64,000 nt of DNA from a virus (lineage: Duplodnaviria > Caudoviricetes): IMG/VR virus record IMGVR_UViG_3300028602_000002, positions 51,423-115,422 of that record. One strand, 5' to 3'. The notes under the pieces were generated by a model. The model made no database searches, had not been told where the DNA came from, and worked only from the letters and a program-made list of their open reading frames with translations. Shown here one piece after another: positions 1 through 64,000 of this stretch. How positions within the stretch are numbered: position 1 is the first letter of the stretch; each line of letters starts with the position of its first letter. Both the position numbers and the translations under genes were made by a program.

Positions 1-1
1 G

Positions 2-346
2 TATAACAATATAGATTTTGAAGTTTATAATGGATATATTAATTATCTTAAAAACCAAATCTATAAACTTCTTCCTTTATTAGAAGAGAGAGGGGAATGG
101 AGAAAGCACTTAGATACAATCATTAATGAAATTACGGGGGCTAATGAAATCTTTCTTCACACAATTAACTTTGTTAGTTTGTTAAGTAAGTTGGAAACTT
201 TGAAAAAATGTCCTGACTTTCCATCGTCAATGACAGAGAAAGAGATAAAAAAACAGCCAGAGTTTGTATTGTTTAGAAAAACAATTTTTGAAAGCATGAA
301 TATTGCTGAGAATTTAACTCTGGCAGGTGATGTGAATGGTGAATAA
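2..346 (+). CDS. 5'-truncated phage protein, probably head/neck-associated
   Basis: Open frame from the window edge to TAA at 344-346 (..NYLKNQIYKLLPLLEERGEW..FRKTIFE..); overlaps the next start; not in the ORF track. Confidence 0.7.
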   Translation, partial: YNNIDFEVYNGYINYLKNQIYKLLPLLEERGEWRKHLDTIINEITGANEIFLHTINFVSLLSKLETLKKCPDFPSSMTEKEIKKQPEFVLFRKTIFESMNIAENLTLAGDVNGE

Positions 347-1310
347 CTATTTTGATACTGCTTATAAAAGTCGAGTTGAATTCCGTGGTGTTTCTAAAAA
401 AGATAAAATTGTTAATGAAGGCATTCGCAACTTTGAAAGATATTTAGCCACAGCTGCTACTAAAGAAACTATTATTTTTGGATATGATGAAATAGAGGTT
501 TCTATACAGACAAGTAGCCAAGATGAAGTTGGACAGAGATATGAAAAACTCATGTTGGCACCTTTGGAGAGTGGGCTTGATGTAGGAGATGTTTTTTTAT
601 GGAATGATTCTCCTTGGTTGTTTTTAACTAAAGTGCAATTAAGTATTCCTACTCACATAAAGGGAAAGATACGAGAATGTAATCATATTCTTAAATGGTA
701 TAGTGGTGGAGAATTATTAGAAGTTCCCGCCCATGTTATTACCAATAGAGGTTTAGGAGTCAGTGAAGGAACTTCCCAAGGTATTATATCAATAGAACCA
801 TCTTTAGTTTCTTTGGCTATTGTCCCTCTTACAGAAGAAACTAAAACTATAAAACGAGAACAAAGATTTATTACCAGTGGGCAGGCTTGGAGAGTTACTA
901 GTATTGATGATACTTCTGTCGAGAAATTAAGATTGATCACCATGAAAGAAGATATTGTTGATATGGCTAAAGATAAACCTGATGATCAAGTTGCTAATGT
1001 TTATATTGCTGACGAAGAAACAGGGAAAGTTACAGTAGATGGCGTTGAATATTTAGTAGAAGGTGAATCAACAATTAGTTGGAATCAATTCGCCAATTAT
1101 AGTGCAAAAATAGATGGTGAATTAGCTGAAGATATAGAATTTCAGATTAGTGATATTAAATTGGCTGGATTTGTGAGCGAGCCAGATGATAATCCTGTTC
1201 AAATTTTCGCTAATAATAAAGGATTAATTGGAACTTTTAAATTAATAGTTCCTTTTACTGCTGAAATAATTGTAAGCAAAACTATTAAAGTAGTTAGCTT
1301 ATGGGGATAA
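336..1310 (+). CDS. Virion structural protein, putative head-closure/head-tail connector
   Basis: 324 aa; CNHILKW motif; lies upstream of the tail genes; function inferred from position. Confidence 0.5.
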   Translation: MVNNYFDTAYKSRVEFRGVSKKDKIVNEGIRNFERYLATAATKETIIFGYDEIEVSIQTSSQDEVGQRYEKLMLAPLESGLDVGDVFLWNDSPWLFLTKVQLSIPTHIKGKIRECNHILKWYSGGELLEVPAHVITNRGLGVSEGTSQGIISIEPSLVSLAIVPLTEETKTIKREQRFITSGQAWRVTSIDDTSVEKLRLITMKEDIVDMAKDKPDDQVANVYIADEETGKVTVDGVEYLVEGESTISWNQFANYSAKIDGELAEDIEFQISDIKLAGFVSEPDDNPVQIFANNKGLIGTFKLIVPFTAEIIVSKTIKVVSLWG

Positions 1311-1322
1311 AGGAGTGATATT

Positions 1323-1880
1323 ATGGGAGAAGTAGGAAGATTCTCTGAATTAGGAATTTTACTAAGGAAGATTACTAGTTATTTAACTGATGTGAAAAAT
1401 CCTGATGAGAAGTTTTCAAATGCCGCTAAAGATCTGTGTAAGTTATTATACTACACAGAAACTAATCCATTACAGCAACCGATGGGACAGCCACTCAATC
1501 CAGAAAGACCTAGACCAGAATTTAATGATTTAAAAGATGTTAGAGATCATATTATAAATCAAAGAATTCTTTTAGTTCCACGGATTCCAGCTCCTGAAGA
1601 GCGTGGTGGATTTGTAGTTGTTATGATAGGTAATTTCTCTTTAAGTGAAAATAAGCAATTTAAGGTAAATAGACTTATCTTTGATGTGTTAGCTCATCAT
1701 GATAATTGGTTGTTAGATGATAATTTAAGACCTTTTGTTTTAATGCAACAGATTGATACGATTTTTAATAATCGTAAACTATCTATTGGAAGGGTGGAGT
1801 TTAAAACTGCTGATGCTATTGTTTTAGCTCCGCATATTTTAGGTTATCAGTTGGTGTATAGCGATGTTACCTTTAACTAA
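1323..1880 (+). CDS. Putative neck/tail-terminator protein
   Basis: 185 aa; SD aaggag; synteny before the tail tube gene. Confidence 0.45.
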   Translation: MGEVGRFSELGILLRKITSYLTDVKNPDEKFSNAAKDLCKLLYYTETNPLQQPMGQPLNPERPRPEFNDLKDVRDHIINQRILLVPRIPAPEERGGFVVVMIGNFSLSENKQFKVNRLIFDVLAHHDNWLLDDNLRPFVLMQQIDTIFNNRKLSIGRVEFKTADAIVLAPHILGYQLVYSDVTFN

Positions 1881-2625
1881 TGAGGATAAAAAAGCTCGTA
1901 GTTTATGTGGTCTTCCTATTCCTGTTGCTGGTATAGATATTCATCCTTTAAAACTAGTAGATGTGTTAACTATAGGAGAAAATTTATATCACTACTATTT
2001 AACAACCATTGTTATGCTTAAAAAAATGATGGAAATACAATCTAATTTGACAGCCGAAGAACTTGTAGAGATTGATGAATTTGCTTTATTATTATATTTA
2101 GCACAGCATCACCCTTCTTTTATTCAAGAAATTAAAAGAGCTATTGAATATTTCTTGAAACCAAATAGACAAATTATTTTTGATGTAGAGAAAGCTAAAA
2201 TATTTGTTTATGAGATAGAAGAAGGAGAAAGAATATTAGTTGGGTATTTCGACAAGAATAGTTATGATGAATTTATTGGTGTAATAAAACACCAAAATTA
2301 TGTTGGAGTAGATGAAACTGAAGACGAAAGACCAGCTGATGAAGCTACTAGGATATTATTAGAGCAAAGGAAAAAAGCAAGAGAAGCTGTTGCTAAAGCT
2401 AAGGGAGAACAAGGTGAAAAACTTTCTTTAGCTGATTATATTTCTATAATAAATGCCAAGTCGTTAAATGTTAAAGCTGATTTTTTGAATGTTACTGTCT
2501 ATAGTTTTTATAATTACTTAGAAAGATTAATGATTATTGAAAACTATGATGTAACATTACGACAAATATTAGCAGGAGTTGATCCTAAAAAAGTAAAATT
2601 GAAACATTGGGCGACTAAGTTATAA
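1864..2625 (+). CDS. Phage morphogenesis protein (hypothetical, possibly tail assembly)
   Basis: 253 aa ORF overlapping the upstream gene within the structural module. Confidence 0.4.
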   Translation: MLPLTNEDKKARSLCGLPIPVAGIDIHPLKLVDVLTIGENLYHYYLTTIVMLKKMMEIQSNLTAEELVEIDEFALLLYLAQHHPSFIQEIKRAIEYFLKPNRQIIFDVEKAKIFVYEIEEGERILVGYFDKNSYDEFIGVIKHQNYVGVDETEDERPADEATRILLEQRKKAREAVAKAKGEQGEKLSLADYISIINAKSLNVKADFLNVTVYSFYNYLERLMIIENYDVTLRQILAGVDPKKVKLKHWATKL

Positions 2626-2661
2626 AAGGAGAAAACTTTAAATAAGGAGGAGACTTAACCT

Positions 2662-3423
2662 ATGGGTGATAAATTTGGTGTGAAGGAAGTTATGAACGTA
2701 ACTTTTTACGACTTAGTATCATGGCAGCCATCTTTATACATTGACACACTAAAGCTATCTAACTTAGAAAATACTGCTGAACAAAGTATGGCTCGTGGGG
2801 GAGTAGGTAACCCTATTCTTTTAACATGGGACTATAATAGAGAAGCTAATTTTGAAGTTCAAGATGCTTTAATGACAATGAAATCTCTATCAATGCTAGC
2901 CGGTACTCAGTTAAAGACTGATGAAGATACTATTCTTCATATGAGAGAGATTTTAGAAGTTAGTGCGACAGATGATATAACTCTTTCTCAGACTCCTTTA
3001 GATGGCGATGAAACTGATAAATTGTTTATCTATAAGGATGACGATGATAGTGGCACTCCATTAGTAATTAATGATATTACTGGAAAAGTAGTAAGCTTAG
3101 ACTATGGGGAGCAAGTAGAAGAGGGAGATAAAGTAGTAGTTTACTATCCATATGAAACAGATGCTTTAACTGAAAGACCTCAAATTGTGACAATTACATC
3201 TGAGGATTTCCCTGGCTATTATAGAGTTGTTGGTGATACTGTGGTTAGAAATGCTAGAACTGGCTTGGATGAAAAATTCCAGCTTATTGTGGAAAGAGCT
3301 AAGATTATGCCTGGATTTACTGTTTCAATGCAGGCTGAAGGTGATCCTGCTGTGTTTGATATGAACCTAATGGTTTTCAAACCAGTAGATAAAACAGAAA
3401 TGATCAAAATGGTAAAATACTAA
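2662..3423 (+). CDS. Major tail (tube) protein
   Basis: 253 aa, acidic and beta-rich; strong SD aaggagg; followed by an intrinsic terminator, as expected for a highly expressed structural gene. Confidence 0.7.
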   Translation: MGDKFGVKEVMNVTFYDLVSWQPSLYIDTLKLSNLENTAEQSMARGGVGNPILLTWDYNREANFEVQDALMTMKSLSMLAGTQLKTDEDTILHMREILEVSATDDITLSQTPLDGDETDKLFIYKDDDDSGTPLVINDITGKVVSLDYGEQVEEGDKVVVYYPYETDALTERPQIVTITSEDFPGYYRVVGDTVVRNARTGLDEKFQLIVERAKIMPGFTVSMQAEGDPAVFDMNLMVFKPVDKTEMIKMVKY

Positions 3424-3450
3424 AACACAGCTTATTTGAAAGTGTATTAA

Positions 3451-3480
3451 GGGGAGAGTTCGCTCTCCCCTTTTTATTTT
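3451..3480 (+). terminator. Intrinsic terminator
   Basis: ggggagag-ttcg-ctctcccc followed by a T-run. Confidence 0.9.
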
Positions 3481-3507
3481 ATCAAGAATAAAGGGAGGAG
3501 ATTTATT

Positions 3508-4254
3508 ATGGAATTTGGAATTCGTGGAGCATCTAATGTATTATTATCAAAATATGGAAATAAAGAACCTATTTTATTTCTACCAGAGATAACCTTTACT
3601 GATATTAATTTAGAAGGGGAGTTTGTTCCATCTAAAGGTGGACAACAAGGGATGAATCTTATTGCTTGGAATGAAAATGCAGAAGCTACTTTTAGAATTA
3701 GAACTCCTATTTTTTCTATGGAATTTTTAGAAATTACAGCTGGTAGTGAATTAGTAACTAAAGAGACATTCATCCATGAAATACAAGTTTTACAACTTGA
3801 CGAAGACAATAAAGCTAAACTAAAATCCTCACCTTCTAATAAAAGACCTATATTTGTTTTTGAGTTGAATGTTAGTGGGCGTCAAATCACTAATAAAATA
3901 ACTGAGAAAAATTATGTAATTGACGGAGACGAGATCACAGTCACCACTTCTCTTACTGGAGATTGGATTTTAGTTTACTATTATCATAAAACATCAATAC
4001 AAATTGTAGAAATTGGTAAATTTGTTAATATGGGTTATTTATCTCTCTTAGGAGAGACTGAAATATATAATCAAGATAGTGGAAATACAGAATTCCTGAA
4101 GTTTGATTTTCCTAAAATTGAGATTCGTCAGCAATTTAATTTACAAATGTTAAATGCAACTAATCCAGATCAGTTTTTCTTTATGGATTGTGTAGCTTTA
4201 ATAGAGAACCCAGAGGATAAAGTTCTATTGAGACTAATGAAAGCGAATAGCTAA
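3508..4254 (+). CDS. Tail tube protein paralog
   Basis: Collinear similarity to 2662..3423 (FG[VI].., GG.....L..W....EA.F, AG..L.T, GY....G[DE]T...N...G). Confidence 0.65.
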   Translation: MEFGIRGASNVLLSKYGNKEPILFLPEITFTDINLEGEFVPSKGGQQGMNLIAWNENAEATFRIRTPIFSMEFLEITAGSELVTKETFIHEIQVLQLDEDNKAKLKSSPSNKRPIFVFELNVSGRQITNKITEKNYVIDGDEITVTTSLTGDWILVYYYHKTSIQIVEIGKFVNMGYLSLLGETEIYNQDSGNTEFLKFDFPKIEIRQQFNLQMLNATNPDQFFFMDCVALIENPEDKVLLRLMKANS

Positions 4255-4273
4255 AGAGAGCAAGGATAATGTA

Positions 4274-4316
4274 GCGGGAAAGCTCTCTTTTAAAATTGGG
4301 CTTTCTCGTTTTTTTT
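4274..4316 (+). terminator. Intrinsic terminator with an alternative (antiterminator-like) pairing
   Basis: gcgggaaagctc/gggctttctcgt stem plus T8. Confidence 0.7.
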
Positions 4317-4349
4317 ATTGTAATATAGATGGAATGTAGGTGAGATAAG

Positions 4350-5699
4350 ATGGCTGAATTAACAGGTAGACCAACTTATGATTTAAGTTTGGGTGGAGAA
4401 TACGTTCATACTAATATTTATCACTTTCATCGTAGTTTAGGTAGCTTTGCTGACCCAAGAACTAACTTTGATTTTATATTGCAGGAAACTATTGATAAAC
4501 AAGAGCAGAGAGAAAGAAGGATTAATGAACAATTCACCAGAGCTGGTATTGATAGGGGTATTGATGGATTTGTAGAAGAGATGAGAACCTTCCAAAATAT
4601 AGTGAATAATGTTTGGAAGATAGGAGAAGTAACAAGAGCTGCATATTTACCAAAACAATTTGAACAATGGAGTCCAGCGGCTTTACAGCATCAAGCTCAA
4701 ATACTAAAAGACTATTTAGATAGTTTAACTCAGTTCCATAATAATGCAATGGAAATTGGTGGCTATAAGATAGAGGATGTAGAAAGATTTATGCCAGGAT
4801 TTACTAAACTAAGAGGAGAGTTACAGAAAGCTATCAAAGGATATGAAGATATTCAAACAACTGGTGGAGATATTGGAAGACAGATAGCAGGTATGGTTAA
4901 CTATTTTAAGGGACTTGGATATGAAGGGGTAATAGGTTCGGCAACAGCTGGAATTCTAGCTGGTTTCCAAGAACTCAGAAGTCAACAGGTTGAAGTAGGG
5001 TTAACAGGGATGGTACAAAGGGCAGATGGTAGACAAGTAAAGGTTGATGTTTTACCTAAGTTAGAAGACTGGGGAGTAAGTTTTGGAATAAGTGTAAAAG
5101 CTACTCGACAGAAAACTTTAGAAGCTAGGTGGGGAGCTACATTACATTCTGGTAATGTTCGTTCTATTGCTCAATTAATAGAAGATACTAGGATGGGAGA
5201 TCCCCATTTAGGTGATCAGTTTAAATATTTCTTAATTAACCTATCAAGAATGAGAGATTATGCTCAAGCATATGGTAAGGAGGTCAGAGGGCCAAGTAAA
5301 ATTACCGACTATCCAGAGTATTATAAATTAACTCAAGAAATAGCTAAAACATATGCAACATTTTTTGTGGGAGCTGAATTACCAGGAAGGACGGCTGATG
5401 TAGAAATTCCTGAGTTATTTAATGTAGATATTTTTGTATTAGGAGATAGAATTTATAAAAAGTCAGAACTGTTAAGGCAAATTCAAACAGGTGAAATGGA
5501 TGTTAAATTTAAATTGAAAGAATATTTATCTCAACCTCAGTCATTCTGGGAAAATTATGATATTAAAAAACGTGAGGCTATGACACAGGTTGGTGGAGAT
5601 TATTCGCAAGTAGTGGGGCAAGATTTTGTTACAGATGCTGTAAGAAAACTATTGCCACAGAAAGCCGCTATTACTTTACATGCGGTGGTAGGAAAATAA
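4350..5699 (+). CDS. Hypothetical protein, possible PD-(D/E)xK-like fold
   Basis: 449 aa; GYE...KVDV...GISVK spacing is weakly nuclease-like. Confidence 0.4.
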   Translation: MAELTGRPTYDLSLGGEYVHTNIYHFHRSLGSFADPRTNFDFILQETIDKQEQRERRINEQFTRAGIDRGIDGFVEEMRTFQNIVNNVWKIGEVTRAAYLPKQFEQWSPAALQHQAQILKDYLDSLTQFHNNAMEIGGYKIEDVERFMPGFTKLRGELQKAIKGYEDIQTTGGDIGRQIAGMVNYFKGLGYEGVIGSATAGILAGFQELRSQQVEVGLTGMVQRADGRQVKVDVLPKLEDWGVSFGISVKATRQKTLEARWGATLHSGNVRSIAQLIEDTRMGDPHLGDQFKYFLINLSRMRDYAQAYGKEVRGPSKITDYPEYYKLTQEIAKTYATFFVGAELPGRTADVEIPELFNVDIFVLGDRIYKKSELLRQIQTGEMDVKFKLKEYLSQPQSFWENYDIKKREAMTQVGGDYSQVVGQDFVTDAVRKLLPQKAAITLHAVVGK

Positions 5700-5722
5700 A
5701 AGAATTCTAAGGAGGAGTAAAA

Positions 5723-6253
5723 ATGATTTCTGTAAAACAATTAGCTGAAAATTTTGAATATCCTGATGCTAAGGATATTGACTTTAATGGGGAGCAACTT
5801 TTTGTCAAACAATATTTACCAACAGAGCAAAAATATGGTTTAATTGAAGGGGCTATTTTCCTATTAGGATTAAATGAAGGACCTTTAAATCCTTTATTAT
5901 CTGAAGTTGTGTTTGAAATTGAACTTGTAAAAGCATATTCAAGTGTAAGTTTTGAAGATTTTAATGAAGGTGTTTTTAAAGAATATGATATTTTAGATAA
6001 AAGTGGTATTATAGAAGCAGTAATTAAAAATATTCCTGTTCAAGAATATGAAGAAATTTGTCGTTTATATGATGAAACATTAAAGGAAACTATGGAATAT
6101 AATAAGAGTTTACTTGCTTTACTTACTGGGATTATTGGGAATCTTTCTAATAGTTTAAAAGAAGTTGGAGAAGATTTAGATAATTTTGATATGAGTAACT
6201 ATGAAGCGGTAGCTGGGATTTTGAAGAAATTAGGAGATCAAAAACATATATAA
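5723..6253 (+). CDS. Putative tail assembly chaperone
   Basis: 176 aa, acidic, immediately upstream of the tape measure; SD aaggagg. Confidence 0.55.
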   Translation: MISVKQLAENFEYPDAKDIDFNGEQLFVKQYLPTEQKYGLIEGAIFLLGLNEGPLNPLLSEVVFEIELVKAYSSVSFEDFNEGVFKEYDILDKSGIIEAVIKNIPVQEYEEICRLYDETLKETMEYNKSLLALLTGIIGNLSNSLKEVGEDLDNFDMSNYEAVAGILKKLGDQKHI

Positions 6254-6285
6254 GAGTATAAGGTGAAAAGAGAATAAGGTGGTGA

Positions 6286-9200
6286 TTGCGGTTGGCAGAC
6301 GTAACATTAAAATTTAGTATAGATGTTAGTAGAGCTAAGGCGTCTTTAGATGGTTTTAGAAGAGCTATGTCAGGTTTAAAATTAGGGGATGAACTAACTA
6401 AATCATTAGAACAACAGATGACACTTATTGAAAAAAAGATGAAACAATTACAAGACTTTAAAATAACTCCTCAAACTGATGAAGCTACTATGAAACAGTT
6501 TAAGAAATTAATGGATGAAATTACTAAAGCTACTTCTGAAGTAGAAGGATCTTTTGGTAAAATTAATGCTGAGATTCGTCAAAGTACTGGATTAAGTTCT
6601 CAGCATTTTGATAAATTAAAACACATTCAACAAATTAATGAAGGTATTAGAACTACTTACCAACAAACTAGAGAAGCTTTAGTTGCTAGATTAACTCACA
6701 GAGAGAAAGAATTACAACTTGCTCAGTTAGAAGGTAGGATAGCTAGTGAGCAACGTGAATCAACTAAAGAGAAATTACAATTAACTTTAGAGAATAAAAA
6801 AAATGATGAAGATAGATTGGCTATTGTTCAGCAAATTAGAGATTTAGATAAAGAGTTTAAAGGTCAAGAAGCTAGAATGGCTATTGATGAAGAGAGAGCT
6901 AAAGTTCTTGAAGACCAGTTAAGTAAGCACCAAGAAATTAAACAAGCTCTTGATGAAAAGAAAGTTGCATATGATGATTTAGAAAACCAAACAAGACAGG
7001 CTGAACAAGGTAGGCAGAGAGCTTTAGAAGCTCAAAAGGAAGGATTAGATGCTGTAACTAAAGGAATAAGTACGTTAACTGATAGAATGAGAAGGTTAGC
7101 GGAATTTACTGTAGCCGCTTTTGCTTTACGTACTTTAAGAAGGTTCTTTCAAGAGGGATTAGGTTTTGTTAGAGATTTAGATAAATCTTTAACAGAGATT
7201 GCAACTGTTACTCATACAACCAGAGAAGAAATGTGGAAGATGGCAGTAGAGTTTAACCGCTTGGGTAGAGAGTTAGGTAGAACAACTAGTGAAATCGCTC
7301 AAGCGTCTGTTATCTTCTATAGGCAGGGTCTACAACAGCATGAAGTTTTAGAAATGGTTAGAGCTTCTACTATTTCAGCAGGTATTGCTAACACTGATAC
7401 TGCTGATGCTTCTGATAGATTGACGTCTGCTTTAAGAGGTTTCTTAAGACCTGCCAGTGAAGCTATGAGTGTAGCAGATAAACTTGCTGCTCTTGCTGCT
7501 CAGTCAGCTTCATCTTTTGATGAATTGTCTTACGCTATGACTAAGACTGCTGCTTCTGCACAAGTGGCAGGTATTGATATGGACCATTTATTTGCCTACA
7601 TAGCAAAGGTAATTGAAGCTACTCGTGAAGCTCCAGAAAACATTGGAACTGCTTTTAAAACTATTATTGCTCGTATGCAACAAGTTAAAGAAGCTGGAGT
7701 TATTGTTGAAGATGGAGTGACTACTCCATTAAATAAAGTACAAGAGGCATTAGAAGCAGTTGGTGTTGAGTTATTAGATCATGAAGGACAACTAAGGGAT
7801 TTACAAGATGTTTTCCGTGACTTAGGTCGAGAATGGGATTACATGGATAGAAACACTAAAGCTTATTTGGCTACTATTATAGCTGGTTCTCGTCAACAGT
7901 CTCGTTTCTTAGCTTTAATGAATGACTTCAATAGAACTAATGAGTTAATTACAGTTTCTCAGTTAAGTGCTGGAGAAGCTTCTAAACAGTTCCAAACACA
8001 TTTAACTGGAATTGAAGCCTCTTTAGTTAGATTAAAAGCTGCTCAAGAAGAATTTTTAATAGGATTAATTAATCCTGAACATTATAAAGGTGCCATAGAT
8101 TCATTAAGAACTTTACTTGATACTTTTAGTGGTATCCCTCCAGTTTTAACGTTAGCTATTGCTGGTATCACATTGTGGACAATGAAAACTATTATTGCTA
8201 TGGGAGCAACTGTTGCTAAAGCTAATGCTGAGAAGATTAGAAATGTTGTAGAGACAGAAGGACTAGGTATTGCTTATCAAAGAGTATTGGCAAACTTAAA
8301 AGAAGCTGGCTCTACTACAGTATTAATAGGTAAACTATTAACTTTAATAGGTGTTAAAAAAGGTGTTATAGCAACGACACTTGCTATGCATGCTGCTACT
8401 TTTGGTCTTTCTGTAGTAATAATGGCAGCTGTTGCCGCTGTTGGATATTTAGTAATAAGATTAGCCAGTTTAGCTAGTGCTAGAAAATTAGAATTGGAAA
8501 GATTACGTGAATCTATTGGTCAAAAACAAGAAGAAATTACAGTTCTTGAGAGAGAAAAAGACCAGTTAAGAGATCTAGCAAAAGAACATGAAACATTAAG
8601 AAATAAAGTAACTCGTACAGCTGATGAAGAAGCTAGATTAGCTACTTTAAATCAAGAACTGTCTGATACTTATGGAAGATTAGTTGTAGGCGTAGATTCT
8701 TTTGGTAATGTAATAATAGATACTACATCTTATATAGAAGAAGAAGCTCGAAAAATTAGAGAATTAAACTTTGAATTATTAGAGAATAGAAGAATTTTAG
8801 CAGAAGAAGAATTTAAAATAGATTTTAGAGAAACAGGGGATGAGATAAGAAAGCTCAGAATACAGTTTGAGCAACTAACAGGAGAAATTTTTGGAACTGA
8901 AGGAGAGAGAAGTATTCAATTTTCTACCCCAAGAGCTCCTGCGAGACCTAGAGATATTGAAGAAGACGCTCCTTGGGCGCAAAGAAAACTACATGAATGG
9001 CATATGAGTAGATATGAAGAAGGGCAAAAAAGAATTGAAGAAATTAGAAAACAATTAGAAGAATCAGAAGAGAGACAGAATAGAATTATAGAAGAACGTC
9101 TTCGTCTACAAGATCAAATTTTAGTTGCTTCTATTGCTTTAAACGAAGAATTAGATGTTGCAACAAAGTTGTTAGCTGAACAGGTAGTTTTAAGTGTTGA

Positions 9201-11307
9201 AAGACCTGATCCAACAGAGATGTTAACACTAACAGATCAAGAATTAGAAGAAGCATTTTCAGACTATGAACAAAGAGTTCAAGATAAATTACAAGCTGCT
9301 TTTACAGAGGAAACAAGTGAACAGTTTAATGAACTTCTTAGAGATTATGGTAGAGAAATTGGTTATCATATATCTGATGGATTAGATGTTGGTGATATAG
9401 AGGAAAGAATATCACAATTTGAAGCTGATGTTGCTGACTTGCTTGATATAGATCCAGGTGTTGTAGATTTAACTCAATTTATTATTGGACCTGATGTTGA
9501 CATTCTGAAACCAATAGTAGATTTTCAAAGAAGGTTGGAAGAAACTGGAGAATTTACTGAGCAGTATGGAACAGAATTAGAGAATTTAAGACAAACATCA
9601 GTAAGAGTTTATTCAGCGATGACAGATTCCTTAAATAGATATATTCAAGAATGGGAATCTATGCCAGAGTATAGAGAGATGGAAGACCCAGAAGATAGAA
9701 TGGGCTTCATTAATGAAAGATTAGCAGAAAGAGTCGCACTTTATGATGAACTATCTAAAGTAGTTCGTACTGGTGGTTTAGCTGAAGGATTAGAAGAAGC
9801 TGAGAAGTATTTAGATGCAGGAAATATAGCTTTATATAATAAGGAAATAAGGTCTTTAATTAATGGAATTCAAGATCTAACTCCTGAATTAAGAGATGCA
9901 TTTATAGAAATTTATGAAATCGGTGAAACAATTCCAGGCTCATTACAGGGTGCGGTAGATACTATAAGAAATACTGCTGATGCTGTTAAAGATTTATCTC
10001 CAGCTTTAGATACTTTAAGAGAAGGTCAAGCTCTTAGCTTAGATCAAATTTTAAATTTAGTGGAAGCACATCAGGATTTAATCTATCATTTAGAAGTAGA
10101 AAATGGGATAATTAGATTAAATCAAGAAGGCATAGAGGCTTTAAAAGCTGCTAAATTAGAAGCATTTAGAGAAGAGTTAAGAAATCATAAAACTTCTTTA
10201 CAAGCTCAATTAATAAGAGTGGAAACAGAAATTGCATTAATGGAAGCTGTTAAAGAAGGCGATCTAACAATGCAGGAGGCTGATGCACAGTTAGAAACTT
10301 CAATTAACAATGTTGAAGCCACTGCAGAAGCAGCAACTAAAAATATGATTAATGATGCTAATGCTGTTGGAGAGGCTCAAGTTAATGCAGCTAAGCAATC
10401 TGATGAAGCATGGGCACAGTTTTATCGTAATCAAGTGGCTAGAATAGCTGGAGAAGAAGCTCAAAGAGTAGTTAGAGCTTTTAGTCCTTATGCTAGACCT
10501 ACAGGAGAGAGAGCTGTTGCTGAAAGACATTATAGTGATTTTTATGCTGATCAGTTAGCTTTAGAAGGACAAAGAGAAAGAGATAGAGCTGAAGCTGAAA
10601 GAAGATTAAGTATTCTTAGAGACAGAGCAGGTATATTAGAACAACAAATTGATGTTCTTTCTAAGTTAATGGACGCTGATTTAGTTGCTAATATCAAAAC
10701 TGGTACTGAAAGCGCTTCTAAAGCGATGGAAGAATATATATCTGTATTGGAAGATTATTATAATATTCTAAGAAGAATTGATCAATTGCAAGCGGAAATT
10801 GCTTTACTTCAAGCAGAAAGAAGATCCCTTGAAGGCTCTGATGATATTATTGAATCTTTAGGAAGAGAAATTGAATTAATCCATCAATTACATCAAGAGC
10901 AAGAGAGATTATTAGCCGCCCAAGAGATTTCTATAGCCGCTTTAGGAGATAAGATTACTAAAGAATTTAGTGGTATAGTAACTATCACTGATGGATTATT
11001 ACAAGTTAATATGACTGCTTATGATAGGCTTGGTGATAAAGCTAAAGAGCGTCTTGATGAGATGATTCAAGATTGGGATTCATTAAATGAATCAATTAGA
11101 GAAACTACTTTAGCACTATCTGACTTAGAATATGAGTTAAAAAATCTTGGACAGGAAATTGTCAATTTATTAAAGACAAAATTAACTGAAGCTTTTGAGA
11201 AAATAGAAGAAGAAATTAATGGCAATATAGATGCAATAAGAAAATTAAGTGATGAGTTTGATAAGGCTTTTACTTTATGCAAAGCCAAGCAGATAGATTT
11301 GATATGA
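6286..11307 (+). CDS. Tail tape measure protein, N-terminal part
   Basis: 1673 aa helical/coiled coil with a TP901-type core (LDKSLTEIATVT..IFYRQG..IGTAFKTI..AGSRQQSRFLALM). Confidence 0.9.
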   Translation: MRLADVTLKFSIDVSRAKASLDGFRRAMSGLKLGDELTKSLEQQMTLIEKKMKQLQDFKITPQTDEATMKQFKKLMDEITKATSEVEGSFGKINAEIRQSTGLSSQHFDKLKHIQQINEGIRTTYQQTREALVARLTHREKELQLAQLEGRIASEQRESTKEKLQLTLENKKNDEDRLAIVQQIRDLDKEFKGQEARMAIDEERAKVLEDQLSKHQEIKQALDEKKVAYDDLENQTRQAEQGRQRALEAQKEGLDAVTKGISTLTDRMRRLAEFTVAAFALRTLRRFFQEGLGFVRDLDKSLTEIATVTHTTREEMWKMAVEFNRLGRELGRTTSEIAQASVIFYRQGLQQHEVLEMVRASTISAGIANTDTADASDRLTSALRGFLRPASEAMSVADKLAALAAQSASSFDELSYAMTKTAASAQVAGIDMDHLFAYIAKVIEATREAPENIGTAFKTIIARMQQVKEAGVIVEDGVTTPLNKVQEALEAVGVELLDHEGQLRDLQDVFRDLGREWDYMDRNTKAYLATIIAGSRQQSRFLALMNDFNRTNELITVSQLSAGEASKQFQTHLTGIEASLVRLKAAQEEFLIGLINPEHYKGAIDSLRTLLDTFSGIPPVLTLAIAGITLWTMKTIIAMGATVAKANAEKIRNVVETEGLGIAYQRVLANLKEAGSTTVLIGKLLTLIGVKKGVIATTLAMHAATFGLSVVIMAAVAAVGYLVIRLASLASARKLELERLRESIGQKQEEITVLEREKDQLRDLAKEHETLRNKVTRTADEEARLATLNQELSDTYGRLVVGVDSFGNVIIDTTSYIEEEARKIRELNFELLENRRILAEEEFKIDFRETGDEIRKLRIQFEQLTGEIFGTEGERSIQFSTPRAPARPRDIEEDAPWAQRKLHEWHMSRYEEGQKRIEEIRKQLEESEERQNRIIEERLRLQDQILVASIALNEELDVATKLLAEQVVLSVERPDPTEMLTLTDQELEEAFSDYEQRVQDKLQAAFTEETSEQFNELLRDYGREIGYHISDGLDVGDIEERISQFEADVADLLDIDPGVVDLTQFIIGPDVDILKPIVDFQRRLEETGEFTEQYGTELENLRQTSVRVYSAMTDSLNRYIQEWESMPEYREMEDPEDRMGFINERLAERVALYDELSKVVRTGGLAEGLEEAEKYLDAGNIALYNKEIRSLINGIQDLTPELRDAFIEIYEIGETIPGSLQGAVDTIRNTADAVKDLSPALDTLREGQALSLDQILNLVEAHQDLIYHLEVENGIIRLNQEGIEALKAAKLEAFREELRNHKTSLQAQLIRVETEIALMEAVKEGDLTMQEADAQLETSINNVEATAEAATKNMINDANAVGEAQVNAAKQSDEAWAQFYRNQVARIAGEEAQRVVRAFSPYARPTGERAVAERHYSDFYADQLALEGQRERDRAEAERRLSILRDRAGILEQQIDVLSKLMDADLVANIKTGTESASKAMEEYISVLEDYYNILRRIDQLQAEIALLQAERRSLEGSDDIIESLGREIELIHQLHQEQERLLAAQEISIAALGDKITKEFSGIVTITDGLLQVNMTAYDRLGDKAKERLDEMIQDWDSLNESIRETTLALSDLEYELKNLGQEIVNLLKTKLTEAFEKIEEEINGNIDAIRKLSDEFDKAFTLCKAKQIDLI

Positions 11308-13508
11308 CTAGTTTTCAAAGAGAAATAGGTCTTGTATTAGATAGATTGGCAATGTTAGAAGGTAGAAGATTTGTTATTACTGAACCTACTCTTGGAGAAG
11401 GTACAATAAGACAGAATATATTAACTACTCAAAGAGATATTGTTGCTAATGTAGAAAGATTAAAACAAATACAAGAAGATGTTAACAATATTCTAAGCAG
11501 AGAAAGACAAACCAGAGAAGATATTAAAAGAGATACTGAAGATCTTAATAATTTATTAGAGAAGAAAAGAGAGATTCAAACAGAGTTAATTCAACAAGAA
11601 AGATCATTGTTGAATCAAATAGAAGACAGACAAAGAGCACATGCTCAGATTATTCATAATTTACAACAGGAGATTGAGAATAGAAGGAAAGCTCATCAAG
11701 AGATTGAAAGAAGATTACAGGCTGAAATAGATCATTATAATAAACTGAATGATTCTATTAAAGGAACTGCTTTCAATATAGAAAGGTTAGCTCAAGAAAT
11801 AGCATTATTAGGTGTTGAACATGATATTGCTGTTGATATTGGTGAGGTGCCTGTTGGTGAGATTCCAACTGATTTATTAACGATATATAATCAAGTTGCT
11901 AATTTAGCTAAAGGTATTAATTCAGATCTTGATTCTCAAATTCAGTTAAAAAGAGAAATCTTTGATTTAATTGAAGATATTGAAAAAGAAATGAGGAATG
12001 TTACACTTCAATATCAGAGACAAAGAAAAGAATTAGTTGATCAAATTGAACAGCTAAAGAAAGCAGAGTCTGAGCGACATAAGTTTGTTAGTGATTTATT
12101 AGATAAAGAACTTAAGAAGTATGAAGAGATTATTAATGCTAAACTTAAACTGCTAGAAGAGGAAAAAGCAGAAAGAGATTTTCAAGAGCAAATATTTGAA
12201 GAAGAACAAGAGAGAGCTAGAATATTAGCAGAGTTAGATGTTTTAGGTTTAGATGATAGTCATGAAGCTAGGGCTAGATTTCTCCAATTACAAGAAGAAC
12301 TAGCTGAAAAAGAGTATGAGTTAAATAAAATGCACGATGAGAGAACTCTTGAATTAAGGAAGAGTAATTTACAACAACAGTTAGATAATATTCGTGCGTA
12401 TATAGATGCTCTCAGAGAAAGAAATGATATAGTAGCAGAAGAGAATAATAGACATCTTGAATTATTAGAAGAACAACTTGAAGAATTAGATGCTGCTTAC
12501 AATAAAGAAATTGCTATTCTTAATCTGTTTGTAAACCACGTAAGAGATGTATATCAGGATTTAAATTCAGCAATTCAAGAGAATATTCAAGCTATGCAAG
12601 ATCATCTAGCTCACAAGAGACAGCTACACTCTGATGAGATACAGATGATGATGGAGAACTTAGCAAGACAACAAGAGCTTCATAGATTAGAAATTGATAG
12701 CTTACAAACAAAATTACGTGGTATTCAAGAGTTGATGAGATTTAATGCTTATCAAATGAAAGAAATATTTGATGCACAAAATCAAATGTGGTTAGATAAT
12801 CTAGAGGCTGAAAGACGTATACTAGAACAAAAATTAAAAAATCTTCAAAGGTTCTTACAAGTGTATTTACCTTTGTTGATGATGGCTGGTATAGACCCTC
12901 AAAGATTTGCTCAAATGGCTGGAGATATAGCAGGTGGTGTTTCATTATCACGTGGGCAGGCTACAGGTGCAGCTGCTACAGCGGCTAACCTAAAACTTAG
13001 AGATCAGGACTATGCAAGAACTGAATTCTGGAGAGGAACTCAGGTTGCAACTGACCCAGCTTCTTCGCAAGATACTGTAGCTGGAGCTATTAATTATATA
13101 AAAAATATCATCCCTAAAGAGAGCGGATTAACTTTAAGAGACCTAGAAGGTATGCTTACTGAAGAAGAATTGAAGAAGTTAAGAGTTGCTGGGTATGATA
13201 CTGGAGGATATACTGGAACTTTTCCAGGTGGAAAAATTGGTATATTACATCAAAAAGAACTTGTTTTAAAAGAAAATGATACAGAAAATATTTTAGAAGC
13301 TGTACGACTAATGAGACAAGTTATGACAAATTTTGATACCTTTAGAGCTTCCCCAGTTTCTGCTCCTGAACCTGTTGGAGATGATGTGGATATTAATATT
13401 TATATTGATAAGGTAATGGGAGATAGAGAGGGAGCCAGATTAGTTGCTAAAGAAACTTCTAAAGAAGTTTTAACAGCTTTAAAGAAATTTGGTGGCAGAA
13501 CTGCCTAA
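11277..13508 (+). CDS. Tail tape measure protein, C-terminal part (frameshifted or separate gene)
   Basis: 743 aa coiled coil ending in the typical TMP tail GYDTGGYTG...LHQKELVL; -1 frame overlap with the upstream ORF. Confidence 0.8.
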   Translation: MQSQADRFDMTSFQREIGLVLDRLAMLEGRRFVITEPTLGEGTIRQNILTTQRDIVANVERLKQIQEDVNNILSRERQTREDIKRDTEDLNNLLEKKREIQTELIQQERSLLNQIEDRQRAHAQIIHNLQQEIENRRKAHQEIERRLQAEIDHYNKLNDSIKGTAFNIERLAQEIALLGVEHDIAVDIGEVPVGEIPTDLLTIYNQVANLAKGINSDLDSQIQLKREIFDLIEDIEKEMRNVTLQYQRQRKELVDQIEQLKKAESERHKFVSDLLDKELKKYEEIINAKLKLLEEEKAERDFQEQIFEEEQERARILAELDVLGLDDSHEARARFLQLQEELAEKEYELNKMHDERTLELRKSNLQQQLDNIRAYIDALRERNDIVAEENNRHLELLEEQLEELDAAYNKEIAILNLFVNHVRDVYQDLNSAIQENIQAMQDHLAHKRQLHSDEIQMMMENLARQQELHRLEIDSLQTKLRGIQELMRFNAYQMKEIFDAQNQMWLDNLEAERRILEQKLKNLQRFLQVYLPLLMMAGIDPQRFAQMAGDIAGGVSLSRGQATGAAATAANLKLRDQDYARTEFWRGTQVATDPASSQDTVAGAINYIKNIIPKESGLTLRDLEGMLTEEELKKLRVAGYDTGGYTGTFPGGKIGILHQKELVLKENDTENILEAVRLMRQVMTNFDTFRASPVSAPEPVGDDVDINIYIDKVMGDREGARLVAKETSKEVLTALKKFGGRTA

Positions 13509-13568
13509 AGTTAAGGGGTGAGAAACTATTCTCACCCCTACTTATTTAGGGAGAGAGAGGTGAAAAGA

Positions 13569-15941
13569 TTGATAAGAGATTCTTTACATTTTGAATATGC
13601 TGGACAAACGTCAGAAGATATGGGACTATATAATATTAATATTGGTAGAGGAATGGCTAATGAGCCTTTTGTTGCTAATATAGAGTTAGTAGAAGAGGTC
13701 ATTAGGGGTAGGGATAAACCCTATTTTAAGAAAACTAGAAGACAACCACTATCTTTTTCAGTGGCTTTTGCTTTCCAAGAAAATTGGGATGAAGATAAAA
13801 TTAGAGAGGTTGCAAGGTGGTTAACTAATCATCAAATTTATCAACCACTTAGATTTTATCAGAACATAGAAGATATTGACAATAGTAGAATTTTCTTTGC
13901 TTTGATAGTAGAAGGTTCTGATATAGTTCATAATTACTTAAAACAAGGATATATCACTTTAACTATTAGATGTGATAGCCCTTGGGGATATTTACCTATT
14001 GTTGAGGAAGATAAAGGGACGGCTAATAATTTTGAACTGGAAAATTTAGGGGATTTACCTTTATTCCCTAGATTACAAATTACCAAATTAGGTGACGGTC
14101 CTTTACTAATTACTAATAGTGATAATGGTTCAAAGATTGAATTTTTTAGTAAGAGAGCTGGTTCAGCTTTGTTAAGATTAACTGGAACAGTTTATGATGG
14201 AGAAACTGTAGAGATTGGTGATGAAATATATGAGTTTGATACTGGTGATGGAGAAATAGATGAAAACCATGAAATAGTTGATCTTTATCAAGGAGGTACT
14301 TTAACTGCTGATTTTGCTAGAGGACTTTTAAACTTTCAAGAAGATGGGTTTATAAAAGAAGAAGATACTATAACTATAGGTAATGATATTTATGAATTTG
14401 ATGTAGACGGTTTTTATCGTCATGCTAACATTCAGGTTGATATATCTGATTTTGTAGCTTATGCCACAGGTAGATTAACATTAAATGAAAATCCTGAACC
14501 ATATGATCAAATTGTTATTGGGAATACTCGTTATATTTTTGATATAGGAACAAACAAAAATTTAATTAAAACTACTAATCATGGGGTAGATGCAAGAGGA
14601 GGATTTTTTGGTATAGTAAATAGAAGTCGACCTATGTCTGGAGCAAGTGATTTGAATTTTAAATTTGTAGTAGCAAAAAATAGAGACTTCCTTGAATTAG
14701 TTTCATATACAAAAAACAATCCTTTTGATAATCCTGTTCCTGCAACTGGAGAGTTAGCAGGACAACAGCCTGATGATGTTATAGAGATATATAGCAGTAA
14801 ATATAGAGGTATTATAGATGCAGGAGGTTCCACAGTTAGCCATTTAGTTACAGATGACACACAGGGATTAAGAACTGGAGATGTCGTGGGATTAGTTAAA
14901 ACTGATGGTGCCTTAGAATTTAGGAAGATTAAAGCTGTTTCTAATAATGTTAGTATGTCATTAGAGACAGCTGCTTCAGCGGTTCCCTCTGTATTTTATG
15001 CTTTTAACAGAGTTGCACTAAGAGTTGCTGAGGGAGCTAGATTTGAAATTCCAAATATTGTGGTGATTGGTGCTGATAAAGAAGAATCTGCCAGTAATTT
15101 AGTTAATGCTATAAATCTAACAGGAGTTCCTTCTTTAGATTTTGGAGTTAATTTAAAACAGAACTTATTAGTCGAAGCAGAATTAGAAAGTGAATATGGT
15201 GGGTCTGGTTATGGAGAAGCTTCCATTATACTAACATCTAGATTTGCTGGTTCTCAAGGTAATGCTATTGTAACTACAGTCTCTTCTGGAATGGATGCTT
15301 ATTTTGATAGTGATAAATTAGAGGGTGGTTTGGACTGTCCTGTTGAATATGCTAAAGCTAAATTATTAGAAGCAATAGAAGAGAGAGGTAGAGAGAAAAT
15401 AGAAGTTGATCCTGATGTTCCTGATGAACCTAATAAGATTCATTTTCGTTATAAAATAGGTGGAACTATTGGGAATGGAGTTATCTGTTTAGCTAATGCA
15501 GAAGATGCTTCTTGGGAAGAAGAGTATTTTGAAGGAGGTAAAGATCCTTTAAAACAAGAGATTATTGATGCATTGATAGATGCTATTAATCATGAATATC
15601 AAATTGTCGAGGCTGAAGAGTATGAACATGCTAATGACATGATAAAAGTTACACATTTATTAGAAGGATTAGATACGAATATTCCTATTAAATCTGACGC
15701 TTATAATTTATTCTGGTCTAGTAGAAGATTAACTGGTGGCAGAAATGAGCTAGTTAATGGTGAAGTGATTATGATTGATTGTGATAGGCAACAGATAGAG
15801 AGTAATGAAGATGACTTTGATAGATATGATTGTTTTAGTGATACCTATATTGAGCTAGATGTAGGTGAGAATAATATTGCTATAACAGAAGGAGATTGTG
15901 AAATTAAATTCTGGTTGTTGCCAAAGGTTATTCAAGGGTAA
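13569..15941 (+). CDS. Distal tail protein (evolved Dit with large insertion)
   Basis: Dit-like N-terminus (F.YAG..S.D.GL..., CDSPWGY, ENLGDLPLFP.L.I) and C-terminus (IDC....I...L..GEN.I); TTG 13569 has SD gaggtga (track start 13518). Confidence 0.75.
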   Translation: MIRDSLHFEYAGQTSEDMGLYNINIGRGMANEPFVANIELVEEVIRGRDKPYFKKTRRQPLSFSVAFAFQENWDEDKIREVARWLTNHQIYQPLRFYQNIEDIDNSRIFFALIVEGSDIVHNYLKQGYITLTIRCDSPWGYLPIVEEDKGTANNFELENLGDLPLFPRLQITKLGDGPLLITNSDNGSKIEFFSKRAGSALLRLTGTVYDGETVEIGDEIYEFDTGDGEIDENHEIVDLYQGGTLTADFARGLLNFQEDGFIKEEDTITIGNDIYEFDVDGFYRHANIQVDISDFVAYATGRLTLNENPEPYDQIVIGNTRYIFDIGTNKNLIKTTNHGVDARGGFFGIVNRSRPMSGASDLNFKFVVAKNRDFLELVSYTKNNPFDNPVPATGELAGQQPDDVIEIYSSKYRGIIDAGGSTVSHLVTDDTQGLRTGDVVGLVKTDGALEFRKIKAVSNNVSMSLETAASAVPSVFYAFNRVALRVAEGARFEIPNIVVIGADKEESASNLVNAINLTGVPSLDFGVNLKQNLLVEAELESEYGGSGYGEASIILTSRFAGSQGNAIVTTVSSGMDAYFDSDKLEGGLDCPVEYAKAKLLEAIEERGREKIEVDPDVPDEPNKIHFRYKIGGTIGNGVICLANAEDASWEEEYFEGGKDPLKQEIIDALIDAINHEYQIVEAEEYEHANDMIKVTHLLEGLDTNIPIKSDAYNLFWSSRRLTGGRNELVNGEVIMIDCDRQQIESNEDDFDRYDCFSDTYIELDVGENNIAITEGDCEIKFWLLPKVIQG

Positions 15942-15947
15942 AGGGAG

Positions 15948-18176
15948 TTGATTTTAATGGATTTACAGGATTATATCTTTTTTGATTTAAAGAAACAAAA
16001 ACATAAGCCAGAACTTTATTTAGCCACACCTCAAAGAAGAATTATTACAAAGTTACATGATTCTTCAGGGGTTAAATCAATGATTAAATTAGCTAGGGTT
16101 AATGAATTAGATTTTGACATACCTTATGATATAGAAACCCAGAATGATCCTTATGATATATTAAATGGTATTAACCTAACAAGAAACGATGTTATTGATA
16201 AATTGAAGGATAGATTTTTAATAAAATATAAGTTGGGAAGTTATGTTGAATGGTATATGATTAGAGAGCAAGAAGACGTAGCAGATGAAGAACAAGATTA
16301 TCGCTCTATCCATTGTTTTTCTTTAGCTTATGAATTGAAGAATATTAAGATTATTCAATATAATGTCATTTCATATACTCTTTTAGAGATCCTAAAAGGA
16401 AAGCCATTTGATAATATGCCTGGAATACTTACAGATAGTTTGTGGTCAGTTGGTCATATTGATGAAGAGATTTTACAAAGATATAGAGCTTATGACTGCA
16501 CTGTTAAGAATGGTTTAGATATTGTTTTTGAACTATCAGAAATATTTAATTGCGTTCCTATATTTGATACAGAAAATCGTTTAATTAATTTCTATGATAT
16601 GGATAATGTGGGACAGAATCGTGGACTAAAAATTAGTCGTAAGAAGTATTTGAAAACCATAGCCACTCAATCTATATCTGATGAGATAGTTACAAGATTG
16701 AAAACATATGGTAGAGATGGATTAACAATTAGAAGAATTAATCCATTAGGGACTGATTATTTAGAAGATTACAGCTATTTTATGTTCCCCTATGGGCTAA
16801 TAGATAACGAAGGAAATAAAGTAGAATATTCTGACTATATGAGTACTGAGTTATGTGAAGCAATTACAGCTCATAGAGAGAAAATAAATAATTACTCTCC
16901 TACTTTTACGAGTTTAATAGGGAAACTAGAGGTTGTAGGACAATTATTGATTGCTAAAAATGTTGAGCTAAGAAACCTTCAGAATGAATTAATTCAATTA
17001 AGAGATAACTTAAAAGTAGCTGAAAGAGGAAGAGCTGGTGGTACCGTTATTCAGTTTCTCCAAGAGAGAATAGATGAAAAGGAAAAGCAAATAGATTTAC
17101 AGACAACTCAAGTTAATAGATTATTAGAAGAGAGGGAAAGTTTAAATAGTCAAATAGCGGAAATAAGGGAAGCACTATCTGAAAGGAATAATTATACTGC
17201 TCAATTACTAGAGGAAAAAAGACTATTTACAATAGAGGATGATTTTATTCACAGTAGTATAGTAGAAGAACATGAATTATATAGAGCGGCCGCTGAATAT
17301 TTTACAGAAGTAAATAAACCTAAAACAAGTATTTCTATTGATATAGTAGATTTTCTTGATATGTTGGAAGAGCAATATAATTGGGATAAATTGCAGTTAG
17401 GCGATATCATTAGAGTTAAATATGATAAGTTTAATTTAGAAGAGAGTGTTAGAGTAGTTGAATTAGATTATGATTTTGAAAACGAAGCTGTTAATTTGGT
17501 TATTACTAATGTAAAAGACTTTGTCTTCACTGATGAAATTGATTCTCTTGCTAAACTATTGCATCGTAATGTTAATATGGTTAAAGCTGTTGATGTATCA
17601 AAGGTTAGATGGGATGGAGTGGATACAGTAAGAAGAACATTAGAAGATATTCTTTCTAACCCTTGGGAGACTTTAGGTCTTGAAGATGATGTTAGTTGGG
17701 AAATAGAAGATCAAATGGATAGATTATATGATGAAATTCAAGAAGTTATTATTCCTGAATTAGATCTTCCTGATTTTGAAGCATGGTTTGATAGCTTAAG
17801 ATTTGATTTAGAATCTTTAATTGATTTTAAATTAGATGAATTAGAGTGGCCTGAGCCACCTGAGCCTGAACCTCCTCTTGTTATAGAAGAGTTTTATGAG
17901 TATATTACTGCTCCTTGGAGTGCTACTGGGCTTAGATTTGATTTTGTGCAACAATATATTGAAGAACCAGCTGTACAAATTAGTTTACAAGGAAATGATG
18001 TAGAAAATGAATTGGATGCTTATTCATTTAAAATGGTGGCTGAACATATAAGAGGAGAGAATAATGAATATATAGGATTAAAAGTTTTTCCTCAAGGAAC
18101 GAATATTCCTAGTGCATTTAGTGGTAAAGTTAGTATAGCCGCTGTTTGTACTGGAGTTATAGAGGAAGAAAGTTAG
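15948..18176 (+). CDS. Tail hub/Tal-like minor tail protein (prophage tail endopeptidase family)
   Basis: 742 aa after Dit; NELDFDIP, IVTRLKTYGRDGLTI..INP.G..YLEDYSYF, LQLGDIIRV motifs. Confidence 0.75.
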   Translation: MILMDLQDYIFFDLKKQKHKPELYLATPQRRIITKLHDSSGVKSMIKLARVNELDFDIPYDIETQNDPYDILNGINLTRNDVIDKLKDRFLIKYKLGSYVEWYMIREQEDVADEEQDYRSIHCFSLAYELKNIKIIQYNVISYTLLEILKGKPFDNMPGILTDSLWSVGHIDEEILQRYRAYDCTVKNGLDIVFELSEIFNCVPIFDTENRLINFYDMDNVGQNRGLKISRKKYLKTIATQSISDEIVTRLKTYGRDGLTIRRINPLGTDYLEDYSYFMFPYGLIDNEGNKVEYSDYMSTELCEAITAHREKINNYSPTFTSLIGKLEVVGQLLIAKNVELRNLQNELIQLRDNLKVAERGRAGGTVIQFLQERIDEKEKQIDLQTTQVNRLLEERESLNSQIAEIREALSERNNYTAQLLEEKRLFTIEDDFIHSSIVEEHELYRAAAEYFTEVNKPKTSISIDIVDFLDMLEEQYNWDKLQLGDIIRVKYDKFNLEESVRVVELDYDFENEAVNLVITNVKDFVFTDEIDSLAKLLHRNVNMVKAVDVSKVRWDGVDTVRRTLEDILSNPWETLGLEDDVSWEIEDQMDRLYDEIQEVIIPELDLPDFEAWFDSLRFDLESLIDFKLDELEWPEPPEPEPPLVIEEFYEYITAPWSATGLRFDFVQQYIEEPAVQISLQGNDVENELDAYSFKMVAEHIRGENNEYIGLKVFPQGTNIPSAFSGKVSIAAVCTGVIEEES

Positions 18177-18202
18177 TTTGAATTATTAAAGGAGGTTTAA
18201 AT

Positions 18203-20443
18203 ATGAGTTATACTTATGAGCATGGTAGTGGCACAGAACAAGACCCCTATCAGGTCTGGACAGCAGAAGATTTAGATGGGGTGAGGGATCATTTAACTGC
18301 ATATTTCATCCAAATGAGCGATATAGATTTAAGTATTTACAATTGGGATCCTATTGGAAAGATGACTTCTTATAAAGAATTTGAAGGATATTATAATGGA
18401 AATAATTTTAAAGTAAGTAACTTGCGGGTTGATAATTTTCCACTTGGTTTCAACTATAACTACAGAGGTCTTTTTGGAGTAACATGGGGGGCAACAATAG
18501 AAAATATTACTATAGAGAATGTTTTTATTGAAGAGGATGAATTTGGTGATAGTGGAAGATGTGGTGCATTGGTAGGATATGCAGCAAATCATACAGTAAT
18601 AAAAAATTGTAAAATTAAAAATGGTGTTATTTATTCTCAAAGTTTTGGCGGTGGGCTTGTGGGGCTAGCATACGCCACTATTGAAGATTGTATGGTTGAA
18701 AATGTCGTTGTATACGGTGATTACTTTGCTGGAGTTTTTGCGGGAGAAGCTAGTGGAAATATAAGTCGTTGCGGGGCAAAAGGAAAAGTTATTTTGTGTA
18801 GTTATGATATAGATTATGCCAATGCGGAATTAGGAGGATTTATTGCTGGTTACGACGGTGGGACTATTGAGAACTGTTATTTCAATGGAGAATTGGTAGC
18901 CAGTGGATATGATGTATACAATTGGAACGGCATAGGTGGTTTTGCCAGTTATCTTTATGGTAATATTATTAACTGCTACAGCGCTTGCAGGATGCAGGTT
19001 GACCTTACCGGAGAACCAATAGTGCATGGTTTTGTTGGATACGATGGAACGGATGCGATAACTAGCTCCTATTACGATATGAGCCTTGCCGGTTTTGAGG
19101 ATGGCAGTAGCGTGATACCCAAAACTACCGCCGAAATGACTTATCCCTACTCTGATCCTGAAAATGTTTATATAGAATGGGCATTTTATGATGAAAGTAA
19201 AGGAAATCCTGCGCTCACTCAATTTCAAAGAAGAGACTCTGTGCCTTTTATTTATTTCTTTATGCCTTCAGTACCGAAAATAAAGATATATAATAATAAA
19301 ATTTATTATCTTTGGTCTGAACAAGTAGATGGTAGAGCACAAATTTTTACAGCAGAATCAAATCTTGATGGTTCAAATTGGATAGCCACTCAGAGAACAA
19401 CAGAAACATCTTCAACCAATGGGTCTTATGCGGAATCTTTTGATATTGCTGACGATGTGATGTATTTTATTTTTCTCAGAGATTGGAAGATCATTACTGC
19501 ATCTATGGACATGGATACCTTTAACTGGGTTGAGACAGAGAGAACAACGACAGGTAGCATAAATAGTTATGAACAGTTTCCCAATCTAAAGGTTCATGGG
19601 GATAAAATTTATTATTTTTATTCTGGTGGAAGATATACAACAATTTTTGAGAAAGGACTTTGGTTTGCTTCTTCTAATTTGGATGGCTCTGGGTGGTCAA
19701 CTTCTCTGAAGTCAACAGGAGATATTTACTATGTTGATTTTAGGATATTAAATGGCGTTATTTATCTTGTATATGAAAAAGACAATGAAATATATACTGC
19801 TTCAGTAAATATTGATGGCACAAATTGGTCGGAAACACAAAGAACAAATTTTGGATCAGAGGATAAAGATCTTTATTACACTAGAATGGAAATTGTAGAT
19901 GGAAAAATTTATTATATATTCAATGTATACGCTGATTTTGAAGAAACATCTGATTGGACAGAACATATTTACTTGGCTACTACGAATCTTGACGGAACTG
20001 GATGGCAAATAGAAAGGAAGACTTTTGGAGATTGGTATTATGACATACCTGAGTTTTATTACTCTCCAGAAAAAAGAGGTTTTTATCTTGTAACTTCAAA
20101 AAACACACTTGCTTGGGATGGGTGTAAGTTAGCTATTAAATTTTTTGGTTTGAATGGGTCAGACTTTGAAGAAATTTACGAATCCACACTACAAGAAAAT
20201 ACTATTTTTACATCTAATCTCGTTTTTTATGAAGAAAAACTGCATCTCATATGGAGAAAAAAAGAAGGTGGAACTGCAAATAATTATTATTTATATACGG
20301 GAATCATGGAATTTCCAATTTGGAAACATGATGTTGATTATAGTATGAATGATGGATACCCTTATTTTTACTGGCAACCTGTTCTAATAATTCCTAAAGT
20401 AATAAAATTCCTATTCAAAGTCCCTAAATTAATACAAGTTTAA
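18203..20443 (+). CDS. GLUG-repeat adhesin/tail fibre with a beta-propeller-like insert
   Basis: GSGT..DPYQV..A.DL start, GGLVG/GGF repeats, (S/T)NLDG..W repeats, C-terminal NDGYP. Confidence 0.7.
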   Translation: MSYTYEHGSGTEQDPYQVWTAEDLDGVRDHLTAYFIQMSDIDLSIYNWDPIGKMTSYKEFEGYYNGNNFKVSNLRVDNFPLGFNYNYRGLFGVTWGATIENITIENVFIEEDEFGDSGRCGALVGYAANHTVIKNCKIKNGVIYSQSFGGGLVGLAYATIEDCMVENVVVYGDYFAGVFAGEASGNISRCGAKGKVILCSYDIDYANAELGGFIAGYDGGTIENCYFNGELVASGYDVYNWNGIGGFASYLYGNIINCYSACRMQVDLTGEPIVHGFVGYDGTDAITSSYYDMSLAGFEDGSSVIPKTTAEMTYPYSDPENVYIEWAFYDESKGNPALTQFQRRDSVPFIYFFMPSVPKIKIYNNKIYYLWSEQVDGRAQIFTAESNLDGSNWIATQRTTETSSTNGSYAESFDIADDVMYFIFLRDWKIITASMDMDTFNWVETERTTTGSINSYEQFPNLKVHGDKIYYFYSGGRYTTIFEKGLWFASSNLDGSGWSTSLKSTGDIYYVDFRILNGVIYLVYEKDNEIYTASVNIDGTNWSETQRTNFGSEDKDLYYTRMEIVDGKIYYIFNVYADFEETSDWTEHIYLATTNLDGTGWQIERKTFGDWYYDIPEFYYSPEKRGFYLVTSKNTLAWDGCKLAIKFFGLNGSDFEEIYESTLQENTIFTSNLVFYEEKLHLIWRKKEGGTANNYYLYTGIMEFPIWKHDVDYSMNDGYPYFYWQPVLIIPKVIKFLFKVPKLIQV

Positions 20444-20466
20444 TATAGAGTAAAAGGGGGAAAACT

Positions 20467-20670
20467 ATGGGAGTTTATTCATATTCAGCAATAGCTGGAG
20501 TTTCTAATTCATGGGTAGCTCCGCCTGGAGTTACCTATGTAGATTGGGATTTTGGTAGTATATGGCATCATGATTATCGAGGTAGTTTAAATGATGGTTA
20601 TCCTCAATTTGAAATAACTGCACCTTCTGCGGTTAAAAAATTTATTTTTAAAGTTCCTTATAAAATTTGA
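20467..20670 (+). CDS. Small GLUG-adhesin C-terminal module (remnant or cassette)
   Basis: 67 aa ending W.HD....NDGYP.F....KF.FKVP like 18203..20443; SD present. Confidence 0.55.
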   Translation: MGVYSYSAIAGVSNSWVAPPGVTYVDWDFGSIWHHDYRGSLNDGYPQFEITAPSAVKKFIFKVPYKI

Positions 20671-20725
20671 GGTAAATTTTATAAACTTTTAAAATTCATC
20701 CTTTTGATTTAAGGGGGAGAGCAAT

Positions 20726-22468
20726 ATGTCTTATATATACACACATGGTTCAGGCACAGTAGAAGATCCTTACCAGATATGGACTGCGGCAGACTTAAAC
20801 GGGGTTAGGGATTATTTGTCTGCTCATTTCATACAAATGGCAGATATAAATCTAAGCAGTTGGGGAAATTGGATACCTATTGGGGAGACTTTTTCTACTT
20901 CTTTTACTGGATTATATAATGGCAACGACTTTAAAATTGATCATTTGCAAGATAAGTCTTTATTTGGATACGGGCAGGATTGTGTAATAACCAATACTCA
21001 CATAACAAACGCTACTGTAGCAGACCAAGGAATACTTTTTCAAGAAATTAATATTGATAATCCTCATGAACCATATAATCTTTATAATTGTTCTGTTCAA
21101 GGATCAATAACTAACTCAGGGACAAATGCGTTTACAAGAATTGGGGGATTGGGAACTATTCTTTACTGCTCCTTTCCCGTAAAAGTTAAAGATTTATCTG
21201 CCAATATAATCATGAATCTTTCTGTTCGTAGGGAAGTAGGAGGAATGTTTGCCCAAGCTAGGAGGGTAACGTTAGAGGATTGTACTTCTACTGGGATAAT
21301 CAGCATATCAGAGGTAACTTCGGGTTCATCGGCGTATATCGGGGGACTGATAGGCGATCTTTCAGCAGCAGGTGAGTATGGAGTAAGTGGTTGTTCCTCA
21401 AGTTGCGATATTGAGGTAGAAGCTACCGGAAACGATTTTATAATAGGGGGTTTAATAGGGGAGGCCACTGGCCCATTAAGTAATTGTTATGCAACAGGTA
21501 ATGTAATTCTAATAACTTCTAATAATTATAGAACTGCATTGGGAGGTTTAATTGGTAATCATTGGGGTGAACCGCCACTGGAGGATTGCTATGCTACTGG
21601 GAATGTTTCTGGAGGTGATTATTCGGGAGGGTTGATAGGAACTCTATCTTCGTGGTATTTCGTCAAGGCTTGTTATGCTACGGGTAATGTTGATGGTAAT
21701 ACTGCGGGGGGATTAATTGGAAGAGCTTCTTCTGAGGATTGTATTGACTCTTATGCTAAGGGAAAGGTAACCGGACTCTCTGTTGCTGGAGGATTAATTG
21801 GGCAATGTAACTGTATCCAGGTAATAAATTGTTACAGTGTTGGTGAAGTTAATGCTCCAACCAAGGGGGGGCTAATCGGATCGTGGGGATCGGATAATTG
21901 TTTTAATTGTTATTATGATTCCCAAACGTCAGGATGTTCCGACACTGGCAAAGGCGAACCCCGTACAACTGCTGAAATGACCTACCCTTACTCTGACCCA
22001 GAAAACGTCTTCATAAATTGGGCATTTTATGAAGAAAATGAAGATTGGGTTTGGGTACATGATAAACCTGAAAACAAATATGACGTTACTTGTACAATTA
22101 CTGATAACAATTTTATTATTGATACTTGCTTAGTTTATGGTTCAAATCGTGCTTTTTGTGAATATCGTTACTTGGCATATTTATTACATCAAGAGGCTTA
22201 TTGGGATGATTATAATTTAATTTTTGCAGGATACGATTTAACTGAACATATAAAAGAATATGATGATATAGTATATTTACCCGTTAGATATATTGCACAA
22301 GATTTACTTAAACTTAGGGTAAATTGGGATGAAACAAATCAACAATTGCATATTGCAGGAAGCGTATTTGGCCCGATTAATAATGGTTATCCACATTTTA
22401 CTCCAAGGGTAGCAGTAGTAATCCGTTATCTAACAGCAATCTCAGGTGGGACTGTCTCGCCACTATAA
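20726..22468 (+). CDS. GLUG-repeat adhesin paralog with a copper-amine-oxidase-N-like domain
   Basis: Same N-terminus as 18203; repeated CYATGNV..GGLIG; VYLPVRYIAQ.L...VNWD motif. Confidence 0.7.
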   Translation: MSYIYTHGSGTVEDPYQIWTAADLNGVRDYLSAHFIQMADINLSSWGNWIPIGETFSTSFTGLYNGNDFKIDHLQDKSLFGYGQDCVITNTHITNATVADQGILFQEINIDNPHEPYNLYNCSVQGSITNSGTNAFTRIGGLGTILYCSFPVKVKDLSANIIMNLSVRREVGGMFAQARRVTLEDCTSTGIISISEVTSGSSAYIGGLIGDLSAAGEYGVSGCSSSCDIEVEATGNDFIIGGLIGEATGPLSNCYATGNVILITSNNYRTALGGLIGNHWGEPPLEDCYATGNVSGGDYSGGLIGTLSSWYFVKACYATGNVDGNTAGGLIGRASSEDCIDSYAKGKVTGLSVAGGLIGQCNCIQVINCYSVGEVNAPTKGGLIGSWGSDNCFNCYYDSQTSGCSDTGKGEPRTTAEMTYPYSDPENVFINWAFYEENEDWVWVHDKPENKYDVTCTITDNNFIIDTCLVYGSNRAFCEYRYLAYLLHQEAYWDDYNLIFAGYDLTEHIKEYDDIVYLPVRYIAQDLLKLRVNWDETNQQLHIAGSVFGPINNGYPHFTPRVAVVIRYLTAISGGTVSPL

Positions 22469-22506
22469 ATATGCAGTCACTATTTACCAGTTTTGGAGGT
22501 GGACAG

Positions 22507-22821
22507 ATGTCAGATGAAACAAGAGGAAAAGAATGGTATGGCAATAAAGAGCTATATGAGATGTTTCTAAATCTTAAGAAAGAGTTCTTAGAATTAAAGG
22601 CAGAGCTATCCTTAACACGACAATTCATTCAGCAATATAACCACCTGCAAAAAACTTTAAATCTTTGTATGGAAAAAATAGATCAGTTAGAGAAGATAGA
22701 AGATATTACTTTTGGAATGAGTAAAGGTAAGAAAGATATACTTATAGCAATTCGTAAATGGGGCGGTTGGGTAGTAGGAACAGCCGCCTCTGCGATTGCC
22801 ATTTATGCTCATTTTACTTAA
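22507..22821 (+). CDS. Holin-like/XhlA-like coiled-coil membrane protein
   Basis: Coiled coil with a C-terminal hydrophobic segment, just before the endolysin; ATG 22507 has SD ggaggt. Confidence 0.55.
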   Translation: MSDETRGKEWYGNKELYEMFLNLKKEFLELKAELSLTRQFIQQYNHLQKTLNLCMEKIDQLEKIEDITFGMSKGKKDILIAIRKWGGWVVGTAASAIAIYAHFT

Positions 22822-22840
22822 TGTAGAAAGGGGTGATAGA

Positions 22841-23518
22841 ATGAGTTTAAATCTTTCCTTCCCTTATATCCGTAATCATATACCTTTAACAACTCCACAT
22901 AGAAGAAGACCAGGTACTAGAATAACTCCTCAGTCAATTACAATACATTCTACAGCAAATCCTAATTCAACAGCTATCAATGAAAGAAATTGGTTAGTTA
23001 ATCCTTCTAATACAAGAACAGCCTCTTGGCATATAGCTGTTGATGACAGACAGGCTGTAGAAGCTATCCCATTGAATGAAGTTGCCTATCATGCAGGAGA
23101 TGCTACAGGCAATAGAACTAGTATTGGAATAGAAATATGTGAGAGTGGAGATAGACAGAAAACATTAAGAAACGCTATACAGCTCACAGCGGCACTCCTT
23201 AAAGAAAGAAACTGGGGAATAAATAGATTAAAAAGACACTTTGATTGGTCTGGGAAACACTGTCCAAGAATTCTAATGGCTAATAATTGGGCTGGATGGA
23301 AAAATTTCTTACAAGAGGTGGAAAAAGAATTGAAACCACCAAAACCTTTACCACAAATACAAGATAGAGTTGGATTGGTTTTTAGGGGAACAAGAGTTAC
23401 AGATTTTGATGCTTATCTAATTGATAGTACTACTTACGTTCCATTAAGATTTCTTTCTGAAAGACTGGGAGCCAGAATAAGGTGGGACAACGAAACAAGA
23501 ACGGCTCATGTAGATTAA
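22841..23518 (+). CDS. Endolysin, N-acetylmuramoyl-L-alanine amidase (Amidase_2) with C-terminal copper-amine-oxidase-N-like domain
   Basis: ITIHSTAN, ASWH.AVDD, AYHAGD, SIGIEICE, H.DWSGK.CP; TYVPLRFLSE.LGA.I.WD. Confidence 0.92.
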   Translation: MSLNLSFPYIRNHIPLTTPHRRRPGTRITPQSITIHSTANPNSTAINERNWLVNPSNTRTASWHIAVDDRQAVEAIPLNEVAYHAGDATGNRTSIGIEICESGDRQKTLRNAIQLTAALLKERNWGINRLKRHFDWSGKHCPRILMANNWAGWKNFLQEVEKELKPPKPLPQIQDRVGLVFRGTRVTDFDAYLIDSTTYVPLRFLSERLGARIRWDNETRTAHVD

Positions 23519-23532
23519 AAGGCGGTGAATTT

Positions 23533-23739
23533 ATGATTTATCCAAATTATAAAGAAAGAGTTATAGCAGCTCTTTTGAAATCAGAGGGACCAAGAAGAAT
23601 GAGACAACTACTAGAACATGACTATGACATTAGAAGAATTATGAGATGTGATGAAAATGAATGTATTAAGTGGAGAGAGTGCGGTGGAATAAGATTAAAT
23701 TTATCTTCTCCTATAGGGGAGGTAAAAGAAGATGAGTAG
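23533..23739 (+). CDS. Hypothetical protein
   Basis: ATG with SD ggcggtga inside track ORF 23482..23739. Confidence 0.5.
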   Translation: MIYPNYKERVIAALLKSEGPRRMRQLLEHDYDIRRIMRCDENECIKWRECGGIRLNLSSPIGEVKEDE

Positions 23740-24298
23740 CGCATCTATTTCTCCACATATTATAGAACAATTGAAACCGTTATTAGAGTTAGATATTAAC
23801 ATTCTTCTTTTGGTTGTATTTGTTTATATCTCAGTAGGTGTATTCTTCGTAGAAGGAACATACGAAATTATTAAAGTAGTCTTAAGTAAAGTTTTCAATA
23901 TTAAACCTGATGTAGAGAAAAAAATTGCTGTATTTGAACAACAGAGAGATGAAGTTTTAGCTAGAGCTGAAGCCGCTACTGATATGGAATTAGAAATGAT
24001 GTATAAAGATGTGGCTAGAAAAATTTTAAGAGATATAGAACAATTAATTCACAGGAAAGCGGATGATAATTGGATGGATGTAATTATTCCAGCTAGTATA
24101 GGAATGATTAGTGTATTCCTTTTCTACCCTAATACTATTTTTTCATGGCTACCTTTTGCGATGGTTAATTTTCCAGTTGAATTAATTGTTACAGGAGTTA
24201 TTTTTTATCGAGGTTCTAATCTAGCACATGGTGGAGGTAATAAAGTTGGTAGTCTCTTTGAAAGTTTAATAGGTAGAATATCTGGAGTAAGGTTTTAA
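23732..24298 (+). CDS. Holin-like membrane protein
   Basis: Several hydrophobic segments; TG.I..RGSN..H motif; lysis context. Confidence 0.55.
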   Translation: MSSASISPHIIEQLKPLLELDINILLLVVFVYISVGVFFVEGTYEIIKVVLSKVFNIKPDVEKKIAVFEQQRDEVLARAEAATDMELEMMYKDVARKILRDIEQLIHRKADDNWMDVIIPASIGMISVFLFYPNTIFSWLPFAMVNFPVELIVTGVIFYRGSNLAHGGGNKVGSLFESLIGRISGVRF

Positions 24299-24319
24299 AT
24301 ATAGAAAGGAGGAGATACA

Positions 24320-25588
24320 TTGCCAATTAAGTATCTTGGAAACTATGAACAACGCATGAGTAAGTGGGCTACTCTTAAAGAGAATATAGATAAAATAGAA
24401 AAAGAAGGAAAAATGATTTATATAGATAGAGAAAAAGCTGATTCATTGCCCACTAAGTTAGTGGAGAGAGTAAGAGTAATTAGACAAAAACCAAAATTTT
24501 GTGTAATTCCTAGTCCTCCTGATGATAGAGATTATCGACTTTGTCAACTAAATATACAAGCACTGAGAAATTCAGAACTACCCAAGAAAGTGATTAATCC
24601 TCCACCTCCTTGGATTTTAGATCAAGAGAATACACCTTTTTGTGGTGGTGCTTCTGGTGCTGGTAGTGGTAATGCTCATTATAAGCGGTTTAAGAGATTA
24701 CCATATAAGGGTTTCAGTATGACTTTTTTATATTGGTTAGCTAAAATGTACGATGGAGCCCCTGATGTAGAAGGAACATATATAAGAACAATTAATAAAG
24801 TTATGAAAAAATATGGATTATGTGAAGAAGTTCTAGCTCCATTTGATAAAATGAAAACTTGGTCAGCTATAACAACTGAAATGATTGAGAATGCTGAACA
24901 GTATAAGATTGAATCTTACGGGATTTTAGATGATATACAAGATATAAAATCAGCACTCGCTGACGGAAACTATGTTATAATAGGAACTATTGTAACCAGC
25001 AAAAACTGGAATACTGAAGATGGTTTCCTAGGATTACCTCATGGATATATTCTGGGTGGTCATGCTACTTTTCTCTATGGATATGATGATGATTTAGAGC
25101 ATGGAAACCATAAAGGATACTTTTATGGGGTAAATAGTTGGGGAGATAGCTGGGGAGATGAAGGTAAATTCTACCTTCCTTATGACTACTACCACTGGGA
25201 AAGCAAAGATATTCCAGGATTTGTAGCTTTCTTAGAAGCTTGGGCTGTAAAGTTTCAAGAGTTAACTCCACCCAATGACGAAGATGATGATGAGAATGAC
25301 GATGAAGATGAGGATGAAGAAGAAATAATTGATCCAAATGTTTTTTATCGAGTAATAACTGGTAGTTTTAATAGTCGCAAGAAAGCTGAACAAAGAGTTT
25401 TAGATTTAAAAGAAAAAGGATTTGATTCTTTTATTCTAAAATATAACAAAACAGAAGATGAAGAAAATGATCAAGAGGAAGAAAATGGAAATGACGGCAA
25501 TGACATGATAGAGTGTCCCGCTACTTTTTCTATGGCGGTTAAATGTCTTGTGAGAGCCGTACTAAATATATTTAAAAGAAAGGGGTAA
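24320..25588 (+). CDS. Papain-like C1 cysteine peptidase with SPOR domain
   Basis: DQ....FC catalytic Cys, GGHA...GYDD His, NSWG..WG..G Asn; acidic linker; YRVITGSF......QRV..LK.KGFDSFI (SPOR). Confidence 0.88.
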   Translation: MPIKYLGNYEQRMSKWATLKENIDKIEKEGKMIYIDREKADSLPTKLVERVRVIRQKPKFCVIPSPPDDRDYRLCQLNIQALRNSELPKKVINPPPPWILDQENTPFCGGASGAGSGNAHYKRFKRLPYKGFSMTFLYWLAKMYDGAPDVEGTYIRTINKVMKKYGLCEEVLAPFDKMKTWSAITTEMIENAEQYKIESYGILDDIQDIKSALADGNYVIIGTIVTSKNWNTEDGFLGLPHGYILGGHATFLYGYDDDLEHGNHKGYFYGVNSWGDSWGDEGKFYLPYDYYHWESKDIPGFVAFLEAWAVKFQELTPPNDEDDDENDDEDEDEEEIIDPNVFYRVITGSFNSRKKAEQRVLDLKEKGFDSFILKYNKTEDEENDQEEENGNDGNDMIECPATFSMAVKCLVRAVLNIFKRKG

Positions 25589-25593
25589 GAGCT

Positions 25594-25842
25594 ATGGAAG
25601 AACAACCTTGGTTCTTGAAGATTGAATTTTGGACTGCTTTAGTAACTGCTCTAGTAATTTTTTTAGGAGAGCAATTTGGAATTGAATTGAGTGTGGAGCA
25701 CATTGTTGGTATTATTGGTGTACTTGTTGCCTTCTTCTGGAAGAAATCAAAAGATGAAGATAGGGCAGCAATGGAAAGAATGATGGAAAAAGAAATTCAG
25801 CTAGAGGTAGCTAAAGCTAAGCGACTAAAGTTAGAGAAGTAG
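25594..25842 (+). CDS. Holin-like small membrane protein
   Basis: 82 aa, two TM segments and a charged C-terminus. Confidence 0.6.
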   Translation: MEEQPWFLKIEFWTALVTALVIFLGEQFGIELSVEHIVGIIGVLVAFFWKKSKDEDRAAMERMMEKEIQLEVAKAKRLKLEK

Positions 25843-25852
25843 AGTTTTTATA

Positions 25853-25889
25853 AAAAAATAGGTGCACTCTTGTAGTGCACCTTTTTTTT
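25853..25889. terminator. Bidirectional intrinsic terminator ending the + arm
   Basis: A-run, aggtgcact-cttgt-agtgcacct, T-run. Confidence 0.9.
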
Positions 25890-26261
25890 ATGTCTAGTCT
25901 TATTTGGTAATAATTTACGCATATTTTCATATCCGAAAAAAATAACCATAAAAGTAACTGTTTATTTTCGTCTTGTAGAATTATTTTAACACTTCTTAAT
26001 AGTATTAAGAAGTCTTTAAACTAAGACCAGAAACATAAATTTGAAAAAAATATGCTTTATGTTTATAGAATTCTAATATAGCGGCTATTATAGAATGTAT
26101 ATTTTATTTGGTTTGAATTAACACATATTTTCATACCCGAAAAATTAAACCATAAAAGTAGGGGTTAATTTTCCTCTCTCAGAGTTAATTTAAGATATCT
26201 TAATCTTCTATAACATACTTAACAACAAACACAAAAGCCCAATTTTTATAAATTGGGCTTT
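25890..26261. repeat. Degenerate non-coding direct repeat, two copies 204 bp apart
   Basis: Cores 25920-25956 and 26124-26160 are 33/37 identical; weaker ungapped similarity extends on both sides. Confidence 0.8.
26233..26261 (-). terminator. Intrinsic terminator ending the - arm
   Basis: aaagcccaattt/aaattgggcttt inverted repeat right after the resolvase stop. Confidence 0.8.
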
Positions 26262-26266
26262 GGGCT

Positions 26267-26746
26267 TTACCAACCAGCTTGCATATATAAATGTTCCGCT
26301 ATACAAATAGCTTCAGCGGCATCTTCTTTAGCCTCTACTCCATACTTCTCTTTCACTTTTGCTATTGCATTTATCTTTTGTTCTTCCCTTTTTCTACCTT
26401 TTATTCCACAGGTTTTACGCCATGTTCCAGGTGGAATTACTTCATATTTTATATCTTTTGTATCAAAGAAATATTCAATAGCTCCTAAAACCTTCGCCAG
26501 AGTTATAGTTGTTTTGTAATTGATTTGATTTCCTTTTATATCTTCTAACCCAACAATCGTTTCTTTTGTAAGATAATCCCAAAAAGTAGCAAGGAATTCT
26601 TTAATAAGTTTATTACTTCTTTGTATGGCGTTCTCACCAGTAATATTAAATACTCCATAAAGTATTAATTTACCTTCTTCATCTAATAAAGCATATCCAG
26701 TTTTTCTAGAAGATTGATCTAATCCAATATAAAATTTCTTCCCCAT
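26267..26746 (-). CDS. ruvC: RuvC-like Holliday junction resolvase
   Basis: IGLDQSS..TGYA, VGLED, P.TWRK, EDAAEAICIA. Confidence 0.85.
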   Translation of the reverse strand: MGKKFYIGLDQSSRKTGYALLDEEGKLILYGVFNITGENAIQRSNKLIKEFLATFWDYLTKETIVGLEDIKGNQINYKTTITLAKVLGAIEYFFDTKDIKYEVIPPGTWRKTCGIKGRKREEQKINAIAKVKEKYGVEAKEDAAEAICIAEHLYMQAGW

Positions 26747-26747
26747 A

Positions 26748-27281
26748 TTAATCAGGCCTTTCATATTTCTCTACAAATTCTAATGGAACTGTTAATCCAT
26801 ACTTTCCATCTTGAGCTTGTATATAATATCTATCCATCCCTTTTTCTAAAAACATAGTAGGTTTATTTTTATAGCGGATTACTAAGTATAGAAAAATATC
26901 ATTTTTACCAACAACTGTAGCATAATACTTGCCATCTTGGTCATATAGTTTATAACCATTAGGAAAATCTAATGGCATAATAACTTTTATTAATGTTAAA
27001 TGAGAAGACTCTTTAATTCTTCTTTCATACATCCTATTCAACCAAGTTAAATTTTTATATGATTTACGATTTACTTTCTTATATTTTTTGTCGGTAATTC
27101 CTAGGCTTCTTTTAGTAGCTTTTGCTAAAACTATAATTTCTTTTGTGTAAATATACAAACCATACTCAGTTTTAACTTGAGGAGCATTTTCTAGTTCAGT
27201 ATTATTAAATTCTTTATTCAATAAACTCTCACTATTTCGTTCCTGTGCTATTGAAACCACCCTCTCCTCTTTCAGTGACAC
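26748..27281 (-). CDS. Hypothetical protein (start uncertain)
   Basis: 177 aa ORF in the operon. Confidence 0.5.
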   Translation of the reverse strand: MSLKEERVVSIAQERNSESLLNKEFNNTELENAPQVKTEYGLYIYTKEIIVLAKATKRSLGITDKKYKKVNRKSYKNLTWLNRMYERRIKESSHLTLIKVIMPLDFPNGYKLYDQDGKYYATVVGKNDIFLYLVIRYKNKPTMFLEKGMDRYYIQAQDGKYGLTVPLEFVEKYERPD

Positions 27282-27729
27282 CTAATTCTTCCAAAGTTTC
27301 AACTTCTTCTATAGGATACTGAGGAGCCATTTCTATTTCTCCTTGACATATTCTCATAAATGGCTCAACTACAAAAGGTTTACCTCCACAGTTCTGTAAA
27401 ATAACTTTTACTTCTCCACGATAATCACTGTCAACAGTTCCTGGAGAATTAGTTATGGTAATTCCGTGCTTTCCTGCTAAACCAGAGCGAGGCTTTAAAG
27501 TAAGTTTATGGTTCTTAGGAACTGCTACTTTAATACCAAGAGGAATAATACAGATTTCTTCTGGTTTAATTAAAACATTTTCTGTATTAGCAGAGTAAAA
27601 ATCCATAGCGGCAGCTTCTTCTGAACTATACTTTGGTAATGGAACTTTCTCTCCATTTTCTAATTCCAACCTATAGATTAGCATTTGTGGAAGTAGAGAC
27701 CTGAGTGTTTGTCTTATTGCTTTTTCCAT
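27232..27729 (-). CDS. dut: dUTPase (trimeric)
   Basis: AAMD, PRSGLA, GTVDSDYRGE, RGEGGFNSTG motifs. Confidence 0.95.
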   Translation of the reverse strand: MEKAIRQTLRSLLPQMLIYRLELENGEKVPLPKYSSEEAAAMDFYSANTENVLIKPEEICIIPLGIKVAVPKNHKLTLKPRSGLAGKHGITITNSPGTVDSDYRGEVKVILQNCGGKPFVVEPFMRICQGEIEMAPQYPIEEVETLEELGVTERGEGGFNSTGTK

Positions 27730-27748
27730 TTAATTACCTCCTAATATT

Positions 27749-28276
27749 TTATATAATTCTATGAACAATATCATAGATTTCTTCTATTGTATCATTATAT
27801 ACTCGATAATCTGTTTTAATATTCTTATTATATGGCTTATCAACTGCTATTTTTATACCTTGGAAGTTTTCTAAAAAGAAAGGGCTATCGTCAACTATTA
27901 CATTCGCATTTATTAATTGCTTACTACCAGTTATGATTACTTCTTTTTGACAGTCAATAAATGGCATGTGTTTTCTAAGCCAATTAAATTTAGATTTAGC
28001 TATACTGGCTTGACCAGCCGCATCAGTTGCTATAAGAATACCAAACTTATCTTTTTTCAATTTACTTACAATCTCTATAGCATTTGGATAAGGCTCTAAA
28101 TCATCAAAGAAACCCTCTTGAAGGAAAATATTAGCTATATCTTGTCCAAATTGCCACTCAGTAAAATCTTTTTCAGTTAGATTTTTATTGAATTTTAGAT
28201 TATACTCTTTTAATAATTTCTTTAAGAATTGAACAATTACCTCATCCATATCAAACACTATTTTAAAATCTCGCAT
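27749..28276 (-). CDS. 5'(3')-deoxyribonucleotidase (HAD, NT5C-like)
   Basis: FDMDEVI, K..WL..H.PF, IVDDSP, PYN. Confidence 0.88.
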   Translation of the reverse strand: MRDFKIVFDMDEVIVQFLKKLLKEYNLKFNKNLTEKDFTEWQFGQDIANIFLQEGFFDDLEPYPNAIEIVSKLKKDKFGILIATDAAGQASIAKSKFNWLRKHMPFIDCQKEVIITGSKQLINANVIVDDSPFFLENFQGIKIAVDKPYNKNIKTDYRVYNDTIEEIYDIVHRII

Positions 28277-28288
28277 TTCAACTCTCCT

Positions 28289-28867
28289 TTATATTGTATC
28301 TTCTTGATTTCTTCTATACTTTAATAAGTTGTAACGGTATGTTGAGGAATTGATAAAACCACAAGAGTTCATTTCTGGACAAAATCCTCTATACATACAC
28401 TCTGGAACACATTTCTCTACTACTTCAGGTAAGTGTTCTTTTAAATGAGTTAGAAATAAAAACCATGCTTCTTTGGTTTCCGCTGATGCTTTATTACATA
28501 ACCTTTTCCTGCTTATATTAATAATAGATTGTAAGTTTGCTGATACCCTCATAGTTACAGGAGAGTCTTGTGGTTTCTTTTTTCTACTTTCATGCTCTTG
28601 AGTACCATTTATATCATCCCTTTGTGTAGATACATAAGGTTGGAAACCTATATGGTGTCTAACCAAGTGAACATGTATCCAATAAGGTAAATCAATCCAT
28701 CTCCAGGTTACAGTTATTTCTCGAATTGGAGAATGCTCAGATAAGAGCATTCCCCTTTTCCAGGAAGTTGGAATTTCTTTTCCTGAGTATTGTTTCCCAA
28801 TAGTTTCTAGAGCAGCACTTTTGATTGATTTCCAATTACCTTTTATTTCAAGGATTTCAACTTTCAA
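28289..28867 (-). CDS. thyX: Flavin-dependent thymidylate synthase (ThyX-like)
   Basis: EHSP, HLVRHH......STQR, RLC..A..ET motifs; nucleotide-metabolism context. Confidence 0.75.
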   Translation of the reverse strand: MKVEILEIKGNWKSIKSAALETIGKQYSGKEIPTSWKRGMLLSEHSPIREITVTWRWIDLPYWIHVHLVRHHIGFQPYVSTQRDDINGTQEHESRKKKPQDSPVTMRVSANLQSIINISRKRLCNKASAETKEAWFLFLTHLKEHLPEVVEKCVPECMYRGFCPEMNSCGFINSSTYRYNLLKYRRNQEDTI

Positions 28868-28884
28868 TATATAATCACCCCTTA

Positions 28885-31236
28885 TTATCTAATTGCACAA
28901 CTTCCACCATCACAGTCATTTAGATCTCCAATATCTAATTCCATTTCTTGTTTTTCATATTTACTTAAAAGAGAAGGAATAAAAGGCTTCATAGCAGCTT
29001 TCCTTTTATTATATTCCTCTTCTGTAATTTGTTCATATGGCATTAACTTATAAAAAGAATCATCTAAGGATAAGAATGTTACAGCAACAACGCTATCCCA
29101 ATTATCCCAGATCCACTGTTCTACTTCTTCCCACTCATGATTCTGAACATGAACAGTAATAGAAGCATTGTGATCTACATAATCTTCCATAAATGATTTA
29201 TATGTTTCTAATTGCTCAATAGCAGACACATCATATTTGGTTCTATTGGCGGAAGATTTAACTGGAAATTCTATTACTTTAGTAGTACAATTCTCTTCTG
29301 TTTCTCCAACTTCTGGATAAATTGGATACCCTAATTCTTCACAGACTTGACACAAAGGATCTGTAGCTGTGATTCTAACTCTCCTAATATAATATGGAGA
29401 ATGTGCGTGATGTAAACCAGGTGATACTCCAGCTACTAAACTTAATGTCCCTTCTGGTTTAATGGTAGTAATAAGAATTGGTGGTTCGTCCCCACACTCA
29501 ATAGCAATCTGTTTTGCAGCTTTTTGAGACTCTTCTTTAAGTTTCCTTTTTATTTCTTTTTCTTCTTCTTTTGACATTCCAGTGGCAGCTACCATATCTT
29601 GCCAACCAGTCAAGGAGCAACCAATAATCTTAATCTTTTTATGAATTAAATTCCAATCATGTAATTCTAATTCTACTAATGACATGCGATAAGCCATTCG
29701 AATATTCAGTTCTTGATTTCTTAAGAGTTTTTTAATATTTAACTTACCATTCTCAACACAGCTTAAAACATTCTCAGTAACTAAATTGCATAGCCCTTTA
29801 TTAGTTAAAAGAACTTCTCCGCAAGGATTTAATCCTTCAAAATCAATAAATCTTTTAATGGCTTCAACAACGTTTACAAATCCTGGCTCTCCACTATGTC
29901 TAATCTGTTGAAAATGCCATTTTAATTGATCCCTAGTAGGCTTTTGCTGATAAAATATTGTATTATTAGACATCCTTCTATGGGATAAATGTTTATTTTC
30001 TACCCATCCTGAACTTTTCTTCTCAAATAAATTACTTTTTGCTTGCATAGACTCAGTGTCATCAGGACTAATTAAAGCCATTTGTGATGTGCGTCTAACG
30101 CCTCCAACTACTACATTTTCTCCTATAATATTTGCTATATCAATAACATTAATAGGTTCAAATGAAGCATATCCACCTTTATTACTTCTATCATATCCAC
30201 TTTTAATTACTCTATCAATTTTATAAAACATTTTTTTAATACTTTCATGACCAGAGGCTTTTCCACCAAAGGTATTTAATTTCTCACCAGCGCCTCTTAC
30301 ATGATTATAATTAAGAATTATTTTATTAACTGATTTATACATCTTATCAGTTAGAACTTTTAAAAATTCATATAGAGAGTCACTCCATCCTTCTTTGCTA
30401 TCTCCTACAATAATTTCAACAGTATTATTATCTATATAATATACAGAAGTATGATCAACTCTTTCTTCTTTAGGTGTTGCAATATAATCTTGATGAATTA
30501 CTTCAATAGTTGTTTTGAATTTTGGTAATAGCTTAACATCTGTTTTTAATACTCTAAAGCCAACACCAGTGCCAAGCATAAGGAGGTAAAATAAATCTCG
30601 GAATGCTTGGATTGAATTGATAACTAAAAACGCACAATTAAAATTTGACATTGGATAGTTTTCAGAGACCTTTGTACCACCAACCCAAAAAGTTCTACCA
30701 CTTGTAAACTGTCTTAAATTAAATACGTTGTCGTATAATTCTTCAGCTTCTTCTCTTGATGTGGTAGTTAAATTACAATTATATTCTATCGCTCTCCTAA
30801 CAGTTTCCCACCACTGTTCTCTTCTTTTTTCTTCTGGAATCCATCTAGAGTATGTTCTATAATAGGTAAACATTCCTAATTGATCCATTGGAGGTTCAGA
30901 GTGTTTGTATTGACTTAGGAATTCATCAGTGAGTAATGAAGGAGCGCCTTTCCTCTTCTCTCTTGTTTTACTTCTTTCATAGCGATAGATAATATATCTA
31001 CGAGCGACATCTTTTCTATTACTATTCATAAGTTCTTCTTCAACTAAATCTTGAATTTCTTCCACAGTAGGATCAGTTGCTTTTTCTTTTAAGTTATTCT
31101 CTATTTTAGAAGCTATTGATTGACTTAGCTCTTCATCTACCCCTATTAATGTTTCTTTCATAGCATTATTAATTGCAGTAGCAATCTTTCCTGAATTAAA
31201 GATTACTATTTTCCCGTCTCTTTTAATTAACTTCAA
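28885..31236 (-). CDS. nrdJ: Class II (adenosylcobalamin-dependent) ribonucleotide reductase with ATP cone
   Basis: ATP cone (IKRDG...FN..KI), RTYSR, NCAF, VGGVRR, NPCGE, TIKPEGT, C-terminal CDGGSC. Confidence 0.93.
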   Translation of the reverse strand: MKLIKRDGKIVIFNSGKIATAINNAMKETLIGVDEELSQSIASKIENNLKEKATDPTVEEIQDLVEEELMNSNRKDVARRYIIYRYERSKTREKRKGAPSLLTDEFLSQYKHSEPPMDQLGMFTYYRTYSRWIPEEKRREQWWETVRRAIEYNCNLTTTSREEAEELYDNVFNLRQFTSGRTFWVGGTKVSENYPMSNFNCAFLVINSIQAFRDLFYLLMLGTGVGFRVLKTDVKLLPKFKTTIEVIHQDYIATPKEERVDHTSVYYIDNNTVEIIVGDSKEGWSDSLYEFLKVLTDKMYKSVNKIILNYNHVRGAGEKLNTFGGKASGHESIKKMFYKIDRVIKSGYDRSNKGGYASFEPINVIDIANIIGENVVVGGVRRTSQMALISPDDTESMQAKSNLFEKKSSGWVENKHLSHRRMSNNTIFYQQKPTRDQLKWHFQQIRHSGEPGFVNVVEAIKRFIDFEGLNPCGEVLLTNKGLCNLVTENVLSCVENGKLNIKKLLRNQELNIRMAYRMSLVELELHDWNLIHKKIKIIGCSLTGWQDMVAATGMSKEEEKEIKRKLKEESQKAAKQIAIECGDEPPILITTIKPEGTLSLVAGVSPGLHHAHSPYYIRRVRITATDPLCQVCEELGYPIYPEVGETEENCTTKVIEFPVKSSANRTKYDVSAIEQLETYKSFMEDYVDHNASITVHVQNHEWEEVEQWIWDNWDSVVAVTFLSLDDSFYKLMPYEQITEEEYNKRKAAMKPFIPSLLSKYEKQEMELDIGDLNDCDGGSCAIR

Positions 31237-31255
31237 TAATATTCCTCCTATTGTG

Positions 31256-31537
31256 TTATACTTTCTCCTTCAATTCTCTAGATTTTAAGAAGGGTTCTAG
31301 TTCACTCCAGAATCCACTCATGCCACATTGAGATATAAAATAATCTGCACTAGCACCAGTTCGTCCTTGTATCTTAAACCCTTCATCATTCTCATATTCA
31401 TATGACCTAACAAACCCTTTTGCTATTAGAGTATTAGGTTTAAATCCATACCTTTTTAGTATTTCATAATGCCATTGATTCTCTACTTTATGCTCTACTT
31501 CATTAGCTTTATTGAAATCCTCTAACTCTTTATTCAT
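31256..31537 (-). CDS. Hypothetical protein
   Basis: 93 aa; SD ggagg. Confidence 0.6.
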   Translation of the reverse strand: MNKELEDFNKANEVEHKVENQWHYEILKRYGFKPNTLIAKGFVRSYEYENDEGFKIQGRTGASADYFISQCGMSGFWSELEPFLKSRELKEKV

Positions 31538-31541
31538 TAAT

Positions 31542-32108
31542 TTAGCCTCCTTGAGGTTGATAAGTTTTTTCAGCTGTTATAATTTTATCAATTTGTTGAT
31601 ACATGTCTACTAAAGAGCCATTATTATCAATCTGATAATCGCATTGAGAAATACATATCTTAGCCTCTTCTTCTATAATGTGATTAAAGTATTTTATTGG
31701 ATCTTCTCCATCTTTTTGGATTAATCTATCTCTCCTAATTTCATCATCTACATTAATACCAATAGTGGTAAAATCTCTATCTCTCCAATAAATCAAATCA
31801 GCGAATTTTCTTCCGTCAGCTATAACTATATCAGGAGGCATTTCTCCATATCCTAAATATAGGTCTTGTTGCTTTTGAACTAATTCCATTAATAAATTAT
31901 TCCAAACAAAACTCCCAAACATTACTCTACATTGTTCAGCAAAGAGCTGGTATAGAAATTTATTATCTAATTGCTGATAGTTCATCATGTTGGTAATTTT
32001 AGTAATATAAGAGGATATATTATACTTTAAACAATTTGTTGTTTTTATAAAATAATTAGCAGCGGTAGACCTTCCACAACCCATTGGACCAAATAAAATA
32101 ATATTCAT
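31542..32108 (-). CDS. P-loop nucleoside monophosphate kinase-like protein
   Basis: GPMGCGRS Walker-A variant, IADGR, R..RL, D..IDNNGS. Confidence 0.7.
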   Translation of the reverse strand: MNIILFGPMGCGRSTAANYFIKTTNCLKYNISSYITKITNMMNYQQLDNKFLYQLFAEQCRVMFGSFVWNNLLMELVQKQQDLYLGYGEMPPDIVIADGRKFADLIYWRDRDFTTIGINVDDEIRRDRLIQKDGEDPIKYFNHIIEEEAKICISQCDYQIDNNGSLVDMYQQIDKIITAEKTYQPQGG

Positions 32109-32182
32109 TAGTATTTCCGACCTCCTCCCACACCCACTATAAGCATTATAAATAAAACACCAAAAATTCCGATTACTTCCAT
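32108..32182 (-). CDS. 24-aa hydrophobic micropeptide
   Basis: MEVIGIFGVLFIMLIVGVGGGRKY*; SD gaggagg; TAATG coupling to the kinase start. Confidence 0.55.
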   Translation of the reverse strand: MEVIGIFGVLFIMLIVGVGGGRKY

Positions 32183-32183
32183 A

Positions 32184-35100
32184 TTATAGTCCCTCCTCTT
32201 TTGGATTATCTGCCCTATACGCTTCAGCGGAAATATCTCCTGTTTCTTCATCTATATCAGTGATTAAATATATTGCATGTTTAAACACTGAGTTTTTGTA
32301 AACTTTTGGCTGAAAAATATCCCCTCTTCTTATTCCAGTTAACAATAATTTATTACCTCTTTTGAACCATGATTTCTCTACTATTTTCTTTTTACCATCT
32401 TCTCCTGTTTCTGATATTTGCTTATCAAAATAACTAAATTGATCTCTATAAAGTTTAACATGAACTACTCCAGAAGTGGTTAATAATGTAACGGTATGTC
32501 TGTATTTATTTCTATCAAGAACTGTTCCAGCTATTCGATGTAATTTATATATTTTGATAATTCTTCCATATGCTTCATATTCATCCATTACAATGGGATT
32601 TTCTGGTAGTGAGTTAAAATCATCAATACTATATTTCTCTAAGTTTACTTTTGATAATTCATGTTCATGGTAATAGAATGAAACAGAATCCATTTCCCAA
32701 TGACTTATATTACCACTTGCATATTTTTCCCATTCTTCAATAAATAGTTTATAATTTAATTCTGTTAATAGCTCTGGAGTTTCTTTAATATATTTTCTAA
32801 CATCATCCATTTTCTTTTGATAAATTTTATCCCATTGTTTTTGGTTGATGTAGTATTTTTTATCCTTAACTATTAATAAATCATTATCAAAATTCTGTTG
32901 GTAAAAATCTAATGCTATAGAATCTAATTCAAAATTATTCCCTTCTTTGAATTTCTTTAAATATTTATTAAAGAAAAACACTCTTTCATGGAAATGTAAT
33001 TCTTCAGGAATTAATCCATACCTACTAAGCATTTGAAAGTTCTGTAAAGTTAGTCTTTTCTTTTCTCCACAAATAGACTTAATATACTCTTTCATAATCT
33101 CCACTTTATCTTTTCCTTCAATTTCATCAAATGCTCCTGCTTTTATTAAATTTATTACTTTATCTTTACTAATTTTAACCTTATTCAAAAAATCTTTCAA
33201 TGATTTATAAGGACGATTCTTAATAATTTCTATACATAAATCATTGCCAACTTTGTTAATACCTTTCAAACCAAAAAGAATTCTGTTATTTGGAGCATCT
33301 GGGACAAATCCAAATTTAGATTTATTAACATGAGGAAGGGCAATTTCTACTCCTCTGTTCATTATATTTCCAATAGCTGATGCAATCTTACCATAATCAG
33401 TAGTTTGTTGTTTCTCTTGCTCTTCATCAGCAGAGCCAGAATTTACAGATAAACAAGCAGTATTCCAGTAAACTGATGGATAATGAAATGCTAGATTCAT
33501 TTGTTGTAAAGCAATTAAAGAATAAGGCATAGTATGATTCTTACTGAATGAATACCCTAATTGTCTTTTAATTTGCACATTCCATACATAGTTTAGTAAA
33601 GTATCACTAGTGCCTGTAGCTTTACCCTTCTCAAAAAATTCTTTTTTAGATTCTAACATTACTTTTTCTGATTTCTTCCCAATAGCTTTCCTTAATTTAT
33701 TAGCTTCTGGAATTGAAAAATTAGAAATCTTTGGATCCATAGATAGCTCCATAACTACTTCTTGAGTGTCGGCAACTCCATAAATACTCTTTAAATGTTT
33801 TTCTAAGACTCTTACTTCATTATCTTTTAAACCATATAAACGCATTTCTTCATACCACAGATTAATATCTTCTTTAAATATTTTATATTCTTCTAGTGGT
33901 TGTTTAGAAGCCTCTGATGACATTAACCTCATAAGAGAGTTAGCAACAGCTAATTCTAAAAGATTAGTTGGTTTAACTAACTTAGCAGCGGCTAAACCTA
34001 CCTCTGTATCAAACTGGAACAAATCTATAATGTCATTGTTCCCAATCATTTTCCACATTTCTGGGGTTTGATAATCTAAAACATCTGGGTGTAGATATTT
34101 ATTATAGTTAGCTTTCAAGGTCATTTGATCCTCTATAACTTTATCTTCTAGCATGTAATCTAATGTTAGTCTGATTTTATCAAGAGCTTGAATAGTTAAG
34201 AAATCAAATTTCATACCTCCTAAATAGTCACTATCACCCATATCAAACTGTGTGATGATTTGTCCATTTGGTGCTCGCATTATCGCATTATAATTAATAT
34301 AACTACCATTGTAAATATAAACACCAGAGGCATGAACAGATCTTTTATTAACTAATCCTTCTATTTTAAGAATAATCTCTTTTAACCCTGGATAGCGGTC
34401 TATCTCCGTAACTAAATCTTTAACTGGTCTTCTTTGTTTTTCTTCATTTCCTTGAAGACAATCATTAATAGACCAATTAAAACCTCTTTCTACTGGTACT
34501 AAACTAGCCATATATAATGCAGTATCTACATCAATTCCGTCTTTAAAGTTTTCATCTCTATACCCTCTACAGGCTGTTAAAATAGCACTCTTAGAACTTT
34601 CTGTTCCAAAAGTACAAATATTAATCACAGAATCTTCACCAAAGAAATCTTTAACCGCTTCTAATATAGTAATTCTTTTGGTTGCTTGAGTATCAATATC
34701 AATATCAGGCATTTCTGGTCTTTCGGCAGTCAAATGTCTCCAATGAGGTAAATCCCAATCAACTGCATCCATTTGAACTATATCTGTAAGATAGCAAATG
34801 AAATATCCTGTAACACTTCCTCTTGCCGGTCCTACTATACTATCTCCATCTTCCCACATAATGTCTATAATTTTTTTAGCAGTATTATAATATGCTGATA
34901 CTCTATCATGTATAACATCACTAATTTTCCAAACTTCTTCTAACTCCATATCAATTCTTTTAATATGAATATCTTTAGTAAATTCCTTTTTTTGAGATTT
35001 TTCTTTATATCCTTCTTCGATTTGGTATAGTAAATATCTATCCTGTCCATTTTTACTATAGGCAAACTTTTTAATATATTCAAACTCATCATAGTAATTA

Positions 35101-36089
35101 ATAAATAAATGATTTAATTCAAACTCTGGCAAAGTGAATAGAGGAACTTGTGGCTCATCTTTTAAATCATATTCTTCACAGGCATTATAGATCCTCATAG
35201 TATTGATAATACATTCATTGGCACTTTTCTCTGAAAATCCATTGTATTCCATCAGATACCTTATGATTTCAGAAGTTGGCATCAGGAATGTGGAACTATA
35301 AAAATCGTCAACCTCTCTGTCACCTTGTTTGCTATTAAGATATGCTTTATGAATTGGTCTTTCACTTTTATTCAAATAATGAGCATCAGTAGTTATAATC
35401 AATGGTATTTCATAAGCACTAGCGATCTTTGCAGCGTGTATATTGTATAATATTTGCTCTTGACTCTCTTCACTTGGTTGAATTTCAATAAAAAAGTTCT
35501 CTTGCCCAAATAAATTAAGACACCATAATATAAAATTATGGATTTCTTCTTTAATCTTTTGATTATCTTCATCTACTGCATGTTGCAATACTTTTTGACC
35601 AAAAAAAGAACCAATACATGCTGTAGAGGCTATTAAATTTCCAGGAGATTTCTTAACTATTTCTTCTAATTGAGAGTAAGTTATAGGAACTCTATCCATT
35701 CCTTTTTGAGAGAAAGCATTACTCCAGGCTTGAGAACTTGCTTCTCTTAATAACTTATGACCTTCTTTATTTTTCGCTAACAATAGAAAGTGGTAATATC
35801 TCATTGTCTTAGAATCATAATTATCTTTATAATTATCTAAATCATCTATTAAATAGATTTCATTCCCTAAAATTAATTTAAAGTCTTTAGGAATTTTTCC
35901 CTTCTGTTTCTGTTCTTTAACATGTCTAATGGCTTTTACGTGACCAGATAAAGATTCATGGTCTGTTATTCCAATACCATTATATCCAGCTTCTACTGCC
36001 CCATTAATCAGGTCTGTTATCCCATTAATAGAATCTAGTAGTCTTAAATTTGAATACTCAGAGTGAGTATGAACATTTGTATAGTGCAA
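32184..36089 (-). CDS. dnaE: DNA polymerase III alpha subunit (family C)
   Basis: PHP motifs H.HSEYS..D, ITDH, TTDAHYL; GPARGS; PDIDID; HASG; KFDFL; YSFSKNH. Confidence 0.96.
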   Translation of the reverse strand: MHYTNVHTHSEYSNLRLLDSINGITDLINGAVEAGYNGIGITDHESLSGHVKAIRHVKEQKQKGKIPKDFKLILGNEIYLIDDLDNYKDNYDSKTMRYYHFLLLAKNKEGHKLLREASSQAWSNAFSQKGMDRVPITYSQLEEIVKKSPGNLIASTACIGSFFGQKVLQHAVDEDNQKIKEEIHNFILWCLNLFGQENFFIEIQPSEESQEQILYNIHAAKIASAYEIPLIITTDAHYLNKSERPIHKAYLNSKQGDREVDDFYSSTFLMPTSEIIRYLMEYNGFSEKSANECIINTMRIYNACEEYDLKDEPQVPLFTLPEFELNHLFINYYDEFEYIKKFAYSKNGQDRYLLYQIEEGYKEKSQKKEFTKDIHIKRIDMELEEVWKISDVIHDRVSAYYNTAKKIIDIMWEDGDSIVGPARGSVTGYFICYLTDIVQMDAVDWDLPHWRHLTAERPEMPDIDIDTQATKRITILEAVKDFFGEDSVINICTFGTESSKSAILTACRGYRDENFKDGIDVDTALYMASLVPVERGFNWSINDCLQGNEEKQRRPVKDLVTEIDRYPGLKEIILKIEGLVNKRSVHASGVYIYNGSYINYNAIMRAPNGQIITQFDMGDSDYLGGMKFDFLTIQALDKIRLTLDYMLEDKVIEDQMTLKANYNKYLHPDVLDYQTPEMWKMIGNNDIIDLFQFDTEVGLAAAKLVKPTNLLELAVANSLMRLMSSEASKQPLEEYKIFKEDINLWYEEMRLYGLKDNEVRVLEKHLKSIYGVADTQEVVMELSMDPKISNFSIPEANKLRKAIGKKSEKVMLESKKEFFEKGKATGTSDTLLNYVWNVQIKRQLGYSFSKNHTMPYSLIALQQMNLAFHYPSVYWNTACLSVNSGSADEEQEKQQTTDYGKIASAIGNIMNRGVEIALPHVNKSKFGFVPDAPNNRILFGLKGINKVGNDLCIEIIKNRPYKSLKDFLNKVKISKDKVINLIKAGAFDEIEGKDKVEIMKEYIKSICGEKKRLTLQNFQMLSRYGLIPEELHFHERVFFFNKYLKKFKEGNNFELDSIALDFYQQNFDNDLLIVKDKKYYINQKQWDKIYQKKMDDVRKYIKETPELLTELNYKLFIEEWEKYASGNISHWEMDSVSFYYHEHELSKVNLEKYSIDDFNSLPENPIVMDEYEAYGRIIKIYKLHRIAGTVLDRNKYRHTVTLLTTSGVVHVKLYRDQFSYFDKQISETGEDGKKKIVEKSWFKRGNKLLLTGIRRGDIFQPKVYKNSVFKHAIYLITDIDEETGDISAEAYRADNPKEEGL

Positions 36090-36119
36090 CTTCTTTCCTC
36101 CTTCAATTATTCTATATAT

Positions 36120-36148
36120 ATTATATCATAAATTCTAGGTTTTGTAAA
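36120..36148 (-). promoter_or_regulatory. sigmaA-type promoter for dnaE
   Basis: TTTACA-17-TATAAT with extended -10 TG. Confidence 0.75.
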
Positions 36149-36152
36149 GTAA

Positions 36153-36422
36153 TTAACTAATTGTATTATTGTAATATGATTGATACTCTTCATTCTTACT
36201 AAAGAAGTTAGTTTCACCATCCTGTGAAGAAAAATCTGCAAAGCTATTAAGGAATTCTTCAAACTGCCCATTTACTTGATCATCAATCATTCTTTCTACA
36301 GCTGGGTATAAAAATTTAAATCTTAAATATTTTATTGGCAATCTTAACTTACCCAAAATATAAACAACTTTACTCCAAAAGACAGCTTTTTTCCTATCTT
36401 TTTCTTTATAATATACTTTCAT
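36153..36422 (-). CDS. Hypothetical protein
   Basis: 89 aa; ATGA overlap with the upstream gene. Confidence 0.55.
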   Translation of the reverse strand: MKVYYKEKDRKKAVFWSKVVYILGKLRLPIKYLRFKFLYPAVERMIDDQVNGQFEEFLNSFADFSSQDGETNFFSKNEEYQSYYNNTIS

Positions 36423-36634
36423 TTAATAATCCTCCATTCATGAGGATAGTCTCTCCTAACGATTCTTAAAGCTATAATTTTTTGCAGATCGTGAATACCA
36501 TTAGTAAATTCTTCTAAATCATTAGGATGCTGTGGAGAGAGTTTTAAAAACTGATTATAAGCTGATACAATATGTTGCATTATATTAGACTCTTCATCAG
36601 TCATTCCTGACGATATTATATTTCTTTCTTCCAT
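36419..36634 (-). CDS. Hypothetical protein
   Basis: Likely start ATG 36634 (MEERNII) with SD ggag; the track ORF extends into the MTase. Confidence 0.55.
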   Translation of the reverse strand: MEERNIISSGMTDEESNIMQHIVSAYNQFLKLSPQHPNDLEEFTNGIHDLQKIIALRIVRRDYPHEWRIIK

Positions 36635-37434
36635 CCGTAATTCTCCAATCTTTTTCCAGCAATTGTAATATACTTTTGCACCATATCTATTCCTATCCAG
36701 TTTCTGTTTAATAAATGAGCCATCTTGCAAGTTGTGCCACTTCCACACAAAGGATCTAAAACTAAATCTCCTTCATTTGACCATGATAAAATATGATCTT
36801 TAGCTAGTTGTTCTGGGAAAATAGCAGGATGATCAAATGCTATCTTGTCTGGGGTAGATACATTACCACCAGCACTTATTCTCCAAATATTAAATCTCAT
36901 ACCATATTCTTGTGTGGGTTTTGTATCTGATCTTTCTTTTAAACTACCATCAAACTGTCTTATAGTATTCTTTCCCCATCGAGTTTGCCCAGCGTAAATA
37001 TTTTTTCTATCTTTAATTGGATTAAAAGTTTTTAATTTACCTTTCACTAAGACAAACATATACTCAAAAATTTGATGATACCTATTACTAGAAGGATTAG
37101 AAAAGCCTGTTTTTTCATAAATCATAGTATCATGGATTTTAAATCCACAACCATCTTTAAAATAGAGAGCATGTTTAAAAGAAGTTAAGCTTTCTGTTCC
37201 ATCCTTTGTTTGGTCTCCTACAATCCATACTACTACTCCACCTGGTTTAGTTACTCTGTATAGTTGTTTAGCGATACTTTTAAAATCCTCAAATGTAAAT
37301 AATGATCCTTCATAGCTTCTCATTTTATCATAAGGTGGAGATGTTATTGTTAAATCTACAAAATTAGCAGGCATATCACACATTATTTCTGCCGCTTCTC
37401 CTATATAAAATCTATTTACTTCTATCTTAATCAC
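36616..37434 (-). CDS. DNA methyltransferase, N4-C/N6-A, beta class
   Basis: TSPPY precedes HPAIFP and LDPLCGSGTT. Confidence 0.92.
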   Translation of the reverse strand: MIKIEVNRFYIGEAAEIMCDMPANFVDLTITSPPYDKMRSYEGSLFTFEDFKSIAKQLYRVTKPGGVVVWIVGDQTKDGTESLTSFKHALYFKDGCGFKIHDTMIYEKTGFSNPSSNRYHQIFEYMFVLVKGKLKTFNPIKDRKNIYAGQTRWGKNTIRQFDGSLKERSDTKPTQEYGMRFNIWRISAGGNVSTPDKIAFDHPAIFPEQLAKDHILSWSNEGDLVLDPLCGSGTTCKMAHLLNRNWIGIDMVQKYITIAGKRLENYGWKKEI

Positions 37435-37440
37435 CTACTT

Positions 37441-37743
37441 TTAAATATTTATCCATAAAGCTGAAAAATTAAAATCTAAAATAGTGTTGTTTTCTTTCTT
37501 TTGAATAGATAATTCTGGTTCAATTCTTGTCCACAATTTTCCTTTTATTATTAATTCATCTTTATCATGCCAATTTGCTTCTGTAACTATACCTATTACT
37601 CCATCATTTTTATCAACTATAGGAGCATCTTTAAAAGAATTTATTGCTTTTTCGATAGCTTGTTTTGTAAATTGAATTTTATTTTTATTATCAATCAAAG
37701 GAAGACTTAAAGAAAATACACATTCAACTATATCTTTTCTCAT
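37441..37743 (-). CDS. Hypothetical protein
   Basis: 100 aa ORF in the operon. Confidence 0.55.
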   Translation of the reverse strand: MRKDIVECVFSLSLPLIDNKNKIQFTKQAIEKAINSFKDAPIVDKNDGVIGIVTEANWHDKDELIIKGKLWTRIEPELSIQKKENNTILDFNFSALWINI

Positions 37744-37756
37744 TTTATATCACCCT

Positions 37757-38299
37757 TCAAAATAACCAATCAATGAAAGGTTTTCCTTTATATTGTTTAT
37801 TCCAAATGAACCAAGCAAAAGCCATCTTACTTCCAGTCATTGGTTCTCCCTCTTTTAACATAATAACTCTTTTAGAAAAAACATAAACCTTCTCTAAAGT
37901 ATTTTCTTCTTTGAAGAAAACATATCTGCTTTGTGCTTCTAAGAAAGCTAATCTAAGTAAGAGACAAATTTTTTGATCAGCTAAAGTTAAACAATGTTTT
38001 ACTAAATCTAAAATTTTCCTTCCATAAGGTGGATTAGTAATTAAATTATTAGCTTGAATACCTTCTAAGGAAAAAATGTCCACTCCGCCATTTCCATAAA
38101 TTCCCTCTGGTCTTAAATCTGAGGAAATAACTTGATATCCAGAGGCTTCAAGCACTTTACTAATCGCTCCATTTCCACTACATGGTTCTAAAATAGTTCC
38201 TTCAAATTTCTCTACTTCTAATAGTTTATCTACTGCATATTTAGGAGTTTCATAGAAATCAAAAGGAACACTATTAGTTCTACTATCTGCATAAGCCAT
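37757..38299 (-). CDS. Small phage DNA N6-adenine methyltransferase
   Basis: DFYETP, LEPCSGNG, ITNPPY, AWFIW. Confidence 0.85.
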   Translation of the reverse strand: MAYADSRTNSVPFDFYETPKYAVDKLLEVEKFEGTILEPCSGNGAISKVLEASGYQVISSDLRPEGIYGNGGVDIFSLEGIQANNLITNPPYGRKILDLVKHCLTLADQKICLLLRLAFLEAQSRYVFFKEENTLEKVYVFSKRVIMLKEGEPMTGSKMAFAWFIWNKQYKGKPFIDWLF

Positions 38300-38301
38300 T
38301 G

Positions 38302-38538
38302 TTATTCAACCTTCGTTATATCTTCTGACATTACAGTAATTGTATTTTTATTATTTACATAAATACTGCAAATAAAGTCTGGCGGAGTTGTCTCAAATGT
38401 TTTTACTATTTCTCCTCTTGAACCTCTCACTTTAAAAGTATTTGTTTCAATAGTTATTTGAGTTAATATTCCTCTAACTCCTCTAAAATCTCCATTACAA
38501 ACAATTACTTCTCTACCAATTAAGTTATCTTTCTCCAT
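38302..38538 (-). CDS. Hypothetical protein (KOW/SH3-like)
   Basis: 78 aa; G..V.V..G.F.G..G pattern. Confidence 0.5.
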   Translation of the reverse strand: MEKDNLIGREVIVCNGDFRGVRGILTQITIETNTFKVRGSRGEIVKTFETTPPDFICSIYVNNKNTITVMSEDITKVE

Positions 38539-38544
38539 TGAATC

Positions 38545-39024
38545 TCACTCCTTATATTTACTAATTTGATATTTAGCTAATTCATCAACTTTATCATTCA
38601 ACTCATTCCCAGAATGTCCTTTAACTTTTATAACTTCTAATTTAATTAATGGATTATCGACAAATAAAAGAATTTCTTCCCATAAGTCTTGATTTTTAAC
38701 GGGTTCTTTTTTAGCATTTTTCCATCCATTGTATCGCCATTTCTTATACCACTCATCCTTAATACAGTTACTTAAATAAGCACTGTCTGTATATAATTTT
38801 ATTTTAATAGATTCATTTTCCAAGTGTTGGAACACAGCTTCTTGTAACCCTTCTATAGCGGCTTTTAATTCCATTCTTTGATTTGTTGTATTTTTTTCTC
38901 CTCCGCTTTGTGATATGCCAGTTTTACTAACACCCATTTCTTCTACATAAAAAATATATGCCCAACCTCCAGGCCCAGGGTTCCCGCTACATGCTCCATC
39001 TGTATATAAAATTATTGTTTTCAT
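38545..39024 (-). CDS. rnhA: Ribonuclease HI
   Basis: YTDGACSGNPGPGGW, TTNQRMEL, TDSAY, VKNQDLW, VKGHSG..N...D.LA. Confidence 0.96.
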   Translation of the reverse strand: MKTIILYTDGACSGNPGPGGWAYIFYVEEMGVSKTGISQSGGEKNTTNQRMELKAAIEGLQEAVFQHLENESIKIKLYTDSAYLSNCIKDEWYKKWRYNGWKNAKKEPVKNQDLWEEILLFVDNPLIKLEVIKVKGHSGNELNDKVDELAKYQISKYKE

Positions 39025-39033
39025 TATTGCCTC

Positions 39034-40764
39034 CTAAAATCCAAAGCTAGACTTTTCTTCTTTAATATTATAATCACTTACGATTAGCTGATAAGTAACT
39101 CTATCTCGCCAGATATTAATATCACATCTACCTATAACATCAATAGATAAAGGAGACTGATATTGTTTTATTCTATTGCTATCAGCATTAAATATAACAT
39201 AATCAATTCCATTACTACTAAACTTAACATGAGTTTTATTCTGACCCATAAACTTAATATCTTCAGGAAAAACTTTTATATCCTTTACAACAATAAATGG
39301 TTCATCAAATCCTTTACCCCATAAAGGTCTAAGATTTGATATTTGTTTTATAATATCTGGAGTTATTTCAGATGATTTAAATTCAAAATCTACTCTATAT
39401 AAATCTATAAAATCAGTTTCTTCAAAATTCTTATTGCAGTAATCTAAGAATTTATCTATATTATCTTCTTTAATCTTAGCTCCAAAAGCTGATTGATGTC
39501 CTTCAGCAAATTCAAAAAGCTCCGTACTATTTAATAAATCTTTTAAGTTTTCTATTTCACTTAAATTATAATTTCTACCACTACCAGTATAGCTCTCCTC
39601 TTCATCTGAAACCAAGATTAAAACTGGTTTCTTGTATTTATGAGCTAGTTGATTAGCAGCTAATCCAACTATATTTCTATTAGAAACTTCTGTTAAGGTA
39701 ATTAACATAATAGGTTTAGATGATAAATTTTCTTCTACAATAATCTCCTCTATCTCCTGCTGTAAAATATCAACAACTCTTTTTTGTCTAGATTTGGCAT
39801 TAGAACAAACTCTAGCTGCCTGTTCAGCTATTGTCTCTGTTTCATTACTAGCACCCTTTTTAGTAGAACTAACTTTTTCATCACCATTAATAAATGCCTT
39901 AAACATTAATTCTTTTTCTTCCATTGTTCCAACTCTTGTTAATGAATTAATTAGTGGTGCTATATAGAACATAATTGCAACAGTATTTATCCCAGATGAT
40001 CCTATGGAATAACTTTGCTTACTAATTAGTGCCTTTAAAAAGGGATTATTAATGTTTTTTAACCCGTTGTGTATAATATACCGATTTTCTAACTCTCTTA
40101 CATCCATTGTATCAGCTATTATACCTACAGCGGCCAAATCTAAATATTTATCAGCGATTGTAGAGCCAATATTAGCGGTTAAAGCACAACAAAACTTATA
40201 AGCCATTCCAGCTCCTGATAATTGTTTATTAGGATAATTTTTAGACAATTGATTGTTAATAACAACTGCATGCTCAGAATATTCTTTCGCTTCATGGTGA
40301 TCAATAATTAAAATATCAATACCTTTTTCCGCCAAAATCTTATGCTCTTTATATTGATTACTACCCGCATCAATGACAACTAATAATTCTGTATCATTTG
40401 GTATTCTATCTAAAATAATACCATGCTGTTTCCCTTCATGCACCATCCATTTTATATTAACTTGTGGTGACTTCTCTTTAATAAAGTTATAGAAGATTGC
40501 TGATGACGTATATCCATCAACATCACTGTCTACAATTAGAAAAATATTACTGTTTCTATTAATATGTTCAGTAAGTAATAAAACACCTTCCTCTATATTA
40601 TCTAATAGCCCCCAATGATTTAGATTATCTTCAGTTGGGGCTAAGAAATTTCTTGTCAACTTTGTATTTCTATTCTTAAATATTAAATCCCTAAAAAATG
40701 TAGGATTAAATGGGTTGTAAGTATATTCTGAAATTAATTCATATTTCACATTCTCTACCTCCAC
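39034..40764 (-). CDS. recJ: RecJ-like ssDNA exonuclease (DHH family)
   Basis: DSDVDG, IIDHH, SGAG, GIIAD, GSGR, GHQSAFG. Confidence 0.92.
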   Translation of the reverse strand: MEVENVKYELISEYTYNPFNPTFFRDLIFKNRNTKLTRNFLAPTEDNLNHWGLLDNIEEGVLLLTEHINRNSNIFLIVDSDVDGYTSSAIFYNFIKEKSPQVNIKWMVHEGKQHGIILDRIPNDTELLVVIDAGSNQYKEHKILAEKGIDILIIDHHEAKEYSEHAVVINNQLSKNYPNKQLSGAGMAYKFCCALTANIGSTIADKYLDLAAVGIIADTMDVRELENRYIIHNGLKNINNPFLKALISKQSYSIGSSGINTVAIMFYIAPLINSLTRVGTMEEKELMFKAFINGDEKVSSTKKGASNETETIAEQAARVCSNAKSRQKRVVDILQQEIEEIIVEENLSSKPIMLITLTEVSNRNIVGLAANQLAHKYKKPVLILVSDEEESYTGSGRNYNLSEIENLKDLLNSTELFEFAEGHQSAFGAKIKEDNIDKFLDYCNKNFEETDFIDLYRVDFEFKSSEITPDIIKQISNLRPLWGKGFDEPFIVVKDIKVFPEDIKFMGQNKTHVKFSSNGIDYVIFNADSNRIKQYQSPLSIDVIGRCDINIWRDRVTYQLIVSDYNIKEEKSSFGF

Positions 40765-40985
40765 TCTCTACCGTGAAAAATTTTATTTTGTAGATATCCT
40801 CTAAGAGTATCTCCTAATAAACACTTTTCCTCTATTAATGGGTAAAACATTTCTGTTAAAATCATTACTTCTACTGTTGATATCATATGAGAATTACAAA
40901 AATTTATAATTGGTAAGCAATCTGCAATATAATCATCTTGTTGAGTGCTTGGTAAGTTTTTAAATTCTTCTAATGAAATCTTCAA
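40755..40985 (-). CDS. Hypothetical protein
   Basis: 76 aa; SD ggagg. Confidence 0.55.
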   Translation of the reverse strand: MKISLEEFKNLPSTQQDDYIADCLPIINFCNSHMISTVEVMILTEMFYPLIEEKCLLGDTLRGYLQNKIFHGREWR

Positions 40986-41001
40986 TAATATTCCTCCTTT
41001 A

Positions 41002-42078
41002 CTAAAATGTGTTAAGAAAAGTTCTAACTTCTACTTTTGATTTAATTAATTGATCAAAGATATCCTTACCCTGATCAACAGGAGCATCTTTAATGGGTAG
41101 TAAATTGTTTTTATCAACTATAATAAAAGTCTTAACATAAGAACAAAATCTTTTAGCTATATCTCTGATTCTTATAATACTTTCATTCTTCCCTCCATGT
41201 TTATATGGTTCACTTTTATCAAAAGCTATAATCACTTCATCAACATACTTTGTAATTAACTTTCTTTGATACTCTGAAACTTTATCGCCACAGACTGCGA
41301 CACTAAAATTATGTCCAGGATAGAATGTTTCCATTTTCAAAACACTTTTCTCACCTTCAAAAATTATAGCTCTTCTAAGATTCTTAATAGTATTTAAATT
41401 TTCTTTTATACCATATAAGTTATAACTTAAAGGATGTGAATATACTGTTCCCTCTATCTTAACTGGCACATATTTCATACCTTTATCAATTACTTCTTGA
41501 TTTAAGTTTCGACAGCGAATTCCAACTAAAGTATTATTTATATCATAGTGTGGAATGATAATTCTATTATTGAATGAATCAAAAAGTATGCCAAATCTTT
41601 CCATAGCTTTCTTAGAAATTCCTTCTTCAATCCAAGAGACATGGTATTTCTTCTGATAAATATTAAGAACTACAGGATCAAAAGTATTTAATTCAATATT
41701 GGAAGAAGGTGGTTTTCTGTATCGGTTGATAAACTCCCAATCTGAAATTCTTTCATCACTTTGAATCTTACTTTCAAAAGGAGCAAATCCAGTAAATTGT
41801 TGTATAAAGAAAACAGCCTCTGTAAAACTTACCTTTTTGACTTTCTCTACTAATTCATAAATATCAAATGTTTTCTGACATTCTGTATAACAAGAGAATA
41901 ATTTAGAATTATCATAATAATATAATTTATAACTACCGCCGACAAAGTTATGGCAAATAGTTTGAAAAACTAAATTCCCTTTATTGTCTATCCTTGGTGC
42001 ATCACTACCCAAGTGACAGACAATTTTAGTTACATCATCAACGGTTAATGCCTGTTTTAATTGGTCTTTATTTATCAC
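41002..42078 (-). CDS. dnaG: DNA primase (DnaG-like)
   Basis: N-terminal Zn-binding CH..C...C, RIIIP...G...R, TOPRIM FEGEKS and AFD. Confidence 0.85.
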   Translation of the reverse strand: MINKDQLKQALTVDDVTKIVCHLGSDAPRIDNKGNLVFQTICHNFVGGSYKLYYYDNSKLFSCYTECQKTFDIYELVEKVKKVSFTEAVFFIQQFTGFAPFESKIQSDERISDWEFINRYRKPPSSNIELNTFDPVVLNIYQKKYHVSWIEEGISKKAMERFGILFDSFNNRIIIPHYDINNTLVGIRCRNLNQEVIDKGMKYVPVKIEGTVYSHPLSYNLYGIKENLNTIKNLRRAIIFEGEKSVLKMETFYPGHNFSVAVCGDKVSEYQRKLITKYVDEVIIAFDKSEPYKHGGKNESIIRIRDIAKRFCSYVKTFIIVDKNNLLPIKDAPVDQGKDIFDQLIKSKVEVRTFLNTF

Positions 42079-42105
42079 AACAGGGAAGTGATACCTCCCT
42101 TCCTA

Positions 42106-43641
42106 TTACTCAGTAACTTCAATATTTAATGATTGTACAGGTATTAATGTATAGTCGTTCTTAGTAACAAATAAGTTTTTTAGACGACAAGTGCCTAAAT
42201 CAACATAGCTCCAAACTTTAACACCTTGGTAAGGACTTCTTCTCAGTTTATAAATATGAAACACAAGATTTGGTTGCTCAACTAATTCAAATCCTTTTTC
42301 TAATATTGGTTTTAAAGCATCTAAGTCTTCTTTGGTTGGCTTTAAAGCTATCATTCCCACGTCTAATTTATCAGCTATTGCTTTTGCCCCCCTTAATATG
42401 TTCTGATTAGCTGTCTTCCTACTCTCCCAATCACCAGATACCTGAGTAGATGTGTACATAAAAATACCAAGCTCATTACATAACTCTTTTAAGTTGGTAG
42501 AAAACATATGAAGAATATTATCCTCTCTTAACCTAATTCCACCTGCTTCTTTACCAACTTCAGCCAACATTTTCATAGTTGTATGCAAATAGTCAAAGAA
42601 GAAGTAACGAATCTTATTATTTAAGAAATACCTTTTAACAGTATTTTCTATATCTTGGTATGAAAAATTAGGTAGATATTCAATCCACAACTGACCTTTC
42701 TGTAATACTTTTATTGCATAGTCTACTCTTGCTTCTTCGTCACCGCTATATTCTCCATCTAAAATTTTTGTTTCATTAACCCCTGAAAGAAAAGCTAGTA
42801 AAGGAGTTTGAACTTCATCCATTTCAAGTTCTGTAGTAATAAAAAGAGTGGGACTAGCAATACCATTCTTTACCCATCTATTTAACTCAGTACTATAGAT
42901 CTCATTAGTGCCTAAATTACAAGCATCTCCAAGAGCAAGTCTAGTTTTACCTACAGAAGTTGGTGCACTTCTCATATACAACTTCTTAAGGCGGGCACCT
43001 CTTGTGATCATATTCATAATCCCACCACGAAGTGGAAGACCTATCTCTGGGTTTTCTTTTAACTCTTCTTTTAATTCAACAATTCCCTCAGCAGCATGTT
43101 GACCAGCTGTTCCATGATGTAGTAAGAATTTTCCTTTTATGTCTACTATTTTTTTATCAATCTCTTCTGTAATTTGTGTCAGACTTAAGGAATCAAACCT
43201 TTCCTGCATTAGTTCTTGTCTTCTTAAATCTACTTCTTTTTCACTATAAATATGATCAATATTTATTCCACTTTCTTGATAACTTCTTAACAATGAAAAT
43301 TTCTTTACTCTGTCATAAACATAATTAAAATTTGTTATATCAGCTGAGTCTTTAGCTGCCTGCAAGTATTCAATCCCGTTATTTTCTACAAAAACCTGAT
43401 ACTGTAAATTATATTTTGATAAGTAATTATCAATCATTACATAATCTATACTTGTAATTCCTTCATTCCATAAGTTATAAATAGAGGCAAATATAATTTT
43501 ATGAAACTTTTCAGGAAAATCTTCCTTAGTTAAATTATACTTTGTAGTATTATTTAGTAGATTTGGTTTTTGTAATAGACACCCAATTACAAGGAAGATA
43601 GAGCGTTTATCTACTAAACTCAAATTATTCACTCCATTCAA
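42106..43641 (-). CDS. dnaB: Replicative helicase (DnaB-like, SF4)
   Basis: APTSVGKT Walker A, FITTEL, FFDYL, STQ, KLRR; adjacent to primase. Confidence 0.88.
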   Translation of the reverse strand: MNGVNNLSLVDKRSIFLVIGCLLQKPNLLNNTTKYNLTKEDFPEKFHKIIFASIYNLWNEGITSIDYVMIDNYLSKYNLQYQVFVENNGIEYLQAAKDSADITNFNYVYDRVKKFSLLRSYQESGINIDHIYSEKEVDLRRQELMQERFDSLSLTQITEEIDKKIVDIKGKFLLHHGTAGQHAAEGIVELKEELKENPEIGLPLRGGIMNMITRGARLKKLYMRSAPTSVGKTRLALGDACNLGTNEIYSTELNRWVKNGIASPTLFITTELEMDEVQTPLLAFLSGVNETKILDGEYSGDEEARVDYAIKVLQKGQLWIEYLPNFSYQDIENTVKRYFLNNKIRYFFFDYLHTTMKMLAEVGKEAGGIRLREDNILHMFSTNLKELCNELGIFMYTSTQVSGDWESRKTANQNILRGAKAIADKLDVGMIALKPTKEDLDALKPILEKGFELVEQPNLVFHIYKLRRSPYQGVKVWSYVDLGTCRLKNLFVTKNDYTLIPVQSLNIEVTE

Positions 43642-43660
43642 AAAAATTCTCCTTCAAATC

Positions 43661-44167
43661 TTAAAGACCAGTTATGTCTATGGTTTTATTTATTCTATAT
43701 TTTTTCTGTTTAGTAGGATCTTTAATAGTAACAGTTTTTTCTACAACTGGAGTTTCTTTTAAAGCGTCTAAACTTTCAGATACTTGATTTTTCATCATAT
43801 AGTATTTTTTCGCTTCTTCATATACATAAGGAACAATTCCAATTCCACCTTGAGCTTTTGAAATAAGATTACCTTTTAACTCAAAGAAGTATTCTAATGT
43901 TAATTGAATACCCTTATACTTATACCCATAATCTTCTGTATAAGTTTTTATTTGTTTTAATATTCTAGCATCTATTTTCTTATTTAGTAATTTTTCTATA
44001 TAAGCTAATAATTCTCTTCTATCTGAATCTGTTTTACTTTTTTCTCCTAAATTAAGTTTATGACATTCCTCATGCCAGTATCTCCCTTTATCATAGATAA
44101 ATTGTTCACTACTTCTTCTGAAGTATTGATTACAATAAGGGCATTTAACAGGACGGTCAGAGCTCAT
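43661..44167 (-). CDS. Zn-finger replication protein (possible helicase loader)
   Basis: CPYC...H..C, GIGIVPYVY; directly upstream of the helicase. Confidence 0.5.
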   Translation of the reverse strand: MSSDRPVKCPYCNQYFRRSSEQFIYDKGRYWHEECHKLNLGEKSKTDSDRRELLAYIEKLLNKKIDARILKQIKTYTEDYGYKYKGIQLTLEYFFELKGNLISKAQGGIGIVPYVYEEAKKYYMMKNQVSESLDALKETPVVEKTVTIKDPTKQKKYRINKTIDITGL

Positions 44168-44253
44168 TTCAATCCCTCCTAAGAGAGAATTAAGTAAAAA
44201 AAAAGGGACTTTACTTTTAATAAAGCCCCTCTTCTCTCTAATTAAATTTATAG

Positions 44254-45243
44254 CTATTGAGATAGAAGGTTATTCAGCTCTTCGTTGATTACATCAATAA
44301 TGTCTGTGTTCTTATCATCAAGCTCACCAACTCTTTTGCCTTTTCCTATGTATTTCTCAATAACTTTTTCAATTTCTTTTTGATTCTTTGGATCTTTTTC
44401 CATTAATACACTGGTAATTTCAACGAATCGATCCATAACTTCTTCATAATTTTTTAATTCATCTGAATATACTGAACTTTTTTCATCAGTAACACTATCA
44501 TGATTTTGTTGTGCTTGCTTATCAACAGCATCAGCAATAGCATTAACTAAATTATCATAGGTAAATTCAATATAATTAGGGGTATATTTAAAGCGAGAAC
44601 CCGCTTCAAACCTTACTGTAGCTCGCATATACAAATATGTTTTTTCCACTTCTCTATTGTCTTCTGTGAGTGTTTTAACAATTCTAGAATACCCAATAAT
44701 ATCACAGAATCTATTCACAACTTTTCTAGCAGTTCTTGGTAATGTGGGTTGAATTCTTTGATATTCTTCACCTGATTCATCTTTTATAGTTTTGTCGTCA
44801 GCGTGACTAATTATTACAACACCGTATCCTAATTTAGCTAAGTCCTGTAAAACAGAATCAAAGAGTCTTCCAGCTTCTGCATAGCCTGCTCCATAAGGAA
44901 TATCACCAATTTTTTCTACTCCATTAATACTACAAACGTGTCTTTCACAAGCTTCATAAGCTAAGTCTCCTGTATCAATTACAATAGTTTCAAACAGGTT
45001 TTTAGCTTCTTCTGTTTTAAGCTGTTTCATTACTCGCAATATATCAGCCCATGTATTCATTGGCTGTGCTTTAACTCCTGGAAGAGCAGAATAACCCTTT
45101 TCATAAGCCAGCAATAAACTATTTGGAAACCTAGAAGCAGTGGTAGTTTTTCCGCTTTTTGGGTCTCCATATAATAGGATTGTATAACCCTTTAAATCTC
45201 TTGAGACTTGATGTGGTTTTATAGTAAAAATATCTATACTCAA
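44254..45243 (-). CDS. AAA_24/Sak4-like ATPase (recombination)
   Basis: YGDPKSGKTT, IVIDT, IISH, DIIGY. Confidence 0.85.
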   Translation of the reverse strand: MSIDIFTIKPHQVSRDLKGYTILLYGDPKSGKTTTASRFPNSLLLAYEKGYSALPGVKAQPMNTWADILRVMKQLKTEEAKNLFETIVIDTGDLAYEACERHVCSINGVEKIGDIPYGAGYAEAGRLFDSVLQDLAKLGYGVVIISHADDKTIKDESGEEYQRIQPTLPRTARKVVNRFCDIIGYSRIVKTLTEDNREVEKTYLYMRATVRFEAGSRFKYTPNYIEFTYDNLVNAIADAVDKQAQQNHDSVTDEKSSVYSDELKNYEEVMDRFVEITSVLMEKDPKNQKEIEKVIEKYIGKGKRVGELDDKNTDIIDVINEELNNLLSQ

Positions 45244-45283
45244 ATTATCACCTCTCTGTTATTAGTGAAAAGGAGAGACGCCC

Positions 45284-46153
45284 TTAAAAAGGAAAGTCTT
45301 TCCTTCCACCAAACCCTCCGCCTTGTGCTCCAGTAGTGCTAGTTTGCATAGCTTTTTCTTTAAGATTCTTTAACTCCGCTTCTCTGTCAGCCAGAGCTTG
45401 CTTAATTAAGTCAGAATCAAATCCATTTTCTTCATAAGGTTTACTTCCACGAGTTACAATTAACTCTCTTTTAACTTTCTGGTAGGTGTTGACTAAGTCT
45501 CCACCAAATTCCATTTCCTCTGTTTTCTCAACTTTCTGTACATCGTTATTGATGAAACCAGCTAATTTAACAGTATCTCCAACACTATAGTTATCTTGGA
45601 TATACTTAATACCATTCTCATCTTCAACAAAGAAAGTTAATAAACTAATTCTACCACCATACATTGGAACAATACCTTTAACAACTAATCTTCCAGTAAC
45701 TTCATTCTCTACAAGTTCTTCTGTAATACCTTGTAGATATGTTTCTACTTGAAAGCTAACGCCAGGTATAAAATCACCAGTTACTCTGTTAATGAAATTA
45801 GATCTAACTCTGAATGTAGAGATTAAGTTACCCGATGCAGCATAGAATTCATTAGCTTCTAATCTACCTGAATTAATCCTAACTCTATCTGCATCTTCAA
45901 CCCCGTGCTTGGCAACTGATTTAAAATCATCCTTAACAGTTAATAATGATTCATAAATCTTATTTTTACCACCATCTCTTTTCTTTTCAGAGGCAAAAAA
46001 GTTTACGGCTACAATGTTAGATTCATCAACTTGAACTAATAAATCTCCACCGATAGCTTTACCACTCGAAATGTTTCTAAAATCAAGACGATTCTCATTC
46101 ACGATACCTTCCACCATCACAATATTTTGAGCTTCTCTTAATTGTTCAGTCAT
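45284..46153 (-). CDS. ssb: Single-stranded DNA-binding protein
   Basis: Tandem OB-like beta regions, G-rich tail ending DFPF; true start ATG 46153 because the track start lies inside the promoter. Confidence 0.75.
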   Translation of the reverse strand: MTEQLREAQNIVMVEGIVNENRLDFRNISSGKAIGGDLLVQVDESNIVAVNFFASEKKRDGGKNKIYESLLTVKDDFKSVAKHGVEDADRVRINSGRLEANEFYAASGNLISTFRVRSNFINRVTGDFIPGVSFQVETYLQGITEELVENEVTGRLVVKGIVPMYGGRISLLTFFVEDENGIKYIQDNYSVGDTVKLAGFINNDVQKVEKTEEMEFGGDLVNTYQKVKRELIVTRGSKPYEENGFDSDLIKQALADREAELKNLKEKAMQTSTTGAQGGGFGGRKDFPF

Positions 46154-46207
46154 TAATATAATACCTCCGTTTTTATTAAGTAATATTTTTATATTACCAT
46201 TAATAAT

Positions 46208-46236
46208 ATTATACCACAAATTTTGAGAATTGTCAA
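46208..46236 (-). promoter_or_regulatory. sigmaA-type promoter
   Basis: TTGACA-17-TATAAT with extended TG. Confidence 0.85.
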
Positions 46237-46263
46237 ATTTTCCCCTACAGTTACCATAAACAA

Positions 46264-46295
46264 AGAAAGATTGTAGTTTTACCTACAATCTTTCT
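46264..46295 (-). terminator. Hairpin/terminator
   Basis: agaaagattgtag/ctacaatctttct inverted repeat. Confidence 0.65.
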
Positions 46296-46342
46296 TATAT
46301 TCATGATTGATTAAATCTTGATACTTTCTTATTCTTCTTTAA

Positions 46343-46618
46343 CTACTCAGCACTTGGGGGCTGATAAGCCGCTGCGTCATGCTCCCAACCTAAGTCAGTC
46401 AAACTGATTCTTTTGCGTTTCTTGCCTTCAACTTCCACAGGATCACTAGCAACATAACCTTCTTTTACCAGTTTACCCATAGTTCCTCGAACCGAAGCGA
46501 CAGAAAGACCAGCTTCTTCAGCGATTTCTTCTACGCTAACTGTAGAGTTATCTCCACGTTCATCTAGCATTTGCTGAAGCACTCTAATTAGATTGTTTCC
46601 TTTTTCTGTAACAGCCAT
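46343..46618 (-). CDS. Winged-helix DNA-binding protein
   Basis: SVEEIAEEAGLSVASVRGTMGKLVKEGYV...ISLTDLG. Confidence 0.8.
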   Translation of the reverse strand: MAVTEKGNNLIRVLQQMLDERGDNSTVSVEEIAEEAGLSVASVRGTMGKLVKEGYVASDPVEVEGKKRKRISLTDLGWEHDAAAYQPPSAE

Positions 46619-46744
46619 GAAATAATTCCTCCTTGTTTTGTTTAATAATTTTTTATTGAGGGAGACTACCCTCTAAGAAATATAAATATTTCTCTACCCT
46701 CCTTTAATTCAGTAGTAAAGCATATTTTTATTTCCTGTAGTATA

Positions 46745-46773
46745 ATTATACCACATTTTTTGAACTTTGTCAA
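46745..46773 (-). promoter_or_regulatory. sigmaA-type promoter
   Basis: TTGACA-17-TATAAT with extended TG. Confidence 0.85.
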
Positions 46774-46817
46774 GAGAAACATTGATGCTCATCTGCTTTA
46801 AAGAAGCCTTTTATTGC

Positions 46818-47873
46818 CTATTTGAAGATTTTTTCCCACGTACAATCATGCGGATTAATGTCATCACGAAATCTAATAAACCTTTTTTCCCGCAGATTAC
46901 CTTCAGTTGGTTCCATAGCTTTGACAAGTAATGGTTCACCTATAAAGTTATCAGGATTACGTTTTATTTCTTCTAAAACAGAATCTGTTAACCCTGAAGC
47001 TACAGTTCCTAAATCTACTAACTCATTTTGCTTATAAACTCCAATTTTTAATGCACCAACCCAACCTTTTGCATAAGGTTTTGTGACGGGTTCATCACCA
47101 TCCCAATACGGCCATATATCTAAAGAAGTTTTACCTTTATATTCTTTTGTTGGAGGTTCAAAACCTGTGCAAATTACATCATATTCTGACTCTATTTTAA
47201 ACTTAACAAAATTCCAGGCAGGTTTTTTTGTAGGAACATATAATCCATTTATAGATTTTAAAACAGTTCCTTCATATCCAGCCGCTAAACATTCATCTAT
47301 ATAGTGATCTAAATTTTCAAAAACACCATCTGCAAAATGAATGTATTCAGGATGAACATAACTATTAGAAACATTCCTATTAAGAGATTTTAATCTATCT
47401 AAATTAGATACTTTGAGATAGCTTCCACCATCATACATTAATATATCATGTATATATGCTTGAAGTAATTTATTTTTTTGTCTTTCTATTGCTTTAGGAG
47501 CATTACATCCCATAATAGAGGTTACATTTCTAGATTTCTCTCCTGGATAATGAACTTCCATTACTAATATAGTTTTATCAGGTACAATTAAATCTAAATG
47601 CTCCATTATGTGCGGAATTCTATCTCCTTTTTCCACTAATAATCCAGTTTTTGTTGATACCCTTCGACTGAAGAGATATGATTTCCCATATTTAGTTTTC
47701 TCATAAACATAACAGGACCCATCTAATTTAGGTTGTCCAAAATAATCTCCACTATCACAAATTTCTTTTCTTTTATTTAATTTGTTTTTAGGTAGTTTCC
47801 AGACATTCATTGGAGGTATCATTACAGCTCCTGGGTAGTACTCATCTATTTTTTCTCTATCAAAAAACTCCAA
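46818..47873 (-). CDS. ATP-dependent DNA ligase
   Basis: PKLDG adenylation motif, EGTVLK, VKFK, VASGL, F.RFRDD. Confidence 0.88.
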   Translation of the reverse strand: MEFFDREKIDEYYPGAVMIPPMNVWKLPKNKLNKRKEICDSGDYFGQPKLDGSCYVYEKTKYGKSYLFSRRVSTKTGLLVEKGDRIPHIMEHLDLIVPDKTILVMEVHYPGEKSRNVTSIMGCNAPKAIERQKNKLLQAYIHDILMYDGGSYLKVSNLDRLKSLNRNVSNSYVHPEYIHFADGVFENLDHYIDECLAAGYEGTVLKSINGLYVPTKKPAWNFVKFKIESEYDVICTGFEPPTKEYKGKTSLDIWPYWDGDEPVTKPYAKGWVGALKIGVYKQNELVDLGTVASGLTDSVLEEIKRNPDNFIGEPLLVKAMEPTEGNLREKRFIRFRDDINPHDCTWEKIFK

Positions 47874-47908
47874 CTCATCCCCCCCTCCTTTCTTATCTTT
47901 CTACTATA

Positions 47909-47937
47909 ATTATATCATAATTTCTTAGTTTTGTCAA
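47909..47937 (-). promoter_or_regulatory. sigmaA-type promoter
   Basis: TTGACA-17-TATAAT with extended TG. Confidence 0.85.
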
Positions 47938-47939
47938 CT

Positions 47940-49175
47940 TTAAATGGCTTGTTCACCAATTAATTCAGTCTCACAAGCATGTTTTATTGGAGTCCATCCT
48001 CTCTGAATAATTTCACCACAATGTTCACAGTGAGTAAATTCATTATCAAAACAAATTTCGCAATAAAACTCTCCATCTACATTTATTAACTCCTCACGAT
48101 GTGTTGCTTCTGCACACGTGCAACAATATTCTAAAGGATTACAAACATCACACTCTATTGAATTATGTGAAGTTATATAATGATTTCCACACGATGGACA
48201 GAATGGCAAATTTCCTATACTTGTTTTACACAGCTCACTTGAATTTCTTATATAGGTTGGAATCAATGTTCTAATAAATTTATTTTTATAAGCACCTGAA
48301 TTACCATCAATAGATAATAAGTCATTAAAACAAATTTCATCAATTTCTTCATTAGGTTCTTCAACTAAATCACCAATAGAAGAAGAAGTAAATTTTCTAA
48401 ACATAAAATTCATTTCAGGATAGGCTGTCTTGAGTAACTTTTGTAATTTTTGCACTAGTTGCATCATTATAAATTTATTCTCAAAAGGATACTCTAAACT
48501 AAAAATGATATAGGGAATATCTTTACAGAAATGTATTAGAACCCTCCACTTTTTATTAGGAATCTCAACTTGATTTAAGGTGAAATCTTTATCTCCTTTA
48601 ACATAGCAAACAATAGTGCTTTCATCTGTCATTAAACTTAAAGTGCCACCTTTGTATTCACCATCAAGAAAGGAGTGACAAGAGTTCCATACATATGAAT
48701 TATCACTCATAGAGATATAGTCTAATGGATTGATGCTAATACATAACTGCCCTTCTGTTTTAAAAATTTGTAGAAAATTAGAATATCCCAATTCTATTCT
48801 CCTATAATCTATTTGACTCTTAACTACTCTTTTTAAAATTTTAGAAACTTTAATTCCGGCGTTAAATTTTTCATTATTAATAACAGTATCTTTCTGCAAC
48901 CTATTAGTAACTAAACTATTACTGTCAATTTGATTTAAAACATCTTCATACTTTTGAAAGAAAAAAAGAAATTTCTTTTTTGCAAACTCTTTCTGTCTTT
49001 CAGAAACATCCACAGAAATAGGATATGAAATAGTTAGATTTTTATTTAATAGCTTTTCATATATAAATCTTTTATTTTTTTCCCACTGTGATAAAATTGG
49101 AATTGAATGAGGTTGTTTACATGTCTCTATAGACATGATTTGGTTGAAATCCTTAATCAGTGAAGGTGTAATCAA
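47940..49175 (-). CDS. Hypothetical phage protein with C-terminal Zn ribbons
   Basis: S.NP.DY..MS....W.SC core and several CxxC; TTG 49175 has SD ggagg (track start overlaps a hairpin). Confidence 0.6.
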   Translation of the reverse strand: MITPSLIKDFNQIMSIETCKQPHSIPILSQWEKNKRFIYEKLLNKNLTISYPISVDVSERQKEFAKKKFLFFFQKYEDVLNQIDSNSLVTNRLQKDTVINNEKFNAGIKVSKILKRVVKSQIDYRRIELGYSNFLQIFKTEGQLCISINPLDYISMSDNSYVWNSCHSFLDGEYKGGTLSLMTDESTIVCYVKGDKDFTLNQVEIPNKKWRVLIHFCKDIPYIIFSLEYPFENKFIMMQLVQKLQKLLKTAYPEMNFMFRKFTSSSIGDLVEEPNEEIDEICFNDLLSIDGNSGAYKNKFIRTLIPTYIRNSSELCKTSIGNLPFCPSCGNHYITSHNSIECDVCNPLEYCCTCAEATHREELINVDGEFYCEICFDNEFTHCEHCGEIIQRGWTPIKHACETELIGEQAI

Positions 49176-49213
49176 TGCTATGCCTCCCAAATTAATTACT
49201 TTATAAATTAATG

Positions 49214-49244
49214 AAAGAGCCTCCTTAAAACAAGGAAGCTCTTC
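49214..49244 (-). terminator. Hairpin (probable terminator) after rsr
   Basis: GAAGAGCUUCCUU/AAGGAGGCUCUUU stem just after the TROVE stop. Confidence 0.65.
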
Positions 49245-49258
49245 CATAACAATAAATA

Positions 49259-50743
49259 CTATCTTAGGTTTTCAATATACTTAACCATGTTATCTACACC
49301 TTTTTCTACTAGAGGAATGAATGATAGAACCTTATCTGACCAGCCAGCTACATAGTTTACATTTTCTCCCAGGAATTGTTGACGACCATATCCTGCAGTA
49401 TCCATGATGTGTAACCAAACATTGCGATTAACTTTTGCTCTATACTGTTCAAAGTATTCTCTAGCATTACCTCTGCGACCAAAGTGCCCACCACCGCCAG
49501 CGAAGTCAGGATGAGCTTGATCATCACTTATAACTATAATTCTATCAGTGTAAATATTTTTATCCAATAGCCACTTGAAAATTAAAAACATGTTTGTGGC
49601 TCCAACTTGCATTTCCCTAACCACTTTACGAGTATTAGTTAAAACCCCACTTTGGCGGTTTAAAACTAAAGGCTCGAAGGTATTTGAAAATGTTGATGTA
49701 ATTGCAGAATCACATGAATGTTGTGCAATAGACATTAATAGTCCAGCTATCTCAGCACAAGTTATAGTACTTCTTTGAGAAGGTTTACTCCATGTCATAG
49801 ATCCTGAACCATCAGCTGATAATAAAGTCTTTCCTGACAGTCTTTCAACATTTCCTACTGAGAATCCAATGGCTTCTTCTAAAGTTTCTAGTGCTGCTTC
49901 TGTGTTGAAAGATGGAAATTGTTCAATCTCTCTGTAAGCGGCGTAGAATCTAAAAGGTAATTGGCGTGATTTCAATACTCTATCTCTATTAGAAAGAGTT
50001 TGCATTACCTTATTTACGTTATTAGGATCTGCTTTTAAGATGTTTCTTAAATTTCTTAAAAGAGCCATGTATCCTACTTTACCACTCTCAATTAGCTCTT
50101 CCCATGTTTCTTTATTATTACCGCGGGCTGACAATACAGTCTCCCATGTATATGGAGTTTTTAGATTGTCTTCTAACAGCCTTTTCCACATATCACTATA
50201 TTCCATAGTAGATGGACGTGGGTGAGCAATACATAGAATATCTTTTAGTTTAACTGCTTGGTTTCGATTATACTTCTGTAACTGGTATTCATCGAATTTA
50301 GGGAAGACATCAGCTAATCCTTTCTTTAAGCTGTTAGGTACTGGTTTTCCATAGTTATTTAGGAAATAAGCTAAAGTTTCTGTCATATCGTCTGGTCTGA
50401 CAACAACTTCTTTCATTACTTCTCTCACAAAAGGCTTACTTTCATTAACAGCAGCCATCTCTGCCATTATTGCATGAGTAACACTTCTTAGATTCAAAGT
50501 GTTTCTAGCATAGATTGCTAGATTGCGAACAAAAGCTGGATCTTTACAACACATATTTCTAATAGCACTAACCAGGTCTTTTGTTTGCTCGTTTACATTG
50601 CCGTAAAATTTAGGTTCTCCAAAAAATGTAGTTAGAACTTTTCTAACCAAATCTTCTTTTGCATTTGGAGTCTTAAATGCTGGAGCACCTTCATAAGTTG
50701 TAGTTCTGTTAACTCCTCTTTCTGACAAATTGAACTTTGCCAT
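49259..50743 (-). CDS. rsr: Ro60/TROVE-domain RNA-binding protein (Rsr ortholog)
   Basis: T.TYEG..AF, FDEYQL.KY, LKD.L...HP.P, TWET.LS, GYMALLRNLRNI, SRQLPFRF; vWA MIDAS DGSGSM and ISDDQ; ATG 50743 has SD aaggag. Confidence 0.95.
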   Translation of the reverse strand: MAKFNLSERGVNRTTTYEGAPAFKTPNAKEDLVRKVLTTFFGEPKFYGNVNEQTKDLVSAIRNMCCKDPAFVRNLAIYARNTLNLRSVTHAIMAEMAAVNESKPFVREVMKEVVVRPDDMTETLAYFLNNYGKPVPNSLKKGLADVFPKFDEYQLQKYNRNQAVKLKDILCIAHPRPSTMEYSDMWKRLLEDNLKTPYTWETVLSARGNNKETWEELIESGKVGYMALLRNLRNILKADPNNVNKVMQTLSNRDRVLKSRQLPFRFYAAYREIEQFPSFNTEAALETLEEAIGFSVGNVERLSGKTLLSADGSGSMTWSKPSQRSTITCAEIAGLLMSIAQHSCDSAITSTFSNTFEPLVLNRQSGVLTNTRKVVREMQVGATNMFLIFKWLLDKNIYTDRIIVISDDQAHPDFAGGGGHFGRRGNAREYFEQYRAKVNRNVWLHIMDTAGYGRQQFLGENVNYVAGWSDKVLSFIPLVEKGVDNMVKYIENLR

Positions 50744-50784
50744 CTCAATCACTCTCCTTTTAATTTTTAGGAAGTATAAAATAA

Positions 50785-50889
50785 ATAACACAACAGAGTA
50801 TTGGTGTTTACAGTTGCGTTTTTGGTCGCCACCTGGAGATAATTAGACTATTATCGAAGTAACTGCAAACTACACTACCGTTGTGTTAT
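50785..50889 (-). ncRNA. Y RNA-like unit 7 (payload: short hairpins)
   Basis: AUAACACAACGG UAGUGUA GUUUGCAGUU ACUUCG ... AACUGUAAAC ... CUGUUGUGUUAU; ends pair. Confidence 0.8.
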
Positions 50890-50898
50890 AAATTTCTT

Positions 50899-50976
50899 AG
50901 CAGAGAAAGTCAATAATGGTCTATATATGGCCGAACTTTTCCAGAATTCGAAGTAACCATTATTTACACTACTGCT
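50899..50976 (-). ncRNA. Y RNA-like unit 6 (payload: anticodon-like stem-loop, GGA)
   Basis: AGCAG UAGUGUA AAUAAUGGUU ACUUC GAAUU-CUGGAAA-AGUUC ... GACCAUUAUU ... CUGCU. Confidence 0.8.
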
Positions 50977-50986
50977 GTAATAGTGT

Positions 50987-51115
50987 AGGGAAGAATAAGC
51001 GAACAGAGAAATTTTACGCTCTACCACTTGAGCTACATGGGACATGCCCATGATAGGAGTCGAACCTATAGCCTCTCAATTAACAGTCGAAGTAACTCTG
51101 CTCTACACTGTCCCT
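50987..51115 (-). ncRNA. YrlA-like Y RNA unit 5 (circularly permuted tRNA-Asn-like domain)
   Basis: Scaffold plus UUCGA-CUGUUAA-UUGAG, T arm AUAGG-UUCGACU-CCUAU, closed acceptor CAUGGG/CCCAUG, D arm GCUC-AAGUGGUA-GAGC. Confidence 0.9.
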
Positions 51116-51133
51116 TCTAAGGGAAAAATTTTT

Positions 51134-51270
51134 TTGGGAAGAAAAGGCGAATAGAGGTTACGTTAAGCGTGCTATCATTACACTAAACCCCCATAATGGT
51201 GGAGGTCACAGGAATCAAACCTGTACTACTCGCTCCCTATGCGAAGTATCTCTACTCTACGCTATCCCAA
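51134..51270 (-). ncRNA. YrlA-like Y RNA unit 4 (circularly permuted tRNA-Pro-like domain)
   Basis: Scaffold plus UUCGC-AUAGGGA-GCGAG, T arm ACAGG-UUUGAUU-CCUGU, acceptor GACCUCC-ACCAUUAU-GGGGGUU, D arm GUGU-AAUGAUA-GCAC. Confidence 0.88.
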
Positions 51271-51284
51271 ATTAAAATCTATTT

Positions 51285-51389
51285 AAGGGAGAATTGTCGC
51301 AAACAGTTTTTATTTGTGGGATTTGAACCCACTGAATTAAATTAGAAGTTTAATTTTTTACCGAAGTAACTGTTTACTGCACTACCCTT
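51285..51389 (-). ncRNA. Y RNA-like unit 3 (payload: anticodon arm UCU plus T arm)
   Basis: AAGGG UAGUGCA GUAAACAGUU ACUUCG .. AUUAAA-CUUCUAA-UUUAAU, GUGGG-UUCAAAU-CCCAC .. AACUGUUUGC .. CCCUU. Confidence 0.85.
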
Positions 51390-51403
51390 TAAAGTCATAT
51401 TGA

Positions 51404-51493
51404 GGGAGAGGAAGTATCGCCAACACTTTTTTTTATAAAATAAATACTTTCTCAAATAATTAAGTCGAAGTAAGTGTTGACTTCGCTGCTCCC
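51404..51493 (-). ncRNA. Y RNA-like unit 2 (AU-rich payload)
   Basis: GGGAG CAGCGAA GUCAACACUU ACUUCG ... AAGUGUUGGC ... CUCCC. Confidence 0.8.
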
Positions 51494-51500
51494 AGCTTAT

Positions 51501-51628
51501 AAAGCGAACAAATTCAGTGAGGCTAAGTCTTTTAGTAGAAGACATAAAACCTGTTGACAAGAGAATTTCTTCTCAATGTCCACTTGATCATCTGTATACG
51601 AAGTATTCCCCACTTGCAGTATCGCTTT
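51501..51628 (-). ncRNA. Y RNA-like unit 1 (payload: GAAA hairpin plus anticodon-like stem-loop, ACU)
   Basis: AAAGCGA UACUGCA AGUGGGG AAUACUUCG ... GUCUU-CUACUAA-AAGAC ... CCUCACU ... UCGCUUU. Confidence 0.75.
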
Positions 51629-51645
51629 TTTTACTTTCTATATAT

Positions 51646-51674
51646 ATTATACCATAATTTTTACGTTTTGTCAA
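51646..51674 (-). promoter_or_regulatory. sigmaA-type promoter for the Y RNA array-rsr operon
   Basis: TTGACA-17-TATAAT with TATG extended -10; predicted TSS about 10 nt before unit 1. Confidence 0.88.
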
Positions 51675-52257
51675 GAGAAACTTTATGGTTTAAAAGCTGT
51701 TTATTTCTCCATAAATTAAATTCTCTTCTTAATAATTCAAAATCTTTAGTGGTATCTTTCTTTTTATCAGGATCTCTCAATAGAGCCGCTGGATGAAACA
51801 TTGGTAATATTTTATACTCATTCTTTTGAAACCATCTTCCTCTTAGTTCTGTAATTCCATTGGGTAAATTTATAAATGCTTTTGTAGCAATATTACCTAA
51901 TGTAACAATTATTTTAGGAGAGATAATTTCTAACTGATCAGATAAAATTTCTTTACAGCTTTCAATCTCTTTAATATAAGGATTGCGATTATTGGGAGGA
52001 CGACATTTAACTACATTAGTAATGTAAATATCTTTCCTCTCAGCACCTATTAAATCTAAATAATTATTTAATAGATAGCCAGCTGCTCCACAAAAAGGAA
52101 CTCCTTCAATATCTTCATTATATCCTGGAGCTTCTCCTACAAATAATATTTCAGTATTAATATTCCCTTCTCCAAAAACAATATTTGTTCTACCCTTCCA
52201 TAAATCACATCTTTGACAACTTTGATAGTTTAAATACATTTTTTCTAATCTATCCAT
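51661..52257 (-). CDS. Uracil-DNA glycosylase, family 4
   Basis: C..C.L...R...VFG.G, VGEAPG, TNVVKCRPP.NR, HPAALL; start ATG 52257. Confidence 0.93.
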   Translation of the reverse strand: MDRLEKMYLNYQSCQRCDLWKGRTNIVFGEGNINTEILFVGEAPGYNEDIEGVPFCGAAGYLLNNYLDLIGAERKDIYITNVVKCRPPNNRNPYIKEIESCKEILSDQLEIISPKIIVTLGNIATKAFINLPNGITELRGRWFQKNEYKILPMFHPAALLRDPDKKKDTTKDFELLRREFNLWRNKQLLNHKVSLDKT

Positions 52258-52321
52258 ATGAACTCCTCTTTTATAAGAAATTTGAAAATAATAAAACTTT
52301 ATTATTCTCAAAAATAAGTTC

Positions 52322-52670
52322 TGGTGGAGCCGAGGGGAATCGAACCCCTGTCCGCAATATCTTTCAATAAATTAGTTTACTCTCATAGTCACTTATAGCT
52401 GTGACCGCTGCCCAGTAGCCCGGGGCACCACTCATTTTTTAATGGAGAAAATGAGAAACCTAAACACTTTATGGAATTAGTGTGAACCAAAGAGTGGTTT
52501 ATTTTTCTAAGCTCAGGAGTTGCTTAAACCATAAAGCTCTCCATTTTGCACTTAGTTTTAAGCCTAAGCAGCTTTTAATTTAGGTTCTGCAATTATTCAT
52601 ATACGTTTAACGATCGCCATCGGAGAGAGTAATTTACTTACTTAATACCACGTCGAAACCAGACGGCCCC
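52322..52670 (-). ncRNA. ssrA: tmRNA
   Basis: 5' GGGGCCGUCUGGUUUCGAC; 3' GGACAGGGGUUCGAUUCCCCUCGGCUCCACCA; G3-U pair; tag frame AEPKLKAA* at 52590-52564. Confidence 0.95.
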
Positions 52671-53023
52671 TAAGTTAATGAATATTCAATCATTACCCCT
52701 AGTGGGGTATCTACACCGTTGCCCATAATATGATAATTATGGATTGTCAATTCTTTACCAGCATCCATTTCTGGAGCCAATTTTTTAGCTAGATGTCTAT
52801 TAATGTAACCACAACTTACTGGTTCTTCTGGAATATAATCCACATTATCATCAACATAGATTGTGTTATCGGGTACAATATAAACATGAATAGCATTTGG
52901 ATCATAAGGATTTTCTGGTTCTCTTTCTGCTACTAATTGATCTACCATATCATTAATTTTTTTAATGTTTTCTTGCCTTCCATCATAGGTGACACCCACA
53001 ATCTTAGTCTTTTCAGTTTTCAC
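52670..53023 (-). CDS. HIRAN-domain protein
   Basis: IVGVTY..RQ, REPENPYDPNAI.V, GYI; GTG 53023 has SD aggagg. Confidence 0.85.
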   Translation of the reverse strand: MKTEKTKIVGVTYDGRQENIKKINDMVDQLVAEREPENPYDPNAIHVYIVPDNTIYVDDNVDYIPEEPVSCGYINRHLAKKLAPEMDAGKELTIHNYHIMGNGVDTPLGVMIEYSLT

Positions 53024-53198
53024 CTTTTTTATCCTCCTTTTTATCCACAATTAATTGTCCAGTTAATATCTTCTTTTTCATTTCATATTCTGTTTGTAGT
53101 TTGGACTCAATTGCTGCTTTACAAATAGCCCAAGCTTGCTTTTCTGTATATCCTTCTTCTATTAGTTTCTTAACACAACGATCTAATTCTTCTGGCAT
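53013..53198 (-). CDS. Small hypothetical protein
   Basis: MPEELDRCVKKL...QAWAIC; SD ggaggt. Confidence 0.6.
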   Translation of the reverse strand: MPEELDRCVKKLIEEGYTEKQAWAICKAAIESKLQTEYEMKKKILTGQLIVDKKEDKKGEN

Positions 53199-53262
53199 TT
53201 TGTCCACCTCCCGTTGGGAAAGCATCTCCTTTTAACAGCTTATTTTCATTCTTCTTATATAT

Positions 53263-53291
53263 ATTATACCATAAAATTTTATTTTTGTCAA
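53263..53291 (-). promoter_or_regulatory. sigmaA-type promoter (HIRAN/tmRNA/UDG unit)
   Basis: TTGACA-17-TATAAT with extended TG. Confidence 0.85.
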
Positions 53292-53317
53292 GAGAACGAG
53301 GAAAGTTTAGTATAAAT

Positions 53318-53392
53318 TGGTAGCGGACCCCAGGATTGAACTGGGTTACGTAGCTTATGAGGCTACTGAGATAGCCATACCTCCCGACCGCA
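53318..53392 (-). tRNA. tRNA-Met(CAU), initiator-like and atypical
   Basis: Cloverleaf, loop CUCAUAA, 1:72 mismatch, A11-U24, CCA encoded. Confidence 0.8.
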
Positions 53393-53515
53393 TTGTTTTC
53401 TCTCCTTTATCTCTTGACTTTCATCTTGAAATAGTAAACAACCATCTATTTCTTCATTATTATATATAGGACAAAGATATTTTTTCCAACAGTCATTACA
53501 TTTATTTTCCATACT

Positions 53516-53770
53516 TCAATTAACCCTCCCACAGTAAAAATTTTTACAAGTAAGGGGTCTATCTTCATAAATTTCACATAATCTGGTTTTTGGGTTTAAA
53601 AAAATGCACATATGTAGGTCATCACATAACTTCCAATTTAAAACTTTTACTCCTGTACTTCTAATTCTATAGAAATTTAGTTCAGTGATGGTAGTTATCC
53701 TTTCTATATCACTCTCTATAAGAGAGACAGTTTTACTGATACAGCACTCAGCACATTTTAAACACTTCAT
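53516..53770 (-). CDS. YkgJ-family CxxCxxCC protein
   Basis: CLKCAECC...CIFL......CEIYEDRPLTC. Confidence 0.85.
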   Translation of the reverse strand: MKCLKCAECCISKTVSLIESDIERITTITELNFYRIRSTGVKVLNWKLCDDLHMCIFLNPKTRLCEIYEDRPLTCKNFYCGRVN

Positions 53771-53792
53771 AGTTATTCTCCTTATAAGAGAC

Positions 53793-54161
53793 TTAACTGC
53801 CTGTAATTTCATCTATTTCTTTTGAATTAGCTGGTCCAATAGCAATACAAGTTTTAGTGGGCTGATTATTAAATTCTGTTAGTCCAGAATCAATTATCAT
53901 ACAACAAGGTAATTCCGCTTCATTGGCTAATTTGTATAAATTATCTAACTCTTCCTCAGAATTACAGCCTACAATTATCTTAGTAAATAAACCATGCAAC
54001 CAATCTTTCATTTCTTGAGTTAAACGCACATATAAAATATCTTTTATAGGAGAAATGTTTTTATCAAAAAATATTTTCATAGAAGCATGTGCAACTTGTG
54101 CTGCTAGTTTTCCCTTTCTCATATTCAAATCTTTTCTAACAACTATTACTTGTTTAATCAT
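53793..54161 (-). CDS. pth2: Peptidyl-tRNA hydrolase, Pth2 type
   Basis: KQVIVVRKDLNM.KGKLAAQVAHA, KIIV, IDSGLTE, TCIAIGP, ID.ITG; C-terminus apparently frameshifted. Confidence 0.92.
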   Translation of the reverse strand: MIKQVIVVRKDLNMRKGKLAAQVAHASMKIFFDKNISPIKDILYVRLTQEMKDWLHGLFTKIIVGCNSEEELDNLYKLANEAELPCCMIIDSGLTEFNNQPTKTCIAIGPANSKEIDEITGS

Positions 54162-54171
54162 ACTAACACCT

Positions 54172-54597
54172 CTAATTAGAATAAATTTTTCCATTACTGT
54201 CTAAGAAAATTACTTCTTCTATCATAGCATTTTTAATCATTCTATCACACATCAAGCAAGGAACTCCACTAGCAAATCCACCTTCTTTTTCAGTTCCAGC
54301 TATATAAATTTTAGCACCTTTCATTTTAACAGGATCTCCACTTATAATAGCATTAGCTTCAGCATGAATAGCCACACATAATTCATACCTTTCTCCTTTT
54401 GGAATTTTTAATTTTTCTCTAATACAAACTCCAAGATCTATACAATTATCTTGACCTCTAGCTGAACCGTTGTATCCTGTGCTAATAATAGTATTATTTG
54501 ATACGATCACAGCTCCGTAATTTCTTCTTAGACAAGTAGAACGCTTTGATACAGCAAGAGCTATATCAATAAAATATTTATTCCAATCCGATCTCAT
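54172..54597 (-). CDS. dCMP deaminase family protein
   Basis: RSTC.RR..GAVIV, TGYNG, HAEANAI, PCLMC. Confidence 0.9.
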   Translation of the reverse strand: MRSDWNKYFIDIALAVSKRSTCLRRNYGAVIVSNNTIISTGYNGSARGQDNCIDLGVCIREKLKIPKGERYELCVAIHAEANAIISGDPVKMKGAKIYIAGTEKEGGFASGVPCLMCDRMIKNAMIEEVIFLDSNGKIYSN

Positions 54598-54626
54598 ATT
54601 ATTATCTCCTTTTAATGAAAATAAAG

Positions 54627-54700
54627 TGGTGGTCCCGCTTGGAATCGAACCAAGACCAAGCGGTTATGAGCCGCCCGCTCGCCCTTCGAGCTACGGGACC
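54627..54700 (-). tRNA. tRNA(CAU), probably Ile2 (lysidine), otherwise elongator Met
   Basis: Cloverleaf, loop CUCAUAA, acceptor GGUCCCG (C4, C5), CCA. Confidence 0.85.
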
Positions 54701-54703
54701 ACG

Positions 54704-54778
54704 TGGTAGGGCTACTAGGAGTCGAACCTAGAGAACATGATTAGAAGTCATGTGCTTTGTCCATTAAGCGATAGCCCC
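54704..54778 (-). tRNA. tRNA-Arg(UCU)
   Basis: Cloverleaf, loop CUUCUAA, CCA. Confidence 0.92.
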
Positions 54779-55131
54779 ATATTAACTAATCCTCTATCCA
54801 TTACTCTAACGTAAGTCTTTTGTGGGAGAAGCCTATCTTTAATAGATAAATACCCAAATATGGGATCCACTGTTTCCCCACAAGTAAAAATATCAATAGC
54901 TGCATATTGATACTCAGGCCAAGTATGAATACTTATATGTGATTCTGATAGAATTAAAGCTCCTGTTATCCCTTGAAGATTAAATTCATGGAAGCAACTT
55001 CCACAAATAGAGGCACCAGTAGCTATTGCAGCCTCCTTTAAAGCAGAAGAAATAATTCCAATATCATTTAATACTTCACTATTACAGCCATAAAATTCAA
55101 TTAACATATGAGTTCCAATTGGTTTCACCAT
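54748..55131 (-). CDS. speD: S-adenosylmethionine decarboxylase proenzyme
   Basis: G.H.LIE.YGC, ILSESHISIHTWPEY.YAA.D.FTCG. Confidence 0.93.
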   Translation of the reverse strand: MVKPIGTHMLIEFYGCNSEVLNDIGIISSALKEAAIATGASICGSCFHEFNLQGITGALILSESHISIHTWPEYQYAAIDIFTCGETVDPIFGYLSIKDRLLPQKTYVRVMDRGLVNMGLSLNGQST

Positions 55132-55156
55132 AGGGCTTCCCCCCTTACATAGAAAA

Positions 55157-55338
55157 TAGGGCGGCTTTGAGAATAACTTTGGGGCTTAGGTCTGCTGAGA
55201 TTTCCTCATAGCAGATCACCACTTAGCTTCCACCGTAAACCCTCAAAGCCAAATAACTTGGGAATTTCTCCAATAGAGCAATACTATTCTGTCATAAACA
55301 GCAGGCCTGTAATAGTAAAGCTCACAAGCCATGCCCTA
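55157..55338 (-). ncRNA. Unassigned multi-branched structured RNA (speD leader or standalone)
   Basis: About 15 bp of end pairing plus three or four internal helices. Confidence 0.55.
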
Positions 55339-55638
55339 TAGATGACTATTCATAGTAATAACTATATCAGGAAATTTCTTTTCCAATCTTTTTTTAATTA
55401 GCAAACTTCCTGTTTTACTAAAACTGTGAAAATTTATATACTGAATAAAGATATTCTTCCTGATTAAAAATGTAATAGCATCTAATGCCAATCTTGAATC
55501 AGCTAAATTATGATCAAGAGAAAGGAAATCTATTTCCTCTTTTTTAAGAAGAGAAACAAAATCTACTAAGTTTCTAATTATAGTGAATTCCTTTTCATTT
55601 TTAGGAGTTTTCTCTACATCTAAATAAACTTTTAACAT
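55336..55638 (-). CDS. Cyclic-phosphate-processing receiver-like domain protein (degenerate)
   Basis: VYLDVEK.P ... SLDHNL ... I.FHS resembles the LDD.R...SLDHDL...HS.N pattern. Confidence 0.6.
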   Translation of the reverse strand: MLKVYLDVEKTPKNEKEFTIIRNLVDFVSLLKKEEIDFLSLDHNLADSRLALDAITFLIRKNIFIQYINFHSFSKTGSLLIKKRLEKKFPDIVITMNSHL

Positions 55639-55662
55639 TTTTTTCTCTCCTTTATAAAAATT

Positions 55663-55789
55663 AAGACTATCAAGTTAAGAGGTCTTCGAGATTGTCAGCT
55701 CGCCAGTTCTTAAAAGCATTAATCCTATATAGTCTGGCAGGACTATATAGCAACCAATACCCAATGCTGCCACATTACTTGATAGTCTT
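55663..55789 (-). ncRNA. Unassigned structured RNA with possible pseudoknot
   Basis: 13-bp terminal inverted repeat aagactatcaagt; 10-bp inner hairpin. Confidence 0.55.
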
Positions 55790-55799
55790 TTACTTCCAT

Positions 55800-55873
55800 T
55801 GGCTGAGGAGAAAGGGCTCGAACCTTTACTGTAAGATCCAAAGTCTTACGTGCTACCATTACACTACTCCCCA
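55800..55873 (-). tRNA. tRNA-Gln(UUG)
   Basis: Cloverleaf, U1-A72, loop CUUUGGA, CCA. Confidence 0.9.
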
Positions 55874-55874
55874 G

Positions 55875-55949
55875 TGGTAGAGGTATGAGGAATTGAACCT
55901 CAATCTGATGGTTCGTAGCCACCTATTTTGTCCATTAAACTATACCTCT
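55875..55949 (-). tRNA. tRNA-Arg(ACG)
   Basis: Cloverleaf, loop CUACGAA, CCA. Confidence 0.9.
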
Positions 55950-55950
55950 A

Positions 55951-56495
55951 TTACAAAATTGATATCATTAGTTTCTCTAATTCAATCGGTTTAAAACCGA
56001 TAACATCCATTGATACATTGAAATGCTTATCTGAACCCAAATCATTCCCATGAATATGTCCATGCACATTAGGTTGCTGTATTTTTATATTATTATTTTT
56101 TAAAACACTTCTAACAGAATCAACATGACACCCTTTTAATTCAGCTACTTTTGTTATATTTTGATATTTCTCATAACATTTAATAATATCTTCATAGTTT
56201 AAGTATCTTTTACTATCACCTCCTAAAGTAGCATTGTATCCCGTTGAGCCATATGTATTAAATTTTTTTATATAATACTGCTCTCTTTCTTCAGAATTAT
56301 CAGACTCTTCTAATAGCTCAATTTTAAAATTTTCAATTCCATATTTATTTATTGCCCTATACAATGGTCTGTCTTTGCACCTTTCTCTTTTGCTATCTTT
56401 AATATGTTCTTGAAATCTTTTTTCTATGTTTGATTCAGTTTTTCCAATATACATTTTTCCATTCACTAAATTAATAATTTTATATATTTTGCCAT
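55951..56495 (-). CDS. GIY-YIG homing endonuclease (Seg-like); 5' frameshift; phosphoesterase-like C-terminal tail
   Basis: KIYKI.N.VNGKMYIGKT...KRF.EH...AI.KYG.ENF....LE...GYN.T.GG; ATG 56495 has an SD but is one base out of frame. Confidence 0.85.
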
Positions 56496-56510
56496 TTTTT
56501 TCCCTCCCTT

Positions 56511-56578
56511 TAGGTTTTATGGCGGGCGAATAAATTGAAAGGGCAATTTATTCATCAGTCCTGCAGAACCTGCCCGCC
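56511..56578 (-). promoter_or_regulatory. Structured leader/pseudoknot upstream of the endonuclease SD
   Basis: GGCGGGC/GCCCGCC stem, inner GAAUAAAUUG/CAAUUUAUUC hairpin, AGGUU/AACCU crossing pair. Confidence 0.55.
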
Positions 56579-56589
56579 TTTTATAATTT

Positions 56590-56665
56590 TGGTGGCAGCT
56601 CCCAGAATTGAACTGGGGACGCCTAGATTTTCAGTCTAGCGCTCTACCAACTGAGCTAAGCCGCC
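56590..56665 (-). tRNA. tRNA-Phe(GAA)
   Basis: Canonical 76-nt cloverleaf, CCA. Confidence 0.95.
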
Positions 56666-56668
56666 ATA

Positions 56669-56824
56669 TTAAACAAAGCTTTCAAAAATCCATTCGTCTT
56701 CATATCTAATTTGTAAAATATCTACCATTTCTAACCATCTCATTTCTCCATCATAAATCATAGGAAAGAAAGCAAACCTCTTAATAACTCTTTTATCTCC
56801 ATTTTTAGGAACCCTTAACCTCAT
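56669..56824 (-). CDS. Small hypothetical protein (51 aa)
   Basis: MRLRVPKNGDKRVIKRFAFFP...RWLE; SD aaggag; below the track cutoff. Confidence 0.6.
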   Translation of the reverse strand: MRLRVPKNGDKRVIKRFAFFPMIYDGEMRWLEMVDILQIRYEDEWIFESFV

Positions 56825-56853
56825 TAGGTATCATCTCCTTTTTAGAAATAAAA

Positions 56854-56928
56854 TGGAGGGACTGCAGAGAATTGAACTCTGAAGCAATAGTTTTGCAGAC
56901 TATGCCCTGACCAACAGGATACAGCCCC
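56854..56928 (-). tRNA. tRNA-Cys(GCA)
   Basis: Loop CUGCAAA, U73, CCA. Confidence 0.9.
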
Positions 56929-56933
56929 TATGT

Positions 56934-57018
56934 TGGTGGGAGAGGAGAGATTTGAACTCTCACGCCTTACGGCACTAGCTTCTAAGACTAGCGCGCCTGC
57001 CAGTTACGCCACCCTCCC
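56934..57018 (-). tRNA. tRNA-Leu(UAG)
   Basis: Loop CUUAGAA, long variable arm, CCA. Confidence 0.93.
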
Positions 57019-57022
57019 ATGT

Positions 57023-57098
57023 TGGTGGACCAGAAGAGATTTGAACTCTCATCTTTCTCCTTGCAAGGGAGACGCTTTCCCAATTAAGCTACCGGCCC
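57023..57098 (-). tRNA. tRNA-Ala(UGC)
   Basis: Loop CUUGCAA, G3-U70, CCA. Confidence 0.93.
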
Positions 57099-57128
57099 GT
57101 ATAATATTTCTTTTTTCACTCTACATAT

Positions 57129-57157
57129 ATTATATCATAAAATTTCTATTTTGTCAA
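57129..57157 (-). promoter_or_regulatory. sigmaA-type promoter for the main tRNA cluster
   Basis: TTGACA-17-TATAAT with extended TG. Confidence 0.85.
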
Positions 57158-57178
57158 GTAAAAAAAGAAGGAAGAAAA

Positions 57179-57252
57179 TGGAGCGACTAAGGAGAATCGA
57201 ACTCCTATCTCTTGGATGGCACCCAAGCGTAATTCCTTTATACTATAGTCGC
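57179..57252 (-). tRNA. tRNA-Gly(GCC)
   Basis: GCG start, loop GUGCCAU, U73, CCA. Confidence 0.9.
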
Positions 57253-58052
57253 TAATCTACTTTCTCTAAAAATTCTTCTGCCCAGGCAAACCCATCTGTT
57301 TTACCATCTTCATCATATAGTAAATATAAATTTTTAGTTTTATATTCATCAGTAGTTTTATTTGCAACCTTTCCTGTTATATATTCTCCAACTTGAATAT
57401 AAATATAGTATTTATCTTGTGGATTTCTGGCATAATCTTTGTTCGGTTTTCCGTTCTCAATCCATAGAGGATAATCCCCAACCGTTTTAAAATAGTTTAC
57501 CCGAATGCGTTTGCCTTCTTTGTTATACATTCCATTAATAAAAAGTGGTTTCATAAGTTTTGCTTTCACTTCAGCTTTTTTATTTTTTAATTGATCAAGA
57601 TGTGCTTCATAAGTTATTTTGTTATTATAATCATTTAATCTATAAGGTAATATCACTCCTACAAATTCAAACTGTTCTCCTCTAAAAATCGGCATAGGAG
57701 AATTTAACATACCAGGATAATAAAATAATCTACATTTTAAATCCTTAATAAAATTATAATACATTTCTTGTACTGCCACATTATCTTTTGTTAATAATAC
57801 TCCGTCTGATTCTTTACTATAGTACATAGGCTCAAATTCTGTTGTATTTTCTTGTTGTGTTCTTTCTTCTTCCCTGGTGAATAATTTTTCTAACATTGAC
57901 TTTCTTGATTCATCACTTACAGGGAATGTTGATACAAGATTCTTTTGGGTTTTCTTTAGGCAATTTAACTTAATAAGAAAATGATTATTAGATAATAGTT
58001 CATCAGTTACAAATTTATCCTTTAGGAAAAAATCTTTAAATTTATATGACAT
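57252..58052 (-). CDS. Hypothetical protein
   Basis: 266 aa; SD aaggag. Confidence 0.6.
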   Translation of the reverse strand: MSYKFKDFFLKDKFVTDELLSNNHFLIKLNCLKKTQKNLVSTFPVSDESRKSMLEKLFTREEERTQQENTTEFEPMYYSKESDGVLLTKDNVAVQEMYYNFIKDLKCRLFYYPGMLNSPMPIFRGEQFEFVGVILPYRLNDYNNKITYEAHLDQLKNKKAEVKAKLMKPLFINGMYNKEGKRIRVNYFKTVGDYPLWIENGKPNKDYARNPQDKYYIYIQVGEYITGKVANKTTDEYKTKNLYLLYDEDGKTDGFAWAEEFLEKVD

Positions 58053-58079
58053 TAGGTTTTACTCCTTTTTATTTTTTTT

Positions 58080-58334
58080 TTAGTTTATAACCCATAGATA
58101 AAAATTGGGTAGCCCTATTTGTACGCCGCCGTTGTCACGCTGCCAATAGAAGAACGGCAACCTTATTAACCAATGCCAATGCCTTAATTGTCCGTGCGGG
58201 CTTACAGTAAATTTTAAGTTTTTAAATCCTATTCCTTTAAACCAAAACTTAACTTTGTTTTTGCGTTTAATCACAACCAATTTTCCGTTAATGAGTTGAT
58301 ACGCATTGTGCCCTTCATGTCTAAATATTTTCAT
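58080..58334 (-). CDS. Hypothetical basic/aromatic protein
   Basis: ATG 58334 has SD aggagg. Confidence 0.55.
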   Translation of the reverse strand: MKIFRHEGHNAYQLINGKLVVIKRKNKVKFWFKGIGFKNLKFTVSPHGQLRHWHWLIRLPFFYWQRDNGGVQIGLPNFYLWVIN

Positions 58335-58528
58335 TTTCAATCCTCCTATTGAACAAAATTCACATTTGGATAAATGTACGACCAATAGATTCAGACATAG
58401 CTTTTCTGGCTAGCATAATAGGTTTATTACTATTCTCGTAAACTTTCCTACAGATATACCAGTAATTCTGTTTCACTTTAACTTTATCACCAATATCAAG
58501 CATATCTATTCTCCTTTGTTGAATAAGA

Positions 58529-58603
58529 TGGCGGGAGCACAAGGATTCGAACCCAGAGCGACGGTTTTGGAGACCGTAATGTTACCATTGACACCATACT
58601 CCC
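58529..58603 (-). tRNA. tRNA-Trp(CCA)
   Basis: Loop CUCCAAA, G73, CCA. Confidence 0.9.
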
Positions 58604-58717
58604 GCACACATTTATACCTTTTCTTTTTTCTCTTTCAGAGAGAGTTTAAATTTCTCTAGCTTTCTAGCTTGCTCTTGCCCTATAATTTGACGGAAATTCC
58701 AGAGACTAGTATTCTGT

Positions 58718-58993
58718 TTACTTTGTTTTTTCATTATCTTTCCCTCCATATTCTTTAATATTATTAGGTACGCGATAAATAAAAGGCTCTCCAGTTGATT
58801 TGTATTTTGTTAACATTTTCTTTATTTCAATAGCGGTATCATTACATAGCTTTTGTGTTTTAAACTCACCTAAAATCAAAGGCATAGAAAATCCTTCTTT
58901 TTTAGGATAGGCTAGTAGTACCTTATCCATTGTATATATTCCATAGTGTCTCATATCAAAAATAATTTTTCTATTCTGTTCAACGACAAACAT
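58718..58993 (-). CDS. Hypothetical protein
   Basis: ATG 58993 has SD gaggagg. Confidence 0.55.
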   Translation of the reverse strand: MFVVEQNRKIIFDMRHYGIYTMDKVLLAYPKKEGFSMPLILGEFKTQKLCNDTAIEIKKMLTKYKSTGEPFIYRVPNNIKEYGGKDNEKTK

Positions 58994-59074
58994 ATTAATC
59001 CTCCTCAAAGAAAAGATGGCTCCCAGCTTTCACCAGGAGCCAGAGAATAAGGTGGTGATACACTTTGCACATAT

Positions 59075-59103
59075 ATTATATCACAAAATTTGATTTTTGT
59101 CAA
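59075..59103 (-). promoter_or_regulatory. sigmaA-type promoter
   Basis: TTGACA-17-TATAAT with extended TG. Confidence 0.85.
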
Positions 59104-59107
59104 GCAT

Positions 59108-59299
59108 TTATTTACTTTGTGAACAAGGTAGACAACAAGAAATTTCTTTTACTATCTCCCATCCTTCAGGAATTCTATCAATAGTTTTATCTGGCTTAAG
59201 AACTGGGTCATAAATCCTTCCTCTTGTTTCAGTAACAATTTTGATTGGTTTCACTCTGTTGGGCTGTGCTTTCTTACAAACATCACATATAAAGCTCAT
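59108..59299 (-). CDS. Small Zn-ribbon protein
   Basis: CDVC...GWEIVKE...C..C; SD aggagg. Confidence 0.6.
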   Translation of the reverse strand: MSFICDVCKKAQPNRVKPIKIVTETRGRIYDPVLKPDKTIDRIPEGWEIVKEISCCLPCSQSK

Positions 59300-59311
59300 A
59301 AGTTCTCCTCC

Positions 59312-59851
59312 TTAGTTATAATTATCTAAAAATTTTAAAAATTCATTCACAGCTTTTGATAAATTTTCTATACCAGATTCAGAATTAATAACATAGTCAA
59401 AATTTTGATATGAGTCAAGTGCCACTTCAGATGGATGGGCTTGCTGTTCTAAAGTTAATGGAGTTTTGAAATTTAATCTATTAATCTTGACAGCAATTAT
59501 TTCCCAATCTCCTTCTCGCCACTTATCTATTTCATTTGGAAAGCGACAATCAGGAATTATGACATAATCCCATTGATTTTTAAACATAGATAAAAAATCT
59601 ATTACGAAGTCAACCCAATAGTCTGGTCTTTGTTTTCTAATAACATTAGTTCCAACATATTGAAGTAAATCTCTACCAAAATTATTTTTTTCTCCATTCC
59701 AATTAAAGTATTGCTTACAGATATATTTTAAAAGATCTGCAAAATGTATAATAAGTACTTTTTCTTTCTTCTGTTTTAAATTTTCTTCAATCATTTTGGC
59801 GGCTGTATCTTTACCAGAAAGAGCTTTTCCCGCTATTAAAATAACCTTCAA
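59312..59851 (-). CDS. Deoxynucleoside monophosphate kinase
   Basis: GKALSGKDT, FAD.LK, R.LLQ..GT...R, DCRFPNE, HPSE. Confidence 0.85.
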   Translation of the reverse strand: MKVILIAGKALSGKDTAAKMIEENLKQKKEKVLIIHFADLLKYICKQYFNWNGEKNNFGRDLLQYVGTNVIRKQRPDYWVDFVIDFLSMFKNQWDYVIIPDCRFPNEIDKWREGDWEIIAVKINRLNFKTPLTLEQQAHPSEVALDSYQNFDYVINSESGIENLSKAVNEFLKFLDNYN

Positions 59852-59911
59852 AAAATACCTCCATTTCTTATTCAAAAATAAAGCTGTGTTTTACCACAGC
59901 TGTAAGTTACA

Positions 59912-60109
59912 TTAAAACTCCCAATCTTCAATATCATTAAGGTCAAGATCTGAAAGGTCATCCAAATCATGTAGTGATGATATCATTCCTGTTAGATCCT
60001 TTAGTTTTTTATTTTCTTTTTTCCTTGTTTTTTTATTCAGCTGTTTTTTAATAGCAGATTTCTTTTGAAAACCATTAACACGATCTTCTTCATCAAAATT
60101 ACGACCCAC
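59912..60109 (-). CDS. Small charged hypothetical protein
   Basis: 65 aa, basic middle and acidic tail; SD aggagg. Confidence 0.55.
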   Translation of the reverse strand: MGRNFDEEDRVNGFQKKSAIKKQLNKKTRKKENKKLKDLTGMISSLHDLDDLSDLDLNDIEDWEF

Positions 60110-60131
60110 TATTGTTCCTCCTTAAATTAAA

Positions 60132-60206
60132 TGGTGGGGGCTATAGGATTTGAACCTATGACTTCTTGCTTGTAAGGCAAACGCTCTCCCGCTGAACTAA
60201 GCCCCC
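60132..60206 (-). tRNA. tRNA-Val(UAC)
   Basis: Loop CUUACAA, canonical cloverleaf, CCA. Confidence 0.94.
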
Positions 60207-60213
60207 CTTTGTT

Positions 60214-60633
60214 TTAACCTTTCTTTTTTACAATTTTTATAGTGTAATCTGCTTCTCCTCTTTGAATAACTACCCCTTCCTTAGAAAAGAAAACTTTTCT
60301 TTTCTCTGTATCAGAATAATATTGAAGTAGAGCTTCGTATATTTCTGACTTAAATGGCTCTCTTTTAATCTCTCTCTCATCTTCAGAAACTTTAGTTCTT
60401 TTTTCTACTACCTTAATATGAAATTTCCCTATGTCAGTTTTAGCAATGAGTTCTTTATCCTTTGTAGTTACAGCACTAGGAAATCTTTCCTTTATCATTC
60501 TATCAATATCGAAATATATTTCCTCTTTAAATGGCATAGCCGTTCTTATTTTCTTTTTTGATTTAGCCGCCTTTCTTTTTTCTTGGTCCTCCATAAACTT
60601 GGCAACAAACTCCTCTTTTGTTAGGATTACCAT
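60214..60633 (-). CDS. Hypothetical protein with two internal repeats
   Basis: PFK.EIY...IK.V.K appears twice; true start ATG 60633 (track start lies in the promoter). Confidence 0.6.
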   Translation of the reverse strand: MVILTKEEFVAKFMEDQEKRKAAKSKKKIRTAMPFKEEIYFDIDRMIKERFPSAVTTKDKELIAKTDIGKFHIKVVEKRTKVSEDEREIKREPFKSEIYEALLQYYSDTEKRKVFFSKEGVVIQRGEADYTIKIVKKKG

Positions 60634-60661
60634 TAAGCGACCCCTTTCTTTATTTAATAAT

Positions 60662-60690
60662 ATTATATCATAAAAATATGATTTTGTCAA
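60662..60690 (-). promoter_or_regulatory. sigmaA-type promoter
   Basis: TTGACA-17-TATAAT with extended TG. Confidence 0.85.
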
Positions 60691-60749
60691 CTAATTAGTT
60701 AACCACGACAACACAGGAGTAATAATGTACTCCTGTGTTGACATAGGAA

Positions 60750-61061
60750 CTAAGCAGCCTCAAATCCAGCTTCTCCCTCTTCTTCTTCGTCTTCATCTTC
60801 TTTCTCTTGCTTCTTCTCGGCTTTATCAGCCTCATATTGAGTGATTTTTTCCTCATAAGTGGTGACAGGTGCTAATTCATTTTCAGAAACTTGATTTTTC
60901 TTCTTGATAACTTTAACAACCACATGCTCACCATCAATATGATTCTCAAAAACTAAACCTTCCTTACTCCTGCCAACTGGAGTAAATCCTTGACCCTCCA
61001 AGCCAGCCACCACAAAATCATAAAATTCCTCTCTGATCTTATCAGGCTTAACCGCTGCCAT
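60750..61061 (-). CDS. Hypothetical protein with acidic tail
   Basis: 103 aa; own promoter; downstream hairpin 60709-60740. Confidence 0.65.
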   Translation of the reverse strand: MAAVKPDKIREEFYDFVVAGLEGQGFTPVGRSKEGLVFENHIDGEHVVVKVIKKKNQVSENELAPVTTYEEKITQYEADKAEKKQEKEDEDEEEEGEAGFEAA

Positions 61062-61102
61062 ATTGACACTCTCCTTTTCACTTTTTTTTATTTTCTATAC
61101 TT

Positions 61103-61131
61103 ATTATATCATGTTTTTTTAACCTTGTCAA
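61103..61131 (-). promoter_or_regulatory. sigmaA-type promoter
   Basis: TTGACA-17-TATAAT with extended TG. Confidence 0.85.
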
Positions 61132-61155
61132 GAAGTTTTTTCTGGAACAATTTAA

Positions 61156-61470
61156 CTAACATTCAAATTCTATTCTTTCTTTTGTTTCAATATCATAAAT
61201 TGTTCCACAGTCACATTCAAAAACTTGAACTTTTTTCACATTAGCAAAAGGAATGAAAAAATATCCTTCTTCATTATCTGCCCTGGTAAATAAACTATAT
61301 TCAACACCACTAAGATCCATAATTTCCAACGGTGGTTTAGCTTCAATTAAATATATATCTAAGATATTATCCATTATTTCTATAACTTCTGGGTCTAAGT
61401 AAGTTCCATCTTCTAAGATAATTAGTTGATTAGGATTTAAAGATTTTATTTTAAATATCTCAGGGATCAT
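61156..61470 (-). CDS. Hypothetical protein
   Basis: 104 aa; SD ggaggt. Confidence 0.55.
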   Translation of the reverse strand: MIPEIFKIKSLNPNQLIILEDGTYLDPEVIEIMDNILDIYLIEAKPPLEIMDLSGVEYSLFTRADNEEGYFFIPFANVKKVQVFECDCGTIYDIETKERIEFEC

Positions 61471-61665
61471 AGTTATCCACCTCCATTAATTTATTTTAAA
61501 GCCTTCTTCATATCCACAGTCTTCACAATAAATATAAAACATGTCTATCCCTCTACCATCAGCATCACTAAACTCATTCTTGGTAATTGAACCTTTCGTA
61601 TTTTCGCTTCCACACTTCTTACAGTGATAAACTTCACATCCACTCACTTTGCTTCCTCTCTTTCT

Positions 61666-61992
61666 TTAAAGATTACATTCTTTTCTCAATTCTTCAATAC
61701 TCATTCCGTATTCATTCTCTATGTGTTTGGCAAAAATACCATCACCAAAAAGATAATTACTTGGAACATTATATGGAGGTAAGAATAAAAGTTTACTTAA
61801 ATCTTTCTTAGCTTGTTGTCTTAAATAAGGAGATAATTTTGGTTCATCAATCTCAGCTAAGAAATTATCTACAGTTGCTTGAACACTTTTTATTCTTTTC
61901 TCCATTTTCCCATGAATCAGTTCCTCAGCGATAAGAAATTTACACATCCACTTTATTGTTTGTAGTTTATTTTTACTTAAATCTACATTCAT
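61666..61992 (-). CDS. Hypothetical protein
   Basis: 108 aa directly downstream of a promoter. Confidence 0.55.
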   Translation of the reverse strand: MNVDLSKNKLQTIKWMCKFLIAEELIHGKMEKRIKSVQATVDNFLAEIDEPKLSPYLRQQAKKDLSKLLFLPPYNVPSNYLFGDGIFAKHIENEYGMSIEELRKECNL

Positions 61993-62024
61993 TAAAGTAC
62001 CACCTTTCCTTACCTTCTATATAT

Positions 62025-62053
62025 ATTATACCATAATTCTTTTATCTTGTCAA
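62025..62053 (-). promoter_or_regulatory. sigmaA-type promoter
   Basis: TTGACA-17-TATAAT with extended TG. Confidence 0.85.
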
Positions 62054-62080
62054 GAAGTATTTTTTACTTATAATTACCAG

Positions 62081-63121
62081 CTATAGAAATTTATGTGTTA
62101 TGCTATTATCTGGCATATAATATATATTGTAATCTCCCGCTTCTAAAGCAAATAAACTAGGGTATTGTTGCTTAAATAACTTATAATTCCCATTATCATT
62201 GTAGCCTACTAATTCCTTAATTGTAAACTGACAATCATATTTTACACAAAAATCTAAATACTCTTTAATTAATTCTATAGTGGAAAACTCTGTTACAACA
62301 TGAGTTATACGAAGCTTACTATATTGTCTCAGCCATTTAAAATATTCTATATCATCTTTTAAAAAATCAGAGCTTGCTACACAACGATTAATCTTTTGCC
62401 AGAAATTCATATCATAAAATTTTTCTCTTGAATGAACATCCACTTGAATTTTTAATTCATTGCAAATTTTAAATAATTTGTTCCACCATTCTCTATACTT
62501 TTCAAAATTAAAAAGGCAATCCCCGCCACCAGATACACTCAGCTTCCCCTTATGTTGATTAGCTTTAATGAATTTGTATAATTTATCCCAATCTGTCTCT
62601 AATTGTACATCCTTAAGACGATGTTCTTTCCAAATACAGTACCAGCAATTTGTTCTACAACCGAAGTTAGTGATTATTGAAATATTCAGATTGTCTCTAA
62701 TAAAAGAACTACTAATATTGAAATATCTGCTTTCAATTTTTTTCACTACTATCCCTTTATTTGTAAAAAAATCCTCATACTCTTTGGGATAATCTTTTCC
62801 CATTATAATTATATCAGCATTAACTTTTATTACTTGACTATATATAGTTTTAAAATAATCTGTTAAAGAAAAATGATGTTTAGTATTGTGAGTGAGAACC
62901 TCAACTCTATTAGGGAATTGTGATTTAAAAATTCCTATCCTAACATCAATATCTAACAAATTATCTCTATCTATTTCTCTATTGTCAATAGAAATTACAA
63001 TTTTTCCATCAGGATATTTTGTTAATAATTGTTTAACAACTTCAAAATGCCCTTTATGCGGTGGTTGAAATCTCCCAGGAAATAATATTACTGGTGAATA
63101 TGTGCCAGCTGTCCGCAACAT
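62081..63121 (-). CDS. Fusion of a HIGH-type nucleotidyltransferase (NMNAT/cytidylyltransferase-like) and a radical SAM domain
   Basis: FPGRFQPPHKGH and ISSSFIR, then CRTNCWYC and SVSGGGD; ATG has SD gaggagg. Confidence 0.8.
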   Translation of the reverse strand: MLRTAGTYSPVILFPGRFQPPHKGHFEVVKQLLTKYPDGKIVISIDNREIDRDNLLDIDVRIGIFKSQFPNRVEVLTHNTKHHFSLTDYFKTIYSQVIKVNADIIIMGKDYPKEYEDFFTNKGIVVKKIESRYFNISSSFIRDNLNISIITNFGCRTNCWYCIWKEHRLKDVQLETDWDKLYKFIKANQHKGKLSVSGGGDCLFNFEKYREWWNKLFKICNELKIQVDVHSREKFYDMNFWQKINRCVASSDFLKDDIEYFKWLRQYSKLRITHVVTEFSTIELIKEYLDFCVKYDCQFTIKELVGYNDNGNYKLFKQQYPSLFALEAGDYNIYYMPDNSITHKFL

Positions 63122-63999
63122 AGTCCTGCCTCCTCACATTTGGCAATAGCATCCACTACTGTTGGAATACCTGCTTCAGTGAATTGTTGTTTTAAATCTA
63201 ATAATTTTTCATAATTACTATAATTTGCATAAGTTTGAAGGTTATAATTATCACCCTGATTTGTTTTGTTTAGAGGAATTAATTTTACTGCAAACTTATC
63301 ACCAGTTAGTCCCATTTTTTGTAGCTTACTAACATCAACTTCTATGTCTTTCATTACAATAAAATTTAATGTTACTGTTCGATTGGTAATTTCTTTTTTC
63401 TTAACATAATTAATAATTTCTTCTAATGAAAGAATAGGAGAACCGCCAAATAATTTTTTCCTTGTGTCTTCACTTGTACTATTACAACTAATCTGAAGAT
63501 GTAGGAAACCATTATACTCTATTTCTTTTAGTTCTATTACTTTTTCTAAAACTTCTATTGGTTCAAATTTAGAATATAAAGGAAGAATTGTATTGAAACA
63601 AGGCAACCAATTCATATTTTTATTCTGTTCTTTTGAAATTTCTGGCAATCTTCTCATAACATTCAAAACATTAGTTAAATTATGTGCTGGTTCTCCCATC
63701 CTGGCAAAACCAATCTTAACTTTATCACATTCTTTTACATAGTCAGTGTTTTTTAATAAGAAAGAAACTTGATATTCTATCTCCTCTTGAGTAAGATTTC
63801 CTTTAAATGGTAATGTAGCAACATCGCAAAATAAACAATTATGATTACAGCCTTTTTGAGTTGAAACTGTCAATAACCATTTATTTTTATAGTCAACCAA
63901 ATGTTTCCATATTACATGAGGATCTAAACTTTCTCTCACTTCTATATGATTTTTTCCATCTACTGCTACATCTCTCATTTCTGTACATTCGATTGGATA
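63088..63999 (-). CDS. RlmN/Cfr-like radical SAM RNA methyltransferase (probably 5'-truncated by the window edge)
   Basis: VSTQKGCNHNCLFC, ARMGEP, LIPLN, CCGQL; frame stays open to the window end. Confidence 0.8.
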   Translation of the reverse strand, partial: YPIECTEMRDVAVDGKNHIEVRESLDPHVIWKHLVDYKNKWLLTVSTQKGCNHNCLFCDVATLPFKGNLTQEEIEYQVSFLLKNTDYVKECDKVKIGFARMGEPAHNLTNVLNVMRRLPEISKEQNKNMNWLPCFNTILPLYSKFEPIEVLEKVIELKEIEYNGFLHLQISCNSTSEDTRKKLFGGSPILSLEEIINYVKKKEITNRTVTLNFIVMKDIEVDVSKLQKMGLTGDKFAVKLIPLNKTNQGDNYNLQTYANYSNYEKLLDLKQQFTEAGIPTVVDAIAKCEEAGLCCGQLAHIHQ

Positions 64000-64000
64000 T

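What the first reader, a model, noticed from the sequence alone, without database searches (positions are those of the whole stretch)
49259..51674. Phage Ro60 (Rsr) operon led by a tandem array of seven diverged Y-RNA-like genes
Seen: the ~850 bp upstream of the TROVE gene is not coding. It is seven back-to-back units of 78-137 nt (51501-51628, 51404-51493, 51285-51389, 51134-51270, 50987-51115, 50899-50976, 50785-50889) between a perfect TTGACA-17-TATAAT promoter and rsr, with a hairpin after the rsr stop. Each unit has one architecture: 5'/3' terminal stem; a bulged motif close to AGYGYAR (AGCGAAG in unit 2, ACUGCAA in unit 1); a 7-10 bp stem; invariant UACUUCG; a variable payload; then the complementary strand and a pyrimidine-rich bulge. 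Stem sequences differ between units yet still pair, which is natural covariation. Established: Ro60/Rsr binds Y RNAs encoded beside its gene; bacterial Y RNAs are modular (Ro-binding stem plus effector domain); from memory, their 5' strand carries a GNCGAA-type motif and loci usually have one or two Y RNAs. Inference: this is an expanded repertoire in which one Ro60 is programmed by seven interchangeable effector RNAs. I do not know of a described seven-member array, but I could not search.
Basis: partly seen in the sequence, partly recalled or inferred. Interest (0 to 1): 0.95.

Follow-up and report, generated by a model that had tools for sequence, protein, structure and literature searches.

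The report
Seven Y-RNA genes before phage Ro60
An uncultured 115-kb phage carries seven back-to-back small RNA genes that share one conserved "handle" but have different inserts, in front of its gene for the ring-shaped RNA-binding protein Ro60; this is a large example of a Ro60/Y-RNA array that I found to be common in phages and soil bacteria, yet found no paper describing arrays of this size.

Summary
There are seven units at 50785-51628 on the minus strand. They lie between a perfect TTGACA-17-TGnTATAAT promoter and a TROVE/Ro60 gene (49259-50743), and a 17-bp hairpin follows the stop codon. UACUUCG occurs seven times in the 64-kb window, always once per unit.

A covariance model built only from units at other phages' Ro loci finds six units at E 6.5e-19 to 4.4e-9. 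It finds unit 1 weakly (15 bits), and nothing else in the 115-kb genome. Both stems covary strongly, within the array (96.9% paired against 43-57% in slid controls) and across 117 units from 37 phage loci.

The units are diverged YrlA-type Y RNAs. Units 4 and 5 carry complete tRNA-like modules and unit 3 a partial one. Units 1, 2, 6 and 7 carry lineage-specific inserts. None reaches Rfam's YrlA threshold.

Seven is large but not unique. Phage loci hold 1-8 units (mode 2). Eighty bacterial loci, mostly Acidobacteriota, hold 0-7 (median 3.5). This scan has already noted comparable arrays beside Ro60-like genes on other DNA.

Ro binding, processing and function are inferred, not shown. I rate it a new variant of a known kind, of moderate to high interest.

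The parts
51646..51674 (-). Sigma-70-type promoter: TTGACA, 17 nt, TGnTATAAT (extended -10). It overlaps the last codons of the upstream UDG-family gene.
   Evidence: 12/12 match, TG present; sequence. The same promoter is present in the relative L001/L130.
51501..51628 (-). Unit 1. It has the most diverged handle (ACUGCAA, an AA spacer before UACUUCG) and a ~85-nt insert that is not tRNA-like.
   Evidence: R1 gives 15 bits, E 9e-4, only with filters off. The ortholog in L130 keeps both stems through 4 compensatory double changes.
51404..51493 (-). Unit 2. Its 5' motif AGCGAAG is the closest to the published GNCGAAG. The insert is a UUCGA/UUGAG hairpin with a 9-nt loop, followed by an A/U-rich tail.
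   Evidence: R1 39.6 bits, E 4.4e-9. The unit is absent from L130, which keeps only a remnant of its 3' tail.
51285..51389 (-). Unit 3. The insert is a 7-bp hairpin with loop CUUCUAA plus a T-arm (GGGUUCAAAUCCC). There is no acceptor or D arm.
   Evidence: R1 62.2 bits. Weak Rfam tRNA hit of 28 bits. The loop is identical to that of the phage's own tRNA-Arg(UCU).
51134..51270 (-). Unit 4. It carries a complete permuted tRNA-like module: hairpin UUCGC-AUAGGGA-GCGAG, T arm, 7-bp closed acceptor stem with ACCA in its loop, and D arm.
   Evidence: R1 63.1 bits. Weak Rfam permuted-tmRNA hit over the T arm plus ACCUCCACCA. Fold.
50987..51115 (-). Unit 5. It carries a complete YrlA-type tRNA-like module: hairpin UUCGA-CUGUUAA-UUGAG, AGGC, T arm, closed 5-bp acceptor-like stem, and D arm.
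   Evidence: R1 73.6 bits, E 6.5e-19. Rfam YrlA RF02553 34.5 bits, E 1.8e-5, model positions 27-81; Rfam tRNA 29.8 bits.
50899..50976 (-). Unit 6, the shortest. The insert is a 7-bp hairpin with the 7-nt loop CUGGAAA.
   Evidence: R1 42.8 bits; hairpin parse.
50785..50889 (-). Unit 7. It has a 12-bp terminal stem. The insert contains the CCAGGUGGCGACCA motif, which is conserved in L130.
   Evidence: R1 40.9 bits over 50792-50882. Fold z = -5.0. Ortholog comparison.
49259..50743 (-). Ro60/Rsr gene (494 aa; TROVE plus vWA with a DxSGS MIDAS motif). The RBS AAAGGAGAG lies 41 nt after unit 7, with no terminator between them.
   Evidence: Pfam TROVE 6.8e-40, vWA_Ro60 6.6e-8. PHROG 850. The nearest solved structure is Thermus phage phiLo Ro60, 9KOP/9L5Y, E 4e-41. 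MIDAS residues are invariant in A1.
49211..49247 (-). Hairpin with a 17-bp stem, 12 nt after the rsr stop, followed by UAAUUUAUAA. It is a probable terminator, attenuator or processing site.

Best explanation
The region is a phage operon for a Ro60/Y-RNA ribonucleoprotein.

One strong host-type promoter transcribes seven Y-RNA genes and the Ro60 gene as a single precursor. The precursor is then cut in the short A/U-rich spacers of 7-18 nt, and possibly by tRNA-processing enzymes at the tRNA-like modules. This yields seven RNAs of about 80-140 nt.

Each RNA carries the same Ro-binding handle:
- a terminal stem;
- a 5' bulge, UAGYGYAG, which is a variant of the GNCGAAN0-1G motif contacted by Ro60;
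- an 8-10-bp stem;
- UACUUCG, whose UA matches the conserved kink dinucleotide of YrlA;
- a 3' bulge, CG..UUCY.

Each RNA carries a different effector module. Units 4 and 5 have full tRNA mimics. Unit 3 has a T arm plus an anticodon-like hairpin. Units 2 and 6 have hairpins only. Units 1 and 7 have lineage-specific folds.

By analogy with Deinococcus, Salmonella and phage phiLo, the RNAs would gate the Ro60 cavity. They would also tether the ring to different host partners, such as PNPase or tRNA-binding enzymes.

What is shown here: the gene arrangement, the conserved handle, the covariation, the linkage to Ro genes, and the tRNA-like modules. What is inferred: transcription as one unit, processing, Ro60 binding, and the partners.
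For: - Anatomy and promoter.
- Independent model R1, trained on 26 units from 15 other phage loci, finds all seven units and nothing else in the genome.
- Covariation: within the array 96.9% of cells are paired against 43-57% in slid controls, and 12 of 14 pairs change on both sides. Across 117 units from 37 phage loci, 91.5% are paired against 39-49%, with 594 double-change cells against 89-149. Between orthologous units of the window and L130, 7 pairs changed on both sides and stayed paired, 8 changed on one side and stayed paired, and 5 of 90 were broken.
- Linkage: 117 hits in phage loci (116 on the rsr strand) and 263 in bacterial loci (all on the rsr strand), all close to rsr.
- Partial YrlA match for unit 5. 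A related unit in L155 reaches 44.5 bits full-length.
- The protein is a bona fide TROVE plus vWA Ro60. Its nearest solved relative is phiLo Ro60, which has been shown to bind two upstream phage Y-like RNAs and host PNPase (PMC12135203).
- In M. smegmatis, YrlA and YrlB lie upstream of rsr and are processed from one precursor (PMC4201824).
Against: - No expression, processing or binding data could be obtained.
- No unit reaches Rfam's YrlA gathering score: 34.5 against 69.
- The 5' motif differs from the published GNCGAAG at two positions in most units.
- Unit 1 is only weakly recognised by the model, at 15 bits.
- R1 does not detect the experimentally validated Yrl1 and Yrl2 of phiLo. The handle studied here therefore has no direct biochemical validation.
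Confidence: 0.85

Rival explanations
1. The units act mainly in cis, as a structured leader of the rsr mRNA. Ro60 would bind its own leader and regulate its own synthesis or mRNA stability, and the units would not be released as free RNAs.
For: There is no terminator between unit 7 and the rsr RBS, which are 41 nt apart. All units share the presumed Ro-binding handle.
Against: In other genomes the same units lie downstream of rsr (L138, L140, crAss001) or are interleaved with tRNA genes (L131). That does not fit a leader role. Seven units with diversified inserts, including full tRNA mimics, are more than autoregulation needs. In M. smegmatis, upstream Y RNAs are processed from the precursor (PMC4201824).
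Confidence: 0.05
2. The units are functional small RNAs, but the shared handle is recognised by a protein other than Ro60, for example a host or phage tRNA-processing or defence-related factor. Their adjacency to rsr would then reflect only a shared RNA-metabolism island.
For: The locus sits at the end of a tRNA/tmRNA island. R1 does not hit the validated phiLo Yrl RNAs. UACUUCG is conserved even where no tRNA-like module follows it.
Against: Same-strand linkage to Ro genes is tight in 37 of 48 phage loci and 73 of 80 bacterial loci that are otherwise unrelated. There are no R1 hits in 80 loci chosen for the neighbouring orf435 family, nor elsewhere in this genome. The 5' motif resembles the Ro-contacted GNCGAAG.
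Confidence: 0.07
3. The region is a decayed tRNA-gene cluster, made of pseudo-tRNAs, with no organised function.
For: Weak Rfam tRNA hits fall on units 3 and 5, and T-arm-like sequences occur in units 3-5.
Against: Four units have no tRNA-like element. All seven share a non-tRNA handle with strong compensatory covariation. The array is conserved with compensatory changes in a phage whose Ro protein is 68% identical.
Confidence: 0.02

Closest known systems
Bacterial and mycobacteriophage YrlA/YrlB Y RNAs with Rsr (Chen et al. 2014, PMC4201824; Rfam RF02553; Wang et al. 2018, bioRxiv 10.1101/312249)
   Same: - Encoded next to rsr on the same strand.
- A long 5'/3' stem with a purine-rich 5' motif.
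- A YUAY/UA element at the start of the effector domain.
- In units 4 and 5, T arm, closed acceptor-like stem and D arm in the YrlA order.
- Upstream Y RNAs processed from one precursor in M. smegmatis.
   Different: - Seven units rather than one or two.
- The 5' motif is UAGYGYAG rather than GNCGAAG.
- UACUUCG is invariant, and a conserved 3' bulge CG..UUCY is present.
- Rfam scores are far below the gathering threshold (34.5 against 69).
- Four units have no tRNA-like domain.
- The 'V' hairpin has the anticodon-loop signature.
Thermus phage phiLo Ro60 with Yrl1/Yrl2 (NAR 2025, PMC12135203; PDB 9KOP, 9L5Y)
   Same: A phage-encoded Ro60, and the nearest solved relative of this protein (E 4e-41). 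Y-like RNAs lie directly upstream of the gene. Binding to Ro60 and to host PNPase has been shown in vitro.
   Different: phiLo has two RNAs against seven here. My handle model does not detect the phiLo RNAs. The proteins are only 28% identical.
Deinococcus radiodurans Rsr with Yrn1/Yrn2 (RYPER complex with PNPase)
   Same: Several small RNAs are encoded upstream of rsr. The Y RNA is modular: a Ro-binding stem plus an effector module that tethers an exoribonuclease.
   Different: The handle belongs to a different lineage, with both helix strands conserved as in metazoans. The tRNA-like arms are oriented differently. No PNPase-binding module is recognisable here.

Membership tests
YrlA-type Y RNA (Rfam RF02553; Chen et al. 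2014) | Encoded within a few kb of a Ro60/Rsr gene, on the same strand | tested here: met
   All seven units lie 41-885 nt upstream of the TROVE gene, on its strand.
YrlA-type Y RNA (Rfam RF02553; Chen et al. 2014) | [quoted passage not shown] | tested here: met
   Two helices are supported by covariation: 96.9% paired against 43-57% in slid controls, and 12 of 14 pairs with double changes.
YrlA-type Y RNA (Rfam RF02553; Chen et al. 2014) | GNCGAAN0-1G motif near the 5' end (the presumed Ro contact) | tested here: inconclusive
   Unit 2 has AGCGAAG. The other units have AGYGYAG/AGUGUAA/ACUGCAA. Relatives in other loci have UGGCGUAG or UGGUGAAG. This is a recognisable variant, not the published consensus.
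YrlA-type Y RNA (Rfam RF02553; Chen et al. 2014) | Conserved YUAY / UA at the start of the effector (V) region | tested here: met
   UUAC or AUAC is present in all seven units, as part of the invariant UACUUCG.
YrlA-type Y RNA (Rfam RF02553; Chen et al. 2014) | tRNA-like module: T arm, closed acceptor-like stem, D arm | tested here: met
   Met for units 4 and 5 only. Unit 3 has a T arm only. Units 1, 2, 6 and 7 lack the module and so resemble the YrlB class.
YrlA-type Y RNA (Rfam RF02553; Chen et al. 2014) | Score at or above the Rfam gathering threshold (69 bits) | tested here: not met
   The best score in the window is 34.5 bits (unit 5, partial). No RF02553 hit reached the threshold in 20 related phage loci. 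The best related unit scores 44.5 bits.
YrlA-type Y RNA (Rfam RF02553; Chen et al. 2014) | Bound and stabilised by Rsr/Ro60 in vivo | not testable with these tools
   This needs a Ro60 pull-down (RIP) or gel shift (EMSA).
Ro60/Rsr protein (TROVE plus vWA) | TROVE HEAT-repeat domain followed by a vWA domain with a MIDAS motif | tested here: met
   Pfam TROVE 6.8e-40 and vWA_Ro60 6.6e-8. DxSGS is invariant in alignment A1. The protein matches phiLo Ro60 over residues 13-488.

The most novel reading that the evidence does not exclude
The array is a display panel. Ro60 would be loaded with RNAs that present different anticodon-arm or whole-tRNA mimics: loops matching Arg-UCU, Asn-GUU and Ser-GGA, a Pro-like loop, and one module with an alanine/tmRNA-type acceptor end. 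Their role would be to decoy host tRNA-cleaving defence nucleases, or to recruit those nucleases or tRNA-repair and modification enzymes, during infection.

This implies that the hairpin called 'V' in YrlA RNAs is, in this subfamily, a true anticodon-arm mimic whose 'anticodon' is the variable, selected part.
Probability: 0.15. Interest if true: 0.85.

Novelty: new variant of a known kind. Interest (0 to 1): 0.6.

Why it matters
Ro60 and Y RNAs are conserved from bacteria to humans, and Ro60 is a major lupus and Sjogren autoantigen. What the variable Y-RNA effector modules do is still largely unknown outside two or three species.

This locus, together with the roughly 380 related units I found beside Ro genes in phages and Acidobacteriota, shows that nature repeatedly builds arrays of 4-8 Y RNAs. 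These share one covarying handle and carry diversified inserts. Many inserts have a canonical anticodon-loop signature.

This provides three things:
- a ready-made comparative data set for defining the Ro-binding code;
- a subfamily that Rfam does not currently annotate;
- a tractable phage system for testing whether Y RNAs act as interchangeable adaptors or as tRNA decoys.

Tried and rejected
- A DNA search of the locus against 50,697 phage records found no match.
- An exact-pattern scan of viral contigs with a 14-base pattern gave mostly chance hits. Only L012 and L030 were useful.
- Rfam at gathering thresholds gave no YrlA hit, either in the window or in 20 related loci.
- The R1 model found nothing at the phiLo and Vibrio pv27 Ro loci.
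- The downstream 435-aa ORF as a dedicated partner: it has no Pfam family, no PDB sequence match and no Foldseek match to its model of pLDDT 81. Its family occurs in at least 193 viral loci, and none of the 80 I examined has a Y unit within 5 kb. I therefore do not count it as part of the system.
- nhmmer with the 29-nt 5' half of the handle was too insensitive for counting units.
- One cmsearch call was wasted on a mis-set threshold.
- The reviews PMC10870794 and PMC6542706 are not held, so I could not check what they say about Y-RNA numbers. The supplementary tables of Chen et al. 2014 are not held either.
Full report
**What is there**

The window is the last 64 kb of a complete 115,422-bp virus record with direct terminal repeats. 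The following elements lie in order on the minus strand:
- a UDG-family gene (51661-52311; Pfam UDG 2.8e-35);
- a perfect extended -10 promoter: TTGACA 51674-51669, 17 nt, TGgTATAAT ending at 51646 (12/12);
- seven units at 51628-50785, separated by A/U-rich spacers of 7-18 nt;
- an RBS (AAAGGAGAG) and the ATG at 50743 of a 494-aa TROVE plus vWA protein;
- the stop codon at 49259-49261, and a hairpin with a 17-bp stem at 49247-49211.

UACUUCG occurs seven times in the 64 kb, once per unit and always on this strand. The expectation is 2.5, and no shuffle reached 7.

**Is it more than chance?**

I built covariance model R1 from 26 units taken only from 15 other phages' Ro loci. It excludes the window and its close relative L130.
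- With filters off it finds unit 1 at 15 bits, E 9e-4.
- It finds nothing else in the window or in the whole phage genome.

Covariation supports both helices:
- Among the seven units alone, 96.9% of helix cells pair, against 43-57% when partners are slid. Twelve of 14 pairs change on both sides. The covariation score is 1.00 against 0.23 or less.
- Across 117 units from 37 phage loci, 91.5% pair against 39-49%. There are 594 double-change cells against 89-149. That alignment was fitted to the model, which inflates the figures somewhat, but the margin is very large.
- L001/L130 is a phage whose Ro protein is 68% identical. It has the same promoter and six orthologous units. Of 90 stem pairs compared, 70 are unchanged, 8 changed on one side and still pair, 7 changed on both sides and still pair, and 5 are broken. 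Four of the compensatory changes are in the weakly scoring unit 1.
- L130 lacks unit 2 but keeps a remnant of its 3' tail (AAUAACUUCCUCUUUC against GAUACUUCCUCUCCC). Units are therefore lost, and presumably gained, by recombination within the array.

**What it is**

The protein is a genuine Ro60:
- TROVE 6.8e-40 and vWA_Ro60 6.6e-8;
- MIDAS motif DxSGS invariant in alignment A1;
- the nearest solved structure is Thermus phage phiLo Ro60, E 4e-41.

The units match the published anatomy of YrlA-type Y RNAs (PMC4201824; bioRxiv 10.1101/312249):
- they are adjacent to rsr on its strand;
- they have a long terminal stem;
- they have a purine-rich 5' motif related to GNCGAAN0-1G;
- they have the conserved YUAY/UA element, here inside UACUUCG.

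Units 4 and 5 also have the T arm, closed acceptor-like stem and D arm in YrlA order. Rfam's YrlA model aligns to that part of unit 5 at 34.5 bits, E 1.8e-5.

The subfamily is diverged, however. No unit here or in 20 related loci reaches Rfam's 69-bit threshold, and the best related unit scores 44.5 bits. The inserts differ as follows:
- unit 3 has only a hairpin plus a T arm;
- units 2 and 6 carry single hairpins;
- units 1 and 7 carry inserts with no similarity outside L130.

Of 124 units classified, 23 have T and D arms, 20 have a T arm only, and 79 have neither.

**How unusual is seven?**

- In 48 viral Ro loci, 37 have units: 2 loci with one unit, 14 with two, 8 with three, 7 with four, 3 with five, 2 with six and 1 with eight.
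- The 8-unit array (L131; Ro 46% identical) is interleaved with real tRNA genes. Another array contains a permuted tmRNA.
- crAss001 has three units in the unannotated gap after gp96.
- In 80 bacterial-genome Ro loci, mostly Terriglobia MAGs with 3-kb flanks, 73 have units. The median is 3.5 and the maximum is 7. The distribution is 7 loci with one unit, 14 with two, 12 with three, 20 with four, 10 with five, 8 with six and 2 with seven.
- Every unit but one (116 of 117 in phage loci, all 263 in bacterial loci) is on the rsr strand.
- The papers I could search describe two Y RNAs per locus in phage phiLo, Salmonella and M. smegmatis, and two to four in vertebrates. I found no description of arrays of five or more. 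Two key reviews and the supplements of Chen et al. 2014 were not available.
- Earlier notes of this scan report comparable arrays beside Ro60-like genes in other phages. I treat these as leads only.

**Mechanism**

My best-supported model has three steps:
1. A single strong promoter drives a polycistronic precursor.
2. The spacers are cleaved, and tRNA enzymes may act on the tRNA-like modules.
3. Each RNA binds Ro60 through the shared handle and presents a different effector module, gating the ring and tethering it to different partners.

Transcription as one unit, processing and binding are inferred from three published precedents:
- M. smegmatis Y RNAs are processed from one precursor.
- Deinococcus Y RNA forms a complex with Rsr and PNPase.
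- phiLo Ro60 binds two upstream Y-like RNAs and host PNPase.

**An extra layer**

In tRNA-like units, the hairpin that starts at the UUCG of UACUUCG is the one Chen et al. call 'V'. Among 216 distinct seeds across all loci, 63 have a 5-bp stem starting exactly there, and 39 of those have a 7-nt loop. In those 39 loops:
- position 1 is a pyrimidine in 33;
- position 2 is U in 37;
- position 6 is a purine in 39;
- position 7 is A in 35;
- a tRNA-like variable loop, AGGUC or AGAUG, commonly follows.

This is the canonical anticodon-loop signature. The 'anticodon' triplet varies: GUU seven times, CAG five, GAU four, and others.

In the window the loops are:
- unit 3, CUUCUAA, identical to the loop of the phage's own tRNA-Arg(UCU);
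- unit 4, AUAGGGA;
- unit 5, CUGUUAA;
- unit 6, CUGGAAA.

Unit 4's closed acceptor stem reads GGGGGUU/GACCUCC with a G3:U70 wobble, A73 and an encoded CCA (51186-51207). That is the alanine/tmRNA identity set, but the L130 ortholog lacks it.

These observations fit a tRNA-decoy or tRNA-enzyme-recruiting role. I give that reading about 15%.

**Surroundings**

- The locus closes a tRNA/tmRNA island: tmRNA at 52322-52670 and twelve tRNA genes at 53318-60206.
- Four perfect extended -10 promoters lie on this strand within 6.8 kb.
- The 435-aa ORF after rsr is rich in CxxC motifs at its C-terminus. It has no family or fold match, and its family is not generally linked to Y units.
- A ligase of the ATP-dependent DNA-ligase family follows, under its own promoter.

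**Verdict**

This is a diverged, expanded Ro60/Y-RNA array: a new variant of a known kind. It is most valuable as part of a widespread pattern for which I found no published description.

Noticed in passing
window 51186-51207 (-), inside unit 4: The closed acceptor stem GGGGGUU/GACCUCC has a G3:U70 wobble, A73 and an encoded CCA in its loop (ACCAUUAU). This is the alanine/tmRNA identity set. After RNase P cleavage and 3' trimming it could yield a two-piece RNA that can be charged. The L130 ortholog lacks both the CCA and the G:U pair.
   Followed up: partly
All Ro loci (L131-L177, L265-L344) and window units 3-6: The hairpin starting at the UUCG of UACUUCG (the 'V' arm of YrlA) has a 5-bp stem and a 7-nt loop in 39 of 63 cases. 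Loop position 2 is U in 37 of 39, position 6 is a purine in 39 of 39, and position 7 is A in 35 of 39. AGGUC commonly follows. This is a canonical anticodon arm plus variable loop, with diverse 'anticodons'. GUU is the most frequent triplet.
   Followed up: partly
L131 (IMGVR_UViG_3300035670_000153), locus 51-2223: Eight Y-like units are interleaved with genuine tRNA genes upstream of a Ro gene that is 46% identical to the window's. This is the largest array seen, and it implies co-processing with tRNAs.
   Followed up: partly
L183 = Bacteroides phage crAss001 NC_049977.1, locus 4485-5081: Three Y-like units with a UUACUUCA variant lie in the unannotated ~900-nt gap downstream of the TROVE gene gp96. 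They score 32.3, 19.4 and 15.9 bits.
   Followed up: no
L265-L344 (bacterial genome contigs, mostly Terriglobia/Acidobacteriota MAGs): There are 263 Y-like units in 73 of 80 Ro loci, all on the rsr strand. Arrays of 4-7 are common within 3 kb upstream. The closest bacterial-genome Ro relatives of the phage protein (41-42% identity) are in Clostridia, Bacilli and Solobacterium MAGs, which hints at a Bacillota host.
   Followed up: partly
window 47940-49178 (-): A 412-435-aa ORF lies directly after the rsr hairpin. It has a conserved N-terminal domain (W.SCHS..GEYRGG..S) and a C-terminus with at least ten CxxC-type cysteines. It has no Pfam or PDB match and no Foldseek match to a model of pLDDT 81. 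Its family is found in at least 193 viral loci but is not linked to Y units elsewhere.
   Followed up: yes
window 46208-46236, 46745-46773, 47909-47937, 51646-51674 (-): Four perfect TTGACA-17-TGnTATAAT promoters lie within 6.8 kb on one strand. This suggests strong host-sigma-dependent early or middle transcription units.
   Followed up: no
window 52322-52670 (-) and 53318-60206 (-): A phage-encoded tmRNA (tag AEPKLKAA*) and twelve tRNA genes lie immediately upstream on the same strand. The Ro/Y array closes this RNA island.
   Followed up: no
L171 (provirus record), locus 1311-1697: A circularly permuted (two-piece type) tmRNA gene (Rfam 130 bits) sits inside an array of six Y-like units upstream of a Ro gene.
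   Followed up: no
L130 485-505 against window 51390-51420: The relative lacks unit 2 but retains a remnant of its 3' tail. This shows that units are deleted by recombination within the array.
   Followed up: partly

What the first reader, a model, noticed from the sequence alone, without database searches (positions are those of the whole stretch)
50899..51628. Five of the seven Y-like RNAs display different anticodon stem-loops: a possible decoy panel
Seen: payloads contain 5-6 bp stems closed by 7-nt loops of the NU-NNN-RA anticodon type. Unit 1 GUCUU-CUACUAA-AAGAC (ACU, Ser); unit 3 AUUAAA-CUUCUAA-UUUAAU (UCU, Arg; the loop is identical to this phage's tRNA-Arg at 54704) followed by a T arm; unit 4 UUCGC-AUAGGGA-GCGAG (AGG, Pro); unit 5 UUCGA-CUGUUAA-UUGAG (GUU, Asn); unit 6 GAAUU-CUGGAAA-AGUUC (GGA, Ser). 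None has a free CCA end. Established: many anti-phage and toxin systems are anticodon nucleases (PrrC, RloC, VapC, colicin D/E5, PARIS AriB); YrlA is usually described as mimicking the D, T and acceptor arms. Inference: Ro60-stabilised, non-chargeable anticodon mimics could titrate host anticodon nucleases or modification enzymes, with array expansion broadening coverage. Units 1 and 6 are short hairpins and are the weakest cases.
Basis: partly seen in the sequence, partly recalled or inferred. Interest (0 to 1): 0.9.

Follow-up and report, generated by a model that had tools for sequence, protein, structure and literature searches.

The report
Anticodon-arm hairpins on phage Y RNAs
A phage of anaerobic bacteria carries seven small Y RNAs in front of its Ro60 gene. 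Several of them hold a hairpin built like a tRNA anticodon arm, a conserved and undescribed feature of this RNA family, but the proposed role as bait for tRNA-cutting defence enzymes is untested.

Summary
The five hairpins are in the sequence exactly as described, on the minus strand. They are far above chance: 7 hairpins of this type in the 842-nt array against 0.41 expected, reached in 0 of 2000 shuffles.

In units 3, 4, 5 and 6 the hairpin follows directly on a conserved UUACUUCG motif. This is the position of the published "V" stem-loop of YrlA Y RNAs.

I collected 201 such units from 108 Ro60 loci in phages, metagenomes and Clostridia. In these units the element has tRNA anticodon-arm geometry: a 5-bp stem, a 7-nt loop, a 4-5-nt variable loop and then a T arm. 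Among 40 units in register, loop position 33 is U in 36 and position 37 is a purine in all 40, while the middle triplet varies (16 triplets). The one stem pair free to vary covaries.

Against its closest relative, unit 4 differs in this block only at the three "anticodon" bases. Units 1 and 6 lose the anticodon look in that relative.

The structural reading therefore holds for units 3-5 and is weak for units 1 and 6. The decoy function remains untested, and a competitive-inhibitor role for YrlA was already suggested in print. This scan has noted similar arrays beside Ro60-like genes in other phages.

The parts
51646..51674 (-). Consensus sigma-70-type promoter (TTGACA, 17 nt, TG-n-TATAAT) in front of unit 1. 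It is one of 8 copies of a stereotyped phage promoter on this strand.
   Evidence: 12 of 12 hexamer matches with an extended -10. The pattern TTGACA-N14-TGNTATAATATA is found 8 times in the window against 0 expected.
51498..51628 (-). Y RNA unit 1: handle plus a long payload. The hairpin GUCUU-CUACUAA-AAGAC lies at 51543-51527, distal and not next to the handle.
   Evidence: hairpin is in the minimum-free-energy fold, pair probability about 0.8. L001 has GGAGU-UUUAAUUC-ACUCC, an 8-nt loop, at the matching place. Contigs of other samples differ at loop positions 32 and 35 only.
51402..51497 (-). Y RNA unit 2: handle plus the hairpin UUCGA-CUUAAUUAU-UUGAG (51469-51451). It has the same stem as unit 5 but a 9-nt loop. 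The unit is absent from L001.
   Evidence: Sequence reading. The alignment with L001 shows a clean gap over this unit.
51285..51389 (-). Y RNA unit 3: handle, UUCGGUAAAAA linker, anticodon-like hairpin 51355-51335 (loop CUUCUAA) and T arm 51332-51316. It has no acceptor or D arm.
   Evidence: The Rfam tRNA model aligns positions 9-63 at 28 bits. L001 keeps the hairpin through a U-A to C-G double change. The same unit type occurs in L124, L161, L168, L217, L267 and L260.
51133..51271 (-). Y RNA unit 4, a YrlA-type permuted tRNA mimic: hairpin 51245-51229 (loop AUAGGGA), 4-nt variable loop, T arm 51224-51208, closed 7-bp acceptor-like stem with an internal ACCA at 51207-51186, then a D arm.
   Evidence: Against L001 the handle and hairpin are identical except at loop positions 34-36, AGG against CCA.
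50988..51114 (-). Y RNA unit 5, a YrlA-type permuted tRNA mimic: hairpin 51091-51075 (loop CUGUUAA), variable loop AGGCU, T arm 51069-51053, closed acceptor-like stem 51052-51036 and D arm 51035-51018.
   Evidence: Rfam YrlA partial hit of 34.5 bits at 51073-51018, and Rfam tRNA hit of 29.8 bits, full length, at 51112-51045. Loop CUGUUAA occurs in this position in 11 loci. The same loop on a matching UUCGA stem (3' strand UCGAG, one wobble pair made Watson-Crick) recurs in L001 and in Xylella phage Usme.
50899..50976 (-). Y RNA unit 6, a minimal unit: handle plus the hairpin UCGAAUU-CUGGAAA-AGUUCGG at 50951-50931.
   Evidence: pair probability about 0.5. The hairpin is not kept in L001. The design 'handle plus anticodon-like hairpin' recurs in L131, L218, L126, L139, L220 and L267.
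50787..50887 (-). Y RNA unit 7: handle plus the hairpin GAUAAU-AGUCUA-AUUAUC (50855-50838, 6-nt loop) and a conserved CCAGGUGGCGACC block.
   Evidence: pair probability 0.97. L001 keeps a covarying 7-bp hairpin, also with a 6-nt loop.
49259..50743 (-). rsr, the Ro60 ortholog (494 aa; TROVE and Ro60 vWA domains), immediately downstream of the array on the same strand.
   Evidence: Pfam PF05731 at 7.5e-40 and PF25045 at 7.1e-08. The nearest named relatives are Clostridia proteins (Acetivibrio, Clostridium) at 45-51% identity.

Best explanation
The seven units are Y RNAs, transcribed from one strong promoter together with the phage Ro60 gene. Each unit closes with a conserved handle: a 5' strand RYAGYGNAG, 7 nt, then (U/A)UACUUCG, paired with a 3' strand.

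In most units the first payload element is a hairpin that begins inside the UUCG. In this Ro60 clade that hairpin is a retained tRNA anticodon arm: 5 bp, a 7-nt loop with U33 and purine-37, then a 4-5-nt variable loop and a T arm. It occupies the position of the published YrlA 'V' stem-loop.

Units 4 and 5 are therefore nearly complete permuted tRNA mimics, unit 3 is an anticodon-arm plus T-arm mimic, and unit 6 is a bare anticodon-arm mimic.

Selection keeps the stem and the loop frame (positions 32, 33, 37, 38) and leaves the triplet free, except in the main YrlA-type lineage, where CUGUUAA is widely kept.

I infer that the loop is a contact surface for a protein that reads tRNA anticodon loops, and that Ro60 holds and stabilises the RNA. 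Which protein that is (nuclease, position 34 or 37 modification enzyme, synthetase) is not shown.
For: Shown by computation:
- Architecture and Ro60 linkage.
- Enrichment over chance in the window: 7 against 0.41.
- Family geometry: in 101 units with a T arm, the distance from UUCG to the T stem peaks sharply at 22 nt (31 units), 21 nt (14) and 23 nt (11), which equals 5+7+5+4/5.
- Stem support: the only stem pair free to vary covaries, with CG 23, AU 15, UA 5 and GC 4.
- Loop profile: U33 in 36/40, purine-37 in 40/40, A38 in 33/40, but only 0.35-0.46 bits at positions 34-36, with 16 different triplets.
- Wider survey: among 201 strictly defined units from 108 loci, 63 have such a hairpin in the first 36 nt against 6.0 +/- 2.3 in shuffles. 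Only 7-nt loops are enriched; 5-, 6- and 8-nt loops are not.
- tRNA models read the hairpin as an anticodon arm. The Rfam tRNA model scores unit 5 at 29.8 bits, and units in L126 and L168 pass its threshold. One such unit in Caulobacter phage CcrColossus is annotated as tRNA-Gln.
- Close-relative comparison: unit 4 differs only at positions 34-36, unit 5 turns a G.U pair into G-C, and unit 3 shows a compensatory pair change.
- Deep conservation: CUGUUAA occurs in loci with GC content from 0.33 to 0.61 and in a Xylella phage.

[quoted passage not shown] A dimeric-tRNA origin has been proposed for it (bioRxiv 10.1101/312249).
Against: - No RNA-level data show that the hairpins form or that Ro60 binds these RNAs. 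The only contig from an RNA library covers units 1-2 and could derive from DNA.
- Unit 5's hairpin has a pair probability of only about 0.1 in single-sequence folding.
- About a third of YrlA-type relatives have a V region in another register or with another loop size.
- The UUCG strand is invariant even in units where no hairpin starts there, so part of the stem's conservation may serve handle recognition and not pairing.
- The units are phylogenetically related, so the counts overstate the number of independent observations.
- In the solved S. Typhimurium YrlA structure the helix leading to the Ro60 module takes the anticodon-stem place. The hairpin here could therefore sit as a variable arm and not project like an anticodon arm.
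Confidence: 0.6

Rival explanations
1. Ro60-stabilised, non-chargeable anticodon-arm mimics bind and titrate host anticodon nucleases, or enzymes acting at positions 34 or 37. Extra units widen the range of anticodons covered.
For: - The frame is conserved and the triplet varies.
- Units within one array always carry different loops. An example is L131, with UCGAA-CUGCUAA-UUUGA next to UCGAA-UUCGGGA-UUUGA.
- The commonest family loops are CUUUUAA (15 loci) and CUGUUAA (11 loci). They match the anticodon loops of tRNA-Lys(UUU) and tRNA-Asn(GUU), which together with Thr(UGU) are the targets of PARIS AriB (PMC12409363). UGU is also among the top three triplets.
- Phage tRNAs are known counter-measures to tRNases (PMC10264068, PMC11464382).
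- Hughes et al. suggested YrlA as a competitive inhibitor of an anticodon nuclease (PMC7790460).
- The neighbourhood holds a tmRNA, PTH2, a cyclic-phosphate-processing receiver domain and 12 tRNAs.
Against: - There is no biochemical or genetic evidence.
- Between the window and L001, 4 of 9 triplet bases are the same, about as in spacer DNA. This fits lack of constraint and gives no sign of directed diversification.
- Units 1 and 4 have A34 triplets (ACU, AGG) that, from general knowledge, match no usual bacterial tRNA.
- Units 1 and 6 are not anticodon-like in L001.
- The same RNAs occur beside chromosomal Ro60 genes of Clostridia, where a phage counter-defence role does not apply directly.
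- AriB also needs D-loop contacts and a specific 39-41 sequence (PMC12409363), and many units lack these.
- A/U-rich loops such as CUUUUAA lie one substitution from CUGUUAA, so their frequency may reflect descent.
Confidence: 0.2
2. A structural variable arm only. The hairpin is the YrlA V arm, which braces the tRNA-like core or the junction with the Ro60-binding stem. Its 7-nt U-turn loop is kept because it is a stable fold inherited from a tRNA, and nothing reads the loop.
For: - The position is identical to the published V stem-loop, and the YUAY motif precedes it (PMC4201824).
- With the hairpin enforced, UUAC pairs with GUAA next to the D arm. The handle then continues the anticodon-stem position, as in the crystal structure (bioRxiv 10.1101/312249).
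- The triplet is free to vary.
- A third of relatives have other loop sizes.
Against: - Positions 32, 33, 37 and 38 carry 0.7-1.45 bits across Ro60 genes only 30-50% identical (Ro60 identities), and CUGUUAA is kept from GC 0.33 to 0.61. That is more constraint than a passive brace needs.
- From general knowledge, class II tRNA variable arms have 3-5-nt loops, not 7-nt loops.
- Minimal units (unit 6, L131) carry the hairpin with no tRNA core to brace.
Confidence: 0.17
3. Chance hairpins in A/U-rich sequence, with no biological meaning.
For: The array is A/U-rich, and units 1 and 6 are not conserved as anticodon-like hairpins in the closest relative.
Against: 0 of 2000 shuffles reach the observed count. 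The family shows 10-fold enrichment over shuffles, covariation and positional conservation.
Confidence: 0.03

Closest known systems
YrlA-type bacterial and phage Y RNAs bound by Ro60/Rsr (Rfam RF02553; Chen et al. 2014, PMC4201824; structure in Wang et al. 2018, bioRxiv 10.1101/312249)
   Same: - Encoded just upstream of rsr on the same strand.
- The 5' and 3' ends pair into a stem that carries a Ro60-type motif.
- A YUAY motif is present.
- Units 4 and 5 have a T arm, a closed acceptor-like stem and a D arm in permuted order.
- A 'V' stem-loop lies upstream of the T arm.
- Several Y RNAs occur per locus.
   Different: - No unit reaches the Rfam threshold (34.5 against 69 bits).
- The array has seven units, against two to four in the characterised bacterial and phage loci.
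- The V element has full anticodon-arm geometry and loop frame. In the papers I could read it is described as a variable arm, and YrlA is said to lack an anticodon loop.
- Units 1, 2, 6 and 7 carry no tRNA core.
D. radiodurans Yrn1 (Chen et al. 2014, PMC4201824)
   Same: It was modelled with a 'potential anticodon arm' of 5 bp alongside a T arm, so an anticodon-arm reading of a Y RNA element has a precedent.
   Different: The Yrn1 loop has 6 nt, the arm lies between the T and D arms in a different orientation, and the authors regard Yrn1 as a separate lineage.
Phage-encoded tRNAs that counter tRNA-targeting defences (T5 tRNAs against PARIS, PMC11464382 and PMC12409363; the anticodon-loop mutation hypothesis, PMC10264068)
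   Same: These are phage-encoded tRNA-shaped RNAs next to a tRNA gene cluster. Their anticodon loops match known tRNase targets (Lys UUU and Asn GUU in the family).
   Different: Those are functional, chargeable tRNAs that replace cleaved host tRNAs. The units here have no free acceptor end, sit on a Ro60 handle and could at most act as bait.
Phage Ro60 with Y-like RNAs from Thermus phage phiLo (PMC12135203)
   Same: A phage Ro60 with Y-like RNAs encoded upstream, proposed to interfere with host factors.
   Different: phiLo has two Yrl RNAs, defined by a CGAA bulge. No tRNA-like or anticodon-like module is reported in the passages I read, and the partner shown there is PNPase.

Membership tests
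YrlA / bacterial Y RNA | Encoded within about 4 kb of a Ro60 (TROVE) gene on the same strand | tested here: met
   The array at 51628-50787 (minus strand) lies directly upstream of rsr at 50743-49259 (minus strand).
YrlA / bacterial Y RNA | The 5' and 3' ends pair into a stem with the 5' motif GNCGAA(N0-1)G thought to contact Ro60 | tested here: inconclusive
   All units fold with paired ends. The motif is a variant, RYAGYGNAG. GC-rich relatives have GNCGAGUG, and unit 2 has AGCGAAG.
YrlA / bacterial Y RNA | Conserved YUAY motif ahead of the V region | tested here: met
   UUAC or AUAC is present in all seven units, as part of the invariant ACUUCG motif.
YrlA / bacterial Y RNA | T arm, closed acceptor-like stem and D arm in that order | tested here: met
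   Met for unit 5 by a cmscan alignment to YrlA model positions 27-81. Met for unit 4 by sequence reading, with a partial match of its T arm and acceptor-like stem to the permuted-tmRNA model. Unit 3 has only a T arm. Units 1, 2, 6 and 7 have none and are YrlB-like at best.
YrlA / bacterial Y RNA | Score at or above the Rfam RF02553 gathering threshold of 69 bits | tested here: not met
   The best hit is 34.5 bits. None of 10 related loci reached the threshold either.
YrlA / bacterial Y RNA | Bound and stabilised by Ro60 in vivo | not testable with these tools
   This needs immunoprecipitation or in vitro binding.
tRNA anticodon stem-loop (as a structural mimic) | 5-bp stem closed by a 7-nt loop | tested here: met
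   Stems are 5 bp in units 1, 4 and 5, and 6-7 bp in units 3 and 6. In the family only 7-nt loops are enriched, 95 observed against 38 expected.
tRNA anticodon stem-loop (as a structural mimic) | U at loop position 2 (U33) and a purine at position 6 (R37), conserved in relatives | tested here: met
   5 of 5 in the window. In units chosen on stem pairing alone, U33 is present in 36/40 and R37 in 40/40. Exception: the L001 counterpart of unit 3 has C at position 37.
tRNA anticodon stem-loop (as a structural mimic) | Followed by a 4-5-nt variable loop and a T arm | tested here: met
   Met for units 3, 4 and 5. The family distance peak lies at 21-23 nt. Not met for units 1 and 6, which have no T arm.
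tRNA anticodon stem-loop (as a structural mimic) | The triplet corresponds to an anticodon used by bacterial tRNAs | tested here: inconclusive
   UCU, GUU and GGA are ordinary anticodons. ACU and AGG begin with A34, which from general knowledge is unusual outside ACG. A34 occurs in 3/40 family loops.
Anticodon-nuclease decoy or inhibitor | Bound or cleaved by an anticodon nuclease, or protects tRNA or the phage from one | not testable with these tools
The only published hint is a suggestion in PMC7790460.
Anticodon-nuclease decoy or inhibitor | The locus is linked to RNA-damage handling | tested here: inconclusive
   PTH2, a cREC_REC domain protein, a tmRNA and 12 tRNAs lie within 10 kb. No RtcB or Rnl2-type ligase was found in the complete 115-kb genome. 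The Rnl1 search also found nothing, but its control rang in no genome, so it says nothing.

The most novel reading that the evidence does not exclude
Ro60 with its Y RNA array is a display rack. Each unit presents an anticodon loop on a nuclease-resistant, non-chargeable scaffold. The panel captures or blocks host enzymes that attack or mark tRNA anticodon loops during infection, such as Lys/Asn/Thr-directed nucleases of the PARIS or PrrC kind, or position 34 and 37 modification enzymes. Units are gained, lost and re-looped as hosts change their defences.
Probability: 0.17. Interest if true: 0.85.

Novelty: new variant of a known kind. Interest (0 to 1): 0.6.

Why it matters
What the tRNA-like module of bacterial Y RNAs binds has been an open question since 2014.

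If the element drawn as a variable arm is in fact a conserved anticodon-arm mimic, the list of candidate partners narrows to proteins that read anticodon loops. Its loop frame is fixed and its triplet is either free or, in the main lineage, Asn-like.

That makes the question testable with a handful of known enzymes. It also links Ro60 biology to the current work on tRNA-targeting phage defence.

The units are widespread, occurring in over a hundred Ro60 loci including cultured Caulobacter and Xylella phages, so experiments need not depend on this uncultured phage.

Tried and rejected
The contigs of the closest Ro60 relatives (P0002-P0004, 75-78% identical) could not be fetched. The only close array for comparison is L001 (68%).
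- A nucleotide search of the array and rsr against cultured phages found nothing. Relatives cannot be drawn for a virus record.
- The first motif scan of viral contigs gave mostly chance hits. Only L008 and L028 were real.
- Two reviews on bacterial Y RNAs (PMC10870794, PMC6047535) are not held. My statement that the anticodon-arm reading is unpublished therefore rests on the papers I could read.
- Sequencing runs: one 176-nt contig from a metatranscriptome library covers 51418-51593, and a library labelled RNA but probably DNA covers 51041-51294. These are contigs, so they show neither transcription nor RNA ends, and I draw no conclusion about expression.
- I tested whether units 3-5 are recent copies of the phage's own tRNAs. 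There is no similarity beyond the T arm and the 7-nt loop of tRNA-Arg(UCU), so I rejected this.
- I tested whether the genes downstream of rsr (a 435-aa ORF and an ATP-dependent ligase) are general partners of Ro60. They are syntenic only in L001, so I rejected this.
- The coupling of G37 with G36 (6 of 7) fades in the larger, noisier set, and the cases may be one lineage. I do not rely on it.
Full report
WHAT IS THERE

The feature lies on the minus strand. A perfect sigma-70-type promoter sits at 51674-51646 (TTGACA, 17 nt, TG-n-TATAAT). It is followed by seven RNA units between 51628 and 50787. Next comes an ORF at 50743-49259 whose product has TROVE and Ro60 vWA domains. The same stereotyped promoter occurs eight times on this strand of the window, against none expected.

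The window is the right-hand 64 kb of a complete 115-kb virus record with terminal repeats. Landfill, biofilm and anaerobic-digester metagenomes hold the sequence. The nearest named Ro60 proteins, at 45-51% identity, belong to Acetivibrio, Clostridium and other Clostridia, so the host is probably a member of the Clostridia.

Every unit has the same handle. The 5' strand is RYAGYGNAG, then 7 nt (6 in unit 1), then (U/A)UACUUCG. It pairs with a 3' strand ending in ...UUCGC...CUUCCC or a similar sequence. The payloads differ.
- Units 4 and 5 carry a T arm, a closed acceptor-like stem and a D arm in the permuted order typical of YrlA. For unit 5, Rfam gives a partial YrlA hit of 34.5 bits (gathering threshold 69) and a full-length tRNA hit of 29.8 bits.
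- Unit 3 has a hairpin and a T arm only.
- Units 1, 2, 6 and 7 have no tRNA core.

CHECK OF THE OBSERVATION

The loop of unit 3 equals the loop of the phage tRNA-Arg(UCU).

The array contains seven hairpins with a stem of at least 5 bp and a 7-nt loop N-U-NNN-R-A. Dinucleotide shuffles give 0.41 +/- 0.63, and none of 2000 reaches seven. Two of the seven, both in unit 2, overlap other helices and are probably not real.

Each of the five claimed hairpins lies within 0.8 kcal/mol of its unit's minimum free energy. Single-sequence pair probabilities range from 0.1 (unit 5) to 0.8 (unit 1).

WHERE THE HAIRPINS SIT

In units 4, 5 and 6 the 5' strand of the hairpin starts inside the invariant UUCG. 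Unit 2 has a hairpin there too, with the same stem as unit 5 but a 9-nt loop. Unit 7 has a hairpin with a 6-nt loop there. In unit 3 the hairpin follows after a short UUCGGUAAAAA linker. Only unit 1's hairpin lies elsewhere, at the far end of its payload.

Chen et al. [quoted passage not shown] They equate this stem-loop with the tRNA variable arm. The structure paper (bioRxiv 10.1101/312249) states that S. Typhimurium YrlA "lacks the anticodon loop" and that the stem leading to the Ro60 module takes the place of the anticodon stem.

RELATIVES

With an alignment of Ro60 homologs I fetched 80 loci each from viral contigs, metagenomes and species-representative genomes. The motif TACTTCG occurs in same-strand arrays beside Ro60 in 132 of 163 loci of the first two sets, with up to seven per array.

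Four results bear on the finding.

1. Geometry. In 101 distinct units in which the motif is followed by a T arm, the distance from UUCG to the T stem peaks sharply at 22 nt (31 units), 21 nt (14) and 23 nt (11). That length equals a 5-bp stem, a 7-nt loop, a 5-bp stem and a 4-5-nt variable loop, which is the layout of a class I tRNA between positions 27 and 48.

2. Pairing. In an alignment of 62 such units the helix is paired in 70.5% of cells, even though about a third of the units use another register. The only pair whose 5' partner is free to vary (positions 31:39) covaries, with CG 23, AU 15, UA 5 and GC 4.

3. Loop profile. In the 40 units that keep the register, chosen on stem pairing alone, loop position 33 is U in 36, position 37 is a purine in all 40 (A 33, G 7), position 38 is A in 33 and position 32 is C in 28. 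Positions 34-36 carry only 0.35-0.46 bits and show 16 different triplets.

4. Breadth. With a strict definition of a unit (Ro-type motif, spacer, motif) I found 201 distinct units in 108 loci. Of these, 63 have a hairpin of at least 5 bp with a 7-nt N-U-NNN-R-N loop in the first 36 nt, against 6.0 +/- 2.3 after shuffling. Loops of 7 nt are enriched (95 against 38), whereas loops of 5, 6 and 8 nt are not. The hairpin also occurs in minimal units without any tRNA core, like unit 6. One example is a pair of adjacent units in L131 with the same stem but the loops CUGCUAA and UUCGGGA.

Cultured phages have the same units. Xylella phage Usme carries UUCGA-CUGUUAA-UCGAG followed by AGGUC and a T arm. 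Caulobacter phage CcrColossus has five units upstream of its Ro60 gene, one of which is annotated as tRNA-Gln. In several loci the Rfam tRNA model passes its own threshold on such units and reads the hairpin as the anticodon arm.

THE CLOSEST RELATIVE

L001 (Ro60 68% identical) has the same gene order and six of the seven units; unit 2 is missing.
- Unit 4: the whole block from the handle through the hairpin and variable loop is identical except for one handle base and exactly the three bases 34-36 (AGG against CCA).
- Unit 5: the loop is unchanged, and a G.U pair becomes G-C.
- Unit 3: a U-A pair becomes C-G, C32 and U33 stay, and positions 37-38 change from AA to CC.
- Unit 7: a hairpin with a 6-nt loop is kept through covariation.
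- Units 1 and 6: hairpins exist, but with 8-nt or 4-nt loops, so their anticodon look is not conserved.

Over units 3-5, four of nine triplet bases are the same, about as in the spacers. The triplet looks unconstrained here and not demonstrably driven to change.

In contrast, the loop CUGUUAA of the main YrlA-type unit recurs in 11 loci with GC content from 0.33 to 0.61. CUUUUAA recurs in 15 loci. This points to constraint on sequence in those lineages.

HOW IT MOST LIKELY WORKS

Shown:
- The units are Y RNAs of the YrlA/YrlB kind linked to a phage Ro60.
- The hairpin is a conserved element with anticodon-arm geometry and loop frame.

Inferred:
- It descends from the anticodon arm of a tRNA ancestor. 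This fits the dimeric-tRNA origin proposed for YrlA, as cited in bioRxiv 10.1101/312249, and the full-length tRNA alignment of unit 5.
- It is kept as a contact surface for something that reads anticodon loops, while Ro60 holds the handle.

When the hairpin is enforced in unit 5, UUAC pairs with GUAA next to the D arm. The handle can then continue the anticodon-stem position seen in the crystal structure, with the hairpin emerging at the variable-arm site. Alternatively the hairpin may stack under the D stem with the handle as an insertion. Sequence cannot decide between these two arrangements.

THE DECOY IDEA

Points in favour:
- The frame is conserved with a variable triplet.
- Units within one array always carry different loops.
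- The most frequent loops are those of tRNA-Lys(UUU) and tRNA-Asn(GUU). Together with Thr(UGU) these are the targets of the PARIS nuclease AriB (PMC12409363). UGU is also among the top three triplets.
- Phage tRNAs are established counter-measures to tRNases (PMC11464382, PMC10264068).
- Hughes et al. [quoted passage not shown]
- The neighbourhood holds a tmRNA, PTH2, a cyclic-phosphate-processing receiver domain and 12 tRNAs.

Points against:
- There are no functional data.
- Units 1 and 4 have A34 triplets.
- Units 1 and 6 are not conserved as anticodon-like hairpins.
- The same RNAs occur beside chromosomal Ro60 genes of Clostridia.
- No RtcB or Rnl2-type ligase is found in the phage. The Rnl1 search also found nothing, but its control rang in no genome, so it is uninformative.
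- A/U-rich loops lie one substitution apart, so their frequencies may reflect descent.

I put this reading at about 0.2.

NOVELTY

Y RNAs beside phage Ro60 genes, their tRNA mimicry and the V stem-loop are published. I did not find two things in the papers I could read:
- that this stem-loop is an anticodon-arm mimic with a conserved loop frame across more than a hundred loci;
- that phages carry arrays of up to seven such units with different loops.

Two reviews were not available. Notes of this scan report similar anticodon-displaying RNA arrays beside Ro60-like genes in other phages. I did not test those and do not count them as support.

I class the finding as a new variant of a known kind.

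Noticed in passing
window 36117-62053, minus strand (36148, 46236, 51674, 53291, 57157, 59103, 60690, 62053): Eight copies of one stereotyped promoter, TTGACAAAA-N-TTTATGRTATAATATA, all on the minus strand, against none expected. In metagenome runs the 51625-51680 stretch matches many other contigs at 85-90% identity. This looks like a phage early-promoter family.
   Followed up: partly
window 51186-51207, minus strand (unit 4): The acceptor-like stem of unit 4 has 7 bp (GACCUCC/GGGGGUU), and its 3' strand is followed by ACCA inside the closing loop. M. smegmatis YrlA, which also has a 7-bp stem, is cut by RNase P and receives CCA (PMC4201824). The ACCA is not kept in L001.
   Followed up: partly
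L360 (Caulobacter phage CcrColossus, NC_019406.1) 2173-2240: The feature annotated as tRNA-Gln in the RefSeq record is the 5' part of a Y RNA unit: handle, AUCUGGA hairpin, T arm and an acceptor strand ending in CCACCA. It is one of five units upstream of the phage Ro60 gene, so the annotation is probably wrong or incomplete.
   Followed up: partly
L126 2196-2256 and 2404-2475; L131 1996-2078; L226 2369-2453: Ordinary-looking tRNA genes, and one short, odd tRNA-like sequence (42 bits), are interleaved with Y RNA units inside arrays upstream of Ro60. This suggests exchange between tRNA genes and Y RNA units.
   Followed up: no
window 47940-49247, minus strand: A 435-aa ORF directly downstream of rsr has no Pfam or NCBIfam hit and matches only PHROG 18912, of unknown function. 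It is syntenic in L001 at 36% identity but is not linked to Ro60 elsewhere.
   Followed up: partly
window 55336-55638 and 53793-54194, minus strand: A 100-aa protein made of a cyclic-phosphate-processing receiver domain (cREC_REC) and a PTH2 peptidyl-tRNA hydrolase lie among the tRNA genes, between the tmRNA and the tRNA cluster.
   Followed up: partly
window 51532-51538 (unit 1 loop): Contigs from other samples differ from the window at loop positions 32 (C to U) and 35 (C to U) of the unit 1 hairpin, with no change in its stem. Only seven single-base differences are listed over the 1-kb stretch.
   Followed up: no
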